In this document: piece by piece, positions 1-64,000 of the stretch | Layout of the letters: every line of letters begins with the position of its first letter | Numbering within the stretch: the stretch's first letter is position 1 | DNA from: Bugula neritina | Lineage: Eukaryota > Animalia > Bryozoa | NCBI GenBank assembly: GCA_964035545.1 | Contig: OZ037768.1 | Span: 3,752,741 to 3,816,740 of the forward strand | Reading direction: 5' to 3' | DNA: 64,000 bases | Made by a program: the position numbers and the translations under genes | Notes under the pieces: model-generated | What the model was told of the DNA's origin: nothing | Seen by the model: the letters and a program-made list of their open reading frames with translations, nothing else | The model's database searches: none

Positions 1-270
1 TAGCTAGCTATGCCTGTAGCTAGCTGTACATGTAGTTAGTTGTACCTGTAGCTAGCTGTACATGTAGTTAGCTATACCTGTAGCTAGCTGTACATGTAGT
101 TAGTTGTACCTGTAGCTAGCTGTACATGTAGTTAGTTGTACCTGTAGCTAGCTGTACATGTAGTTAGCTGTACCTGTAGTTAGTTGTACCTGTAGCTAGC
201 TGTACATGTAGTTAGTTGTACCTGTAGCTAGTTGTACCTGTAATTAGCTGTACCTGTAGGTAGCTGTACT
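1..270. repeat. 16-bp minisatellite (TGTAGCTAGCTGTACA / TGTAGTTAGTTGTACC variants)
   Basis: Visible tandem array with two alternating unit variants; truncated by the window start. Confidence 0.92.
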
Positions 271-1520
271 TAGAGCAAGGAAAGTAATGAGAGTACTATC
301 AATATTCAAATAACATGGGAGTTGCTTTCTCTTTGCTACATACAATCGGATCTAATGACCTTGAAACTTGTCTGTGGAAGTAGATTTATATAAAAGTTTC
401 ATTTGTACTTCTAATAAGTAATAATTCTAATGGCAGCTACTAAATTTTCAATTTATTTAAATCACCAATTATAAAATTTCAATCTAATGAGTTAATATTT
501 ATATATATGAACTTTACCTATTTTGAATTATTCAGTGTCACCACTAATTTTGAATTTGACAGTATAAAGTGAAATCATAAATTTGAAATTTGGAAAGCTT
601 GAACTTGGGAGTAGCTGCCATTTATTACTAATATATTTGTGTGGCATTAATTTGTTTTCATGGAAAGATGCAGTTGAATTCTGGGTTCTGATTGGTTTAA
701 AGTTTGGGTGCCAGGCACAACTGCCTCACCTTGCCTTCACCTTGTTGGGTGAACAACTTCCTGAAAACCTTGAATTGACCAAAAACAAGTTTTTTACTCT
801 TCTATTAATTACAGTGGGCTTATATTTAAAGTCAAAATCCAGGAGGAAAGTTTTGATAAAATTTGCAAAAAAAATATTTTAATTAGTGTTCAAATTAGCC
901 AAAACACTTTGACTTGCATTTTTTTTGTTTTTGTCAATTAATGATAATGTGACTCAGTTTTCCTGCATAACTGGGAGAGGTTGTGTCGTAAACTAATTTC
1001 ATTTTGGTCAATCAAGTTCGAGTGTACCCTGATTTCTGAAATAAGTAGTGGCACTCTCTCAGTTTATAAATAGATTTCTGCGTTCAAACTTGAACAGGAA
1101 AAGTTCCTGACAAATTTCCTTATTTGTTTAAAATGCACAACTTTAATTGAGACATGGAAATAGCTGCTAGAAATCACCACAGCCGAGTGGTGACAATTCT
1201 CTGAGTTACAGAACTGTCAGTCTTCCTATATAATGCAGGTTTACAGTATAATTGTTTATAAAGTTTAAATGTATATTCTTAAAACAAAACTGTAAGGCGA
1301 AACCAAAAACTGAAACTGAGTCAAGTAAACATTTACACTCTGTATTCCACCCACAGTTAGCTTTCACTATCCAAGTTCACCATCCTTGTTTTTTAACTAA
1401 GTTCTCTAATTTAATAATGAGAGTTTCCTTATCACCTTTCTTGTTTACTGTCCCTAGTTGTATAGCAATCATATGCCGGCATCGTTAGTTTGATCCCGGT
1501 GCCAATGTTATCACATTTGA

Positions 1521-1672
1521 GAGCAGTAGTGCAGTAATGGAGATAGTCTTAGCTCTTTAATTTTCTTGATAAATTTTAGTTTGGCGCAAGGGTTGAAATT
1601 CTTGCGAGAACATAAATTATTTTGCTACATTTCTTATCTAGAACACAGACTTTTCTCAATTTTTCCATTACT
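1521..1672 (-). mobile_element. MITE family 1 copy, reverse orientation, degenerate ends (CDK intron)
   Basis: GGTTGAAATTCTTGCGAGAACATAA...TTTGCTACATTTCTTATCTAGAACACAGACTTTTCTCAATTTTTCCATTAC is the reverse complement of the family core. Confidence 0.7.
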
Positions 1673-1868
1673 TTAGTTGCTTTGGAGATTCTGCCTGTTC
1701 AAACATTTCTTAGTAGAACTAATTTACATTCACCTGCACCCAGAGCCTAAATGTGGTGATGTAATGACTTTTGTGTGTTGAAAAAAGTTTCTGCAGTAGC
1801 TACTTGACTTGGTATGTGCTCCATAGGTATCACCTGATGTGTTCTATAGATATCGCCTGATGTTGTAG

Positions 1869-3361
1869 ATCTACACATTCTCTATGCTTCTGACGTCCAC
1901 AGTGGTTACTCTGTGGTATCGAGCGCCCGAGGTGCTGATGCAGGATGCGTATGGAGCCGCGGTGGATCTCTGGAGTCTTGGTTGTATGTTTGTGGAGATG
2001 TTAACAAGACGACCTTTGTTCAATGGCCAGTCAGAAATTATGCAACTCCAAAAAATATTCTCGTAAGAACAGCTTTCAGTTTTCACAGTAGTTCCCTGAA
2101 TATTTATGTGATGACTGTAACATGCCTGTTGAATATCCATTTATTTGAGTCTGCTTATTTTTGCAGTTTTCTGCAGTTGTCAGCCTTTCTAGAGCATAAT
2201 TTATGTCTGCTGAAAATATAATTTAATAAGAGACAAACACATCCATGAATAACACATGATGATTGTCTTGATGAGTTGCTTGTTGAGGTCAAATAGTTGA
2301 GTGATCTTTGTTCAAGTGATGAAGGCTGCCACAATCATATCCATTCCCTTGTACTTTCAGAATAATTGGTTTACCTGATGAGCAGGACTGGCCTCCCAGG
2401 ATATCTCTACCTCGATCTTCATTTCCATACAGTCCTCAGATCCAGATGGAGGACATGGTACCTGAGCTAACAGACCCCCACGGCCCCCCTCTTCTTGAGG
2501 TACAACATAGTCCCTAGTCTACTATCTCCTATGAATTATTACTTCTTAAGAGCAACAGCTGTGTTGATATTGAACTTTTTATATGTTTATATACCTGCGC
2601 ACTCTATTTGGACTATAACTATATAGCCGTTAAGTATGGAATCTGACCAACAAACTAGGCAGAAAATTAATAATTTGGATATATAACAAAGTTTGTAAGA
2701 TATGTCAAATAACTTAATTTATGTTGATTTTTGTCCATACAAAGATATGAATGGGAGATTATTATGGTTACATTCTTGCCTTCAACTATTTGAATACTCT
2801 TCTGCTCTTACTTCATTTCGTTTTATTTGTTTGAGTCTCGCAAAAAAAATTATTTCTGTTTGGGTTCCTCTTGTTTTGACGTGTAAAATATAGATTCACA
2901 TACTTACCAGCTCATCTAATTATTTTGAATGTTTGCAATGTTAATGTGTTTTGCAACAAATATTTTATTCTGGCAAGTGAAAGAACGAATATCTGTTATC
3001 AATATGCCAAATGAATATTACCGAGAAATTTGCTGTTTTTATTGTCACTACACCCACTAGCTAGTGCTAGTAGAATCTGGCATTGCCTTCATTTCACTTC
3101 CGTTAGATTCACAAAAAGTATTATGCTTTGTTTTTACCATCAACTCCACCAAAGTTACAAAGTGCAGTCCGAGTGTGTGGTCACGTCACATCTGTTGACA
3201 TGCTGTGTGTGTGCTTGCAGATGTTACTCAAGTTCAACCAATACGAGAGGATCACAGCCAGTTCAGCTTTAGCCCACCCCTATTTTGCTGACCTACACCA
3301 AGACAGTGCCAACGAGTCACCATCCAACGACACAGATGTCTCAACTGCTCCAGTTTCTTGA
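1869..3361 (+). CDS. CDK6: CDK4/6-like cyclin-dependent kinase, last three coding exons (5' part outside window)
   Basis: Exons 1869-2062, 2361-2499 and 3221-3361 join in frame over GT-AG introns: [76 protein letters not shown]...[13 protein letters not shown]...stop. This matches kinase subdomains VIII-XI, and the [16 protein letters not shown] and IGLP.E.DWP segments are typical of CDK4/CDK6. An invertebrate gene would probably be co-orthologous to both. Confidence 0.85.
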
Positions 3362-4086
3362 ACATTTGCATTAATTTCAGAGGTCAAAGGAAAACTTAAA
3401 CATTCATAGTCATGGAGCTATTAGTTAGGATGTTAGACGACTGTATGCTTTTAGGTTTTGTAGTTAAATCACCTTGTTATAAGTTTTATATTTTATTTTA
3501 TTCAACCTGTTTTACAAGTTAATGTGCAATTGTGAGAATTCCTAATGATGAAATAATTATAGATCAAACACCAATATCTGCAAATGCAGCTATGAATGAT
3601 TGTTTATATACTATCTTTTTACATGGTAGTTTAGTTTTAAGTTAGGCAATATGCATTCAGGTTATTTTGTCCAGTAGCCTGCTATATTACTATATCCATG
3701 GTATCTCATAATATCTCATTACAAATATATTGTGCAGTTTCAGTTTGAATTTCACAATACAGCATTCATCGTAGATATTGGATGAAAATTGTAGATTTAA
3801 TGAAAGCTATTGGAATGTAACTTAAAAACTAACAATTATTGTATTGTAAAACTCAGGAACAGCAATATGCACCTAGACTTATTTACATCACATATGAACA
3901 CCTATAATGGCAATCGGTACAAAAATATTCATCTTCTCAGAATTTATAAAGAGTCCTGTGAAAGACTCTACAAACTAGCTAAGTTTGAATATATAGATTA
4001 TGTACAAAAATGAGCAAAAAACAATTTACAAGCAATTAGGTTGTCTAAAGCAGCAAATTCGAGCTCCATTTTTATTCATCATTTAG

Positions 4087-7000
4087 CTACTCGTCCCAGT
4101 GTAAGAGACTCAAAAGGTTAAACCTCTCCATTTCTTTCAGCACCTCTATGATGGATTGTTTACAAGCTGGCACCTTTGACTTGTATGATTTCATATTATC
4201 AAGTTTGTACCAGTGATCCAACACAACCTCTACAACTTGACATTTATACCGCATGCTAAATTCATCAATCATCTTGATGTCTTCAGCCCCTATGTGCATG
4301 ACTTTATTTGTGAAAGTTTTCCAGCCAGGTCCCTGAATGATGTCATATTCATTGAGGTGTAGTTGGAAGCAAAACTTCTCTCTCTCCTCTCTGGTCATGC
4401 CCAACGGACAATCGGGCTCCGCGTCCGGATTAAATGTATATTTTAATATTTTTTTTAAGAATTCCCCAAAAGTTCTTTCCACGTTATCATTGGGGTATTC
4501 GGGTGCAATATCGAGAGTTTCTGGTTGAGCAAGATCTGGTTGGTTGAAGAATACCGACACACATGGCCTATCGTACACCCTCCGACGTTGTCTAGGTGTT
4601 GGCTTAGCTAGCTCCAGCATGCCTGGCTTAATGTACACAGAATCAACAAAGTTTTTAAACCTTGGTGATATTTCTTTTCGAACAATCTGTTTGAGTTTGT
4701 ATGTTTTTACTATGTCACTATACTCATCATCTACATGGTCATATATAGACTCCCCACCCTCTGCTTCATAGAACCAGAATGGAGGGTCATTTAGTGCCGG
4801 TGGTTGGCCACAGTCATTGGTTTCAACTGGTGTAGGTGGAAGTGGTGGAAAAGATGGAGACATCAGTTGCTGTATCTCATATCTGTCTCCATTGGACAGT
4901 CTATAAGTGAAGGTTTGGCTGTGAGGTGTTTGCAGGGTGATGCAGTCTGGAGGGATGCTCTCATTCCATAAAACTTTAATTTGCTGTGCAAATCTTTTAA
5001 AGATGTTTTCTGTAATAATGTGGGATATCTATTAATATTACCATATAATTAGGTTTAGATGAAGCAACTTGACAATACATTGTCAATTGATATTTGAAGC
5101 ATACGAGCATTTCTTCAGCGTTTCTTTCTGAACCCGTTACAAGCAACAATATACAGTTGGCATACAAGAGTATACTGTGTACAGTTAGTATACAAGAGTA
5201 TACTGTATAGTTAGTATACATGAGTATACTGTGTAGTTAGTATACAAGAGTATACTGTGTGTAGTTAGTATACAAGAGTATACTGTGTATAGTTAGTATA
5301 CAAGAGTATACTGTGTAGTTAGTATACAAGAGTATACTGTGTGTAGTTAGTATACAAGAGTATACTGTGTATAGTTAGTATACAAGAGTATACTGTGTAG
5401 TTAGTATACAAGAGTATACTGTGTGTAGTTAGTATACAAGAGTATACTGTGTATAGTTAGTATACAAGAGTATACTGTGTAGTTAGTATACAAGAGTATA
5501 CTGTGTACAGTTAGTATACAAGAGTATACTGTGTAAAGTTTGTATGACAGGCTCAAAAGTAATATGATAGAATACATTGCATAATATAATATATTATACC
5601 ACATTAAATAAGACATTATATTATACACTATAATATAATGCATTACGTCATATAATAGTTCTAAACATAATATATTACAGGATGTAATATATTACAGGAT
5701 GTAATATATTACAGGATGTAATATATAACAGGATGTAATATATTACAGGATGTAATATATAACAGGATGTAATATATCACAGGATGTAATATATTACAGG
5801 ATGTAATATATTACAGGATGTAATATATTACAGGATGTAATATATTACAGGATGTAATATATTACAGGATGTAATATATTACAGGATGTAATATAAGATG
5901 TTACATTAGAACATATTGTATGCCACGTTACACTTATTAAAAACCACCACTCATGTAGATGAATCTGCTAACTACTTTCTAAGAGTAAGTTACCTAGTAG
6001 ATACTTCCATCTCATGTATGGCATATATCTACAGCAACAAATTACTTCTACTTGGTGAAATGAACACCCATTCCTTACCCTGTGAGAAAGCACTGCAGAA
6101 ATGTGAAACACTACTCTCATCCAGTTCATCTCTCGAACCATCGTCTTGTGATAACGCAATGTAATGACCCCAGATCTGCAGCTCAGATACACTTGAATCT
6201 GAAATAGTTTTATTATACAATTAAGATTAGATTGAATGAATGGAGCGCAGTAAAACCCATCCCAAGGTCTCCCAAAGTTGTAATCTGAGCTACGTGTTTG
6301 TACAGCAACTTCCTCGTGATAATTAAGCCAATATACCCTTTCCCTTACAAGTCCCACCAACACTCATTTACAGTTAGTTGAAATGTACAAGCCATGAAAA
6401 GGAGATAATTAGAAAATAATTTTTTTGCCTAGAAATGATTTTTATATTTAGCAGCTCAAGATTTGTATTTGAATTTATCAAAGTCAAGAGCTGTTTAAAA
6501 TATTGGTATCTTCAAAAGCTGCTTTTAGTTCAACTGCAAAAAAGTTATAAATTTGGCTAGTTCCCCCCCCCCTTTAAATTTTCACGAAACTTGGTATAAA
6601 TTTATTGTTCACTGTATAATAAACGGACTTTAGCAGTTGGTAATAATTTTTGCTAAAATACCAATTGAACTTTTGTAGAGATTAGATTAGATTGAAACAA
6701 TAAGCTGATATTTGAAGAGTTCATGCAACGTTTACACAATTATTTTCGTAGAGCTCAGATGTTTTAAATAGGAAATGTAATTCCAAATGGAATTAAACCA
6801 GAACTTTATTCAACGTGAATTATTATTAGAATTATAAATATCTTATTGAAGGATGACAAGTGCTACATGTCCACTGTGCTATTTGTATATAATATGACAG
6901 AAATATTCTCTCCTGTCTAGGCTAACCAGTCACTATAGCTTTACCAGTCAGTGAAGTCACTATAGCAATCTGCACTGTAGCAAGTTGTCAACAGTTGAAG

Positions 7001-8516
7001 TCAAGCTTCCTTTTTGTAATGATATCATTTCTGACAACATTATTCACTCTTCCATGGGTTATACAAAAGCTATAGTCATTACAAAATATCTAGATTAGCT
7101 ACAATCAAAGAAATTCCACTTATCCAAGACAATAATTGCCCTCTACTAGGACAACTTACACTAGACTAGACTAAGATTTGAATATATCTTTGTATGCAGT
7201 TTCATGAGCAAATAGAGGGGAGAGTGGTACAACACTGAGCTGCGACACTGTGCTCAATAGAAAGCATATACTCAACACACCTCTATTTTCACTCCTCAAC
7301 TGAAAATTGTGACATAGTTTGGTGAGCTGTAATTTGAGTTGTCTGACGCAGTTGAAAGAGGCAGGTTTGTCCTTGTCTCGTAACACGAGATGTCTCCAGC
7401 CATTGCCCTCACAATCCTTCCATAGCAGTAAAAGACATAGCCGGTGCTTGCTTTTACTACAAGCAATACTATTAATTTACAAGAACACAACTAGGGCAGG
7501 TTTATAGTCACTATCCCTGTGAGAAACCCTGATAAAACAGTTATTTTAAAGCGGCTAATTCATATGTGGCACAGGAGCAGTTGTGACTGGATGCTTTTTC
7601 TAACATCACCAATGGCCTTTACTAGTGATTGAACCCATGGCCTTGTGTTTACTAAGCCAATGCTCTAACTCCTAAACGGACTGCTCCCTATCAGCTTTCA
7701 AGAACAAGTTTTCAGACTTACCACACAAAGGTGACTAGAAAAAAACTGTAAACTGAAGGCAGAAAAAGCCGAAATATTAATATTACATAAACAACTTGGG
7801 GCTGTAAAAATAAAAAGATCAAACTGAACCACAAACCAGATGCAAAAAAAAGAATATTGCGATTTTAATTCGCAGATATTTCTGTAGCTTTTGAGCTCTT
7901 GATAACTCAGTAAACAGCAGGCTGAGGGCTTACAAGGGTTTACGTGAAGCCAGTTGTGTTTATCCTGAATGAGTGTTGGGAGTTTAAAAGAGTGCAGAGA
8001 ACTAGAGGTAAGTAGCAGATTAGTGCAAGATAAGATTACAGCTGCCAAATTCATAGGATATGCTGACATTGATAATATCCAAGGACTTATAACACATGCT
8101 GATATATCTAAGGGCTTATAACACTTGTTAATATGGTATGAAAACAGAATAGTCTGTGTACCAATAAAATATTTCTGCTAGCTATAATCAAGATATCTGG
8201 TGATTTTGTTAATACAAAAAAAACGTTTGCTCATTATTCTACCACTAAAGCCAAACCTTGAAATGTCACACATGTGTCACAAAGGTCAGGCTACTTACAA
8301 TTTGACATTTTTCACAATAGCTGCTCCTATATATTTGAGATTTATTTTCTCAAATAGTTCATCATGCCTATCCGTCTTTAATATGTGAATTTTAAAACCT
8401 CTAGCTTGATCCCTGTGTGTGAACAGTTCCACTGTGACCTTCGGCTTTGGTGACCTGCTCACCTCTACATACTCAAGTTCACATTTGTGAACTAGCCGAA
8501 AGCCGTCTTCGGTCAT
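4087..8516 (-). CDS. Paralogue A: putative PH/PTB(Dok/IRS-like) adaptor with C-terminal death domain, ~478 aa
   Basis: Exons 8516-8299, 7456-7281, 6198-6079 and 5009-4087 have canonical GT-AG sites, phases 2/1/1, and stay open throughout (1437 nt). Homologous exon by exon to paralogues B and C. AATAAA on the minus strand at 4071-4076 lies just after the stop. Gene structure is well supported; domain names are inferred. Confidence 0.85.
5162..5535. repeat. 26-30-bp minisatellite (AGTTAGTATACAAGAGTATACTGTGT)
   Basis: Tandem array in intron 3 of paralogue A; each unit contains the inverted pair AGTATAC/GTATACT. Confidence 0.92.
5670..5895. repeat. 17-bp minisatellite (ATATTACAGGATGTAAT)
   Basis: About 13 near-perfect units with internal inverted pair ATTACA/TGTAAT. 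Confidence 0.93.
7574..7688 (-). mobile_element. tRNA-derived SINE-like relic (intron 1 of paralogue A)
   Basis: Minus strand reads GGGAGCAGTCCGTTTAGGAGTTAGAGCATTGGCTTAGTAAACACAAGGCCATGGGTTCAATCAC..., with degenerate A-box (AGTTAGAGC) and B-box (GGTTCAATC) at tRNA-like spacing, followed by a non-tRNA tail. No intact cloverleaf. Single copy in the window. Confidence 0.5.
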
Positions 8517-11500
8517 TTTAAAAGAACTTACAAGCCTAGTTTACCAGTCATGTGTAAACTACAAATATAAACCATACATTATAAATTGCTATATAGTACT
8601 ACTAGTAGTGTGATATGATAAGGACTTTATACAAACTAAAATAATTAGACAAGGTATCAAATTCAAATAAAACAAAATGAAGTCAAAATTACTATGCATG
8701 CCCTTAATTAAAGGAAGCGACTGCTTTCCTCTATTCAGCCTATTGGGCCCTAGGAAAATAAAAAATATGAAAAAAGCTGAACAGAAAAACTATGTTGTAT
8801 GCTAGAAATAGATTTGCTGGTTAAAGAATAATTGCAACAGTGTGTGAATTTTTAAAAAGTGTTCACTCAGTTTCAGATAATTCAATTTAATAGGAAATGA
8901 ACAAGTTCCAGCACATTTACTAGAAAGTATGCATAGTTATAAAGCATTATTGATAAAATTAGTCATTTAAACCTATAAGTGTAAATAAATAAATTTATTC
9001 TATAAACTATTGTGGATAACAATGCCCATCTATCTTTAATTAACATGAATAACTTATTTTGTATTAAACAAGCTGAAAATAACACAAAAACTAAATAAAA
9101 TTAAAAACTCACATATTTTAGAGTTCCCATAACACTAACAATAATCTTGTTTCACCACAAAAAATTAAATAATTATAATCATAGAAAAATGTTTGACGCT
9201 GATAATGGCATAAGATTTTGCAGAAATTTAAAATATAAACCTAGTTCTAGGACGGCTAGGACTTTACTCAAAATGTTAGCTGATTCTAGCAAGACTGTCA
9301 GTTGAATAATTGTTTAACTTTTCACAGCAATTACATGTTGCCATCTAGTCTACAATCTTGCATGGAGCCCCAAGGCCCCACATCACTATGGGAGGTATTT
9401 TGATGAGGTTTGCCAGACACAAGTGAATTTCAGTGCTAGAATCTGGTATTTATTCATCTCCCATTCTTTTTCTTTCACTCAGTAGGTTAATGATATGGCC
9501 AAACTAGTTCCTATTCCTTCATGAACCTACACAGTTCCAGTGAACTATTAAAGCCACACAGCAATGTTTTAGTATATTTCCCTTGTGTTAGCTTGCTGGA
9601 TATATCCATTACATTTTCATCTCTTACATTACACATCTTGCCACTTGGCTCTTTCATCTACCTTGCCACCTTCTATTTCCTTCTATGGAGCACCATTTAA
9701 CCATACACAAACGAATTCATTTAGAACAATTTCACCTTTCTATACCGCAAAAGTTGTTTTTTTCAACGCATTTATTTATACAAGTCAAGTATAAACTTGG
9801 TAAGTCTCAAGTATTTTAGTAAAATAAAAAGTATTAGATGGGGGAACTTTCTTGAATACATTAATTTAATAAATATAAATTACTATATTGTGAAAAATTG
9901 AGAAAAGCTATTAAACTGTAGGCTACAGTGTAGAATAATATGCCTTTACAGTTATCATCATATAAGTAATTGTAATGACTCATGACTAAGTACCTTGAAT
10001 CATGGGAGTGAAATTGAATGAGTATCAACCAGTAGATATATTACTATGACTACCAGTTTTTGTATTACAGAGAGTTATACATTATAACTAGCGGTTATTA
10101 TTACTGTAAGTATAAGATAACTACCATCAAGTATAAATATTAGTAATAGTTTGATTATGTCATTTATGAATGCAATATCATGATAATAATTGCAAGTGTA
10201 ACTATCTACATTACTTATGAAACGGTAAATGCTTATACTGTAATATGAGTAGAATGAGATAGGTGATGAGATTAGGTATCAGTATCACTATTATTATGAT
10301 TATGTTTATGCCTGAATTCTGATTACGATCCTGAGCAACTTGAGCTTAAGTTTAACTTAAAGTAGGTAATAGTAATATATTGAGTGATATTCTGTCAAAA
10401 TGAGCCGTTAAATATAATTTAAAGTGATCAATAGTAATAGTTAGAAATTAGTTTAAATATAAAACCAATACCATTATACTTATAGATAATTGCAACCATA
10501 GTAACATTAGGTGAGTATGATTGTCATTAGATCCAATATAAGTACTCAGTAACAATACTAGTATATCTTCCTGTAAGTGCATAGATTGAATAATAGACAC
10601 TGTCATATTCACTAAATCTAATTCTAATCACTAATCAGTAATCACTATTGGTGAATACAATTATTGAATAAAATTTAATATTATCATTATGACTTTGAGT
10701 TATCACCAACAGTAAGACTCCAAAGACAAAACTCAATCATGACCATATTCATATTGATATTGGTATTCAATTTTATATGGAATAATTATAGTTATACTTA
10801 TTGTATAGCTTGAACTAAAAGACAAACAGTAAAAAAGTTAAACTAGAACTAGAAGTAATAGTAGTACAAGCACAACTAATAGTAATAGTAATACTGTGAG
10901 CTAAATTTTAATGAAATTAAATAATAAAATTAAATACAATAATTAATAAGTCTTAGTCATTAATCATTATGATTACGAATAAGTGCATACAATTACATTG
11001 GTCATCAATACAGCTGAAGTTGTAGCCCAGTCATAGACTATTTACAGTCAAGAATATGATAAAATTTGGGTTTGACATAGCAATAGTATTAGTTATAGTA
11101 GCAGTAATTTCCATAACAACTTAATTGTTAGTTGGTGTTCAGTGGCGGAAGCTAGCAAGTAGGGAGCAAAGCAAGGCCTTCAAGTACAAGTGCGATGTTT
11201 CAATGTAAATAGGACAACTCTAAAGTAAACAAAGAAAATAAATAGAGAAAGTAACTCTAAAGTATGATATTGCTACTCTCATTGATATATAATTGTAACT
11301 AATTTTGATTCAGTGGTTATGCACCAGTGCTAACCTGTGTCTTTTGTTAGTCAATATTAATTATAATATAATTTCTTTTCAGCATCTTTAGTTTCAGTTT
11401 TGTAGTAAAGAGTATTAGCAAAGTTTTTGTGATGCAATGGTGAAAATGGTTGATATTTTTGGTAAATAGTATTTTACTTCCAGGATTTTTTTTTATCATA

Positions 11501-13309
11501 TAATCTTTGTCTGGTATACAACTAATTTTTTCAGGGGTGACTATTTAATGATGCAACTATTACTATCCTTTTGGTTGCTGGTTGAGATACGCTGGTATGG
11601 TATCTTCAATATTTAATTATATTTTAATTTGATAATTTAATTTCGACTATGTTATATAAAAGCATGGCTTATTAGTTTTGGAGTTGTTTTGTTGAATACT
11701 TTGCATAGGTCTACAGAGTGAGTATTGGTGAAATGTAAACTATTGAAGTATGTATAGCATTATTAAATAGTAGGCTTATAATGTGGTCATGTATCTGAGG
11801 CTAAAGCTTAATTAATTTAGTTATGTGTTTTTATATTGATTTCATTTGTTTAAAGTTAAGCACAGTTGTTGTTTGGGTCAAGTTCACCTTTGTAGGTGTT
11901 TAAGTAATAAATAGTGGCCAGTCTGTTATCTCTATATAGCCCAAGGGGCCATTCATTGTTTTTGAGATCTTGTCTAATAGATACCAGCCCTTCAGCACAC
12001 AGTTATAGTACACTCAATCCAAGGAGCCACATCAAATAAGCTAGCATTGCTCTGTCTTTCATATGCCAACTCAAGATTACAGCAAATACTTCAGCTAGCA
12101 TAGAGTGTAAAACTAAAATTTATCTGGTGATTTGAGTTAGACAGTTTGTTTAGTGAAATATATGAATTTTACTAGAATATATTGTGTGCTGTTGACAGAT
12201 AAGGATCTAGTCAACTGTTGCACTATGGGTAGAATTGCTTATTTTTAAAGACTGATGGTACAACTCCAGACAGATTTTTTAAAGAAATATAGTTTAGTTG
12301 CTGACATATGCATACAGCTTGCTGTTGATATTAACTATGTATATAATATGCCTACTTTCCCAAGCTCAGATTTTGAGGGAGTGGTGAGATGACCAACAGG
12401 GAAGTTATCTTTGTGGTTTTTATAATGGATATGCAAGCAGCTTTCTGGGTTTATAATACCTCTATTATGTTTTCTAGTTGCAGTTAGACGGTTCCTTGTT
12501 TACTTTAGTTACTACTTGACAATTTGTATACTTCTTGCACATTCCTGCATTAACCTGACAACTTCTGATATTTGGTACTTCTATGGGTATATGCTTCTCT
12601 TACTCACTGGGTGTCAATATTGATTGTCAGGTTAATCTTTCTGTGGAAGTTTTTCTAAACTGTATAGAGTGGCTGAATCCAGCACTTGTACCTCAAATTG
12701 TTGCAGTGCAGGTATTAATAGAGGTGACAATGAGCACTTCTAATGCTACACTAACATTTGTATGCCAACGAAAAAAACTAACATTATATGCAATTAACAC
12801 ACACTAGTTAATTTTGGGCAGTAACATTGATTATGAAATAATGTTTTATACATTATTTTATACTCAAAGTTTATACAATATTTACCTGAAAGGTTTTGTC
12901 TGCACAATGTTGCGATATTATGGTGTACACCTTTTATTATCTCCACTATCTGTTTATCACATAGCCTTAGAGCACTTTTATGAGACTTATCGCTACGCTA
13001 TGTCAAGGTTCTTTCCTTGCCAGCACAGAACAAAGACCCTGGCCTACACATCTCACATTGTCTATAGCCAAAGACTTCTAGTTTTATTGAGAATTACATT
13101 TCCAAGCTTTCAAGTTCCGTCATATGTGTGATTATAGATTGAATAGAACCCATAAACTTGAAAAATATATATATAATTTTAAGCTGTTTAAAAAAAGTAA
13201 GTGAAAAATAGGTCAAGTAAAAAATAATTCACATATATATATACAGCAAAGGGTATTCTGGGTATTTTGTGATGTCACACTTGTTGCTACATCAACTCTG
13301 TTTTACAGT

Positions 13310-16204
13310 TCATTCAGCTATGGGCCACCCAAGTTTATCAAGAAGGCGGTCTCGCTGCATTAGATTTAAGACAGAAATGACCGTCTGTTTAACGGCAGGC
13401 AATTTACATTTGTGAGAGTTTGCCACATGAAGCTTATACCAATGATCAAGTATAATTTCCACTACCTGATACCGATACTTGCAACTGAACTCATCGAACA
13501 TGTCTAAATCATCATGGTCCAACAGCATCACATGACTGGCGAATGTTTTCCACATGGCACCTTGCTCAACATCATACTCTACTAAGTCTAGCTGCCAACA
13601 GAATGTTTGTCTTTCGAATTTAGTCATTCCAAGAGGACAATGATCTGTGGAAGTTGCCCCACCTTTGGCTACATTATTGAGACACTCGGAGAGTGTGCTT
13701 TCAACATGATCACTGAAAGACTCAGTTGATGCGTTACTACACTCACTGCTGAGTCTGTGCAACAATTTAGGTGGTTCATATATCTCTTCGTGCGGGATGG
13801 CATCGCTGTCTATGGAGGATGGGTCAAACCGAGCAGTGCGGAGAAACTGATTGAACCGCTGGGAAGGAGGTCTTGACAAGACTAATCCAATGTGTTCTAA
13901 TTTCTTTGGTAAAAAAGGTGCCAGTTCATCCAAGTCTTTATATACCGTTTGTGGAGAAAATGCCGGAACCTGTAAGTCAAACCATTTTGGATCCACAACC
14001 AGACGAGGCAGTGTAGGTGATCGACACTGGAGTGCTTCGTTGCTTATTTCTTGTGGTTTCGGTATGTTTGGTAACATCTTTACTTCCTGAAACTCTCTAT
14101 ATACCCTGTCATAGGTGATACAGTGAAGTAATTGGTAGGTGCGGATGGTGTTATCAGCCACAGTACGGAATTTGATGTCGTGCATTTGAGATGAATCTTC
14201 TTGTGGTAATATGACTATTTCTTTGGAGGATTTATTATAAATATAACCTAAAAATAGATATTCTGTCATTATTTACTTAGATTCTAGGTAGTCTCTTTAG
14301 CATTAGATTACTAACGCAAGTAGAGTTATGGTTTAGTGGAATAATAGAAAGTTAGCCTGAAGGTAAAACTTCATTTAATATGATATTTGATATACAAATT
14401 ACATGCAGACAACTAATGTAACACAGCTAGTAAAGATGACACTTCGAAAATATGTCAGTTAGTAAATATGTCAGTTAGTAAATATGTCAGTTAGTAAATA
14501 TGTCAGATAGTAAATATGTCAGCTAGTAAAGGTGTCAGCCAGTAAAGGTGTCAGCTAGTAAAGGTATCAGCTATTAATAAGGATGAACACACCTGAGATA
14601 TTAGAACAGAATTGATCTATTGCAGAGTATTTTGAAAAAATGAAATCCAGCGAAACAATGGCTATAAATCTCTTGGAACACTGCAGTTCATACAGACCAC
14701 CATCTACAAAACAGAAAGCAAACTTGAAACAGCAGTTCAACACTAGAAATCAGATTATTGACTGAGGAGATACTGTACTAGCAGACTAGGAGACTTGTTA
14801 GGGGATATTAGCAGATATAACTCACTGTCAGCTGACTTCATTTGAAACTGTTTGGTGTACGACTGGCGATGTAGCTTGTCTCTCACCGCCTTAAAGGTGA
14901 CGGAATTAGCGGCAGCACTTGACAAGTGTGCGTAGCACCAGCCTGACGTCTGAGATTTCTTCCGGTAGAATAGTAATAAATGGTCATCATCTGGTCTAAA
15001 ACAACTTACATTCATTTAAAAAAATAGTATTTTTGTAAATTTGTTTTGAATATGTTGCAATGGGTTTGCTAAGTCAAAGTAGTGAACAACCCGACTATTA
15101 TGAAGGTAGGTGCAGTAATGGAGAAATTGAGAAAAGCCTGTGTTATAGACTAGAAATGTAGTAAAAAAAGTCATGTTCATGCAAGAATTTCAACCGGCAC
15201 CCCAAACCAAAATTTAATAAGAAAATTAAAGAACTTGGGCTATCTCAATTTCTTCACTATCGCTCCTATAAAGTGGATCTAGTTTTGCTAGGCATTGCCA
15301 TTAGTTGTGTGTGTTGAACTGAAACCTCAGCCCCTATGAATTTTAGTATAATTGACAGAATGGGAGAGGAAGATACAAAAGTTGATTAGCAATAACTGGT
15401 GTTTTTACCTAGTCCTACAGCAGTCAGTATACACATGTCAACTGTATGTAAGTGTCAAGCTGATCACACAATGTCCTATACTACATGACTTTACTTCTTT
15501 CCATGCCTTAATAACTAGAATCCTTAAACTACCCTTGTGTAAAAAGTCAGTGACAAGTAGGATATGATTTCGTTGTCATATGGGGTCAAGATCCTTTACC
15601 TTCAAAATAGCGATATTTAAGAAATAGCAGGTACTATAGCATAATATTAACTATCAATAAACTGCTATAGGGGTAATAGCAGCAAAAATAGTAGTCATTG
15701 TGGTGGACTACAGTAGAAGTACTAGAGGACTAGAGGGGGTGGTGGTGGTGGCAGAGGCAGCAGTGGCAGTAATAGGTAGCAGTAGTAGGTTATAGTAGTA
15801 GCAGCAGCAGTAGGTAGTAGTAGTAGTAGTAGCAGTAGCAGTAGTAGTAGCAGTAGCAGTAGTAGCAGCAGTAGTAGTAGCAGTAGTAGTAGTAGTAGAT
15901 AGTAGTAGGTAGTAATAGTAGTAGTAATAGTAGTAGAAGGTAGTAGTAGCATGAGTAGTAGTATATTTCATAACAATAGTTTTACCTACTTTTTCTTATG
16001 TTCCAGCTTAGCTGAAACAATAGCAGCAATATCCTCTAATTCAATCTCTTCTAACACTTTGGTTTTCTTTTTCTTAGACAATTTGCTAATTTTTAGACTA
16101 GGACGACTGCCAGCTGTAGTGAATTCTACTTGGGCATCATAGCATTTACATCTTTTCCCATGAGTTATAAAAGTTGTAACAAATCCTTCATTTGAAGTTA
16201 TCAT
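13310..16204 (-). CDS. Paralogue B: putative PH/PTB(Dok/IRS-like) adaptor with C-terminal death domain, ~477 aa
   Basis: Exons 16204-15990 (alternative in-frame ATG at 16240), 14995-14826, 14703-14593 and 14247-13310; GT-AG sites, phases 2/1/1, open frame. Shares the motifs GW, F.(L/M)(R/K)S, ELQ, S.RF..F, YxxP and CP.GM...WK.F...LDHWYKL with A and C. Confidence 0.85.
14448..14573. repeat. 16-bp minisatellite (AAATATGTCAGTTAGT grading to AAAGGTGTCAGCTAGT)
   Basis: Tandem units in intron 3 of paralogue B. Confidence 0.85.
15109..15266 (+). mobile_element. ~155-bp MITE family 1 (TA-flanked, Tc1/mariner-type), near full-length copy
   Basis: Starts ta|GGTGCAGTAATGGAGAAATTGAGA and ends TCTCAATTTCTTCACTATCGCTCC|ta (degenerate ~24-bp TIR, TA on both sides). 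Interior matches five other copies in the window. Lies in intron 1 of paralogue B. Confidence 0.8.
15710..15962. repeat. Compound AGT/AGC trinucleotide microsatellite
   Basis: (AGT)n/(AGC)n tract starting ~25 nt into intron 1 of paralogue B; source of the spurious poly-L/poly-T ORFs. Confidence 0.9.
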
Positions 16205-19057
16205 CTCACGATTATATGTCGCGCTATGTAAAATATGCATTGACAGCTGTTATTAGAGACATAATATAAAACATAGTTTATTAATTACTGATAGCCTAAA
16301 TTCAAGGTCTATCACAAAAAACAGCTTCTCCAATACTACATATGATTCGTAAGCAATAGGCCATCAACAGAGTCAGTGTCACCCTTTAAAGCCGACTCTG
16401 TACAAGACTGGAAGTTCATTTTACACTATATTCACTCATGGTCATGGTTTTGGTCTAAGGGCTATGCTTTTGAAAACGGTTACTTGAGTGACACTAACTG
16501 ATTTCCACCAATTATAATTTTGCTAATTTTTAGATCTTAGGCTATTGGACTATAATAGGACTATTAGTATTACATTATAATTACTATTAGCTACCTCTTA
16601 GAGCCAAAGTAAACCCTTTTAAATAGAAGCAGCTGGTAAAACCAAATTGAAATTACGCTGAATACTACATGCTCATAGTGATAGTACTAGTTATACTTAT
16701 ATATTACGTACAATTATATTAGTATTACATCATTTACCACTTTGACTTTAGGTGTAAGACTCCAGCTGTAGTTAGTGTTACACTAGATCTGTAGCTGTAT
16801 GTGAGTTAGAAGAATCACTATGACTATCAGAATGAGAATTCTACAGTTGGAGATTAGTAGACGTAGTGACTTGCACTACTCTTAGCTCCAACAATAACTC
16901 TAGTAGTAGTATCAGAGTATCACTATCAGTTAGAACTCAGAGCGAGAGTGATACAGATATGAAATAAGATCACGTGTACCTTTGGCTTTAGGCTTTAACC
17001 CTTTGATATCAGTATGCAACTGCTATAGGCGACAATTCCACAACATAAATTCTGACAAGTACTATAATAATTATTATAAAATGTAATTAATCATCATTGA
17101 TGTCTTGATATATTGATGTCAATTTCGGTATCAGTAGGAGACGTGCTAACGTCTATTATCGCTTCGCTTACCAGTACTGTGGTGGTCATTCAGAAGTTTA
17201 CTCTCAACTCATACTCGTCACCTATTGGTTAAATCGGTGAACTATGACATACTAGCTACAAAATAATATTATTATAGTGGGCTACAACTACTAAAGCATG
17301 ATCATATGAAATGATTGCTTCCCCCACATTCCGTCATTATTATTCATAAAAATATATAAGACGTAAAGCCGTCCTGTATTTTAGCCGAATGCATAATGGT
17401 TTGGAGGAACTTCTATTCGTTTTTCTACCCACGAAAAATGTTACCAGCTTCTGGGTGACTGGCATAGTTGAAGTAGCTTTACATAAGTAATTAATTCACT
17501 TTAAGGAATTCGTTTGAAAGAGGAACAAACGCAAACCTTATACAACATTATGACTTCATTGGATCACAGTTAACTTGCAGCCTACAGACTTTCAAAACTA
17601 AATACAAGTTGGTTTCAAAATCGAAAAGCAAAACTCGACTATTTAAACCGTCTAACCAATCATGCCATATTCAGCAAAAAAGTTCCAGAATACTTTCAAA
17701 CTTAACATAGCTACTTTTAACAAGTTCCAACTTTGAAGGCATGGACAGCTTGTTTTAGGAATGCCCTGTCCAGTTAGTGAGGGCCTGAGTCTATGATTAT
17801 AATAGGAAATCAAGTAATATTAAAGGGCTATAACCCCACACCCTCTGCTGTCACAGTATCTGCTACAATATATTCTAGTTATATGGCAGCAGTCAATAAC
17901 CGTTTTCTAAAATAAAATTGACTTTTTATCCTTGCCTGAAAAATACATTATATGTATAATGGGTATCAATTAAATTATATTGTGATAGTGGAAAATAGCA
18001 CTTATTAGGAACTAAACCTATCATTCTGTCATAAATGGTGAGTTATTTTTTCCCCAAAAAGTTAGATAACATCCAACAGGGCATCACAGGAGCCAACTCT
18101 AGGTTATCAAGTGCTGTGAGGCAACTATGAGGGGTCATATTTTCTTGAAATAAAAAAGTATATTTAAAGATACAAATGTAGCATGATACAGCGTGGTACA
18201 ACTGCTTGTATTATCTGTGGTTTAATCCAATTATTTATTAGAAGCATTTCCTAATAGTGGGACACCCACTGAGATGATTCATTATAAATCTAGTTACCAT
18301 GGCAATAGCACAACAAATACACTATTTCTTTTATGCATGGGAATAGCGTAGACTGTAGAATGTAGATCAATGAAACCACAACTACAAATCCATTGCAGAT
18401 CTATTCGAATCATGGCAATGTAGTGTATGTTGCGCATGCAGAGTTTTAAATTTATTGTCTCCAGTTTCAGCTAATTCACAAATAAGTGTTAAAGTTTGAA
18501 GCTGTCTGCTTTATTTCATAAGCAGACAACTTCTCATGCAACAAGCAGTCACCAAAACTTAGGCGTTTCTAAAAACTGTAATTCTGTACCTAAAACAGAA
18601 TCTATGGGCCTACACCTCAACGAAACTCATTAATCTCGACTCATCTCAGCTACAACTAAAGACATCTGTTTACACTTTCCACCAGCAGCTTCACATCTTG
18701 CAGAGGCCTACATGTTATACTCATGTGGAGAAAACTGTATTGCTGATGAATCACTAATTAGAAAGCTATAACACTATGACTATTCCAACTAAATGTGCAC
18801 ACTGCTGACTATTGCCTGAACGACTGACAACTTTACTGTAATAAACTAGGGCGCTTTCGGATTCCCTACGCGTAGCCTTACTGGGCTCATCGATGAATTA
18901 GCTCACTTTCTCCCCATCGAGTACTCTTCGATGAGCTTCTTTTTCGATGGGGTAAGCGATGGCTACTTTGTTCTGCTGTGAGATTAACACCATATAACTT
19001 CAGCATGGAACATGCCTGTAACAGCAACCTCGCCTTTTGTAATCGTTTGGTGGGGGT

Positions 19058-19195
19058 GGTGAAGAAATATTTTTAATAGCTCAGATACTTTAGTTTTCTT
19101 AAATAAATTTTGGTTTAAGGTTGAAATAACATAACTTCTTTTGCTACATTTCTAATCTAGAACACAGGTTTTTCTTAATTTGTTCATTACTGTAA
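19058..19195 (-). mobile_element. MITE family 1 copy, reverse orientation, degenerate
   Basis: AACATAACTTCTTTTGCTACATTTCTAATCTAGAACACAGGTTTTTCTTAATTTGTTCATTACTG matches the reverse complement of the family core. Confidence 0.7.
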
Positions 19196-19334
19196 TCCAT
19201 TTAGTTAACACACCAGATGATACATAATAATATCATCTCATAAGACATAATTAAGCTATAATTGGTAGAAATGCTAGCCACTACTAACTGCTATTTCCTC
19301 ATTGATGAAAAACACTAAACTCTCAATAAACAAT

Positions 19335-19486
19335 GGATTGTTCCATAAGCAGCGCGGGTTGGTGATGAAAGACTACTTTAGTTTGAGGTTCTCAAGTATG
19401 GAGTTAGGTCCCTCAACTCCAAACTTGAGAACCACAAACTAAAATAATCCTTGACCCCCAACTTGGTGCTGCTTATAAAACAATAC
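19335..19486. mobile_element. Mutator (MULE)-like fold-back MITE, 152 bp
   Basis: The whole element is an imperfect palindrome with ~70-bp arms (e.g. TTTAGTTTGAGGTTCTCAAGTATGGAGTT / AACTCCAAACTTGAGAACCACAAACTAAA). It begins with G, ends with C, and is flanked by an exact 9-bp direct repeat ATAAACAAT (19326-19334 and 19487-19495). Confidence 0.8.
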
Positions 19487-20523
19487 ATAAACAATAATCC
19501 ACTATTAGAGTGAATCAAGTCGATTGTATTTGAATACAGGTTGTCCTCCCTTTTCTATCTGACTTACAAATTCTGCAACTTCAAAATAAGTTGCTTTCAA
19601 ATAAATCAATAGATGTTTTTAAAAAAAAATAACTTCGCTATAGTAACCATGCTCACAATCTTCTTAAACTTTATATTTCATTTTTATTATTTCTGAAGAA
19701 ATTTCTATTCTAATCCATTCTTGATTATCCAGCTGCTTACAGGTGGATTTACATTCTACGTGTTATAATCTAAAAGGATGATATTGAAATATCCTAAAAC
19801 AGTTGTAGTAATCAACTCAATGAATTTTGATTTTACTCTGTAAGAATGATCTGCTTTTGGAGGTAACAGGGAAGTGAACTGTGGCTAAGTAGTGAGACAA
19901 CAACTTCAAAAAACTAACAGAGTGGTCCACTTATTCCAGCCCCAGTCTATCTTACTACTAGCATAAATAATATATAAATACCTTATAATCAACTATATAT
20001 ATACTGCTCTCCACAATAATATCTAAGGCAAATTATGAAAGTTTTGGGAAACGACCTATTAGAGCTGCATAAATGATGCAGTACAAATTATATTGCAAAG
20101 AGCACACAACTCTAATATTTTAGTTATTGCATTTAAATTGGAAATTAGACTTGTAATTTACAAGTATTTCCATTTTCAAAGGCTGAGTGAGTGTTCACAA
20201 CAGCTGGAACTATTTTGCTTATACATAATATATGCATATATAGGCTACAATGGAGAAATGCCATATCAATAAGCAACAATTTAATATCCAGAGGTGTGGG
20301 TTGTCACACCTCTTCCATCTCTGATTTGGCTGGAAACAAAAATGTGTAAAGTTTGCCATTCTAAAACAATCACTACCCACATTACTCTATGCCGATAGGA
20401 AGGTGCGAAGAAGCTGCTTTACTGAGCCCAGGTTTTAACAAACAATTTTATCAAAACAGTTGCCGACTTACAATTTAGATACTTGAAACTCTAGGGCCTA
20501 GGCTAACCTCCAGACTTAGCCTA

Positions 20524-20826
20524 GGGCCACACTGTGCGTAGCAAAGGTGTCCACTGTAGCGTCAGTGGTGCGTGATAAATAAAGCATTCATTTTTAAATC
20601 GCACTCGCTTTCAATAAAACGCAATTTACTAGAATGTAGCACTAAAATAAAGAAATTGGGCTCGCTGAATAACTACCAGCCAATTAGGTGACGACGACAG
20701 AGACGATTCGTACTTGCGTTGAAAATGCAGAGCGACAAGTGCGAATGTTTTCTCAACGCGCACAGTGGACACCTTTGCTACTTGTGATTTCAATTTTCGC
20801 GTGCGAAAATACGCACCGTGTGGCCC
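20524..20826. mobile_element. 303-bp non-autonomous TIR DNA transposon (MITE)
   Basis: TIRs GGGCCACACTGTGCGTA / TACGCACCGTGTGGCCC with TA on both sides, plus a perfect 20-bp subterminal inverted repeat GTAGCAAAGGTGTCCACTGT (20538-20557) / ACAGTGGACACCTTTGCTAC (20762-20781). CpG-rich relative to flanks. Superfamily uncertain. Confidence 0.8.
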
Positions 20827-21213
20827 TAGGCTTACGGGTGCTAGGCCACACAACCCTGTGTTGATTTAGGACCTTCTGCTAAATCTATCAGTGCTCAGCA
20901 TGAAGTTCATGCATGCTAGTCATTTGCAATTTCTATGAATGGTGACATTCAGCTAAATAAATTTCTTATGCAGAAATATTGTTTCATGTACGATGAAATA
21001 CTTATGCAATAATGATAAGAATAGATAGAAATATAAAGCTATAAAGGTCAGTTTTATGCTGATAAAATTTTGATTTTGTATTGCACAAGGAGAGGTATAT
21101 TAGAAATAAAAAACTAATAAAGAAGCAATATTTGGCACATAAATAAAGCAAGTAATGTTATATACAAAATATAAAATACAGTAAAAATACAAAAATAATA
21201 TTCTAAATTATAA

Positions 21214-24200
21214 CTACTCATCTTGCCAGCCCATGTGGTATAAGAGATCAAGTTTATCTAAATTGTGTAGAACTTGTATAATAGAATGTTTGGTAGCTGG
21301 AAGTAGACACTTAGCTGACCCGAGTGAGTAGAGTTTATACCAATGATCTAACACCACCTCCACAACCTGGCATCTATATTTACAACTAAACTCATCAATC
21401 ATCTCCAAGTCAGTCTGATCAAGACTCATGACTGACACGGCAAACACTTTCCACCCTTCACCGAGGAGCACGTCTCGTTCTACTAAATCCAGTCTCCAGC
21501 ATAGAGTTTCTCTCTCACTCCGTAGCATACCTATAGGACAAGGGTCTGCGTATATAGACGCACCTCTACGCATCTGTCTAAAACATTCCGCCAAAGTATT
21601 TTCCACATTTTCTTTCACAAATCTATCAGGTTTTATTTCGGGATAGTTTTGGATGACCTGTGAGAACCGAGGACGTCGATAAACTACATCCTGTCTGACT
21701 ACCTGTTCAGAATCGGTAATTGTCTCCACCATTGTGGGCTCAATATTGTTGACTTGATTGAGAAACACGTTGAACCTATGTGAAGGTCGTTTAGTGCACA
21801 CTCTCTGAATATGGCGGTACTTCCTTTCTAAATATGGCTGAATATCAGCTGATGCCTCGTTATATATGTCAATGCCGGGATTTTCTGGATTTGGTGGAAC
21901 ACGCACAGGCAGCCAGAATGGTTTTTCGGAGAACTTTGGTACCGACCCACATGCATATTCTGGAGGTATTGGAGGTTTACGGAGAGGTGCAGGAGGACAA
22001 ACAGGCACACGCATTGGTTGAGCGGTGGGCGTAGGTGGCAGAGGGGATGATGGGTCCCTGGATTGTAAAGTTGTAGATACTTCCCTAGAGATTCTGTCTG
22101 CAGTTGTCCCAAACTTACATTTGTATCTCAGTACAGCACCTTTGGCTGTTTGAAAGACTATACTAGTAGTCGTAGTCGAGGCATTTGATTGGTTATACAG
22201 ATTAAGTTCATTTTCTGATTTGCTGAAAATGCATTCTACAATATTACAAAGAAAATGCTTTTAAGTAACTCATTTAGCTGTGGTTTATGTATATACGTCT
22301 AATAAAAGTGATAATTACTGTAAAGGCTTGAGGAGTTGTCTCTATTACAGTTTGAAAATGAGAATACAGCTAACAATTAATTGGTACAGTCAATACTTCG
22401 ATGAAAAAGGAATCTCAAGTTCTATTACAAAAATACAGATGATTCATACACATTTTCCTTATGTTTAAGACATTCACCTGACATTGATGTGAGCAGCCAA
22501 TAGAAAACATGCAAGCCTTAGTAAACATTGCCTCTATGTGAGTTCAAATATGTCAAAAGTTTTGAAGATCTATCAAAAGAAAGCTTTGTTGGCTATGAAG
22601 CTGCAGGTATATATTCACAGTGTACAGAAAAGTTAAATTCTACCTGCACAGCTTTGTTAATATTTAAATTTTAGAATCTACCATGTGCGAGGTAAATAAA
22701 AATTGCATCTGTCGTTGAAAATTGGAAATATAAAGCCATTAATTTTGATCTATGGATTGAAAAAAAATAAGGTGCTAGCAGTAGCTAGCTACTTGGATAT
22801 TTTAGGGGCCAAAGAGTGACAAACATTTCACTGACTGATAGTGACAAAAAAGTAGAGGGGAATGGGACCCCCCCTCCACCAGAAACATGTTAGAATGCCT
22901 TAGGTGCGTAGGTGTAAAGCATACCTGTAATAAGTTTGAAGTACTGTACCATATCTTTACACTTGAAGGGTATAGTAGAAGACTGGTCATCCGGTATAAT
23001 AGATACGTACTTCAAGGAACACTGCAGCTCGTAAGGCGTGTTATCTGCGAACAGACATAAAAAAACATGTTGTTATGAGATGAGTTAACTTCCTCCTATC
23101 TCAGTATAAAAGTCCTAATTAACAAATTAGAATGTCCTTTCCAGGTGAAAAACAACAGATTATTACCAAGTGTTTAAATAAAGATTCAACAAATATACTG
23201 GAAACTAATTAAAAAGTTAGTTATACTACATTTATATTATTTATACAGCATGATGTATATTATATTCTACTATACGGCTTAACTAACTTGAAGGTGGTAC
23301 ACATTTTAACTCCATGCCGAAAATATGATTTTATATTTCAGTTATATTAAAAAGGCATTTAGAACTAGTTACTACAAATAATGATATAGAACAGAGCTGG
23401 TTCTACACAGGGCCAACTATTGGTGTCATGTTTCAAGCCTTGCAGTGTAGTTACCAGTTACTAGTTACTACTTAGGCTTGTTAAAACTACGTGTGACACA
23501 GTGAACATTTTATACCAAATAATTGTTGCAGAAAAACTGCATCATCAATCAATTGCATGTTACATAAATCAAAACCTTTGCATTTGGTAGTATTTGATGA
23601 GATGTTAAATAAAAAACCAATTTGAGAAATTTCTATGCTGAGGTTTTAGACAGTGAAAGCCATTGACTGCCAGATGACCTTCTTTTCAGCTAACTGTTGG
23701 CGAAGTTTACATCCGCAGATGTCACTAAAGTGTGTGCTGCGTGTGTGTGTGCTGCGTGTGTGTGTGCTGCGTGTGTGTGTGCTGCGTGTGTGTGTGTGTG
23801 TGCTGTGTGTGTGCTGCGTGTGTGCTGCGTGTGTGTGTGTGTGCTGTGCGTGTGTGCTGTGTGTGTGTGTGTGTGTGTGCTGTGTGTGTGCTGTGTGTGT
23901 GCTGTGTGTGTGCTGCGTGTGTGCTGCGTGTGTGTGTGCTGTGTGTGTGCTGTATGTGTATGTGCTGTGTGTGTGTGCTGTGTGTGTGTGCTGTATGCAT
24001 GTGTGTGTGTGCTGCGAGTGTGTGTGCTGTGTGCTGCATGTGTGTAATGCACCAGAAGAGTAAATGCTTCAAACATTCTACCAGGAATGTAGGAGTAGCT
24101 TTACGTATTGAAGAACGATATTTTGCAATAAAATTTGAATATGTGCAGTGCTCATTTCACTTGCAACAGAATGTGATGTAGCAAGTGAAATCCAAGCGAT

Positions 24201-25813
24201 TTTGAAGGCATTAATAACCTCATATTACACAATATTCATCCCTGGATGTAGTCTTCCAATGTTACAGAGTGAAGCGAACACCATTGCATAGCCTTCGTGG
24301 CAATAACAGAAAGTCGTAACCCTGAACATTGTGCCTTTACACCTACACTGAGTTGCACCCTAATAACTAATTCACTTTGCTGAGATGCGAAAAGTATACT
24401 CTGAATATACAGCAAACCTGGGTCAGATCTCAGTGGGAAAATTCCGGATGTGAAACATTTCAGAGAAAGTTTTTTCTTCAACTCGGTGACACAGCTGACT
24501 CCATTCAAGTCGTCTGAGTTGTGTAGAACTATCTGATTCCACTCCCGGCAGTCACCAGTTTTCATACAGAATATAACCAGGGCTGGCAGGCATTTCCTGC
24601 AACATTTAAGACATTGAGAATGAAAATATATAGTTGGATAATTCAGAAGTGAAATTAGCCATAGAACTGGCAGGTGTCCATGTGTGAAGGTGAATAACTT
24701 GTATATTTTGTGTAGGCAAATAGTATACCACTATGGTATGGTTATTTATCAGTGTACAGTTTATTCTGAAATATAATAATTACTATCTGAACCCCCACAG
24801 AGCAACAGCAGATGTGGTGCTTGTTTAATACGACTCTGGGAAGGGCACCCTCTAAAAGCTACTATTTTGAAACCTATAGGTTATGTTACGGTGAAAGAAA
24901 TCTTTAGCACATAAAGCTCAAACATAAGGTTTTCACTTAAAGTATTGTATAATTGCTAGTTTTACTATCTTGATTCTAGACTAAAGAGCTGGCATAACCT
25001 AACTATATTCCATGAATCCATAAGTTCTGAATACAATTAGGCAAGTTACCAAAATTCAGATTGCCAGCCACACTCTGCTATCAGAAATGCCAAAACTGGT
25101 AGTATTATAAAATATGTTATGGATACAAACTATAGTAATGAAAGTTTTCATATCTGGAATGCATAGGGTTATGTCTGAAGACATTGTTTTGCAAATTAGG
25201 GTAATTTAAGATACATTTCAAACAAATATTTAATACATAAAATAATTAGTTTGGAAGTTATTTCATACAATGTGGCAAGTACTTTAGGGTGTTATCTCGT
25301 TACAAACTATTCAGCCGAAACTACAAATCCATTAAAATATTCTTATACTTAGTTTTTTACCCTCTTCCTTAACAGTAGACATACTAGAGTGGGAGATTGG
25401 TGCCCTATGTAACCCCTAGATGCAAGCACCAACTGGCACCTGCCGGTGCCCAGCTATGCCAGCAGACTTGTTAAACGTGCAAGATTGCACAGAGCTGAGC
25501 ATTTGCTGTGCTTTCATTTAGATCTCCATAAACTGCTTCAGATGCTGAACAACTAGAGCAAAAGCAATAATCTAAGGCTTATTTGAATAAAATAGGCTCA
25601 CCCCTTCTTAACTTTCAGTGTGGTTAGAGAAATGGCCCCAACTTTATCTAACCAAATCTCTTCATAGATCTTGCATTTCTTATCTGTGCCCTTTACAACT
25701 TGCAGTTTGTGTCTGTCACCAGAAGGAAACAGCTCAACCTTCACTGGAATTGTTTTGTTGAGTTTAGGTTGTGGAATGTAATTCAAATGATATTGGTCAC
25801 TCAGCAGTGTCAT
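21214..25813 (-). CDS. Paralogue C: putative PH/PTB(Dok/IRS-like) adaptor with C-terminal death domain, ~510 aa
   Basis: Exons 25813-25602, 24596-24418, 23044-22925 and 22235-21214; GT-AG sites, phases 2/1/1, open frame (1533 nt). Exon 3 is 120 nt as in A and contains YELQCS as in B. Confidence 0.85.
23730..24045. repeat. GT-rich compound microsatellite ((GT)n interrupted by GCT/GCTGC)
   Basis: Visible tract in intron 2 of paralogue C; produces the Cys/Val and His/Thr ORFs in all frames. Confidence 0.93.
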
Positions 25814-28800
25814 TGCCGTACTTCATTTAGTTACAGTCTACCAACTCTAAAATTATATACATTATCGTAAGTAAGGGCTAAAGAACACTAAACAGAAAAA
25901 TCTAAAATCTGCTGTAAGTTTAAAAAAGTTTGTAAAAATATAAAGAAGAGAAATGCATGCATTTTTCACGGAGAGGTTGTGCAGCTCTAAAAAATTGCCA
26001 ACTCAAATTTATTTCCATTTTCAAATATGAAACTGAAAGACACTCTCCATGTCCCAAACATATTCAAGGAAGTAGCCACAGACCAGGCTTAAAACAAGCA
26101 GATTAGTTGGCTCACGCCCTAAAAGGAAACTATAAAACTATAAGCTATTTATAGCCCGTACTATTTATAGTGTGGTGGTTTTGATTGGATTATATGGAGA
26201 TAGATAAAATATTGGTTTAGCACTTTTTATGCAATGGCAACAACTATCGGCAAATACCAGTTCCAGTAAATCTCAAAGTGTAACAAGCTGGTTCTTTTAT
26301 CAAAAGTAATTTAACTGAAACTATAAAAAATAACACAATAGCAAATGATTTGTAGACTAGCTCTTATTTAACATAATATGTTACATGCAGAGTAAAGAGC
26401 TTGCTAAGAAGAAAAAACGAATAGACAACAAATCATTTCGATTTTGTGGAAAGCTCACACCAAATTAGCAGTTATCACTGCAACACTGATATAGATGCAG
26501 AAAAAAGCTTTCATTAGCTGAAGTTGCACTAATAGTACATGAGTAGAAAATTCTTTATGGTTTGCAAAATTTTCTTTTCAATAAAAGTACCATGATAACA
26601 GCCTGAGTTGAAACAAGCATTAACGTGATAATTAATTAGAACCAACTATTAAAACTTCCTTCTCCCTACATTAGCCTGATGACGCACTTCACCAACTGGC
26701 AATGGCCAGCAAGTGGCTGGCAAGTGTCGGCTCACTCACTGGCAAGTTGCCTACTGTTCAAGTGACAAGGATAACACCTTCAAAAGTGTAGAACTCCTCG
26801 AGTACTACTCCTAACAGTGATGAGAGTCTTTATCCACGCACTACTTCAACAATTGTGAAAATGTATGGTTGCATAGTGACCCCGCCCACATCACATACAC
26901 AATAGTGAGTCACTCTAAATGGCTACAAGGACCCAACCCTTGCTGATATCATATTACTGTTGAATTTAACAACATTTAATTTAAATTATGTCAGTACCTA
27001 TGTGTTGTCAGGTTTGTATTGTAGAGTATTTCATTTTTGTTGTGTCTTATTAGCAGTATTTAATGTTTAACAACATTATACTTTTTACAAATTATAAGTA
27101 TGACATGTTCTACCAATTACTAAACTAAAGGGCTGCCAAAACAGTGCTGAAAGTAGGTGTAAAGTTGCATTTATAAACCAATATTTTGGGGTGGGTCACT
27201 TGCTAAATCTTACCAAATAAAAACTACAAACCTAAGCTAAGCAAAAAACTGCTCAGCACAGATTGTTACATATTGCTGTCTTTCCATCTCACCCACCAAA
27301 GTTTGCAAGGCCCTGTAGAAATGCAGAGCCGGTATTATCCTAGCTGAAGGAAAAAATAGTACTTCCTTGACTATTCAATAGATTATTTCTTTACTAGTAC
27401 TATTAGTTGGTTGCTGATTAGTGTCAATATTTATTTTTAATTAGATTATTCAATTATCTAGTAAACTGTTACACAATGGCTTTTTAGCATGAAGACATGT
27501 ACCATCAAATACTACCAATTATGATGTAATGGGGAATTATTTACATTGCTCTTTATTATACTGTACTGGAACCAGAACTGTTGTGTTAACCAGGAAATGG
27601 AACACAGCCACAATAAGCATTGCACTGAAGCAGGTGCGATGTGTCAAAATGTACAGCTATACTCAGGGTAGTGATAATACATTATTAGTATTAGTATTAG
27701 AGATGAATAATCATCTGGTAGATTGATGCTTTGTCAAGAGACAAATATTTTTGACATAACCTAAAAATAATTACGCCCAGCAGTGAAACAGGCTGTAATA
27801 TGACAGTAGATATGCACACTACTAGGATTGGAGAATAGAATCAAATGAAATTGTAAATTTAAAACATGTACAAGGGGCAAAAAAACCCTTACATAACTTT
27901 TTCACCTTTTAGTAAAACATAAAAATGTGTAGTGAGTAACAGTAGTGAGTGACAGGGCTAGATATAACACAAATTCAGCAAGTCTAGTCAATAGCAATCA
28001 AGTCAAGTTGCAGATACAACTAAGCTGATTAATGTTTCTAGTTGTCTTAAACAAATATATGTAGAGAGAGTTTGAAATGATCAATAGTTGTAATATTTAT
28101 GGCATTTAAATATCTAAAAAGTGTCTATATACATTGTAAGTACAAAGTTGCAAAGAAAAAGTGAAGCAACATTTGAAAAACTGGCTATCATACCAGACCT
28201 TGATATGAGGGAGTGTGATAAACCTTTTAGAAAACATTTCCCATGAGAAATCATACCCATTACTTTCAAACTTTATTATGGTAAGCTATGCATTAAAACC
28301 AATGCAATGTAATGCAGAAACATCATGATAATTCAGATAAAAGTAAGCCAAATAATGAAAACTATTAGAATTTCTGCTTTAACGTTTCAAAAGTTTACTA
28401 GGCACTTCTTTATATTCAAGTTTTGTAGTATTAAGCAAAAAAGCAAACTAGCTAGGACGTGTGATTCATACTATAAAAATGTTGCTATAACCAGGCTTGG
28501 GTACCTGCTGGTGACAGGTTTATGTGCATATACATAAAATTAATAGACTCCAACTTACTAATTAACTAACACTTCTGAAATAGATCGTAAAATTGCAATA
28601 TAATATGTATTAAAGTGGTTCCTGAGCTTAACTTTTCAACTAGCATTCTGCAGTATACATGTGTCAAAATACAACTTCCTTCATTGAAAATAGAAAACTG
28701 CTGCCAAAACTTAGTTCAGACTAAAAATATGTTTTTAGATAGACAGATGATTAGTGGAAGCTTATTGAGATATCTTACAAAAATATCAATTCAGACCAAA

Positions 28801-31800
28801 TATTTGTAAAGAAATTTTTTTTTCTTAAAATTATTTTTCTACATGTAGGTGCGAAGTTTCTTGCTATCATACCTAAACATCTTATTCCCATAAACATCAA
28901 AAGCTTGCAGCACACATGTGATATTGCACGTGTTCAACTTATCTACCATACTATAAACCTAGATAAAATCTTGCTTTGTATTAGGCAATATTTCTCAAGA
29001 TGGTTTAGTACTTTTATCTTATTTAACAAGAGCAAAATTAAGTAATTATTGTGCAATATTTGAATTTATGCACAGCAGGTTTTTTCAGCCTTGCAAAATC
29101 ATAGCTTTTCCAGTCTAATGAAGTACTTAGAAATAACAGTATAGCTACAAATATCTATGGTCAAATAACTATTCAAACTTGTAATAATAAATGGTTTTAT
29201 TTCCCTACCTGCAAGATAAAAATCATGTACTGAAACAGGAAGAAATTCTATAACTATCAGTTCAGCTGGCAATCGCGAACCCTCTACCAGGGTCAGCAAT
29301 AGGCAGCATTGCTACAGCACAAGGTTTTTTCACAAACTATTTAAATTGTGAGACAATAAAATGCTTTTGAAATGTTTTAGTGTAATCATTTTTTCGTTAA
29401 CTATTACAATTGGTGCATGAAGCAAAATTACTAAAAACAGAACAAAAAGCCTAAATTCTTCCTTCCAAAATAGCTTATAACCAAAGAAATAACTGTTTTG
29501 AAGACCATTAATGAAACACTTCAGGTGACTCTGATAATGTCTATAGGCTGAAAAAACTCTAGAAAAATAAAAACAAACACGACAATTGTAATCTAAAATT
29601 AAAATAATACAAAAAAATTAAAACTAATCATCAGTATTACTATTACAATCAAACACATTGTTGCATCATTCACAATAATTTTTAATTCAAAGTTTCAATT
29701 GTTAATTTAATAAAATTCATAGTCATAACAATAAAGAAAATAAGAACTATTATTAAACTAAATTGCAAAAGCCGGAAGGCAAAGCCTTATGATTTTTATA
29801 ACTTTTATAGTTTTTATTAATTTTTATAATTCAATATATTGAATTTTTATTATTATTCATACTTATAGTTATAGTTATATTAGTTATACTTATACTATAA
29901 TTATAATATTAATTATATTCATCACAGTTGTTGTTGATGTTAATGTTATAATTATGATACTAAAATCAAATACAATTTTATAATAAGATAAATACATTTT
30001 ACATCTATAACAACAATGATAATCATAATGATATTGATAATCATAATCATAATGCATTCAGCATTGTGATAGTCATAGTGTTTTAGTTTTTCAGTTTAGT
30101 ATTTCACGGTGAAACTGAAAATGAATATTATTAGACTTAGTAATACTAATACTATTACTATTAGTATTAGTAATACTAATTTAATACTAATAGTAATAAG
30201 TATTACATTTACTAATATTAATACTAATAGTAATAGTAATACTAATACTATTACTAATACTAATACTAATAGTAATAGTATTACAATTATTTTTAATTAC
30301 TAATTAGTAATTACAAGTAGTACAAATACTTACCACTTACGAGTGAAACTCCCTATATCTACAGAGACGTTTTATTTACTAGCTAACGCCACTTGGACTC
30401 AAATTCATAAATTTACATTTATTACAAACTGAAGCTATTTGAGTATTTAAAATTCACTGAATCAACAAGAACATCTGTCAGCAATGCTCTCTGTTACTAT
30501 CAGTATTTCGACTTGTGTTTTGTACAGGCGTGGATAAAATACAATTGTCTTCTCTTGTTTCTCCTCGAGTTGTTTTTGTAATGTCCAAAACAAACAGCTA
30601 GAACATAATAATATGACTATTATATATATTACGATCTTAGCATGACTTACAATTTCCCTAGTAAAATTTTCTCTGCTGCAGTTTCTAGCGTGAGAACACA
30701 ACTCCAAATATGATTGAATAGATCTGACGTGAGCAGTCAATATGAAAATTCATATTAACCACCATCAGTGGCAACCTGAATCCCGGTGTTTCAGAATAAG
30801 TGTTGTGTCTCGCACCAGTTTATACCTGGAAATAAGTGTAATATAAACATAGTATATATTAATATGCTACTTTGCACTAATTGGTTGCTGCTTCACAGTT
30901 AGTAAATGAGTAAATCAGAATGAGTGACACTCACACTGTGGCTGTGTCAGAGTCATAATGATAATCATAATGATAATTTAAATTCTAATGATAATCATAA
31001 TGAAAATGCTAGGAAATTGTAATGATAATGATAAGGATGATAATTATCATTATCATTGTGACTGATTATCTTATTCATAGTGATAATGATTAATATTATA
31101 ATTATATTTATTCATATTGTAATTTATATTTATAAATGGAATAAAGTTAAATAATAATTCTGTAAGTAAAACTAAAATATACTAATAGTAATAGTAATAG
31201 TAAATCTCATTCAAAAAAATTAAGTGATTCAAGGTAGAAGCAAATCACTAAAAGTAAATGTAACAGTAATCTAAATTTTCAAAACTATTACTATTAGTAT
31301 TACTATTAGCATTACTATTTAATTAGTATTATTATTATATTTAATAAAAATACTATTGTATTACTATTAGATTTTATATCATTACTATTATTATCATCAG
31401 TAAATCAAAATTATTACTAGATAATTGAATTTTACAATTTTTATAATTTTATGAAGTTGAATAGTAAAACTAAATGTAATACTAATAGTGATACTAATAG
31501 TAATCCGGATATCAATATGATATGAGAGAGTATTATTTTTACTTTACTACTAATAATAATAGTACTATAAGTATGTCTATTAGTACAAGTATTATATTAA
31601 TTGGTTCAGGATGAGATTAATACTTATTTTTAGTCAGTTGATTGCTATCAGCGAGTTGTGTTACTTTTAGTTTTACCATCACTACCTAGTCCTAAAGTTA
31701 TACTTTCAGTTTTATCGTTATAGTCATACTTATACTAATAGTAATACTAGTTACACTTATGCTTATTACTATTATGTGCTAGCTAGCTGTAGAATACTCA

Positions 31801-32747
31801 AGATTATAAGTTCCCAGTGTGGTCACTCCAATATCGATATCACTATTAAATGCAACAGACAATATTGATGTTGTACTGGAAAGAAAACAACTTAGTTTGC
31901 AGTGAGCAAACTTTCTAATACATAACACAGAATCTGAACAGCCAGTCGCTAGGTAAAGGCAGAATTCATACAGAAGCTGTTTTTAAGCCGACTCAAGTAA
32001 ATTTGAGCTGACTGCAAATATTTGATGCATAAACTTAAAGTTGTAGCTATGATTAAAATAATAACTGCATCAGTATGCCAACCTCTTACTTACACATGCT
32101 TAATTTCTTTCAAAAATACGTGAAGCAATTGTAGGTTAAAGTACTAAATACATTGTGAATGTACATACTCATACTGATACTTAATTGTTGTTTTTTGCTC
32201 TGTCTGAGATTAGTATTGCTTTAAGCTATGCTTGGCCTGACTCTCTTAACATTATTGGCACCAGTATTTTTCTATCAGCTAGTTAGATGATAAAAATTTT
32301 TACACATCTCTTGCTTAGCCTCACTATAAGCAAATTCAACTTACTTACATATTATATAATAGAAAATATGGTTGTTGAAAATGTTTTGGTTTAAATGGTA
32401 AGAACATATGTATTGGTAATTTGTTGAGTGTGAACAATTAATGATATTACTAAATTTGCATGTTTATTTATTTGTTTTATTTTAGATGCCTGCATTGTAT
32501 TCTAATAGGCAAATTTCACTTGAGTAGAAGATGCTATTATCTTTGGTGGCAGACAATAATATTGGGATATGCTAGCATTATTACTGATCTTTGAGCGCAC
32601 TCTCAGCATGCTGGTAGGAAAGACTATCTTATCATAAGTGCATATAACACATGTATTTGCATTTCTAGTATCAGCAATACTACTATGTATATATACTTAT
32701 TCTGATTACATGTACAGAGATTGGATAATGAATTTTAGAAGTCCGCA

Positions 32748-35700
32748 ATGGATAAAAAAGAGAAAGCTTATATTATAGCCCGCCTGTTACGAAATCCTAA
32801 TGTGGATGTCGGTCAACTGCGGGAGCTATCTTTATCCCCCCATGGCTATGTTAATGATGAGTTGAGGCGTATAGTGTGGCCTAAGCTTCTTGGACTAGAT
32901 TTGGATACTAAACTGTCTGCGCATGGTTAGTTGAGCATTATTGGTGTGAAAAATTGGTAATGAAATTTTTCATTATTTGAAAATTTTCCCACATCTACAT
33001 ATATTGTTTTCAATAAGTTATTGCTTAAAATCTAAAATATTGTTTATTATATAAAATACTATACTAAAATGTTAGGTTATGAATAAGATGCATAGTATAA
33101 CGATGTGAATTTTATTTTTGTTTTTGTAGGGAAGTCCAAACTGTTGGAACACAGAGACTACAATCAAGTGGTGATGGACGTTAAGAGAAGCACAAAAAGG
33201 TTTCCACCTGGTTCGTATTCTCTTAGCTGACCTAACAGGCTAACTTTTTTGAGATAGTATTGTATAAACCCATCTATTCTCATTATTTCTACTGTGTAGC
33301 AAATATCATATGGTTCTTACTGCAAATTACAGATCTACAAGAAACTAACTATCAAGATTTGAAAAGAGCAAACATTTTTAACCATTTGCAAAATTTCTAA
33401 ACTATTAAAAACTCTTAATCTTATAAATACTTTATTTTGGTCTGTACAATCATATCCCATAACGCAGTGTGTTTATCGTTGGAGTAGCTATGAAAGAGGA
33501 ACATAGAGGTAAACTACAAGATCAACTCACTGGGCTGATTATGCAAGTGCTAGTCAACAATCCACAACTTCATTACTATCAGGTAAGTTTCTTCAGAGTT
33601 TTTGTGTGCACAACCTTTATAGTAAAACCAGATTCCTTGGGCACACAACCCTGACATTGCATTTAGCTGATAGCTATGATGTTATGAATATTTAAATAAT
33701 GCATTATTTATGAGTTTGCAAGACAAGGTGTATGTATAGAATGGAAAACTTTAAATGAATATTGTTTGAAGATAACTGATCTGTTGAAGTTGAACTCCAG
33801 ATTTGTTTTAATGACTGTAATTGTCAAGTCAGGTCCAACTTTGTTAAAGACTTGTGGCCTAAACTTGCTTGCTTTCATGTAATAAAATGTTGCACTGGTA
33901 AAATGTAGTATAGTATCAAGAATCGTAAAAGATAATTTCACTAAATGGTTGTTAATGTAATGCCATGTGGTTTGCAACATAAGTAATTGCAGCTTCTGAT
34001 ATGTGATAAATTGAATGAGTTGATATCTGTATCTAGATGTACAAATTTATGCTCTAAGAAAATTTTGTGAAGCACAAATTTTATTTGATTTCATATATTT
34101 CAGGGGTTCCACGACATATGTGCCACATTCCTTTTAATATTGGGTAAAAACATCAGCTTTCTAGTTGTTGATGCTCTCTCAAAGAGCCACCTCAGGTATT
34201 GTCAATATTTCCATTTTACTACCGCTTCTATAACTACTACTACTACTGCTGCTGCTGCTATAACTACTACTACTACTACTATGCTATAACTACTACTACT
34301 GCTGCTGCTACTGCTACTACTGCTAAAACTATTTCTATACTACTATGCTATAACTACTACTACTGCTGCTGCTGCTGCTATAACTACTACTACTGCTATG
34401 CTATAACTACTACTACTGCTGCTGCTACTGCTACTACTGCTAAAACTATTTCTTCTACTACTACTATGTTATAACTATTAGTACTGCTTCTATAACTACT
34501 GGCGGTGCTACTGTTACCACTACAGCTGCTGTTATCACTGCTACTCTGCTGCCGTTTTAGTTTTACTCACCAAAAGCACACAGGGAATAAAAGAAAGACT
34601 TTTATAATTCTATAAAAATAATGAATAGTTGACCCACTGCTTTTCAAAATATTTCATGTCATAACTTAAATTTTCCTACGTATACATTTTGAATTTTTCA
34701 TAATATGGGATTCATAGTTGTTTATGGTATAAAGTCCCACAGAGTTTTATCGGCTTTGATGGACCTACTTTTTATAGTTAATATTAATTCTGTTAGGATC
34801 TGTTGTACTAAAAGGAAAACAACTTCCTTTAATCAGGGAAATTCTGTGTTATAGAGACTTCATGGATCCAGACATGCACAGGACTAAGACCATGTTGAAC
34901 TACCTCTATCCCATACTAGACCGCGCCGACTGTGAACTTAAGTCTTATATGCAAAAGTGAGTCATTGGTCAAGTCTATTTGGTGGTCAACGTTTATTATG
35001 CAACTTCCCACACTCGTGTTTTTGAGAGTATAAAATAGATCTATTGGTGGGAAGGGGAGGGGTTGTAGGTTTGTACTGTACTCTCACCTTTCTACTTTTA
35101 ATATAATTATTTTTCTCATGCATGATGCCTACAACATAGCTCATTGCTTTTAAAGTCTTTGTAATTAGAGATTTTAGTAAACATGCTTTTAGTGATTTTA
35201 ATCATAACCAATCTGGATAGAACTTGGTGTGTAATACTCATAGTTTAGATTTATCTTGCAGAAACTGTAGTTATTTATTTGAGTAGATTCTGCTGATTAT
35301 GCTAGCCATATACAAATAAGATTTGTTTTTTGGTAATAAATTGCAGGGCTGAGGTGGGCACCATATTCTGTTTGAGCTGGCTCATTACGTGGTACGGTCA
35401 TGCGTTAGACAATGCCCGGCAAACTGTGCGGTTGTGTGACTTCTTTCTCGCATCACATCCTTTAATGCCTATATATTTAGCATCCGCTGTAAGTATCCAC
35501 TTTCTGTGTGTTTTTGTTGACAATAATGTAAAGGGAAATATCAGACTAAATTTCCACTCACTGTTAATAGACATTGTTGAATTTCAGCTGCAATAAAACT
35601 GTATTGTCCTTCAATAAGTGAAGTTGTTTTCATATGGATTATGTAGCATTGACCATTGTAAACAAGAAACCTAAATATGCACAGCCACATTTCTTAATGA

Positions 35701-37357
35701 TATGTTCATTTACAAGCAATAGAGGAGACATAGTTCTTTCATTTTTAAAAAAAAAATTAATTTTGGATCCAAGTTAAAATTTTTGGTAGAACATAACTTC
35801 TTTAGCTACATTTCTCATCTAGAACACTGGCTTCTTTCAATTTCTTCATTACTGCACCTACCTCAATATGTAGCCTATACATAAGAGAAGGCAACTACGA
35901 CATATCAAACTGATGCCATTATGGTAAATACTATTACACTGAACACAACTTTCAACTAAACTGGTCAAGCTCGGAGCAATGCATGTGAAACCAGTTGATT
36001 ATATGCATAGACATTGCAGCAATATTCATATTGTTTTAAAAACTTTGACTCTCATCTTAATAAGCTCATATATTCAACTCTTTTGTCAAGCTGAGTTGAT
36101 TGAATGATATTAACTTCCATAAAATTAGCACTTGTTGATGAGGTTTGTGATCTTTAAAAACTGTTGTAATTTAGAAACTGGGATATTTTATTGTAATTCA
36201 TTCAAGTAATCTTTCTTCGAATAATTAGGAATAATGAATGAGTTGAAATGAGTTGAAATACTTAATTCTAGCCTTGAACAAATTTCATTGAAAAGCAGTT
36301 ACTAGATGCATTTTCATTTTACCTTGTTATCTAGCCTTGAATATGAAAAGAACAAAAAATGTTGATAATTATGAAATTAATAAAGAAATTTTATAGGGCT
36401 TTTCTTTGTAAATGGTTTATCATTTTGCAAATTGTGTTTTAAAAGCTAAAAAAGTATTTTTTGCGATTCATAAAGCTTCTGAAGATCAGATATGCATATA
36501 TTAGTGTAACTCTGGTTGTTACAGATTGTGCTGCATCGAAGGGAAGAGATACTAGAAACAGAGTGTGAAATGTGTTATATTCACGTGCTATTGTCTAATA
36601 TGCCTACAAATCTGCCATTTGAAGAGCTTATTGGATCGGCCCAGCAACTCTTCCATAAATATCCACCATCAGAACTGGCAGAGGAAGCTGAATTTGATTA
36701 TTACGACAGGTGAATAATTCAGCATATACAGTAACACTACACAGTGCTAATAGTACAGTATAAACATTAACACCGCATAATGGTGATAGTAGAGTATATA
36801 CAGTAACACCACACAGTGGTAATAGTAGAGTATATACAGTAGCACCACATAATGGTAATAGTACAGTATATACAGTGACACTACACAGTGCTAATAGTAG
36901 AGTATATACAGTTACATCACACAGTGGTAATAGTAGAGTATATACAGTAACACCACATAGTGCTAATAGTACAGTATATACAGTAACACCACACAGTGGT
37001 AATAGTAGAGTATATACAGTAACACCACATAGTGCTAATAGTACAGTATAAACAGTAACACCACACAGTGGTAATAGTATATAAACATTATAAAGTGTAA
37101 TATAAGCATTATGCACCTTCTACATATTTTACAGTAAAACTATGAAGAATTTTGCAAAATTTGAAAAAGGAATTGGTTTGCATAATCCATTAGAGAAGAA
37201 ATTGTGGAAAGATAAGAGTCGACTATCATACGGTAGTAAAGTTGAGGAACGGTCTAGTCAAACTACATTGTTCAAAGTGACTATGTGGACACTCACCGCT
37301 GCAGTGGGTGCTGCCTTTGTAGCTGCACAATACGTTGCGTCTTCCCTCAACTCCTAG
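32748..37357 (+). CDS. TBC1D20: TBC1 domain family member 20 (Rab1/Rab18 GAP, ER tail-anchored), ~365 aa
   Basis: Exons 32748-32925, 33130-33210, 33488-33582, 34104-34195, 34855-34956, 35347-35488, 36525-36709 and 37135-37357 are phase-consistent. Motifs: LRRIVWPKLL, DYNQVVMDVKRS (Arg finger), LHYYQGFHDI (Gln finger), HLRDFMDP, FCLSWLITWYGH, CDFFLASHPLMPIYL, and a hydrophobic C-terminal anchor. The start may extend a few codons upstream (ATGCTG|gt at 32608-32613 spliced to 32739). Confidence 0.93.
34217..34550. repeat. CTA/CTG trinucleotide-based compound repeat
   Basis: ACTACT/GCTGCT/CTATAA blocks with a higher-order duplication, at the start of TBC1D20 intron 4. Confidence 0.88.
35725..35858 (-). 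mobile_element. MITE family 1 copy, reverse orientation (TBC1D20 intron 6)
   Basis: AGAACATAACTTCTTTAGCTACATTTCTCATCTAGAACACTGGCTTCTTTCAATTTCTTCATTACTGCACC|ta; one intact TIR followed by TA. Confidence 0.72.
36722..37082. repeat. 36-bp minisatellite (TATATACAGTAACACCACACAGTGGTAATAGTAGAG)
   Basis: About 10 units filling most of TBC1D20 intron 7. Confidence 0.92.
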
Positions 37358-38541
37358 CAGTGAAGTCGACAACTTTTATTCCATTTACCACTTAATCTCT
37401 GTTAATTTATTTTGACTCAATTTTCTCCAGTAATTAGTTTGTTTATAATGCTGTCCTAACAGGCACTATATACTGTATAGTATCTTTTATGTTCAACCTG
37501 TTACTATAAATTTATTTCAAGGTGCTATTTTAAGGTTAACTTCAAAACTTAATGAGATTTGTTTTGAGACATATTATTGACTATTTAAACCTTTGCTTTG
37601 TATTGCAGCTTTTATTAATTGTACTGTTCGTGTGCCACCAGAAAATTTTGTATGATTAAAAAGCCTGAAACTAACCAATACAGCAACTAATGTTTTATGA
37701 AATTAAATTGTGCTATACAACTAATTACATGCATAAGGACTGTAAAGATGGTTTTTTCAATCAAAACACAATGATGTCTATATAGCAAGATAAGTTTGCA
37801 TGTGCTAAAAAGTTTTAAATAGCTTTTATTGTTGGCCATATGTCAGAATAATATGTTAACTACCTGAAAATCTTTAACTTTTAATTATGAGAATCAGCTG
37901 TAATAGCTATTTAGTTTATTTGTTTAATACAAATTAAGTATTTTGTCATTTTATATAACTACCATAGCCAACTCTTGAAGTTTTCAAGTATAGTAAGAAA
38001 GTTTACTTAGTGTTGAGTAGGCATGAAATGAATTATTGAAACCAATTTTGCATTAAATAAATTATTTGTAAATAAAATTGCTTTGTAAATTTATTATACA
38101 AGCTTTTATATTATTTCATAAATTGTAGAAGACAAAAATGCAAAATTAAATCAAAACTATAATTAATAGAACTAACTTTTAAATAACATGTAGTCAAATC
38201 AGACTCTTCATACAGCTTTAATTGGTAATGATTAGCATGAAGACATCAGAGTTGTTCTCTCCTATTTTCAGCTAACGTTAGGTTTTTGACTGGTTCAAAT
38301 GCATTATTATTTATGTTAAAGATATTTTATTTTTATAATTATAAAATGCAAATCAAATAATAAATTTTAAAAGTTCACGATAAAGTGGTTTATGTATAAT
38401 TGTCAAACCATTATTTCTGTCGATGTTTTTATGTCAAAGGTCATCGAGAGGTTAAATGTAAAGCACCTGGCACATTTGAACGTTTAGGATTGTTGCTCAG
38501 TAACTCTACGAGAGCAAAAGGAGAAATGGTTATAGTTTAGT

Positions 38542-41500
38542 ATGATGTCCAGTCCCCAGTTTCTCTCTACCAATGCTGTACACACACAAAGTGATAGAAA
38601 TCTGAAGTTTGAGCATAATGCTACTACTGCCAATAGTACAGGTACTACAATTAGACATTCTCAAATTCAAAGTGATGATCCCATCGCTGTGAAAATGAAA
38701 TTGGATGCAAGTCAGAGTGCAGCCGACAGTCAAACTCAAGACCACAGTGTAGTTATTGAGGAAAATGCACAGTCTCCTAGCTCAATGACACCGCTGCCCG
38801 ACCAACAAGAAAACGAAAATGGACAAAATCATTGCGAATATGAAGAACGATTTAGAGTTGATAGAAGAAAATTGGAACAAATGCTTCATGGTAAGTTTGA
38901 AATAGTAATAGTAATACTAATTTATTGCTGTTGTGATTGTGTTAACTCCAATTTTCTTTTCGAATGCACATTTAAATTAAATAATCATAATTATATTTAT
39001 AATGCTGTAAACTTGCACTAATTATTCATTATTGTTGTACCTCACTTTTTAGATAACTTTTAAAATGAAAGTTAAACTTATAAAAACAGTTAAAAGTAAA
39101 ACAGTTTTTAAATGTTTTAACCCAAAATTAAAATAGCTGCTGTAGCTGTGCTCCCAGGTTATATGATATATTCCTTAAACCATCTGTTATTCGGTGATTT
39201 ACTTTAACTTTAAGCGTTTTCACTATTAGGAGCTCTAGAAAGTAATCATATCCACTTAATATTTATATAACTAAAGTGGAATTTCATGGAATAAAGTATA
39301 TTAACTAAATCATTGTGACCAGAGTAGGGTGAAGAGACTTAACATTTGATAGTTCATTAATGAGAAGTACACCTCTACACTGCTGCCCTTCTAACTACTT
39401 AAAAATATTTTTCAATGAGGCAGTGACTTGCTTTGAAAATCACAAATTAACTTTCAGTTTCTTCCAACTGTAACTCTAAAGCTGTAATAATTTTATTTAG
39501 AGTACAAGATGATATTACAATAATTTTCAATAAAACTCTTATAGCAGCTATGGAATTGGTTGTTTGCATTTATATTTAAATGATTGTTATTTTGCTAGTA
39601 GTATTGACTATGTATAAGCACTAAATTTGCGCCCTGAATGAAAATTTTTCTAAGCTTGGATTAATAATAAGCTCAAAAATGATGGACGTGGTTGATGTAA
39701 GTTGTATACTTTTGCTAAACATTTTGGACAAGCTCTTAATCAATAAATATGCAGTAAATATGCATGTCTATTTTGCAGTAAATATGCATGTCTATTTTGC
39801 AGTAAATATGCATGACTATTGCCTATTATGCCCATTTGCTTTTAGTATAAATATGAAGTTTCTAACTAAGCTTTTGGCCTATTTTGAGTTGAGTTTGTTT
39901 TTTGGCAGTTGAAGAAACTAGTAGCTTGTCCTATACATTCCACTGTTATGCGGGTTGATAACAGCTAGCTAGCAAAGAAATGACACTATCAAAATAGTGT
40001 AAATAATAGCCACTAGCTTCAGCAGACTGCAGCAAACTATAAATATATTACACATTCCATTTCTTGAAGCTTTTGAGACTCTGCAAATATTTGTACTTTG
40101 CTTAGCTCAGTTTACAACTCCTCAGATCAGATTTTGATACCTAACTATTGCTAGCTAACTTTGCTTAAGGTAGATTCTAAGTAATTTATAATCTCCCAAC
40201 AATTATTTATCCGGCTAGTTGCAAATTTGGGTTTCAAAGAATGAAAATGTGCCATAAATATAACATTTTGTTTTAACATTGTTATTAATGGGATAATATT
40301 GACATTAATTCATGGGTTTGGTTTGAAGCTAGATTGCTGAAAGCTAATGCAAATCACGTTTGGATTGTAAATCATCATAAGGAACTGCAAATATAATGAA
40401 AAATTGAAAAAATATTCCAAATTAATTTGCATTTGCCTGCTGTTGACTGTATTCTGCACTGTGTATAGGAAATGGCAACGGACCAACTACGGAAGCTGAA
40501 GATTTCTTTTTGGAGGTTAGTGTTTACATCGAAAATAGAATACAATTACTGGGTGTAACTGGCTATCAGGTGTAACACCTACTGAATATTATGCAGCTTA
40601 TGATAGCATCTTCATGTTTTGTATGTAAGTGCTATGAAAGACATATAAGTGCAAAACTGTAATTAATTTGGGAAACGAGCAGAAAGGCTAATTTGCTGAG
40701 TGATTGCTAATTGTGATGTTATAAATAATAATAAACACGATGTTTTTGGTGCTGCCTTCGCAGGTAATGGATACAACTAATACACAAATAACATGGCCTT
40801 CGAAGCTCAAAATTGGTGCCAAGTCAAAAAAAGGTAGGTTTTCTACTTTTCTACTAGTAAAAAGGTATTTTTGATGCTATGCTGTGTGAACTCTTTGGTT
40901 GGATAACTGCTGTGCACACTTTCAGCTATTTTATGATTCATCAATACAGATTGAGGGGGACTGAATTCAATTACCAAATGTAATTCTCTGAAATCGTTAG
41001 CCATTCTCCATCCTCTCATCAACAGTACATTTAAATTAGTATAAAAGGATTACAAGGGATAGAATACTAATCTTCACCACTTTGTAAAAACGCTTTATAA
41101 ATCTTATACGATGAATTATCATATTTTAAAACTTGTGCAATAATCGAAGGGGATTACTATTGTGTTGTTATCCAATAGTGGGTCTGGGAGAAAACAAAAA
41201 CATACACAGATGAACTTGACTCATGCTATGTTGTATAGAAGTCAGTAGGGGCTATGGTGAATGTAAACAGTACATAAATATGGTCAGTCACAACTCTGGC
41301 CTAAAGAAAAGGTGATTCAGAGTTTGAACTGTTGGAGCAGAGGCAACTGATAGTAGCTTGAACTTGTTGGAGCTGAATCACTGTTCCAGAACATTCTGTG
41401 TCACGCTCAAAGCAGAAAAAGTGTCATGTTGGCGATTTTAAATGCTGTTTGACCAAGTTTTGTCTCTGTGCTAACTTTTTATGCCAGGAGTGTGAGTAAT

Positions 41501-44500
41501 GCACTGGTTGACCATAACACTAGGCTGTATTGGTAACACAAGGCCGTATTGGTAACTTTGCTGGGCAACTGGTAGACTTGGTTCCAGGATATTTATACAG
41601 CTCAAACATGTTTGGCAAAAACCATTTTCAGCAATTCAAGTAGCTGAATTCCTACAATTTGGTTACAATCTCTCCAGCGAAATTGATGTTCATTTAATTG
41701 CTTTTTGCACAATCTGCATTACCTCAAGGACACACAGTTATGCCCACAGTCTGCTCTCACACCAGTTTCTCCAACTGTTGCAGTATTAAAGGGCTGATGG
41801 ACTAGTAGTTGTTGCTAGCCAACATTAGTAAAATATGTCTGCTTTAAATTAGAATTAATTATCACATTTTGATTCATCTTTTATATCACTAGCAGGCACC
41901 AACTCGCCATGTCAGTGCTGATGCTGACTCTGAATGGAATGTTACTGTAATGAGCAAGTTCAATCACCTGACTAGTAAATAATATATGTGTTGGAGGAGT
42001 TTGTAGCTGACTAGAGTCATATAGCTGTTAGTAGTAGAATGTATGTCGCACAGGGTACTCTCAATCACACAGTCACCTGTAGAAATTGGCGGCTACTTCA
42101 TTATCTGCTCCTATGCTATGAATTACTAGGCCATGTATGGTAATATTGTAATATAGTGTAGGCATAGTAGGCACTACATGAAATTCTTGGTGGGGGAGAG
42201 AATAGAGGTACACAGGCTAGAAAATCTAGAAACCACCATGTATATGTTGGTGTTTCTGTAACTCGTTGGCATACAGTCACATGACTGGTCACCCAGCAAC
42301 TACCAGACCACCCATGTCCTGACTACTGCACTGGTATTTGTGTGCAGAAGTGGCAGAGATATCTTACTTGACCTTTTTGATATTGGTACCTACTTTTACA
42401 ATAGTGCGTCTGACCTTCTTATCTTGTTTGTGGCTTTTGTAATAACTGTCAACTGTTTGCAATGATCTCTTTATAATTGGTCTAATATTGGTCAAGACCT
42501 GAATTTGACCTCTTCAGTGTTCTGGTCTTGTTGATTTATGCCTATGTTTAGTAGAGTGACATCAGCAGCTAACTGAAGTACTGCACATGATTTGGTTAAC
42601 CACTCTCCCAGTGCAGAGATGATCAACATCTAGTCACTAGTGTGTTGTCATAGTCATAGTTAATTAACTCCTCCCTTTGTACATTTACTAACATTCTGCT
42701 AACTCCACCAGATCTTTAGCATACAACTTCGGTTTGTTGCACATTTATTTCGACATCACGTTTTTCTATCCAAGCTCATGGCTCATTTAAAATTTGGGTG
42801 TGACTCTACAGTGAATGTTTTACTTGCAGGCACCTTATAAATGACCTTTTGAACTCTGCTGTTACATTGGGAATCACTGCTGACACAGCATGTGTTTATA
42901 CTGTTCGTCATCTTTTCAGCAAACTTCAACTTCATTGTAGTTGGTTTCTTTCAAATTCTGAGCAATTGTGCCTTTTCTGGAGGTTGGTGGAGTAACGGAG
43001 AAATTAAGAAAAGCCTGTGTTCTAGATTAGAAATGTAGCAAAAGAAGTTATGTTCTCGCAAGAATTTCAACCCAACCCAAAATTTAATAGAAAAATTAAA
43101 GAACTTGGACTATCTCAATTTCTGCACTACTGCACCTAAATGTTTCTGAAAAAAATGTTTTAACCTGCAACGCTGCCAGATATCTTCATAATTTCTGTCT
43201 CTAAAACTTGAGAGTTTACTGAGTGAGCTGCCTAGTAGTGAATCAATTCATTTACTAGTTTCAACAAGTAAAAAGGGGTCGTTTTAATATTTTATGCAAA
43301 GATGAGCCGCAATCAAATATTTTTCTCATGCACTTGTTTGGGATTTTTAAAATACTTCTTTGTTACACATTTACCTGCATATAATATAAGAGAAAACAAC
43401 GCAAGTATTTTTGCTTTAGATCCACATATAAAAGTTAGTGGAGAGCCAACAAATGTGAAGAAAGCGAAAGAGAAGATCATGGCTGTCCTTGACACGAAGG
43501 TATGACTAATTGCACGATTTAAACTCAAAGAGTAACTTTGAATTATTGAGAAATTATTTATTTAAATTCTTAAATTAACCTGCAGAATAGAGGCAAGATT
43601 TTGTTTATTCTGATATCAGTAGTTTCTTCAAGTAATAGCAATGTATATTTTATCTAGAATTCTTTTATTTATTCAGTCTAATGTTTTTCTAATCACTGAT
43701 AATGCCTGTGACACTTGGTGCTGTAAACAACTACATTCTATCTGTCAGAGTAGTGATTGCAAGCAGTGACTCAGACTGAGTCTATTATAGTTGGAATATA
43801 ACAGTAATGTATGCACAGGGAAAGTTGTAGCTTCTTTAGTAGTTCCTAGTAGTTCCTAGTAATAGCAGGATCCATAAACAGTGAACTGATGCAATGCGTC
43901 CCTAGGAATTGCACTTACTGGAATTCTTCTGTTTGCCTATTGAAAGTTTTTAATTTTAATTTATATGATGGCATTCTAATCATGTGAAGGTTCCGTTAGG
44001 AGATGAATATTGTAATGTTGAGAGAATATTGTAATATTGAGAGAAGAATGTTGTAATATAAGTGTTTATTTTATTCTCTCGCCCAGTCAATGCAGATCAA
44101 TCTTTATATTGACAAGTGAACAAAATCAATCTTCATCTTTTTTCATTTTATTGATTTCAATTACCTGCTAGTATTGAGCCAACACACTTCTCCATTATCT
44201 TTGTTGCGGCGTTTGTTTATGACCAGTGAGTAAGAACTGTAGCCGTTTGTTATATAATGTTTCAGAGCAACAGGGTGACGCTAAAAATGGATGTCTCCCA
44301 CACCGAGCACTCGCATGTCATTGGTAAGGGAGGGAACAACATTAAGCGGGTCATGGACGACACTGGCTGCCACATACACTTTCCTGATTCTAATAGAAAC
44401 AATCAATCAGATAAAAGCAATCAGGTGAAGTCTCAGTTTCCCAACAACCTACCAGCAGATTTCTGGCCCATAGCAGACGTGTCTAAACTTATTTGCACAG

Positions 44501-47500
44501 CGTTATTTGCCAATATTTTCTGTGCCTCAATCTTGCCAAATCTGTACTAGTTCATTAAAAAATAATGAGTGGACATATCAATTGGCATGATTTTGAAAGT
44601 TTAAAAAGGACTTAATTCAACTCATCGTATGCCAGGTGTAAAACTATCCTTGCAGATTTAACTCCTTAAATGGTTTGAAAGATAGTTTCCGTTCCTGGAA
44701 TACATCAGTGTAACTTACTTGGCAGTTTTTATGCAAATGTCGCTCTCATTCTTAGAATACTAAAGTAGGCGGAAAAGTTAATTTGTATCCGTTTACAAAT
44801 TCAAATCTAATAAATTTACAAGAATAGTATTTCCTATGAGAAAAAGGTTGATGTAAAAAGTTAATTTTCATCACCTAAACTTTTAAGTTTTAACGCATTC
44901 AAATTTATTCTTAGGACTTCAAAATCTATTGTTGTAGCAGTTATATGGATTTTTAATCTATTTTTAGCATAACATTTGCTAAATTTAAAACAACACAACT
45001 GGTCTCAAATATAAATTTAGCTTTTTCAATAAATGACAAGTCAGAATGCAAGGAAAAGTTATTGAATTAATTTCTCTGTAAATATTCATGAATGAATGGA
45101 AGATTCAATACGCCAGAGAATGAGTGTCGTACAGGAAATGAGTACTGCTCAAACACTATTGTGAAATTTGCCCACTAATTTTAAATATTGATCGGAATTT
45201 CTGTAAATAGCCGAGGTAAAAATGTTAGAGTTGCAGGTGGCCTTAACTGACCAATATATAAAGTATAACTTTATCACCACCACCATCCTATTTACTTATG
45301 TTTGAAGTATGCTATGATCTACTTTGATATAATATGAGATGTTTTTGTGGGCTCTCGGAGTATAGGAAGGAAGTAATATGATTCATACTTTCAGGTGTCA
45401 ATAGCTGGACAACCATTTGGTGTGGAGTGTGCTAGACGCAGAATAAGGGTAAGTGATCTATGCAAAGTAAATGATAAATTAGTTTTTTTTTAAATTGTAA
45501 GCAAGTTTAGGTGGTCCTTTTAGTTTTCCTAACTGTTTTTTAGATTTTTGAAGTTTTGATTATTTGCAATAACATATTGAGGTTGCATATGCCTCAAGAC
45601 TGTCTGGTTACAAGCACTATGTGTGGTATTTTAATATACTCCAGTTTTTGCCACTTGGCATTGTCTACAAGCTTTATCTTGTACTACTTAACGGATTAAG
45701 AAATTAATGGCCAGTTTAACTCATTTTAAAAATACTAATAGTTGCGAAACAATTATAGGAGTTGCTCCCCATCTCCTTCACGTTTGAGATACCCCTGGCC
45801 GGACTGATGCACATACAGTTAGACCAAGCTTCTCCAGTCATAGCTCGTATTCAGCAGCAGTACGGGGTGATGGTGTCATTCAAGCAGCGTCCCCGCTCTA
45901 TAGTAGTTGTCGTCCGTGGAACAGTCATCAATGCCAAGTCTCTTAAGGAAGCTACAGTGTTACTTATGGAGCACTTGACTGGCAATATTGGAGTAAGTTG
46001 GGGCCTTTGGATTAGCATATCATCTTTGACTTGTAGTTAAACGTGTACTGCTATATGCATGCACCTAGATGAGGGTGTGCCAAAGGCCTGCACTGGCATA
46101 TTGTGATGCTATGGTATCATGGTATATGAAAAAAGGGCAGAATTTATGAATTTTCTAAACCGGCAAATTTGTTTAAACCAAAGGTATAATTACTATGCAT
46201 TGCAATTTTCTTATTCAAGTGCCTCTGTAGTGTTGGTAATAATTAATTAATTGAAGTGAAGTATTTTCCGTTAGACTGTTGGTATTGTTTGGGTACCGCA
46301 GAGGTTATTTATTTCACTGAAATCTTTATGGGATTGTAATTCCGTGAGATTAACTCGTGATAAATTACAGATAATCTGCTTTAGTCTAAAGAAAACACTA
46401 ATTGTATCCACCCTTAGACAGATGTTTGGATTTTGATCCTGTTGAGACAAATCTTGGTGCTCATTTCACTCCTTTCTGCTTAGAATATTATAAAATTAGA
46501 AATTATTAAGTTGATATCACAAGCTTCTATTATTTAAAAGGGTAACACTTTATGGTTCACAGGAAGTAATTTCTCTCTCCTCTCTGTTTGTTTTGTATGA
46601 AGTTCTTCCCATTTAAAGAGTACAAGTTATAGTACATGTTTCTATAGTATATGTTTCTTACTAATTGAACTGCTTTATTTTAATGGCAAGAAGTGTGAAA
46701 GTGCCTAGTGTAATCATGCAGAAATGAATAATGTTTCACGGGCTCTGATTTCACTAGTTTAGCTTATTATGAATATGGGGATGTTTTTCAGCTAATAAAT
46801 TATGTTATTGTGAATACTAGTTGGGACTTTTAAACTCTAGTGGTGATTATAAAACTATCTGGGAGGTGATAGTGAATACAAATATTATATAATGGTATAA
46901 GTATAAATATAAATGATAAAGATAGAGTTTGGTCTCAAGTTATCTAGAGTTGGGGTTTATTTGTGACCATTTAGTCATAGTAATGGAATGTTATCTTAGA
47001 CCATCATAATAAGGCAAGAAACACACTTCTTCAACTTACTGGTCTTGCAACACAGGGAGTACCCTTTCACCTCCCCTACATTTGTTTATGTTAGCTTCTG
47101 TTTGTTGATGTGCACTTTGGCTAAACTGAAAAAAGCTGCACATTTCTTGGCAATCTTGATAAAACAAAGATAAATAGAAATACAGCAGTGGTTAGATATG
47201 TAGATGGAAGTAATTCACAGTTGGATGTTGAACATATAAAAATACTTGCATGTGTGATAATATAACATATGGTAGCTAATAGCCTTTGTGCCTCCATCAA
47301 ATGGCAATACAGGATGTAAGACCTCATTGAGTCCTGTTTACACGTTCATTGAAATACCCATGGCACCAGTTTTTAGCCTCGTGTTCCTACTATAAACAGT
47401 CAGGTGACTCTTTTGTAACACTCACCAGTTCTGTTCGAATTTGTACCTCGTCAAATGATTGTTAGATATATTTTCTATAAAATAAATGTAAGATGAAGCA

Positions 47501-50500
47501 GTTGTGTTAGTTATCTGTAACAGCTTGCGGTTGTTTGTAGTCTCTGATCCCAGTGAGTTTACAGCTGGAAGTGGCTGCCCAACACCACTTGTTTATGATT
47601 GGCCGAGGTGGCTCCAATCTGCAGCAGATTATGGCTAAAACTGGAGCGTCTATATGCTTTCCTGACATTGCGTCTCCGAAAGGGACGATAGTTATAACTG
47701 GCAGCATAGAGAACACACTGGCAGCAAGGAACTGTATAGTGGTGAGCTACTGCTATATGTCAGGTGGTGTGTTGGCTCTTAGAGCTTGTGTCTTCTATCA
47801 TTTAGGTGCAGTGGTAGAGATAGCCTAAGTTCTTTGATTTTCTTATTAAATATTGGTGTGGGGTGCGGGTTGAAATTTTAGTCTAGAACACAGGCTTTTT
47901 TCAATTTCTCCATTACTGCACCAGTGTTGGATTATTCAGTATACAGAGCGTAGAATCCCAGACCTTTTCTACAGAGTTACTCTGAACAGATGATAATTTG
48001 TTGTCTGGTTTCTACAGGGTTGTCTCCCAGTGGTGCTAATGTTTGACATGAAGGAAGATATGGAGTGTGATATCGGTATGTTACAGTTATTCTGCAGATT
48101 ACATCCTTAGATTGCCAGTCACTATGAGTACAAAGTCACACTCTATCCAATCTTTTGTAGACTCCATAAATATGTTGATGGATAAACTTGATGTTTACAT
48201 CAGTGTGAAGCCCAAACCTAAACAGCCAAGCAAGGTAGGGCCTAGTACTCACTACTACTCACTATTACTCACTATACTACTCGCTATACTACTCACTGTA
48301 CTACTCACTATACTACTCACTATACTACTCTCACTATACTACTCACTGTACTACTCACTGTACTACTCACTATACTACTCACTATACTACTCACTATGCT
48401 ACTCACTATACTACTCACTGTACTACTCACTGTACTACTCACTATACTACTCACTATACTACTCACTATGCTACTCACTATACTACTCACTGTACTACTC
48501 ACTATACTACTCACTGTACTACTCACTATACTACTCACTATACTACTCACTGTACTACTCACTGTACTACTCACTATACTGTTGAATGTAAAAGAAACAT
48601 GACATTGTTCAAATTGTGTAATTTGGTGGAGTAGGTGAAATAAAAAGGCAGTTGTCAGACTATGATTTATTAACCTATTAAATCTGTGGTTACAACAAGA
48701 GGCTATCCCACCCTTATCTCCATAATAAAGTGGCCTATTTTGGCAGGCCACTCTCCACTCTAATTTCAAATGTTTTGTTATTGATGTAAGAATTATTATT
48801 AACCGTTTAATTACCTGGAGAGATTATAGCATTATCTTCTGGCCATAAAAATACATCACCTACTGTTTTCTAATTTCTTGAGAATTCCCATAAAACAGTG
48901 TACAGCAGTATTAACTGATCGCCATAATAATATATTTACCAGTTAATGAGTGCACAGCACAAATAACTACAGAACTTCTATGTTATCAAAATTCAACCAC
49001 AAATACTTCCCTTGTGCCTGGCTGCTACTCCACGCATTTAGATGACTCATTACCATTGCAAATAAAACTCATTTTGATGATCTTAGCAGCCGACATGAGC
49101 AAATATAATGCAATTTAACCTTTGATTTTTAGTCAGTTATAGTCAAAAGCATTGAGGACAATGTTTGTAACATGTACGAGGCTAGACGACTCCTTTTGAA
49201 GCTAGACAAAGAGGAGATGCCAGATGTTAGCAAGACTGGCAGGCGAATAGATCCACCCATTACATCCTCAATGCAGGGTAGGTGCCACTTGAACCCCCCC
49301 CCTCCGCAAATACAGTTCCCTGTATCCACCTGTAGCTGCCATCTGTAATGCTCTCTGTTAACATAACTAACATGCAGAAGTATAACACTAACATTTTGCT
49401 TCAATGTTTAACGTTATTTCTGGCCTTGGATTTCTTTCGATTTTCTATAAACATTTAACATTTGCCCAAATTCTCTGCAAGTATAAAGCTGCAATAGTGG
49501 GGCGGTGTCTATCCCTCCCAGAAGGTTATTGGCAGGTAGATGGAGCTCAGCTAGTAGCAAGAACACACTGCCTAGCTAATGGAGAGGTTATTGTGTCTAG
49601 AATGTTCTTACTTTCAGGTCTGCTTGCTCACCATAACCTTTTAAACATAGCTACTGCTGCTCAAACTAAGCCTTATGTAATGGTGAATCACTCGCTAAGT
49701 CCTGGGGGTCAAGGACAAACTCACATAAGCACACATCCCGCTCAAACCAGTCCTCAGTGGCTCTCAGCCCAAGGTTAGTGACTCAGCCATTCCGACAGCT
49801 GACAGAGTGGCGCTTGACTCTCCTGGATTGTGTTAAGTCATACTTGAGCGTGTTTTAGTTCTTCATACACGATTTTGTGGGTTTTCAATAGAGTAAACTG
49901 TAAACTTGGTTCCACAGTGATCAATATTAAAGTACCATAGGTGAGACTCTGTATGCCTGAGGTTAACTTAGCTTATGTATTATCAGACCATCTTACTATG
50001 GCTGGTGATGATGCAACATGTGTGAAGGCCAAGGTCATGAGCTGACAATTTGATTGGGTAAAACATAATACTGCTCTACATTTAGCAGATAATGACTAGT
50101 AATATTGTCTCACAACTGCTATAATGTAGATCAACCCTAAACACGCGGTATTAGATTTCCTAGGCTGAGTACCAAGCCCTTTAGGCTGAGTACCAACTAC
50201 CAACAGGCACTTGTAAGCTATATCCTAACACTCTGTTCAATAACCCACTCTCTCCATGTCCTATTAGATGTTACGTCATAATATTAACTTTATGTGTGTT
50301 CTAAGTTGTCATCCACAGTATTAGTACATAAGAGTAAATATACATAGAACTTCCACTTGTTTGTTTTCTGACTCTTAAATATCTAGTTATGATTTTACAT
50401 AATATTAGTAGATGATATTAATACAATCTCTCTCAGTCTTGCACCATATCACTTGTACCACTATTTCTACTAATAGTACAAGTGACGCCCTGTATTAAAA

Positions 50501-53500
50501 GTTAAATTCTGTTAGTCACACAAGTTGACTGGTTTGGAAACTAGCTATATCAGTTCATTTAAAGAAATATAATTTTCCTATTTCAACTTCCACCCTTTGT
50601 CTATACTCTATATCAAGTACTTTGGTATTCTAGTGACTTATAAGCAATGTTTTATATCATTTTAATGAAAATCTGTTGGCCATAAAGTTTATGCTGGGCT
50701 GGAATTTGCAGCACTAAAATATTTGATATGCTAGTTGATTGTGTGTGCATTGTATAGGGGTGTTGAAGCCATCTATCATGATGATCCCCAACACACCTGT
50801 GTCCAGTCCACAGCTCAGCCATGATGTGAAGAAAGCCATGCAGAGACCCGTGCAATACAAAGATCTGAACGAGAACAGCTCCTATACATACAACACAAAC
50901 CCTAACAAGCCTAGTCTGAGTCAACAATCTGCACACAGAATGTGTGTCACTACCAACTCATCTGTTACTCTGCCTAGTCCGAAACAAGCTGATAAACCAC
51001 AAATGTGTAAGCGTCTGGCAGAAGTGTCAAATCTAAAACTAGTTGCTAGTAAATCTACTGAAAGTGTATTTTGTTACTCAACTGTGTGGTTTGTTGACTT
51101 CTAATGTGTGTTTATGTCAACTCAGTATGTGTTGTTAGATGTGAAACTTAAGATCTCTCTGAATATGATAGCTCACTTGTCACTGGATATCATTGTACTG
51201 CTGTTACTGCTGAGAAATCTTATGCCCAGCATTCATAAACCATACTGTTATTGTGTTAATAACTTCATCTGTGATTGCATTTCAATTGTCTGTAGCAGTT
51301 GTCACTGAGACTGAGTAACACACAATCCTCTGCAGGCTCAGTTTCTTGTTACATCTTATAATATCTCGGGTAGAGTTGTTAGATGTGCAGCTCTAGTGCC
51401 AATAGTATTGTGTCGCCACGCGTTGTAGATATGATGAGATCTTCTCCAACTTCAGTCAGCCCCCAGAATCTGCCCAATGGCCACCACCCTCAGAACATGG
51501 CCAACGGCCATCACTTCACTCCTGCTAACGAACTCTGTGCAATAAATGGAAGAGCCACCCCGCCTTCTATTGAGAAGAACTTGGGTTCCCTGGTTACACA
51601 TTCGGCTAATGTTCCTTTACAGCCTGTTGATTTGGATGCACTCACTAAAACTCTTAAAAAAGATTGTAAGTCAATATAACATATTGTTGATTTATTTCTT
51701 GTTTGTCGTTCTGGTTGACTTGGTTTTGCATTTAGAAAGCTCCACTGCATGTTTATATCCACTGTATTACGACACCTCAACATTACAGTGATGTCTAGAG
51801 GGTCACTCAACATTACAGTGATGTCTAGAGGGTCAATCATTGCTTGCTGATCATTTCAGAGCAATTCTTGTGAGAAGGTGAAATGTACATTGTAAGGCAT
51901 GACTGTGTTGTAAAATCAGCTAATAGTACATATCTTTGGCTTTTACGTTTCATTAAATATAATTCAACAGCCTAACTGTTGCTGTAATATTAATTTTCCT
52001 CTTGTGTGTAGTGAACTTGAACAGCAGTGGTGCACATCTAATGGAATCTTTAAGTCACTCTGTGAAGTTACACAGCAGTGGGTCTGGAGCTGACCTCAGA
52101 GGAGTTCACCAGATGGTGCAGCAGCAGGCAGCGCCATCTCCCGTTGGTTCTCGCAGATCCTTCAGTCTAAGGTCTAGCAAGTTACCTGTTCATTACCTTT
52201 TCCTTACCTTTTCCTTACCTGTTCATTACCTAGTTATAGTACTATAATCTTGTACCTGAAACCTCGAAAATGACATAAAGCAAAATTGCAGTTGATTCAT
52301 GAAATCTCTTGATTCAAATTACTCATGATTTTTTATATCAAGTCTTACATTTCTGTTTATTTTTCAATAGGTGTGCCCCTGAGTTATGCAACTAAATGAC
52401 TATGTATACTTATATTAGTTAACTATTAGCTATGTGCCATTAGTAATCAAAGAATTTAACTACTATATCTTCTAAATCAAATAAGATAATCAATTTGAAT
52501 ATTTAGTTACTGTCATTTAAATGTCTATTTTGGTTATTCTGTGGGTCTCAGTTTACGTATAGATAGCATCATCTATTGAAATGGCATTAATTAAATCTAT
52601 AAATAAACAATTAAAACTGATCAATTCATAAGTTTTTACCAACAGCTGACAATTTCAGGCCCTAAGTTAGCCTCAATACAGTCCCTAATAAATTCAGAAC
52701 GTGACCTAGTACATGACTACCCCGCATGAGGGTTTCTACGTGACTCATGAATCACGCAACAAAACCGTAGAGTTCTACTTACTAATAGCTGCACAGCAAC
52801 TTGTATTTATAACGTCCATATCCATGCTGGTTGCAAATAACCAGTTTCAACTACCTACAGAGACAATTCTTAAGGCTAGAATGTCAGCAAACTACTTTTG
52901 TTTGTTCAACGTTGCATCATTGTAGAGCTAGTTTGCTGTTATCTTGTAGCATGAGTTTGAATGCCTCACGTGGCTCCGTGTCAGAGGCTGCCGTGAACTC
53001 TATGACAAGTGCTGCTGACGCCATGTTTGACAAGAAGGCTCCTGGTATAGAGAGACACGCTGACAGGCTGCTGACAACTGCTAACGAGCAGCTCATGTCC
53101 TCCTACAATGACAGACTTATGGCGTCAGCCAGCAGATCCAGTGGACTGATGAAACCACCTCCTGGACTCACACAGCCGTCTGATGGCGCTGTCAATCCTG
53201 CCAACGTGCCAGCAGCTCTGGCTGATTATGAGAGAAAGAAGGTGATGGCCTCAAAAGGTAGGTTTTAGTTTACAGCTGCTATAGTTATTGGTTGATAACC
53301 ATATTACACTGTACTTAGTCAATGAGATTATTGCAGTGTATTCGGTCTATTATTCTTACTTTTATAATAATCAGCATAATTATTGTTCTTTAAGCCATCT
53401 TTATTGAGGAGACAACTCCCTGAAACATGTGCTCAGTTTATACATTCCCATTGCAGCTATTTATACAGCACTTGGTGATTATTTCTATTACAGCTATAGA

Positions 53501-56038
53501 GCAAGAACCTTCTGGAGAAACCAGAAACCCAACAGATTTCTGGTCTGGTCTCGGCTTCTCAAGGTCTATGCCTGACTCTGTCATTCGAGACAAGCTGAAG
53601 CAGAATGGTTTAAGGTAAGTCATTGCTACGGTATTTGGACATGCAGTGGCATGTGATAATCCTTCCTAGTGTTGTTCTTAAACAGATAAATGGTAAATAA
53701 TGACATATTAGTGTAGCTTATATCAGTGTATTACATGTTATAGCTTGTAATCGTAGTATTTTCTTATTTGCTTGGCATGAAATATCCACAGTCTTTCTTG
53801 TTTATCTGAACTTGTTGGCAAGTGACAGGTTGTGGGATTTGACACAAATAGTCTGGGGATGGGGAATAGCAACGATATTTTGCATTTTGAGATATATGAT
53901 ATCTTTTCTAATTGAGTTGGCTGAAACAAGGAGGCTTGCTTGAGTTTGTCTATTCCCATAGCATTGTTTGTATTGATTGAAAGTAATTGCTTATAAAATA
54001 AGAGTGAGTGGCTGTGATTTTTAATATAATATATTACCTTGTATAACCACCACTCATTTTGGACTAATGTGGAATAAGTAAAAGAACTCAAACTGAAAAT
54101 TTTGTTGAGAAACTACAATTAAAACGAATCCATATTAAATTTATATGGTTGTTATGGTGCATTATTGTGTAGTTACTAGGAAACTTGATTTATTACTCTA
54201 TTGTGTTGTAAATTATGAATATTAATTGTAATTAATTAATATGTGAGTATTATGTAATATATAATAATGGAACCACAGGTATGACGGACCCAATATGGCT
54301 ACCACGTATGAACAAGAAAGTGAAGAGGATGGTGATCCATGGAAGGACTCCAGTCCTAGCAGCTCCATTAGGATATCCTCTGATCTTATTGAAAAAAGTA
54401 AATCAGCTCTATTAGCTAATAAAATATCAACTATTTCTTAGTTTTCAAATATTACATAACAATTACAGTCATTGGTTAATATTAGTTTGAAGATTATCAG
54501 AGTTTAAGTGACTTTGTTTCCTTTAGAATACTCAATATTCTACTTTTCACTGGTGGTACTGTTCAGATTAGACACATTTCAAGGTTCTTTCACTTGATTC
54601 AGCTGATTTTCTTAAGATTTCGAATCTTTAGGGTATCACTTGGAGGTTTCTGTGTTTTAGTTGAACAATATGGAGATATGCTGAACACTAGTCTGGGTAG
54701 AAGTGGCAAGCAGATGGAAAGTCCAACGTTGCAGCCGTCGTCATTTGTAGGAAGTTCTAGTGACAATTCAGATATGGCTGAGCTGTTCAGGAAGCTGGGT
54801 CTAGAGAAGTACACGGAACTGTTTCTGCAGCAAGAGGTGAGTTCTTCTAGTTTGGGACACAATCAATGTAACTTCTATAAGAATGGCGGTGTGTAATGCA
54901 CAATAATCAACAGGCGTTTTAAGGCTAATGAAATGTTCAATAATTGAATTATAAATCAGTTTTTATTGGAAAGAAACATCAGTAGATGTATGAAATCATC
55001 AGCCTTGAAAGACATTCTATTAAATTCACTTTTAAGTAATAAATATTTCAATATTGGAATTAAACTCAATTATTTGACAGTAGATAAGGTATGTAAGTGT
55101 AGGTAAATCAATCACAATTTAACTTACCTGGAAGAAGTATTAATGTCCACATACGGTAAGTTGATGTTCTGTATTGAACTTCAGATTGATCTGGCTACCT
55201 TCACAACACTCAATGACCAAGATCTGAAAGAACTTGGAATCAACACATTTGGAGCCCGAAGAAAAATGCTTTTAGCCATTGCAGGTATGGAGAATATTAA
55301 AATACTCTAGTTTTGTTGGTTGTCATATGACCTAGCGTAACGTATGTGCATTATTTGATCATGTAATTAATATGTCTTTGTATTTGCTAAACAATTCATA
55401 AGTTTATATGCAGTTAATGAACCTTTTAGAGCGTTCAGGCCAAAACTCTCGCTATACGAATAAGTGATTGTGTTGTAATGAAGGTAAACTGCTATCAGTG
55501 TTGTTGAGTCTAAGTGTTGTTTTACTATCGTTTAGTTTTCAGTAAATTTTGATTTCACTAGTTGAGTTGCCTTGGCATTCTGCACTTTTTGGTTATTGCT
55601 TTATATTAGATGAGATTAGTTTGATTTCTTTACACTTACATCATTATTCACAATATTTGTAGTTGTCTTCTTTTCGTATAAAATGACTGTCACTTGTATT
55701 TTAAAGAAACCACAAAGATTATTCAACTTGAAATATAAATAAAATTTACAGAAAAATTCATTAGTCTGAAGATATAAATAGGTAAAGTAAAATAACGGAA
55801 AATTTAAATATACAAGGATGAACACTTGTAATCATATAGTTTATGGGTGTATAATTTGTAAATGGAAATTTCTCTATGATAGAAGAAATATTGGTTGCAA
55901 ATTTTAGATCTACAAAAGTCACGGCAAAAGTTCTTTTCACCAACTCCTGGTTCCAACAACCCTTTCCGTTCTGTGTCCGCATCTGGTGGGCCTTTCCCTC
56001 ACAGTGGCAACATCATCAGTCATAGTGGAAGATGGTAG
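38542..56038 (+). CDS. BICC1: Bicaudal-C homolog (KH/KH-like repeats plus SAM domain RNA-binding translational regulator), ~1075 aa
   Basis: 21 exons: 38542-38890, 40469-40515, 40764-40833, 43420-43499, 44266-44424, 45395-45448, 45759-45992, 47541-47741, 48018-48075, 48161-48234, 49133-49277, 49618-49773, 50758-51006, 51429-51665, 52012-52171, 52950-53257, 53494-53614, 54279-54397, 54661-54836, 55185-55284, 55908-56038. Motifs: EERFRVDRRKLEQML, TWPSKLKIGAKSKKDPHIKV, RVTLKMDVSHTEHSHVIGKGGNNIK, FMIGRGGSN, PTDFWSGLGFS, SAM domain (LGLEKYTELFLQQEIDL...DLKELGINTFGARRKML) and terminal SGRW. Boundaries of exons 14-16, in the low-complexity region, are less certain. Confidence 0.95.
39749..39815. repeat. 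24-bp short tandem repeat (TGCAGTAAATATGCATGTCTATTT)
   Basis: About 2.7 copies in BicC intron 1. Confidence 0.75.
42986..43136 (+). mobile_element. MITE family 1 copy (BicC intron 3)
   Basis: GGTGGAGTAACGGAGAAATT...AAAGCCTGTGTTCTAGATTAGAAATGTAGC...TCTCAATTTCTGCACTACTGCACC|ta; colinear with 15109-15266. Confidence 0.8.
47805..47922 (-). mobile_element. MITE family 1 copy, reverse orientation, internally deleted (BicC intron 8)
   Basis: ta|GGTGCAGTGGTAGAGATAGCC...TCTAGAACACAGGCTTTTTTCAATTTCTCCATTACTGCACC; both TIR ends present. Confidence 0.75.
48246..48580. repeat. 12-bp minisatellite (ACTACTCACTAT / ACTACTCACTGT)
   Basis: Tandem array beginning ~12 nt after the BicC exon 10 donor. Confidence 0.93.
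51776..51836. repeat. 30-bp direct duplication (CTCAACATTACAGTGATGTCTAGAGGGTCA x2)
   Basis: Two perfect adjacent copies in a BicC intron. Confidence 0.8.
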
Positions 56039-57683
56039 TATAGCAAACCTTAGCTTTTCTCCTTATAATTTTAATTTAGTTATTACTATATACAGTGTGG
56101 AAAGAGCTACTGGCATATTTAATGTTTCATTTTTAATGTTAAATGCATTTCTGAGCATTACTCAAACGTCAGATCTGAATGAATCTAGTGCCATTGTTTC
56201 TAATATAAATTTTATATTTTACAAACTAACATTTTTCCTGAATGATGTATATTGTTTAGCTGGTGAAATGGCTTTAATTTCTTCGTATATTTATAAAATT
56301 TTATTTTTCTCTACAGCAAGCAAATGGTGCAATATGTGAGTAATATTTTCTATTCAATTCCTTTTTTATAAAGTTTCTGGTGTTTTGTTAAATTAAGAAG
56401 TCATTATTTACCAAAAATCTAGTGGTTGTAATACAAGTTAAATTTTGTGTCGTATATCTACTTATTAGATTTTGATTACTAAGGCATTGGCCATTCCTTA
56501 TATTGCACATATCAAAATCATGGCCATGAGTCCCTTTCATCATACAAATTTGCTGCTTATTTCTATTGCCGCTGTGCTAAATGGGCTGAACAATTTCCAT
56601 CCTCTTTTAAATTGGTTGTGCTACTCTATGCAATAGTTTCTATGAATAAAATATTTTGCACTTTTTATATTTGGTCGCCAGTAGTGAGGCGTTGCACGAT
56701 CTAAATAACAAAGATCGCACTGCGATGGTGTTCAACTGTATCTCGCAGTGTTTTAAAATGATTGGCTTTCTATGAGTCAAGCCATAGCAGAAACATCTGT
56801 CCTTAAGTTTACATTAAAGTCATTGCCTCTTTTTTGAAAGAAAAATGAAATTTTTCCCATCGTGCTGTCTTGAATGAAACTTTTTGACTTATGTTTTGTA
56901 TGTGCTTGTATACAGTGTTACTTTGCTTTTTGTTTTTGGATTATTGGAAAATTTACGTAAAAACAATGTGTGCATCTTTTAATTATTTGTTATTTTGTAG
57001 TCTTGTATAAGCTACTTTGTTATTAGCTTCAATAAAATTACAAAATAGATTTCTGACATTTTTATGCTACACCTAACAAATTTTATGGAGACTAACAACT
57101 TCAACATTGTCATTCTTTCAGGGGTCTGTGATAAACCATAAGCAGATGTGTCACTATCATGCACTATGCCAACATTCTAGCGTCTTCTATAGGGCCACCT
57201 CAGTTGGCAAATATAGAGCATTAGTTGTAAAAGCTAGATTTGGAGTTGCAAGCCCTAAGTTATAGGAATCAACCAAAAGCTATATGGCAAACAGTTCTAA
57301 ACTGGCTAGAGAAGGAAACCCAAAATTGTTGCATAAGCAGAGATTTTCTATTGTATAGATGTGAAATATGCAGCAGAGTGATAAGTTAGGCAGCCCCAAG
57401 TGTCCAGGCCTTTATCATGGGAATCAGCATGTGTATATATTGCATCAGTGGAAACTGTAGGCTATGCAATATGCAGAAGCAGTAACTGAGAAAGAAGTGA
57501 TACAAGTACACTCATTAGCAACAAAACTTTAGTAACCAGCAATAAAACCTTTACCTGTAACACAAGACAGAAATTTTTGCTGACTTTCTAGATTTCTCTG
57601 GTACTAAAACACATTGAGTGCTAATTGCATATCACAAGGTGATAAGATATAAATAACTATAGTTTCTAGTTTATTTATTCAGT

Positions 57684-58478
57684 TTACAAGCTTTTAACTC
57701 TGTATATGACAAACCATCCAACAATTGCAAAGAACAAGCCGAGCATCTTCTGAACAGTAGTATGGAAATACAATGATGTCGAAAAGAGCATAACTTCCCA
57801 GATAATCGTTAGCAATACAAGACAAACCATGATCAATCTTATTAGGATTCTGTAAGATATTGAAGTTTCCTTAGAAGAGGACGTGTTGTTTCTTTCGATG
57901 CTATCAATCCTTTTTGAGACTTGATGAAGAACTTGGGATTCTTCATTTATTACAGAGGAACAGAATGCCAAAAGAAAGCAATGCCCAGATATATCAAATC
58001 CGATCCATGTGTGACCTTCTTCAATACATGAGCTTTTAGTAACCGCTTTTGGGTTGGTACATGAACTAGTTGCGCCATCAATCCACACAAAACCATTTGC
58101 ACAGATATACCAGTAAGCAGTCGCAAGGCTCAACCGAATAATGGCTGATGACAAGTTTCTAACTTCCTTATGTTCAATCATCTTGGTTAAAAGTATTAAC
58201 ACTAACACAGCACTCAGAGTCCAACCCCAACCAAGCTTTACAAAATATTGATTGAGTGCATTATTTTTATCAGAAAAATAACTTCTCATGGGTCTCTGTA
58301 TGTCAGTTAAAAAACTAACAAAAAATACAACTAAACAATAAACAATTAGTTTTTTTACTATGTTAATTGTTAATATCAGCCGTAAGATAAAATCAAGTGA
58401 GTTATTAAAAAAGCTTGCAGTGGGTAAAGAAGTGATAACCCTTCGACTTCTTTTGGTAGAATCTGCAGAAACAGCCAT
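57684..58478 (-). CDS. FITM2: Fat storage-inducing transmembrane protein 2 (FIT2, acyl-CoA diphosphatase), 264 aa
   Basis: Uninterrupted ORF with several TM segments and the FIT-family motifs SYFSDKNNALNQYFVKLGWGWT, GFDISGHCFLL and YFHT..K..G. There is an acceptor-like ttattttag just upstream (~58495) and a GTGAGT donor at 59131, suggesting a 5' UTR intron. Confidence 0.92.
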   Translation of the reverse strand: MAVSADSTKRSRRVITSLPTASFFNNSLDFILRLILTINIVKKLIVYCLVVFFVSFLTDIQRPMRSYFSDKNNALNQYFVKLGWGWTLSAVLVLILLTKMIEHKEVRNLSSAIIRLSLATAYWYICANGFVWIDGATSSCTNPKAVTKSSCIEEGHTWIGFDISGHCFLLAFCSSVINEESQVLHQVSKRIDSIERNNTSSSKETSISYRILIRLIMVCLVLLTIIWEVMLFSTSLYFHTTVQKMLGLFFAIVGWFVIYRVKSL

Positions 58479-60537
58479 GGACCTTTGATACTGCTAAAAT
58501 AATAACAGAGAAACTGCAGAGTTATTGCAAATAACAAACGGTCTAATTTTCCTGTCATTTTTAGTAGCCTCGCAGTCTTTATGAATAACAATAAAAAACT
58601 TTGCCATTGCATATCCATCATTTGAAAAAGATATTACTTGTATAAGAGGTATTTTTAGTGCAACAAAGCCGTAGTAACCTGCATTGGAGTAATTCTTAAA
58701 ATTCTAATTAAATTATTCAACCAATAGTTCAATTTGCAGTCAATTTTAGGTATAGAAGTATCATGCTGAACTTTGATAACTAGCAGAATATTGCCATTAT
58801 TTGAAGATAAGTTGCAAGTATAACAAGTGATTAGTTATTCAACTTACATAATTAAATCATAAAAAAAGCAAAATATTTTATCTCAAATGATTTATGCATT
58901 ACAAATAGACAACCTTGCAAAAGTAAACATCATGTGACTACAATAGTGACAATATTAACATATAATTCTATAAGTATAATGGGTAAAAATAATACTATAA
59001 CTATAAGTATATCAACATGAGATATTACAATAATTATTATTATATTATATATGCTATAAAAGATAAATATCTAGTCTTTAAAAATAAATGTCTAATATTA
59101 TGTATTTTATAATCATAATGATCATACTCACCGGCCCAAAAATTAATGTTTTTACCAGAACCTTGGAAATGTTGCTTATCAATATATTATCATAATCATT
59201 ATGTTATGATATCAACAGTGAGCTTAAAATTATGAAGTTATACTTATATAATAATAATATATTACTATTAGTATTTTAAGCCTAATAGTAATTAAGCTGA
59301 AAACTAAAAGAATTTGATAAATTTAATTATAATGATTCCACTTTGACTTTCCAGTGTGTCATAATCAATATTTATATAAAATTATTATTTATATTGATTA
59401 TGCATTATGGTGTTGATTATAATAAATTTATGATCACAATAAATATAATTAATAACATTTAATTTTATTTTAATCATGATAATCACTTAAATTGAATGAT
59501 CAGACTGAAACCCGTCTTCGGATTGATTATCATGATCATCAATGATCAATCACGATACTATTTGACGAAAATATTAATTGATAGTTGAATTCATACTGAT
59601 AGTAATAACTTGTAATAATTCAATTAATGATTTATCATAATCAGTCATAATGATATCATTATCACTGATGAATGAATTAAAAATTACAAAACAAAGGAAC
59701 CGTTTCACTTATTGCAGGATTATCATAATCTTTACGAAGTTGAACCTTGTGCACACTTTATCTAGCGCCGTTTGCGTTTACACTTGCTGTCCAGTTTGCC
59801 ATAGCAAGAAAATAGTAGGCTACCGACAAATGAAAAGACGATAATTACAAAATTGATACATAAAAAAGACAACTCTGATTTTATCATTACTCCTTATAAA
59901 TTTTCTGACCACGACCTGAAGTTGCTATTTTAGAACATGCTATTTACTCACGCAAAATTACAAGAGAAACTATTACACTAATGATACGATACAAGCTGCT
60001 AACGCAGAATGTTTTTAGAATCTCTATAGAAAAGAAAGCAGAGCTAACAAGACTGCATTAAGTATGTGACAACAATGTTTCTTTTTCACATAGCAGATCG
60101 AATGCCAGTAATTTGAAAGGAACAAAACGAATGCCATATATCAGAATTAGATAGAATACTCTCCCCTTGTAGCAACTCAAAACACGTCTAATTACATCTG
60201 TTTTTTTTCATACTAATAGACAAGTGCTAATAATTTGTGATCATGGCAACCTCACACTGACATTTTGTTTTATTGGTGTTTGAATTAAACTCATGACAGC
60301 TGACCATTTCATATCAATACTTTATTAAGCAAAGTAAATAACTAATAATCAATGAAAAATTGCATAACAAAATCTAAACATTGTATAGTTCATAACACAT
60401 TTTGCGATTACCTGCAACTGATCACATGTTCCGGGGCTAGCATAAACTAGACATGGAAAGGCAAATCTAGAGTCTGCCAGCCCCGGATTACATCCAAAAG
60501 AGTGACATATTTTTAACAGATGACAAGATGCAGGCAC

Positions 60538-63500
60538 CTAGTAGTTTTTTTGCTGGTAACCGCCACCTTGACCGCCACGACGGTTTTTCCAATGACCAGA
60601 CTGGTTGTCATTTCTCCTGTATCCACCCCCTTGGCGGTTACCTCTCTGTTGGTTGTCTTTATCATAACCACCTGCACATAACATAAACCATAAACATTGT
60701 TTCTACAAGCAAGATGACCAGCACCAAACCTACACATTATACCTGCTCATCAAACAGAAGGCATTTGTGAAGAACAAAAAGGCACAAAGTAAATTACAGA
60801 CTATTTAAACCACTCTGTGAAAGCTAGGAGTTTATAAGGGTCAAACTCACCCTTATTCTGGTAATTGAAGTTTCCTTGTTTAATTTCCATGAGTCTTTCA
60901 TTGTTCTCAACCAGAGAGCCCACTTTGTCACTGAGCTGCAGCGCAATGGACTGGAGACGACTCGGTTCAGTTCGGTGCATCACGACAGACTGCGTTGGCT
61001 CATCTAGCGAAGCCTAACAGCGCACAACACAAACTGTAACAGCTGATAGATACAAGATCATTCAGCTTCACCATTATTTTTTGGGCTGCACATCAGTCTA
61101 CTTAAAAGAAACTACCATTACAGCTAATAGTCACTGACAAAGACAACTCTGTAAATAAGCACAAATAAGAAGGAGAAACAAAAGCAGAGGTGGTAGAGGT
61201 ACACATACCATCAGCTCTTCATTGATGATCATTTTACTAATGATACTGTGTATAGTAGCCCTGGGCAACTCAAACATCTCAGCCAGGATCTCCATACTCA
61301 GTGAGGTGTAGATACTACTGTAGGTGAAGAGGTACGTGCGCAGCGTCTCCTCCTGAATCTTCAGAGTTATCATATCACGCACAAGATCAGAGTTGGTAAA
61401 CAAATCCCACACCTACGACATTGAAAACTTGATTACATAACAGCACCAGTCGCTATTCGCAGTCAACTTTTAGGTAGAGTGAAAAGATACATTAAAGTGA
61501 AGTTTTAATTCAGTGAAGGTTTTCACCAAACTTTCTGTTACCTTCGGTAGATATAAAAATGAAAAAACACATAAAAACTAGGTCACAAAACACCAGTTTG
61601 CAGGGAGGTGTGCTGCTGTGTGTTGCATACCTTCAGGTTCATCTTCTCATTAATGAGAAAATCTCGGCAGGCTTTCCACTCTCCTCTCTTCATAGCCTTG
61701 CTAGCCTGTACCACGTGCTCTCTCATGCTTTCTGGGGGACCAATCAGGGGCTGTCTCTCACTGATTCTCAGTACGTGATGGAAGTTCTTACTAATCATAC
61801 GTCGCTTCGAGTCCAACTCATGAGCTACAGTCAGATTTGAGCCAATTTAATGAGCTGAAGACCGAGGTGCATGTAAGCAAGCTTACAGACAGAGTATGTA
61901 GAACTTGACGTAAAATTATATGCTATGAGTACAACAAAGAGCTACCAGAAATGAGAACCGCAACATTGAATACAGTTATTGTGTCACTTAGCATTGTTAT
62001 TACACTATAGTTACACTATATGAAACTTTGGGTAGCAAAAGCTATCGTTTTAAACACTGAACCCTTTTCTTTGTGAAGTATATAGCTGTGTGGAATATTC
62101 TAGTGCACCTGCAAGGTAAGGTATCTCCAGCAGCATGGCGGAGACGAGGTAGACACACTCCAGCAGCTCCAGGTTGATGTGCATGTGGTAAGGCATTTGC
62201 CGTCTCTTCTCAATCTTCTCCTGCTCAGCCGTCCTCTCATTCTGTCTCTGGAGGAGCAGACCTTGGGCCAGCAACTCCTTGGCTCTACCTGAACTCTGTA
62301 TGTCGAGCAGACAGTTGTGTGCATCCTTTATGTAGCCCTTGCGGAAGGCACACAGTCCCAGCTGCACCATGCACCGGTTGTAGCAGATCTAAAACAGGAA
62401 GCAAACAGCGTATGGATAACTCTTATGTTGCCATGCCAACAGGTAAATTATCACACACAAGTATATTCATAGAAGAACATTTCACATCTCAGTATTAGTA
62501 ATAATAAACCAATAATCATAAATTAGTATTAATAAATTAATATTGAAGTTTGTTTAAAATTATATAAACAGTTGAATGGTGGAAAGAGTAACAAGCAGCC
62601 ACCTGCTTTGGTCTGTTGATCAAGGAATGTCCTGGGAGGCTTACATCAAGAAACACTGATGACTGATTACGTAAAGCAGCAACTAGTACCTACCTGAGTG
62701 GGCACGTCAGCGTGTGTGACGGAGTCTTGCAAGTGAGACATGAGCATGAGGTCTCTAGCTTGAAACCACAAGTCATGGAGAGCGAGATGGTAGATGTGCA
62801 GAAGGATAGCCTGGGTTCTAATACGATCGGTGTTGTCCTTGACATAGATGTATCTACACAACTCATTCATCTTTTCTATGCTGGTGTTCTTCTCCCCGTC
62901 ATTGGCTGCCTTGTCAAACTAACAAATACATACACAAATGTTTTATATATCTTGCCTTGTAGTAGAGGTGACAGTACCTTGTAGTAGAGGTGACAGTACC
63001 TTGTAGTAGAGGTGACAGTACCTTGTAGTAGAGGTGTTTGATCCTAAGCAGGTTGGTCCTGCATTTCTCCTCAGTCGTGCCATGGCTCTCTCCGTATATT
63101 GCCAGAGATTCTATGATGGAGCAAATTCTTCTCTCATCCTTCAGCCTACACACAGCACATCATGACATAGAAGACTCACAGGTAGGTGAGAGTACACACA
63201 CACACAACTCGGCTATGGAATCTCTCACTGGACGACCTACAGACTTACCTGTCCACGTAATCCGGAGAATGAGCGTCACACGCCTGCAACATCCTGCAGA
63301 ACTCGTCGTCCATTCTCTCTGCCGTGGAGAAGATGCAGCCTCTCAGCCGGTATGGCTCTTCCGTCACTATTTCCTGCTCCTCCAAGATGTCCTGGGAGAG
63401 TTTGATGGTCGGGTTGTCTCGGAGGAGTTGGAGCAACTCTTCTACTGCATCCAGACACCTACAACCAGCAGAATGCAACTTATCTTTCTACAACCAGCAG

Positions 63501-63758
63501 TATGCAACTTATCTTTCTACAACGTACCACTTGTACGTAACTTACCTTTCTACTACTCATATGTGACAAGGTACTGACTACTGACTTACTGATGAAATAG
63601 TGAACTTACTGTAGCCAGGACTCTGGTCTCATGCAGGAGGAGACGGCGGGGTTATAGTCACACAGAGCAGAGACTATATGGAACCTGATCTTCACCTGTA
63701 GACCAGCACCTAAGTTGGCGCCATGTGCAATATCTCGCAGTTCCTCCAGCAAGGACAC
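60538..63758 (-). CDS. EIF3C: Eukaryotic translation initiation factor 3 subunit C, last nine coding exons (5' part outside window)
   Basis: Exons 63758-63610, 63458-63249, 63145-63022, 62918-62694, 62388-62109, 61824-61631, 61412-61209, 61013-60851 and 60671-60538 join in frame. Motifs: [50 protein letters not shown] domain [14 protein letters not shown]...SKMIINEEL, and an RG-rich tail. AATAAA (minus) at ~60321-60326. Confidence 0.96.
62955..63036. repeat. 22-bp tandem repeat spanning an eIF3c exon-intron junction
   Basis: CCTTGTAGTAGAGGTGACAGTA x3 plus a partial unit; on the minus strand CACCTCTACTACAAG|GTACTGT. Confidence 0.9.
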
Positions 63759-64000
63759 CTACACATAGGCAATGGAGTGAGTTGAAGTACAAATATAAGC
63801 ATGTGCATGTAGGGAAGGAGATTATATGAATCACATAACTTAGTTACAACCTAATGTTAATAATCTAATGTATGAATGATTATGTAATGTAGATCAAAGC
63901 ATACAAAATTTACAATAACGCAAAATTTTTGATGCAACTTTTTCGCATATTACATATAGATAAGAGACTTTATTTAAAAGTTTTTCGTTGCACCAATACC

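Follow-up and report, generated by a model that had tools for sequence, protein, structure and literature searches.

What kind of protein is encoded by three related genes that lie on the minus strand at positions 4087-25813 of the window (the whole stretch of DNA analysed here, 64,000 nucleotides long), and do these proteins join a docking module to a death domain? The original prediction described a tandem trio of unrecognised adaptor genes in which a Dok/IRS-like PH-PTB front end is fused to a C-terminal death domain. Death-fold adaptors, which form oligomeric immune or apoptotic platforms, and Dok/IRS docking proteins, which act as phosphotyrosine relays, normally follow separate signalling logics. 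A single chain carrying both modules, and itself conserved, selected and expressed, would be a natural experiment in pathway rewiring. It would also open a way into how colonial bryozoans conduct innate-immune or cell-death signalling, a subject that is, to our knowledge, almost unstudied. Below, we discuss the gene models, the domains and the readings that the evidence permits.

Gene structure and relatives of the trio

The three paralogous genes, g1, g2 and g3, have four coding exons apiece, and the interval extends from the g1 stop codon at 4087 to the g3 ATG at 25813.

4087-8516, minus strand: g1, 478 aa; exons 8516-8299, 7456-7281, 6198-6079 and 5009-4087 (218/176/120/923 nt), from frames, splice sites and a B. 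neritina transcript contig
~8557 to ~3219, minus strand: ends of the g1 transcript (5'UTR and 3'UTR, respectively), from the same transcript contig
13310-17012, minus strand: g2, 477 aa; coding exons 16204-15990, 14995-14826, 14703-14593 and 14247-13310 (215/170/111/938 nt), from RNA contigs and splice sites
~17012-16741, minus strand: g2 5'UTR exon, from RNA contigs, which also place the start of the ATG-carrying exon at ~16223
21214-25813, minus strand: g3, 510 aa model; exons 25813-25602, 24596-24418, 23044-22925 and 22235-21214 (212/179/120/1022 nt), from homology to g1 and g2, open frames and GT-AG sites

All introns have GT-AG ends and phases 2,1,1, and all frames are intact. The four-coding-exon structure that had been proposed, including these phases, is seen in all three genes, with exons 1-3 inside the length ranges originally given. 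For g2, all exons are joined in RNA contigs from four runs (X1, X3, X6 and X8) of four studies. These contigs are 90-99% alike to the window over g2, and their source is therefore a sister taxon. At one g2 joint, the aligner's position (14704/14827) had non-canonical ends and was corrected by a single base to 14703/14826, where a GT..AG pair lies, a shift that assumes a substitution in the sister taxon. The evidence for g1 comes from a Bugula neritina transcript contig of 2357 nt (L036), which falls into four aligned blocks with borders at the modelled splice sites; at exon 2, this contig speaks for acceptor 7456 and donor 7281. The N-terminal exons are thus joined to the death-domain exon, as had been claimed, by the RNA contigs for g2 and by the transcript contig for g1. 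The g3 gene is a predicted one, modelled by homology only and accompanied by open frames and splice sites.

A genome search found these three copies only. The paralogues share 27-34% of their residues N-terminally, 21-31% across the linker and 48-53% C-terminally, and a tblastx comparison between them hardly picks up the N-terminal exons. The same trio occupies consecutive B. neritina loci, EB796_015983-85: the g1 orthologue is P0036 (EB796_015985), the g2 protein is 94% identical to KAF6025733 (P0004, 477 aa), and the last exon of g3 is 96% identical to EB796_015983 (P0009), which is annotated as a last exon only. Database, fold and family queries used the window exons together with P0004, P0036 and P0038, which are full-length orthologues in public databases. 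The spliced window proteins served for frame checks, identities, dN/dS and a local tblastn against individual loci. Relatives with a named source are confined to Bugula neritina and Watersipora subatra, and all of these are uncharacterised proteins; the Watersipora N-terminus as query yielded no further homologues, and Rfam had no match in the whole window. The genes are old tandem duplicates of a family restricted, among named sources, to bryozoans. Calling them unrecognised was only partly accurate: GenBank and RefSeq do carry models for B. neritina and W. subatra, but these are without domain annotation. The expectation that no characterised family has a PH-PTB-death domain architecture was borne out at sequence level, the homologues being without exception hypothetical, uncharacterized or without a name. 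A literature search for the architecture, like one for run SRR17902662, returned nothing relevant.

Comparison of g1 with the B. neritina transcript gives an overall dN/dS of 0.17, made up of 0.34 in the PH-PTB region, 0.086 in the linker and 0.017 in the death domain. The linker is under purifying selection, and the death-domain C-terminus is the most constrained part of the protein.

Domains and linker of the encoded proteins

The domain layout is given here for g2, with the corresponding linker and C-terminal positions of g1 and g3. Motifs are listed in a common order: LPxxP, C(G)xPP...P(F/K)W, (I/V)Y, RFxxF and (I/V)YxxP.

14074-16204, minus strand: g2 tandem PH-superfold unit, with the same layout in g1 and g3; PH-like domain at residues ~1-117 (exon 1 and most of exon 2), PTB-like domain at residues ~118-221 (end of exon 2, exon 3 and start of exon 4)
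13706-14074, minus strand: g2 linker, ~125 residues with five conserved short motifs
14074-14060, 14026-13982, 13945-13931, 13858-13844 and 13783-13769, minus strand: g2 linker motifs
4851-4837, 4812-4774, 4746-4732, 4662-4648 and 4578-4564, minus strand: g1 linker motifs
22041-22027, 21951-21913, 21867-21853, 21777-21763 and 21684-21670, minus strand: g3 linker motifs
13313-13705, minus strand: g2 death-domain-like region, residues 347-477
4090-4482, minus strand: g1 death-domain-like region
21217-21606, minus strand: g3 death-domain-like region

The N-terminus was modelled with AF2 from the N-terminal family alignment (A4) alone. The model contains two PH-superfold domains at high confidence, with the PTB-like domain directly after the PH-like one. 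Its best structural match is the Dok7 PH-PTB unit (PDB 3ml4), which is also the sole match spanning both domains among the matches listed, and IRS-1 PH-PTB is among the Foldseek matches as well. The predicted PH-superfold front end is thereby supported, and the label 'Dok/IRS-like' holds for fold and domain arrangement but not for family membership. Pfam PH (PF00169), IRS (PF02174) and PID gave no match up to E 10 in P0004, P0036, P0038 and P0034; the nine PF02174 matches in the genome all lie away from these genes, in canonical IRS-type PTB genes. When the N-terminus was compared by hhalign with the IRS-type PTB exons of the same genome, the result fell short of significance (E 0.074, 15 columns), and phmmer of the N-terminal and C-terminal halves against PDB sequences returned nothing meaningful. 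By eye, the site in A4 equivalent to Dok IRRYG often carries a basic pair (IFKR, ISRK, ICKR or IFRR), but g2 has IYNK there and g3 IFSK; g2 also has a basic PH beta1-beta2 loop (GKRRK), which is not conserved in other members. The same inspection finds neither a basic lipid-binding signature nor phosphotyrosine-binding arginines to be clearly conserved. A 743-aa relative, P0034, aligns collinearly but weakly with the family N-terminus (hhalign E 0.017), and its front end is tentatively regarded as homologous.

The linker amounts to a series of short conserved motifs, LPPxP among them, that merit testing. Across ~28-30 family members, the conserved columns are P225 (28/28), P228 (29/29), Y268 (26/29), R296 (25/29), F300 (25/30), Y322 (26/28) and P325 (27/28). 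Two tyrosines, Y268 and Y322, are near-invariant, and Y322 lies in a YxxP context. Crk, Nck and Abl SH2 domains prefer pYxxP, and Dok proteins use such sites.

At the level of sequence profiles, the C-terminus is identified as a divergent death domain, as originally proposed. When the family C-terminal alignment (A3) was compared by hhalign with a template of 11 own-genome PF00531 matches (A6), the match reached a probability of 80.6%, E 1.3e-5 and a score of 34.0 over 68 columns, covering approximately helices 2-6. None of 200 column-shuffled templates reached this score (mean 9.4, SD 2.4, maximum 17.9), and both the reversed template and the N-terminal alignment stayed below 0.5% probability. 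Inside the aligned block lies the tryptophan column that is invariant in the canonical death-domain set. Pfam Death (PF00531) is the only recurring Pfam family, matching 9 of 29 family members with a best E of 2.5e-5, and the top protein language-model neighbours of the C-terminus are all Death clusters. The window proteins themselves do not reach the 22.6-bit cut-off of Pfam Death (g2 scores 13.6 bits, E 0.078; g1 and g3 have no match) or the threshold of any other Pfam family, single exons and last-exon ORFs gave a sub-threshold Death match only, and the orthologues scored E 0.0019-0.018. A search of PDB sequences with the C-terminal profile found no death domain. A single-sequence AF2 model of full-length P0004, untrustworthy at pLDDT 35, places six helices within residues 341-471; Atlas structure neighbours of the low-confidence C-terminal model are unrelated folds. 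A conserved VESTL / CPxG segment precedes the death-domain match.

Possible functions of the adaptor family

The reading that we favour, and consider slightly more likely than not, is that of cytoplasmic docking adaptors, in which a Dok7/IRS-like PH-PTB unit, a motif-bearing linker and a divergent death domain link tyrosine-kinase-type docking to death-fold assemblies. The role of the PH-PTB unit would be to target the protein to the tail of a membrane receptor, and perhaps to lipid as well. By analogy with Dok proteins, the conserved linker tyrosines could then become phosphorylated docking sites for Crk/Nck/Abl-type SH2 proteins, in keeping with pYxxP specificity. The death domain may make homotypic contacts with itself, with the paralogues or with a canonical death-domain protein of the genome. 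Together, these steps would couple tyrosine-kinase-type docking to death-fold assemblies of an immune or apoptotic kind. A bolder version, in which a private bryozoan docking family couples RTK-style recruitment (Dok7-like PH-PTB plus phosphorylatable YxxP) to oligomeric death-domain signalling of the MyD88/IRAK/FADD type, strikes us as distinctly doubtful; we know of no direct RTK-to-death-fold bridge described in any animal.

The same domains could also operate without any tyrosine-kinase link. Both PTB-like domains would then be phospho-independent peptide scaffolds of the CCM2, ICAP1 or KRIT1-F3 kind, binding the NPxY/F tails of receptors, whether for adhesion or otherwise, while the death domain would oligomerise or dock a TNFR, p75 or UNC5-type receptor. 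This arrangement is possible, if on the unlikely side: Dok7 PH-PTB is the only listed match across both domains, and the near-invariant YxxP and the second conserved linker tyrosine suit a phosphorylated docking protein. A further reading makes the C-terminus merely a death-domain-like helical bundle, for example harmonin-homology-like as in CCM2, and the protein a PTB-plus-helical scaffold without death-fold signalling. The sub-threshold Pfam scores of the window proteins, the PDB profile search and the unrelated Atlas neighbours all lean towards it. Set against them are a match to own-genome death domains ~10 SD over shuffled controls, a canonical tryptophan column inside the aligned block, the recurrence of Death as the sole Pfam family and the lack of any CCM2_C or other helical-domain Pfam match, and we give this bundle little chance.

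Finally, the gene models might be artefacts or decaying pseudogenes, for instance exons of unrelated ORFs stitched together, as the homology-only g3 model and the near-invisibility of the N-terminal exons to tblastx could suggest. We find this barely credible, and for g1 and g2 it is largely refuted: spliced RNA contigs cover both genes, all three frames are intact, g1 shows the low dN/dS noted above, the trio recurs in the B. neritina annotation and the exon fragments co-fold in a high-confidence model. The result brings a practical gain in domain annotation for 'hypothetical' proteins of Bugula and Watersipora. The architecture is a new one made of known modules; unusual architectures are a familiar feature of death-domain repertoires in invertebrates, and the surprise is therefore moderate.

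Comparison with known signalling proteins

Several known systems share parts of this architecture. Two were set aside on the strength of the N-terminal model. The ZU5-UPA-DD supramodule of UNC5, ankyrin and PIDD does not fit an N-terminus that is PH-superfold with C-terminal helices, and the best 50 matches in Foldseek or VIA include no ZU5 or UPA chain. Double-PH histone chaperones of the Rtt106/FACT type have good Foldseek E-values, but their TM of 0.33-0.37, rmsd of ~10 A and Z below that of Dok7 argue against them. CCM2, with a PTB and a C-terminal harmonin-homology domain, has one PH-superfold domain against two in the bryozoan family, and it was set aside; the bryozoan C-terminus matches death domains and has no CCM2_C Pfam match.

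MADD/DENN (Pfam PH_MADD_pen, PH_MADD and Death_MADD) is the one named family encountered with both tandem PH-like domains and a death domain. In MADD, a large DENN-domain Rab GEF unlike the bryozoan family, the death domain is N-terminal to the PH pair rather than after it. This identity was likewise set aside: the three Pfam models have no match in the bryozoan family members searched, and MADD is only a structural neighbour of the N-terminal model, at TM 0.44.

The closest likeness is to Dok7 (PH-PTB with C-terminal YxxP sites), with which the family shares the PH-PTB arrangement; a YxxP sequence is also conserved in the bryozoan linker. Structural identity between the Dok family and the bryozoan N-terminus is only ~10%, there is no Pfam PH/IRS sequence match, and the bryozoan tail ends in a death domain, a feature not known from any Dok, IRS or FRS2 protein. 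IRS-1 (PDB 1qqg) has a tandem PH-PTB in common with the family (Foldseek E 1.6e-4, probability 1.00), but a TM of 0.34-0.36 and an rmsd of ~12 A indicate that the inter-domain orientation differs, and IRS proteins have a much longer tail without a death domain. Canonical death-domain proteins (PF00531), such as MyD88, IRAK/Pelle, FADD, UNC5, ankyrin and p75, share the profile-level match with the ~130-residue C-terminus. Their death domains are partnered by TIR, kinase, DED, ZU5-UPA or receptor ectodomains, whereas the partner in the bryozoan family is PH-PTB.

Gene structure and splicing of the trio

The window has a GC content of ~35% and carries three long minus-strand open stretches, ending at 4090, 13313 and 21217, which have in common a ~105-aa C-terminal block at 51-55% identity. 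A search of the whole 216-Mb assembly found three copies of this block, all in the window. Gene models derived from stop-to-stop frames and splice signals assign four coding exons to each of the three genes (g1, g2 and g3), with GT..AG introns in phases 2,1,1, and bear out the exon lengths of the original prediction (212-218, 170-179 and 111-120 nt for exons 1, 2 and 3).

Coding exons of the three genes and transcript blocks of g1 (window positions)
8516-8299, 7456-7281, 6198-6079, 5009-4087; minus strand; g1, 478 aa; frames, splice signals, B. neritina transcript contig
16204-15990, 14995-14826, 14703-14593, 14247-13310; minus strand; g2, 477 aa; frames, splice signals, spliced contigs
25813-25602, 24596-24418, 23044-22925, 22235-21214; minus strand; g3, 510 aa, predicted model; frames, splice signals
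8557-8299, 7456-7281, 6200-6079, 5020-3219; minus strand; g1 transcript blocks; alignment of contig L036

For g2, contigs from four runs in four studies, aligned to 13100-17100, skip 14245>14591, 14704>14827 and 14995>15990, and join ~16745 to ~16221, defining a 5'UTR exon. Because these contigs skip introns and join exons, the N-terminal exons are spliced to the death-domain exon, as had been proposed. Their likeness to the window, 90-99%, shows that the contigs come from a sister taxon; their RNA label is a guess, and it is the intron skipping at splice sites that shows splicing. The joint at 14704/14827 is non-canonical as aligned, with a canonical GT..AG one base off, which the model adopts. 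For g1, a 2357-nt B. neritina transcript contig (L036, encoding the orthologue P0036) aligns in four blocks, fixing the borders of exon 2 and revealing a 3'UTR of ~870 nt. The g1 exon 2 acceptor region (7450-7456) holds two in-frame acceptors 6 nt apart (TTGTAG|TAAAAG|); of these, the upstream acceptor is the one seen in the B. neritina transcript, and alternative use would lengthen or shorten the PH-like domain by two residues (K-S).

The B. neritina orthologues, at 93-96% protein identity, confirm that the DNA is bryozoan; they are deposited in GenBank as EB796_015983, 015984 and 015985 (g3, g2 and g1, respectively), and this public annotation is incomplete. EB796_015984 (P0004, 477 aa) is identical in model to g2 as built here, EB796_015983 (KAF6025732, P0009) comprises the last-exon ORF only (266 aa), and EB796_015985 (KAF6025734, P0012) is without 24 residues of exon 1 present in the transcript-derived P0036.

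The introns of all three genes contain tandem arrays, and g2 intron 1 also holds a dispersed repeat of ~156 bp (15104-15260) that is probably a SINE- or MITE-like element. It has at least 2,241 first-look genome candidates (40 scored, 87-91% identical) and no Rfam match; its enormous depth in RNA-like contigs, with many loose ends, suggests that it is embedded in many transcripts. Ordinary animal genes lie nearby: a Bicaudal-C homologue (KH_1, KH_BICC1, SAM_2; 38500-55000, plus strand), a FIT gene (fat storage-inducing transmembrane protein) with a single exon (57684-58478, minus strand) and eIF3c (eIF-3c_N, PCI; 61100-63600, minus strand).

Tandem arrays in introns of the trio
5155-5895; g1 intron 3; 28/82-bp and 17-bp arrays
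14424-14577; g2 intron 3; 16-bp array
15776-15963; g2 intron 1; (GTA)61
23730-24045; g3 intron 2; degenerate GT microsatellite

Domains at the two ends

The N-terminal half gave no informative match by Pfam or by phmmer against PDB. Single-sequence AF2 failed for this region, and AF2 was then supplied with a 15-row family alignment of full-length orthologues, g3 exons and last-exon fragments of relatives. The resulting model of P0004 residues 1-225 (pLDDT 86.9, pTM 0.83) has seven strands and a helix at 7-115, followed by seven strands with helices at 119-219. At E <= 1e-3, Foldseek returned tandem-PH proteins only, including Rtt106, the PH-PTB units of Dok7 and IRS-1, FARP, BBS5 and centaurin. 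Given this model and these matches, the front end is a tandem of PH-superfold domains like that of Dok7/IRS, in agreement with the two PH-superfold domains originally envisaged. Pfam searches do not place it in the PH or IRS sequence families, and a profile comparison with same-genome IRS-type PTB exons aligned only the 'GLYELQ' strand, without significance.

For the C-terminal half, Pfam Death is the sole recurrent family (9/29 family members, best E 2.5e-5), and g1-g3 themselves fall below its cut-off. Eleven bona fide PF00531 matches were collected from the same genome and aligned; hhalign of the C-terminal family alignment against them gave a probability of 80.6% (E 1.3e-5, score 34.0) over 68 columns, approximately helices 2-6. 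The 200 column-shuffled templates scored 9.4 +/- 2.4 (maximum 17.9), and neither the reversed template nor the N-terminal alignment matched. The top language-model neighbours of residues 345-477 were all Death clusters (0.86-0.88), a lead only. We infer a six-helix fold for this region.

Linker, selection and distribution

The ~125-residue linker between the domains is more than filler, with several motifs conserved across ~28-30 relatives: L-P-P-x-P, in which both prolines are invariant, C-G-x-P-P...P-F-W, (I/V)-Y (26/29), S-x-R-F-x-x-F...P and (I/V)-Y-x-x-P (Y 26/28, P 27/28). When g1 is compared with its B. neritina transcript (dS ~0.19), dN/dS is 0.17 overall, 0.34 in PH-PTB, 0.086 in the linker and 0.017 in the death domain.

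A phmmer search of 1.84 billion representatives yielded 29 clusters, all matching via the C-terminal half and one at full length. Among the 22 looked up, named members are solely Bugula neritina and Watersipora subatra (XP_067933734, a 502-aa 'uncharacterized protein'); the others come from metagenome or run assemblies. As far as sources are named, the family occurs only in bryozoans, and it is both expressed and selected. In two long environmental contigs, exons 1 and 2 can be recognised ahead of an exon 3+4 fusion, so the full architecture predates bugulids. In environmental relatives the third intron is absent, with exons 1 and 2 separate, at L025:8321-11140, L023:8190-11500 and L001:728-1879, reflecting intron gain or loss inside the family. 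A much longer 743-aa relative (P0034, transcript L011, run SRR17902662) has a Pro/Ser-rich linker of ~350 residues that separates the death domain from a PH-PTB-like front of weak similarity.

Possible mechanism and comparison with known adaptors

The trio proteins join these modules in one architecture, from which a mechanism can be proposed on the model of Dok proteins. Docking to a membrane or receptor tail would fall to the PH-PTB unit, and phosphorylation of the conserved tyrosines, YxxP in particular, would bring in SH2 adaptors. The death domain would bind further death-fold proteins or associate with itself. In the main rival reading the architecture is unchanged, and peptide binding would be phospho-independent and CCM2/KRIT1-like.

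The absence of a characterised family of this kind, as first claimed, holds for what was covered: the named members among the relatives are uncharacterised, and literature searches turned up neither a paper nor a named protein that has PH-PTB-(YxxP)-DD. We rate the architecture as new and its modules as known. The front end is closest to Dok7/IRS-1 and the back end to PF00531. Among the named families met, only MADD pairs PH-like domains with a death domain; it is a very different protein and shares no sequence with the family of the trio.
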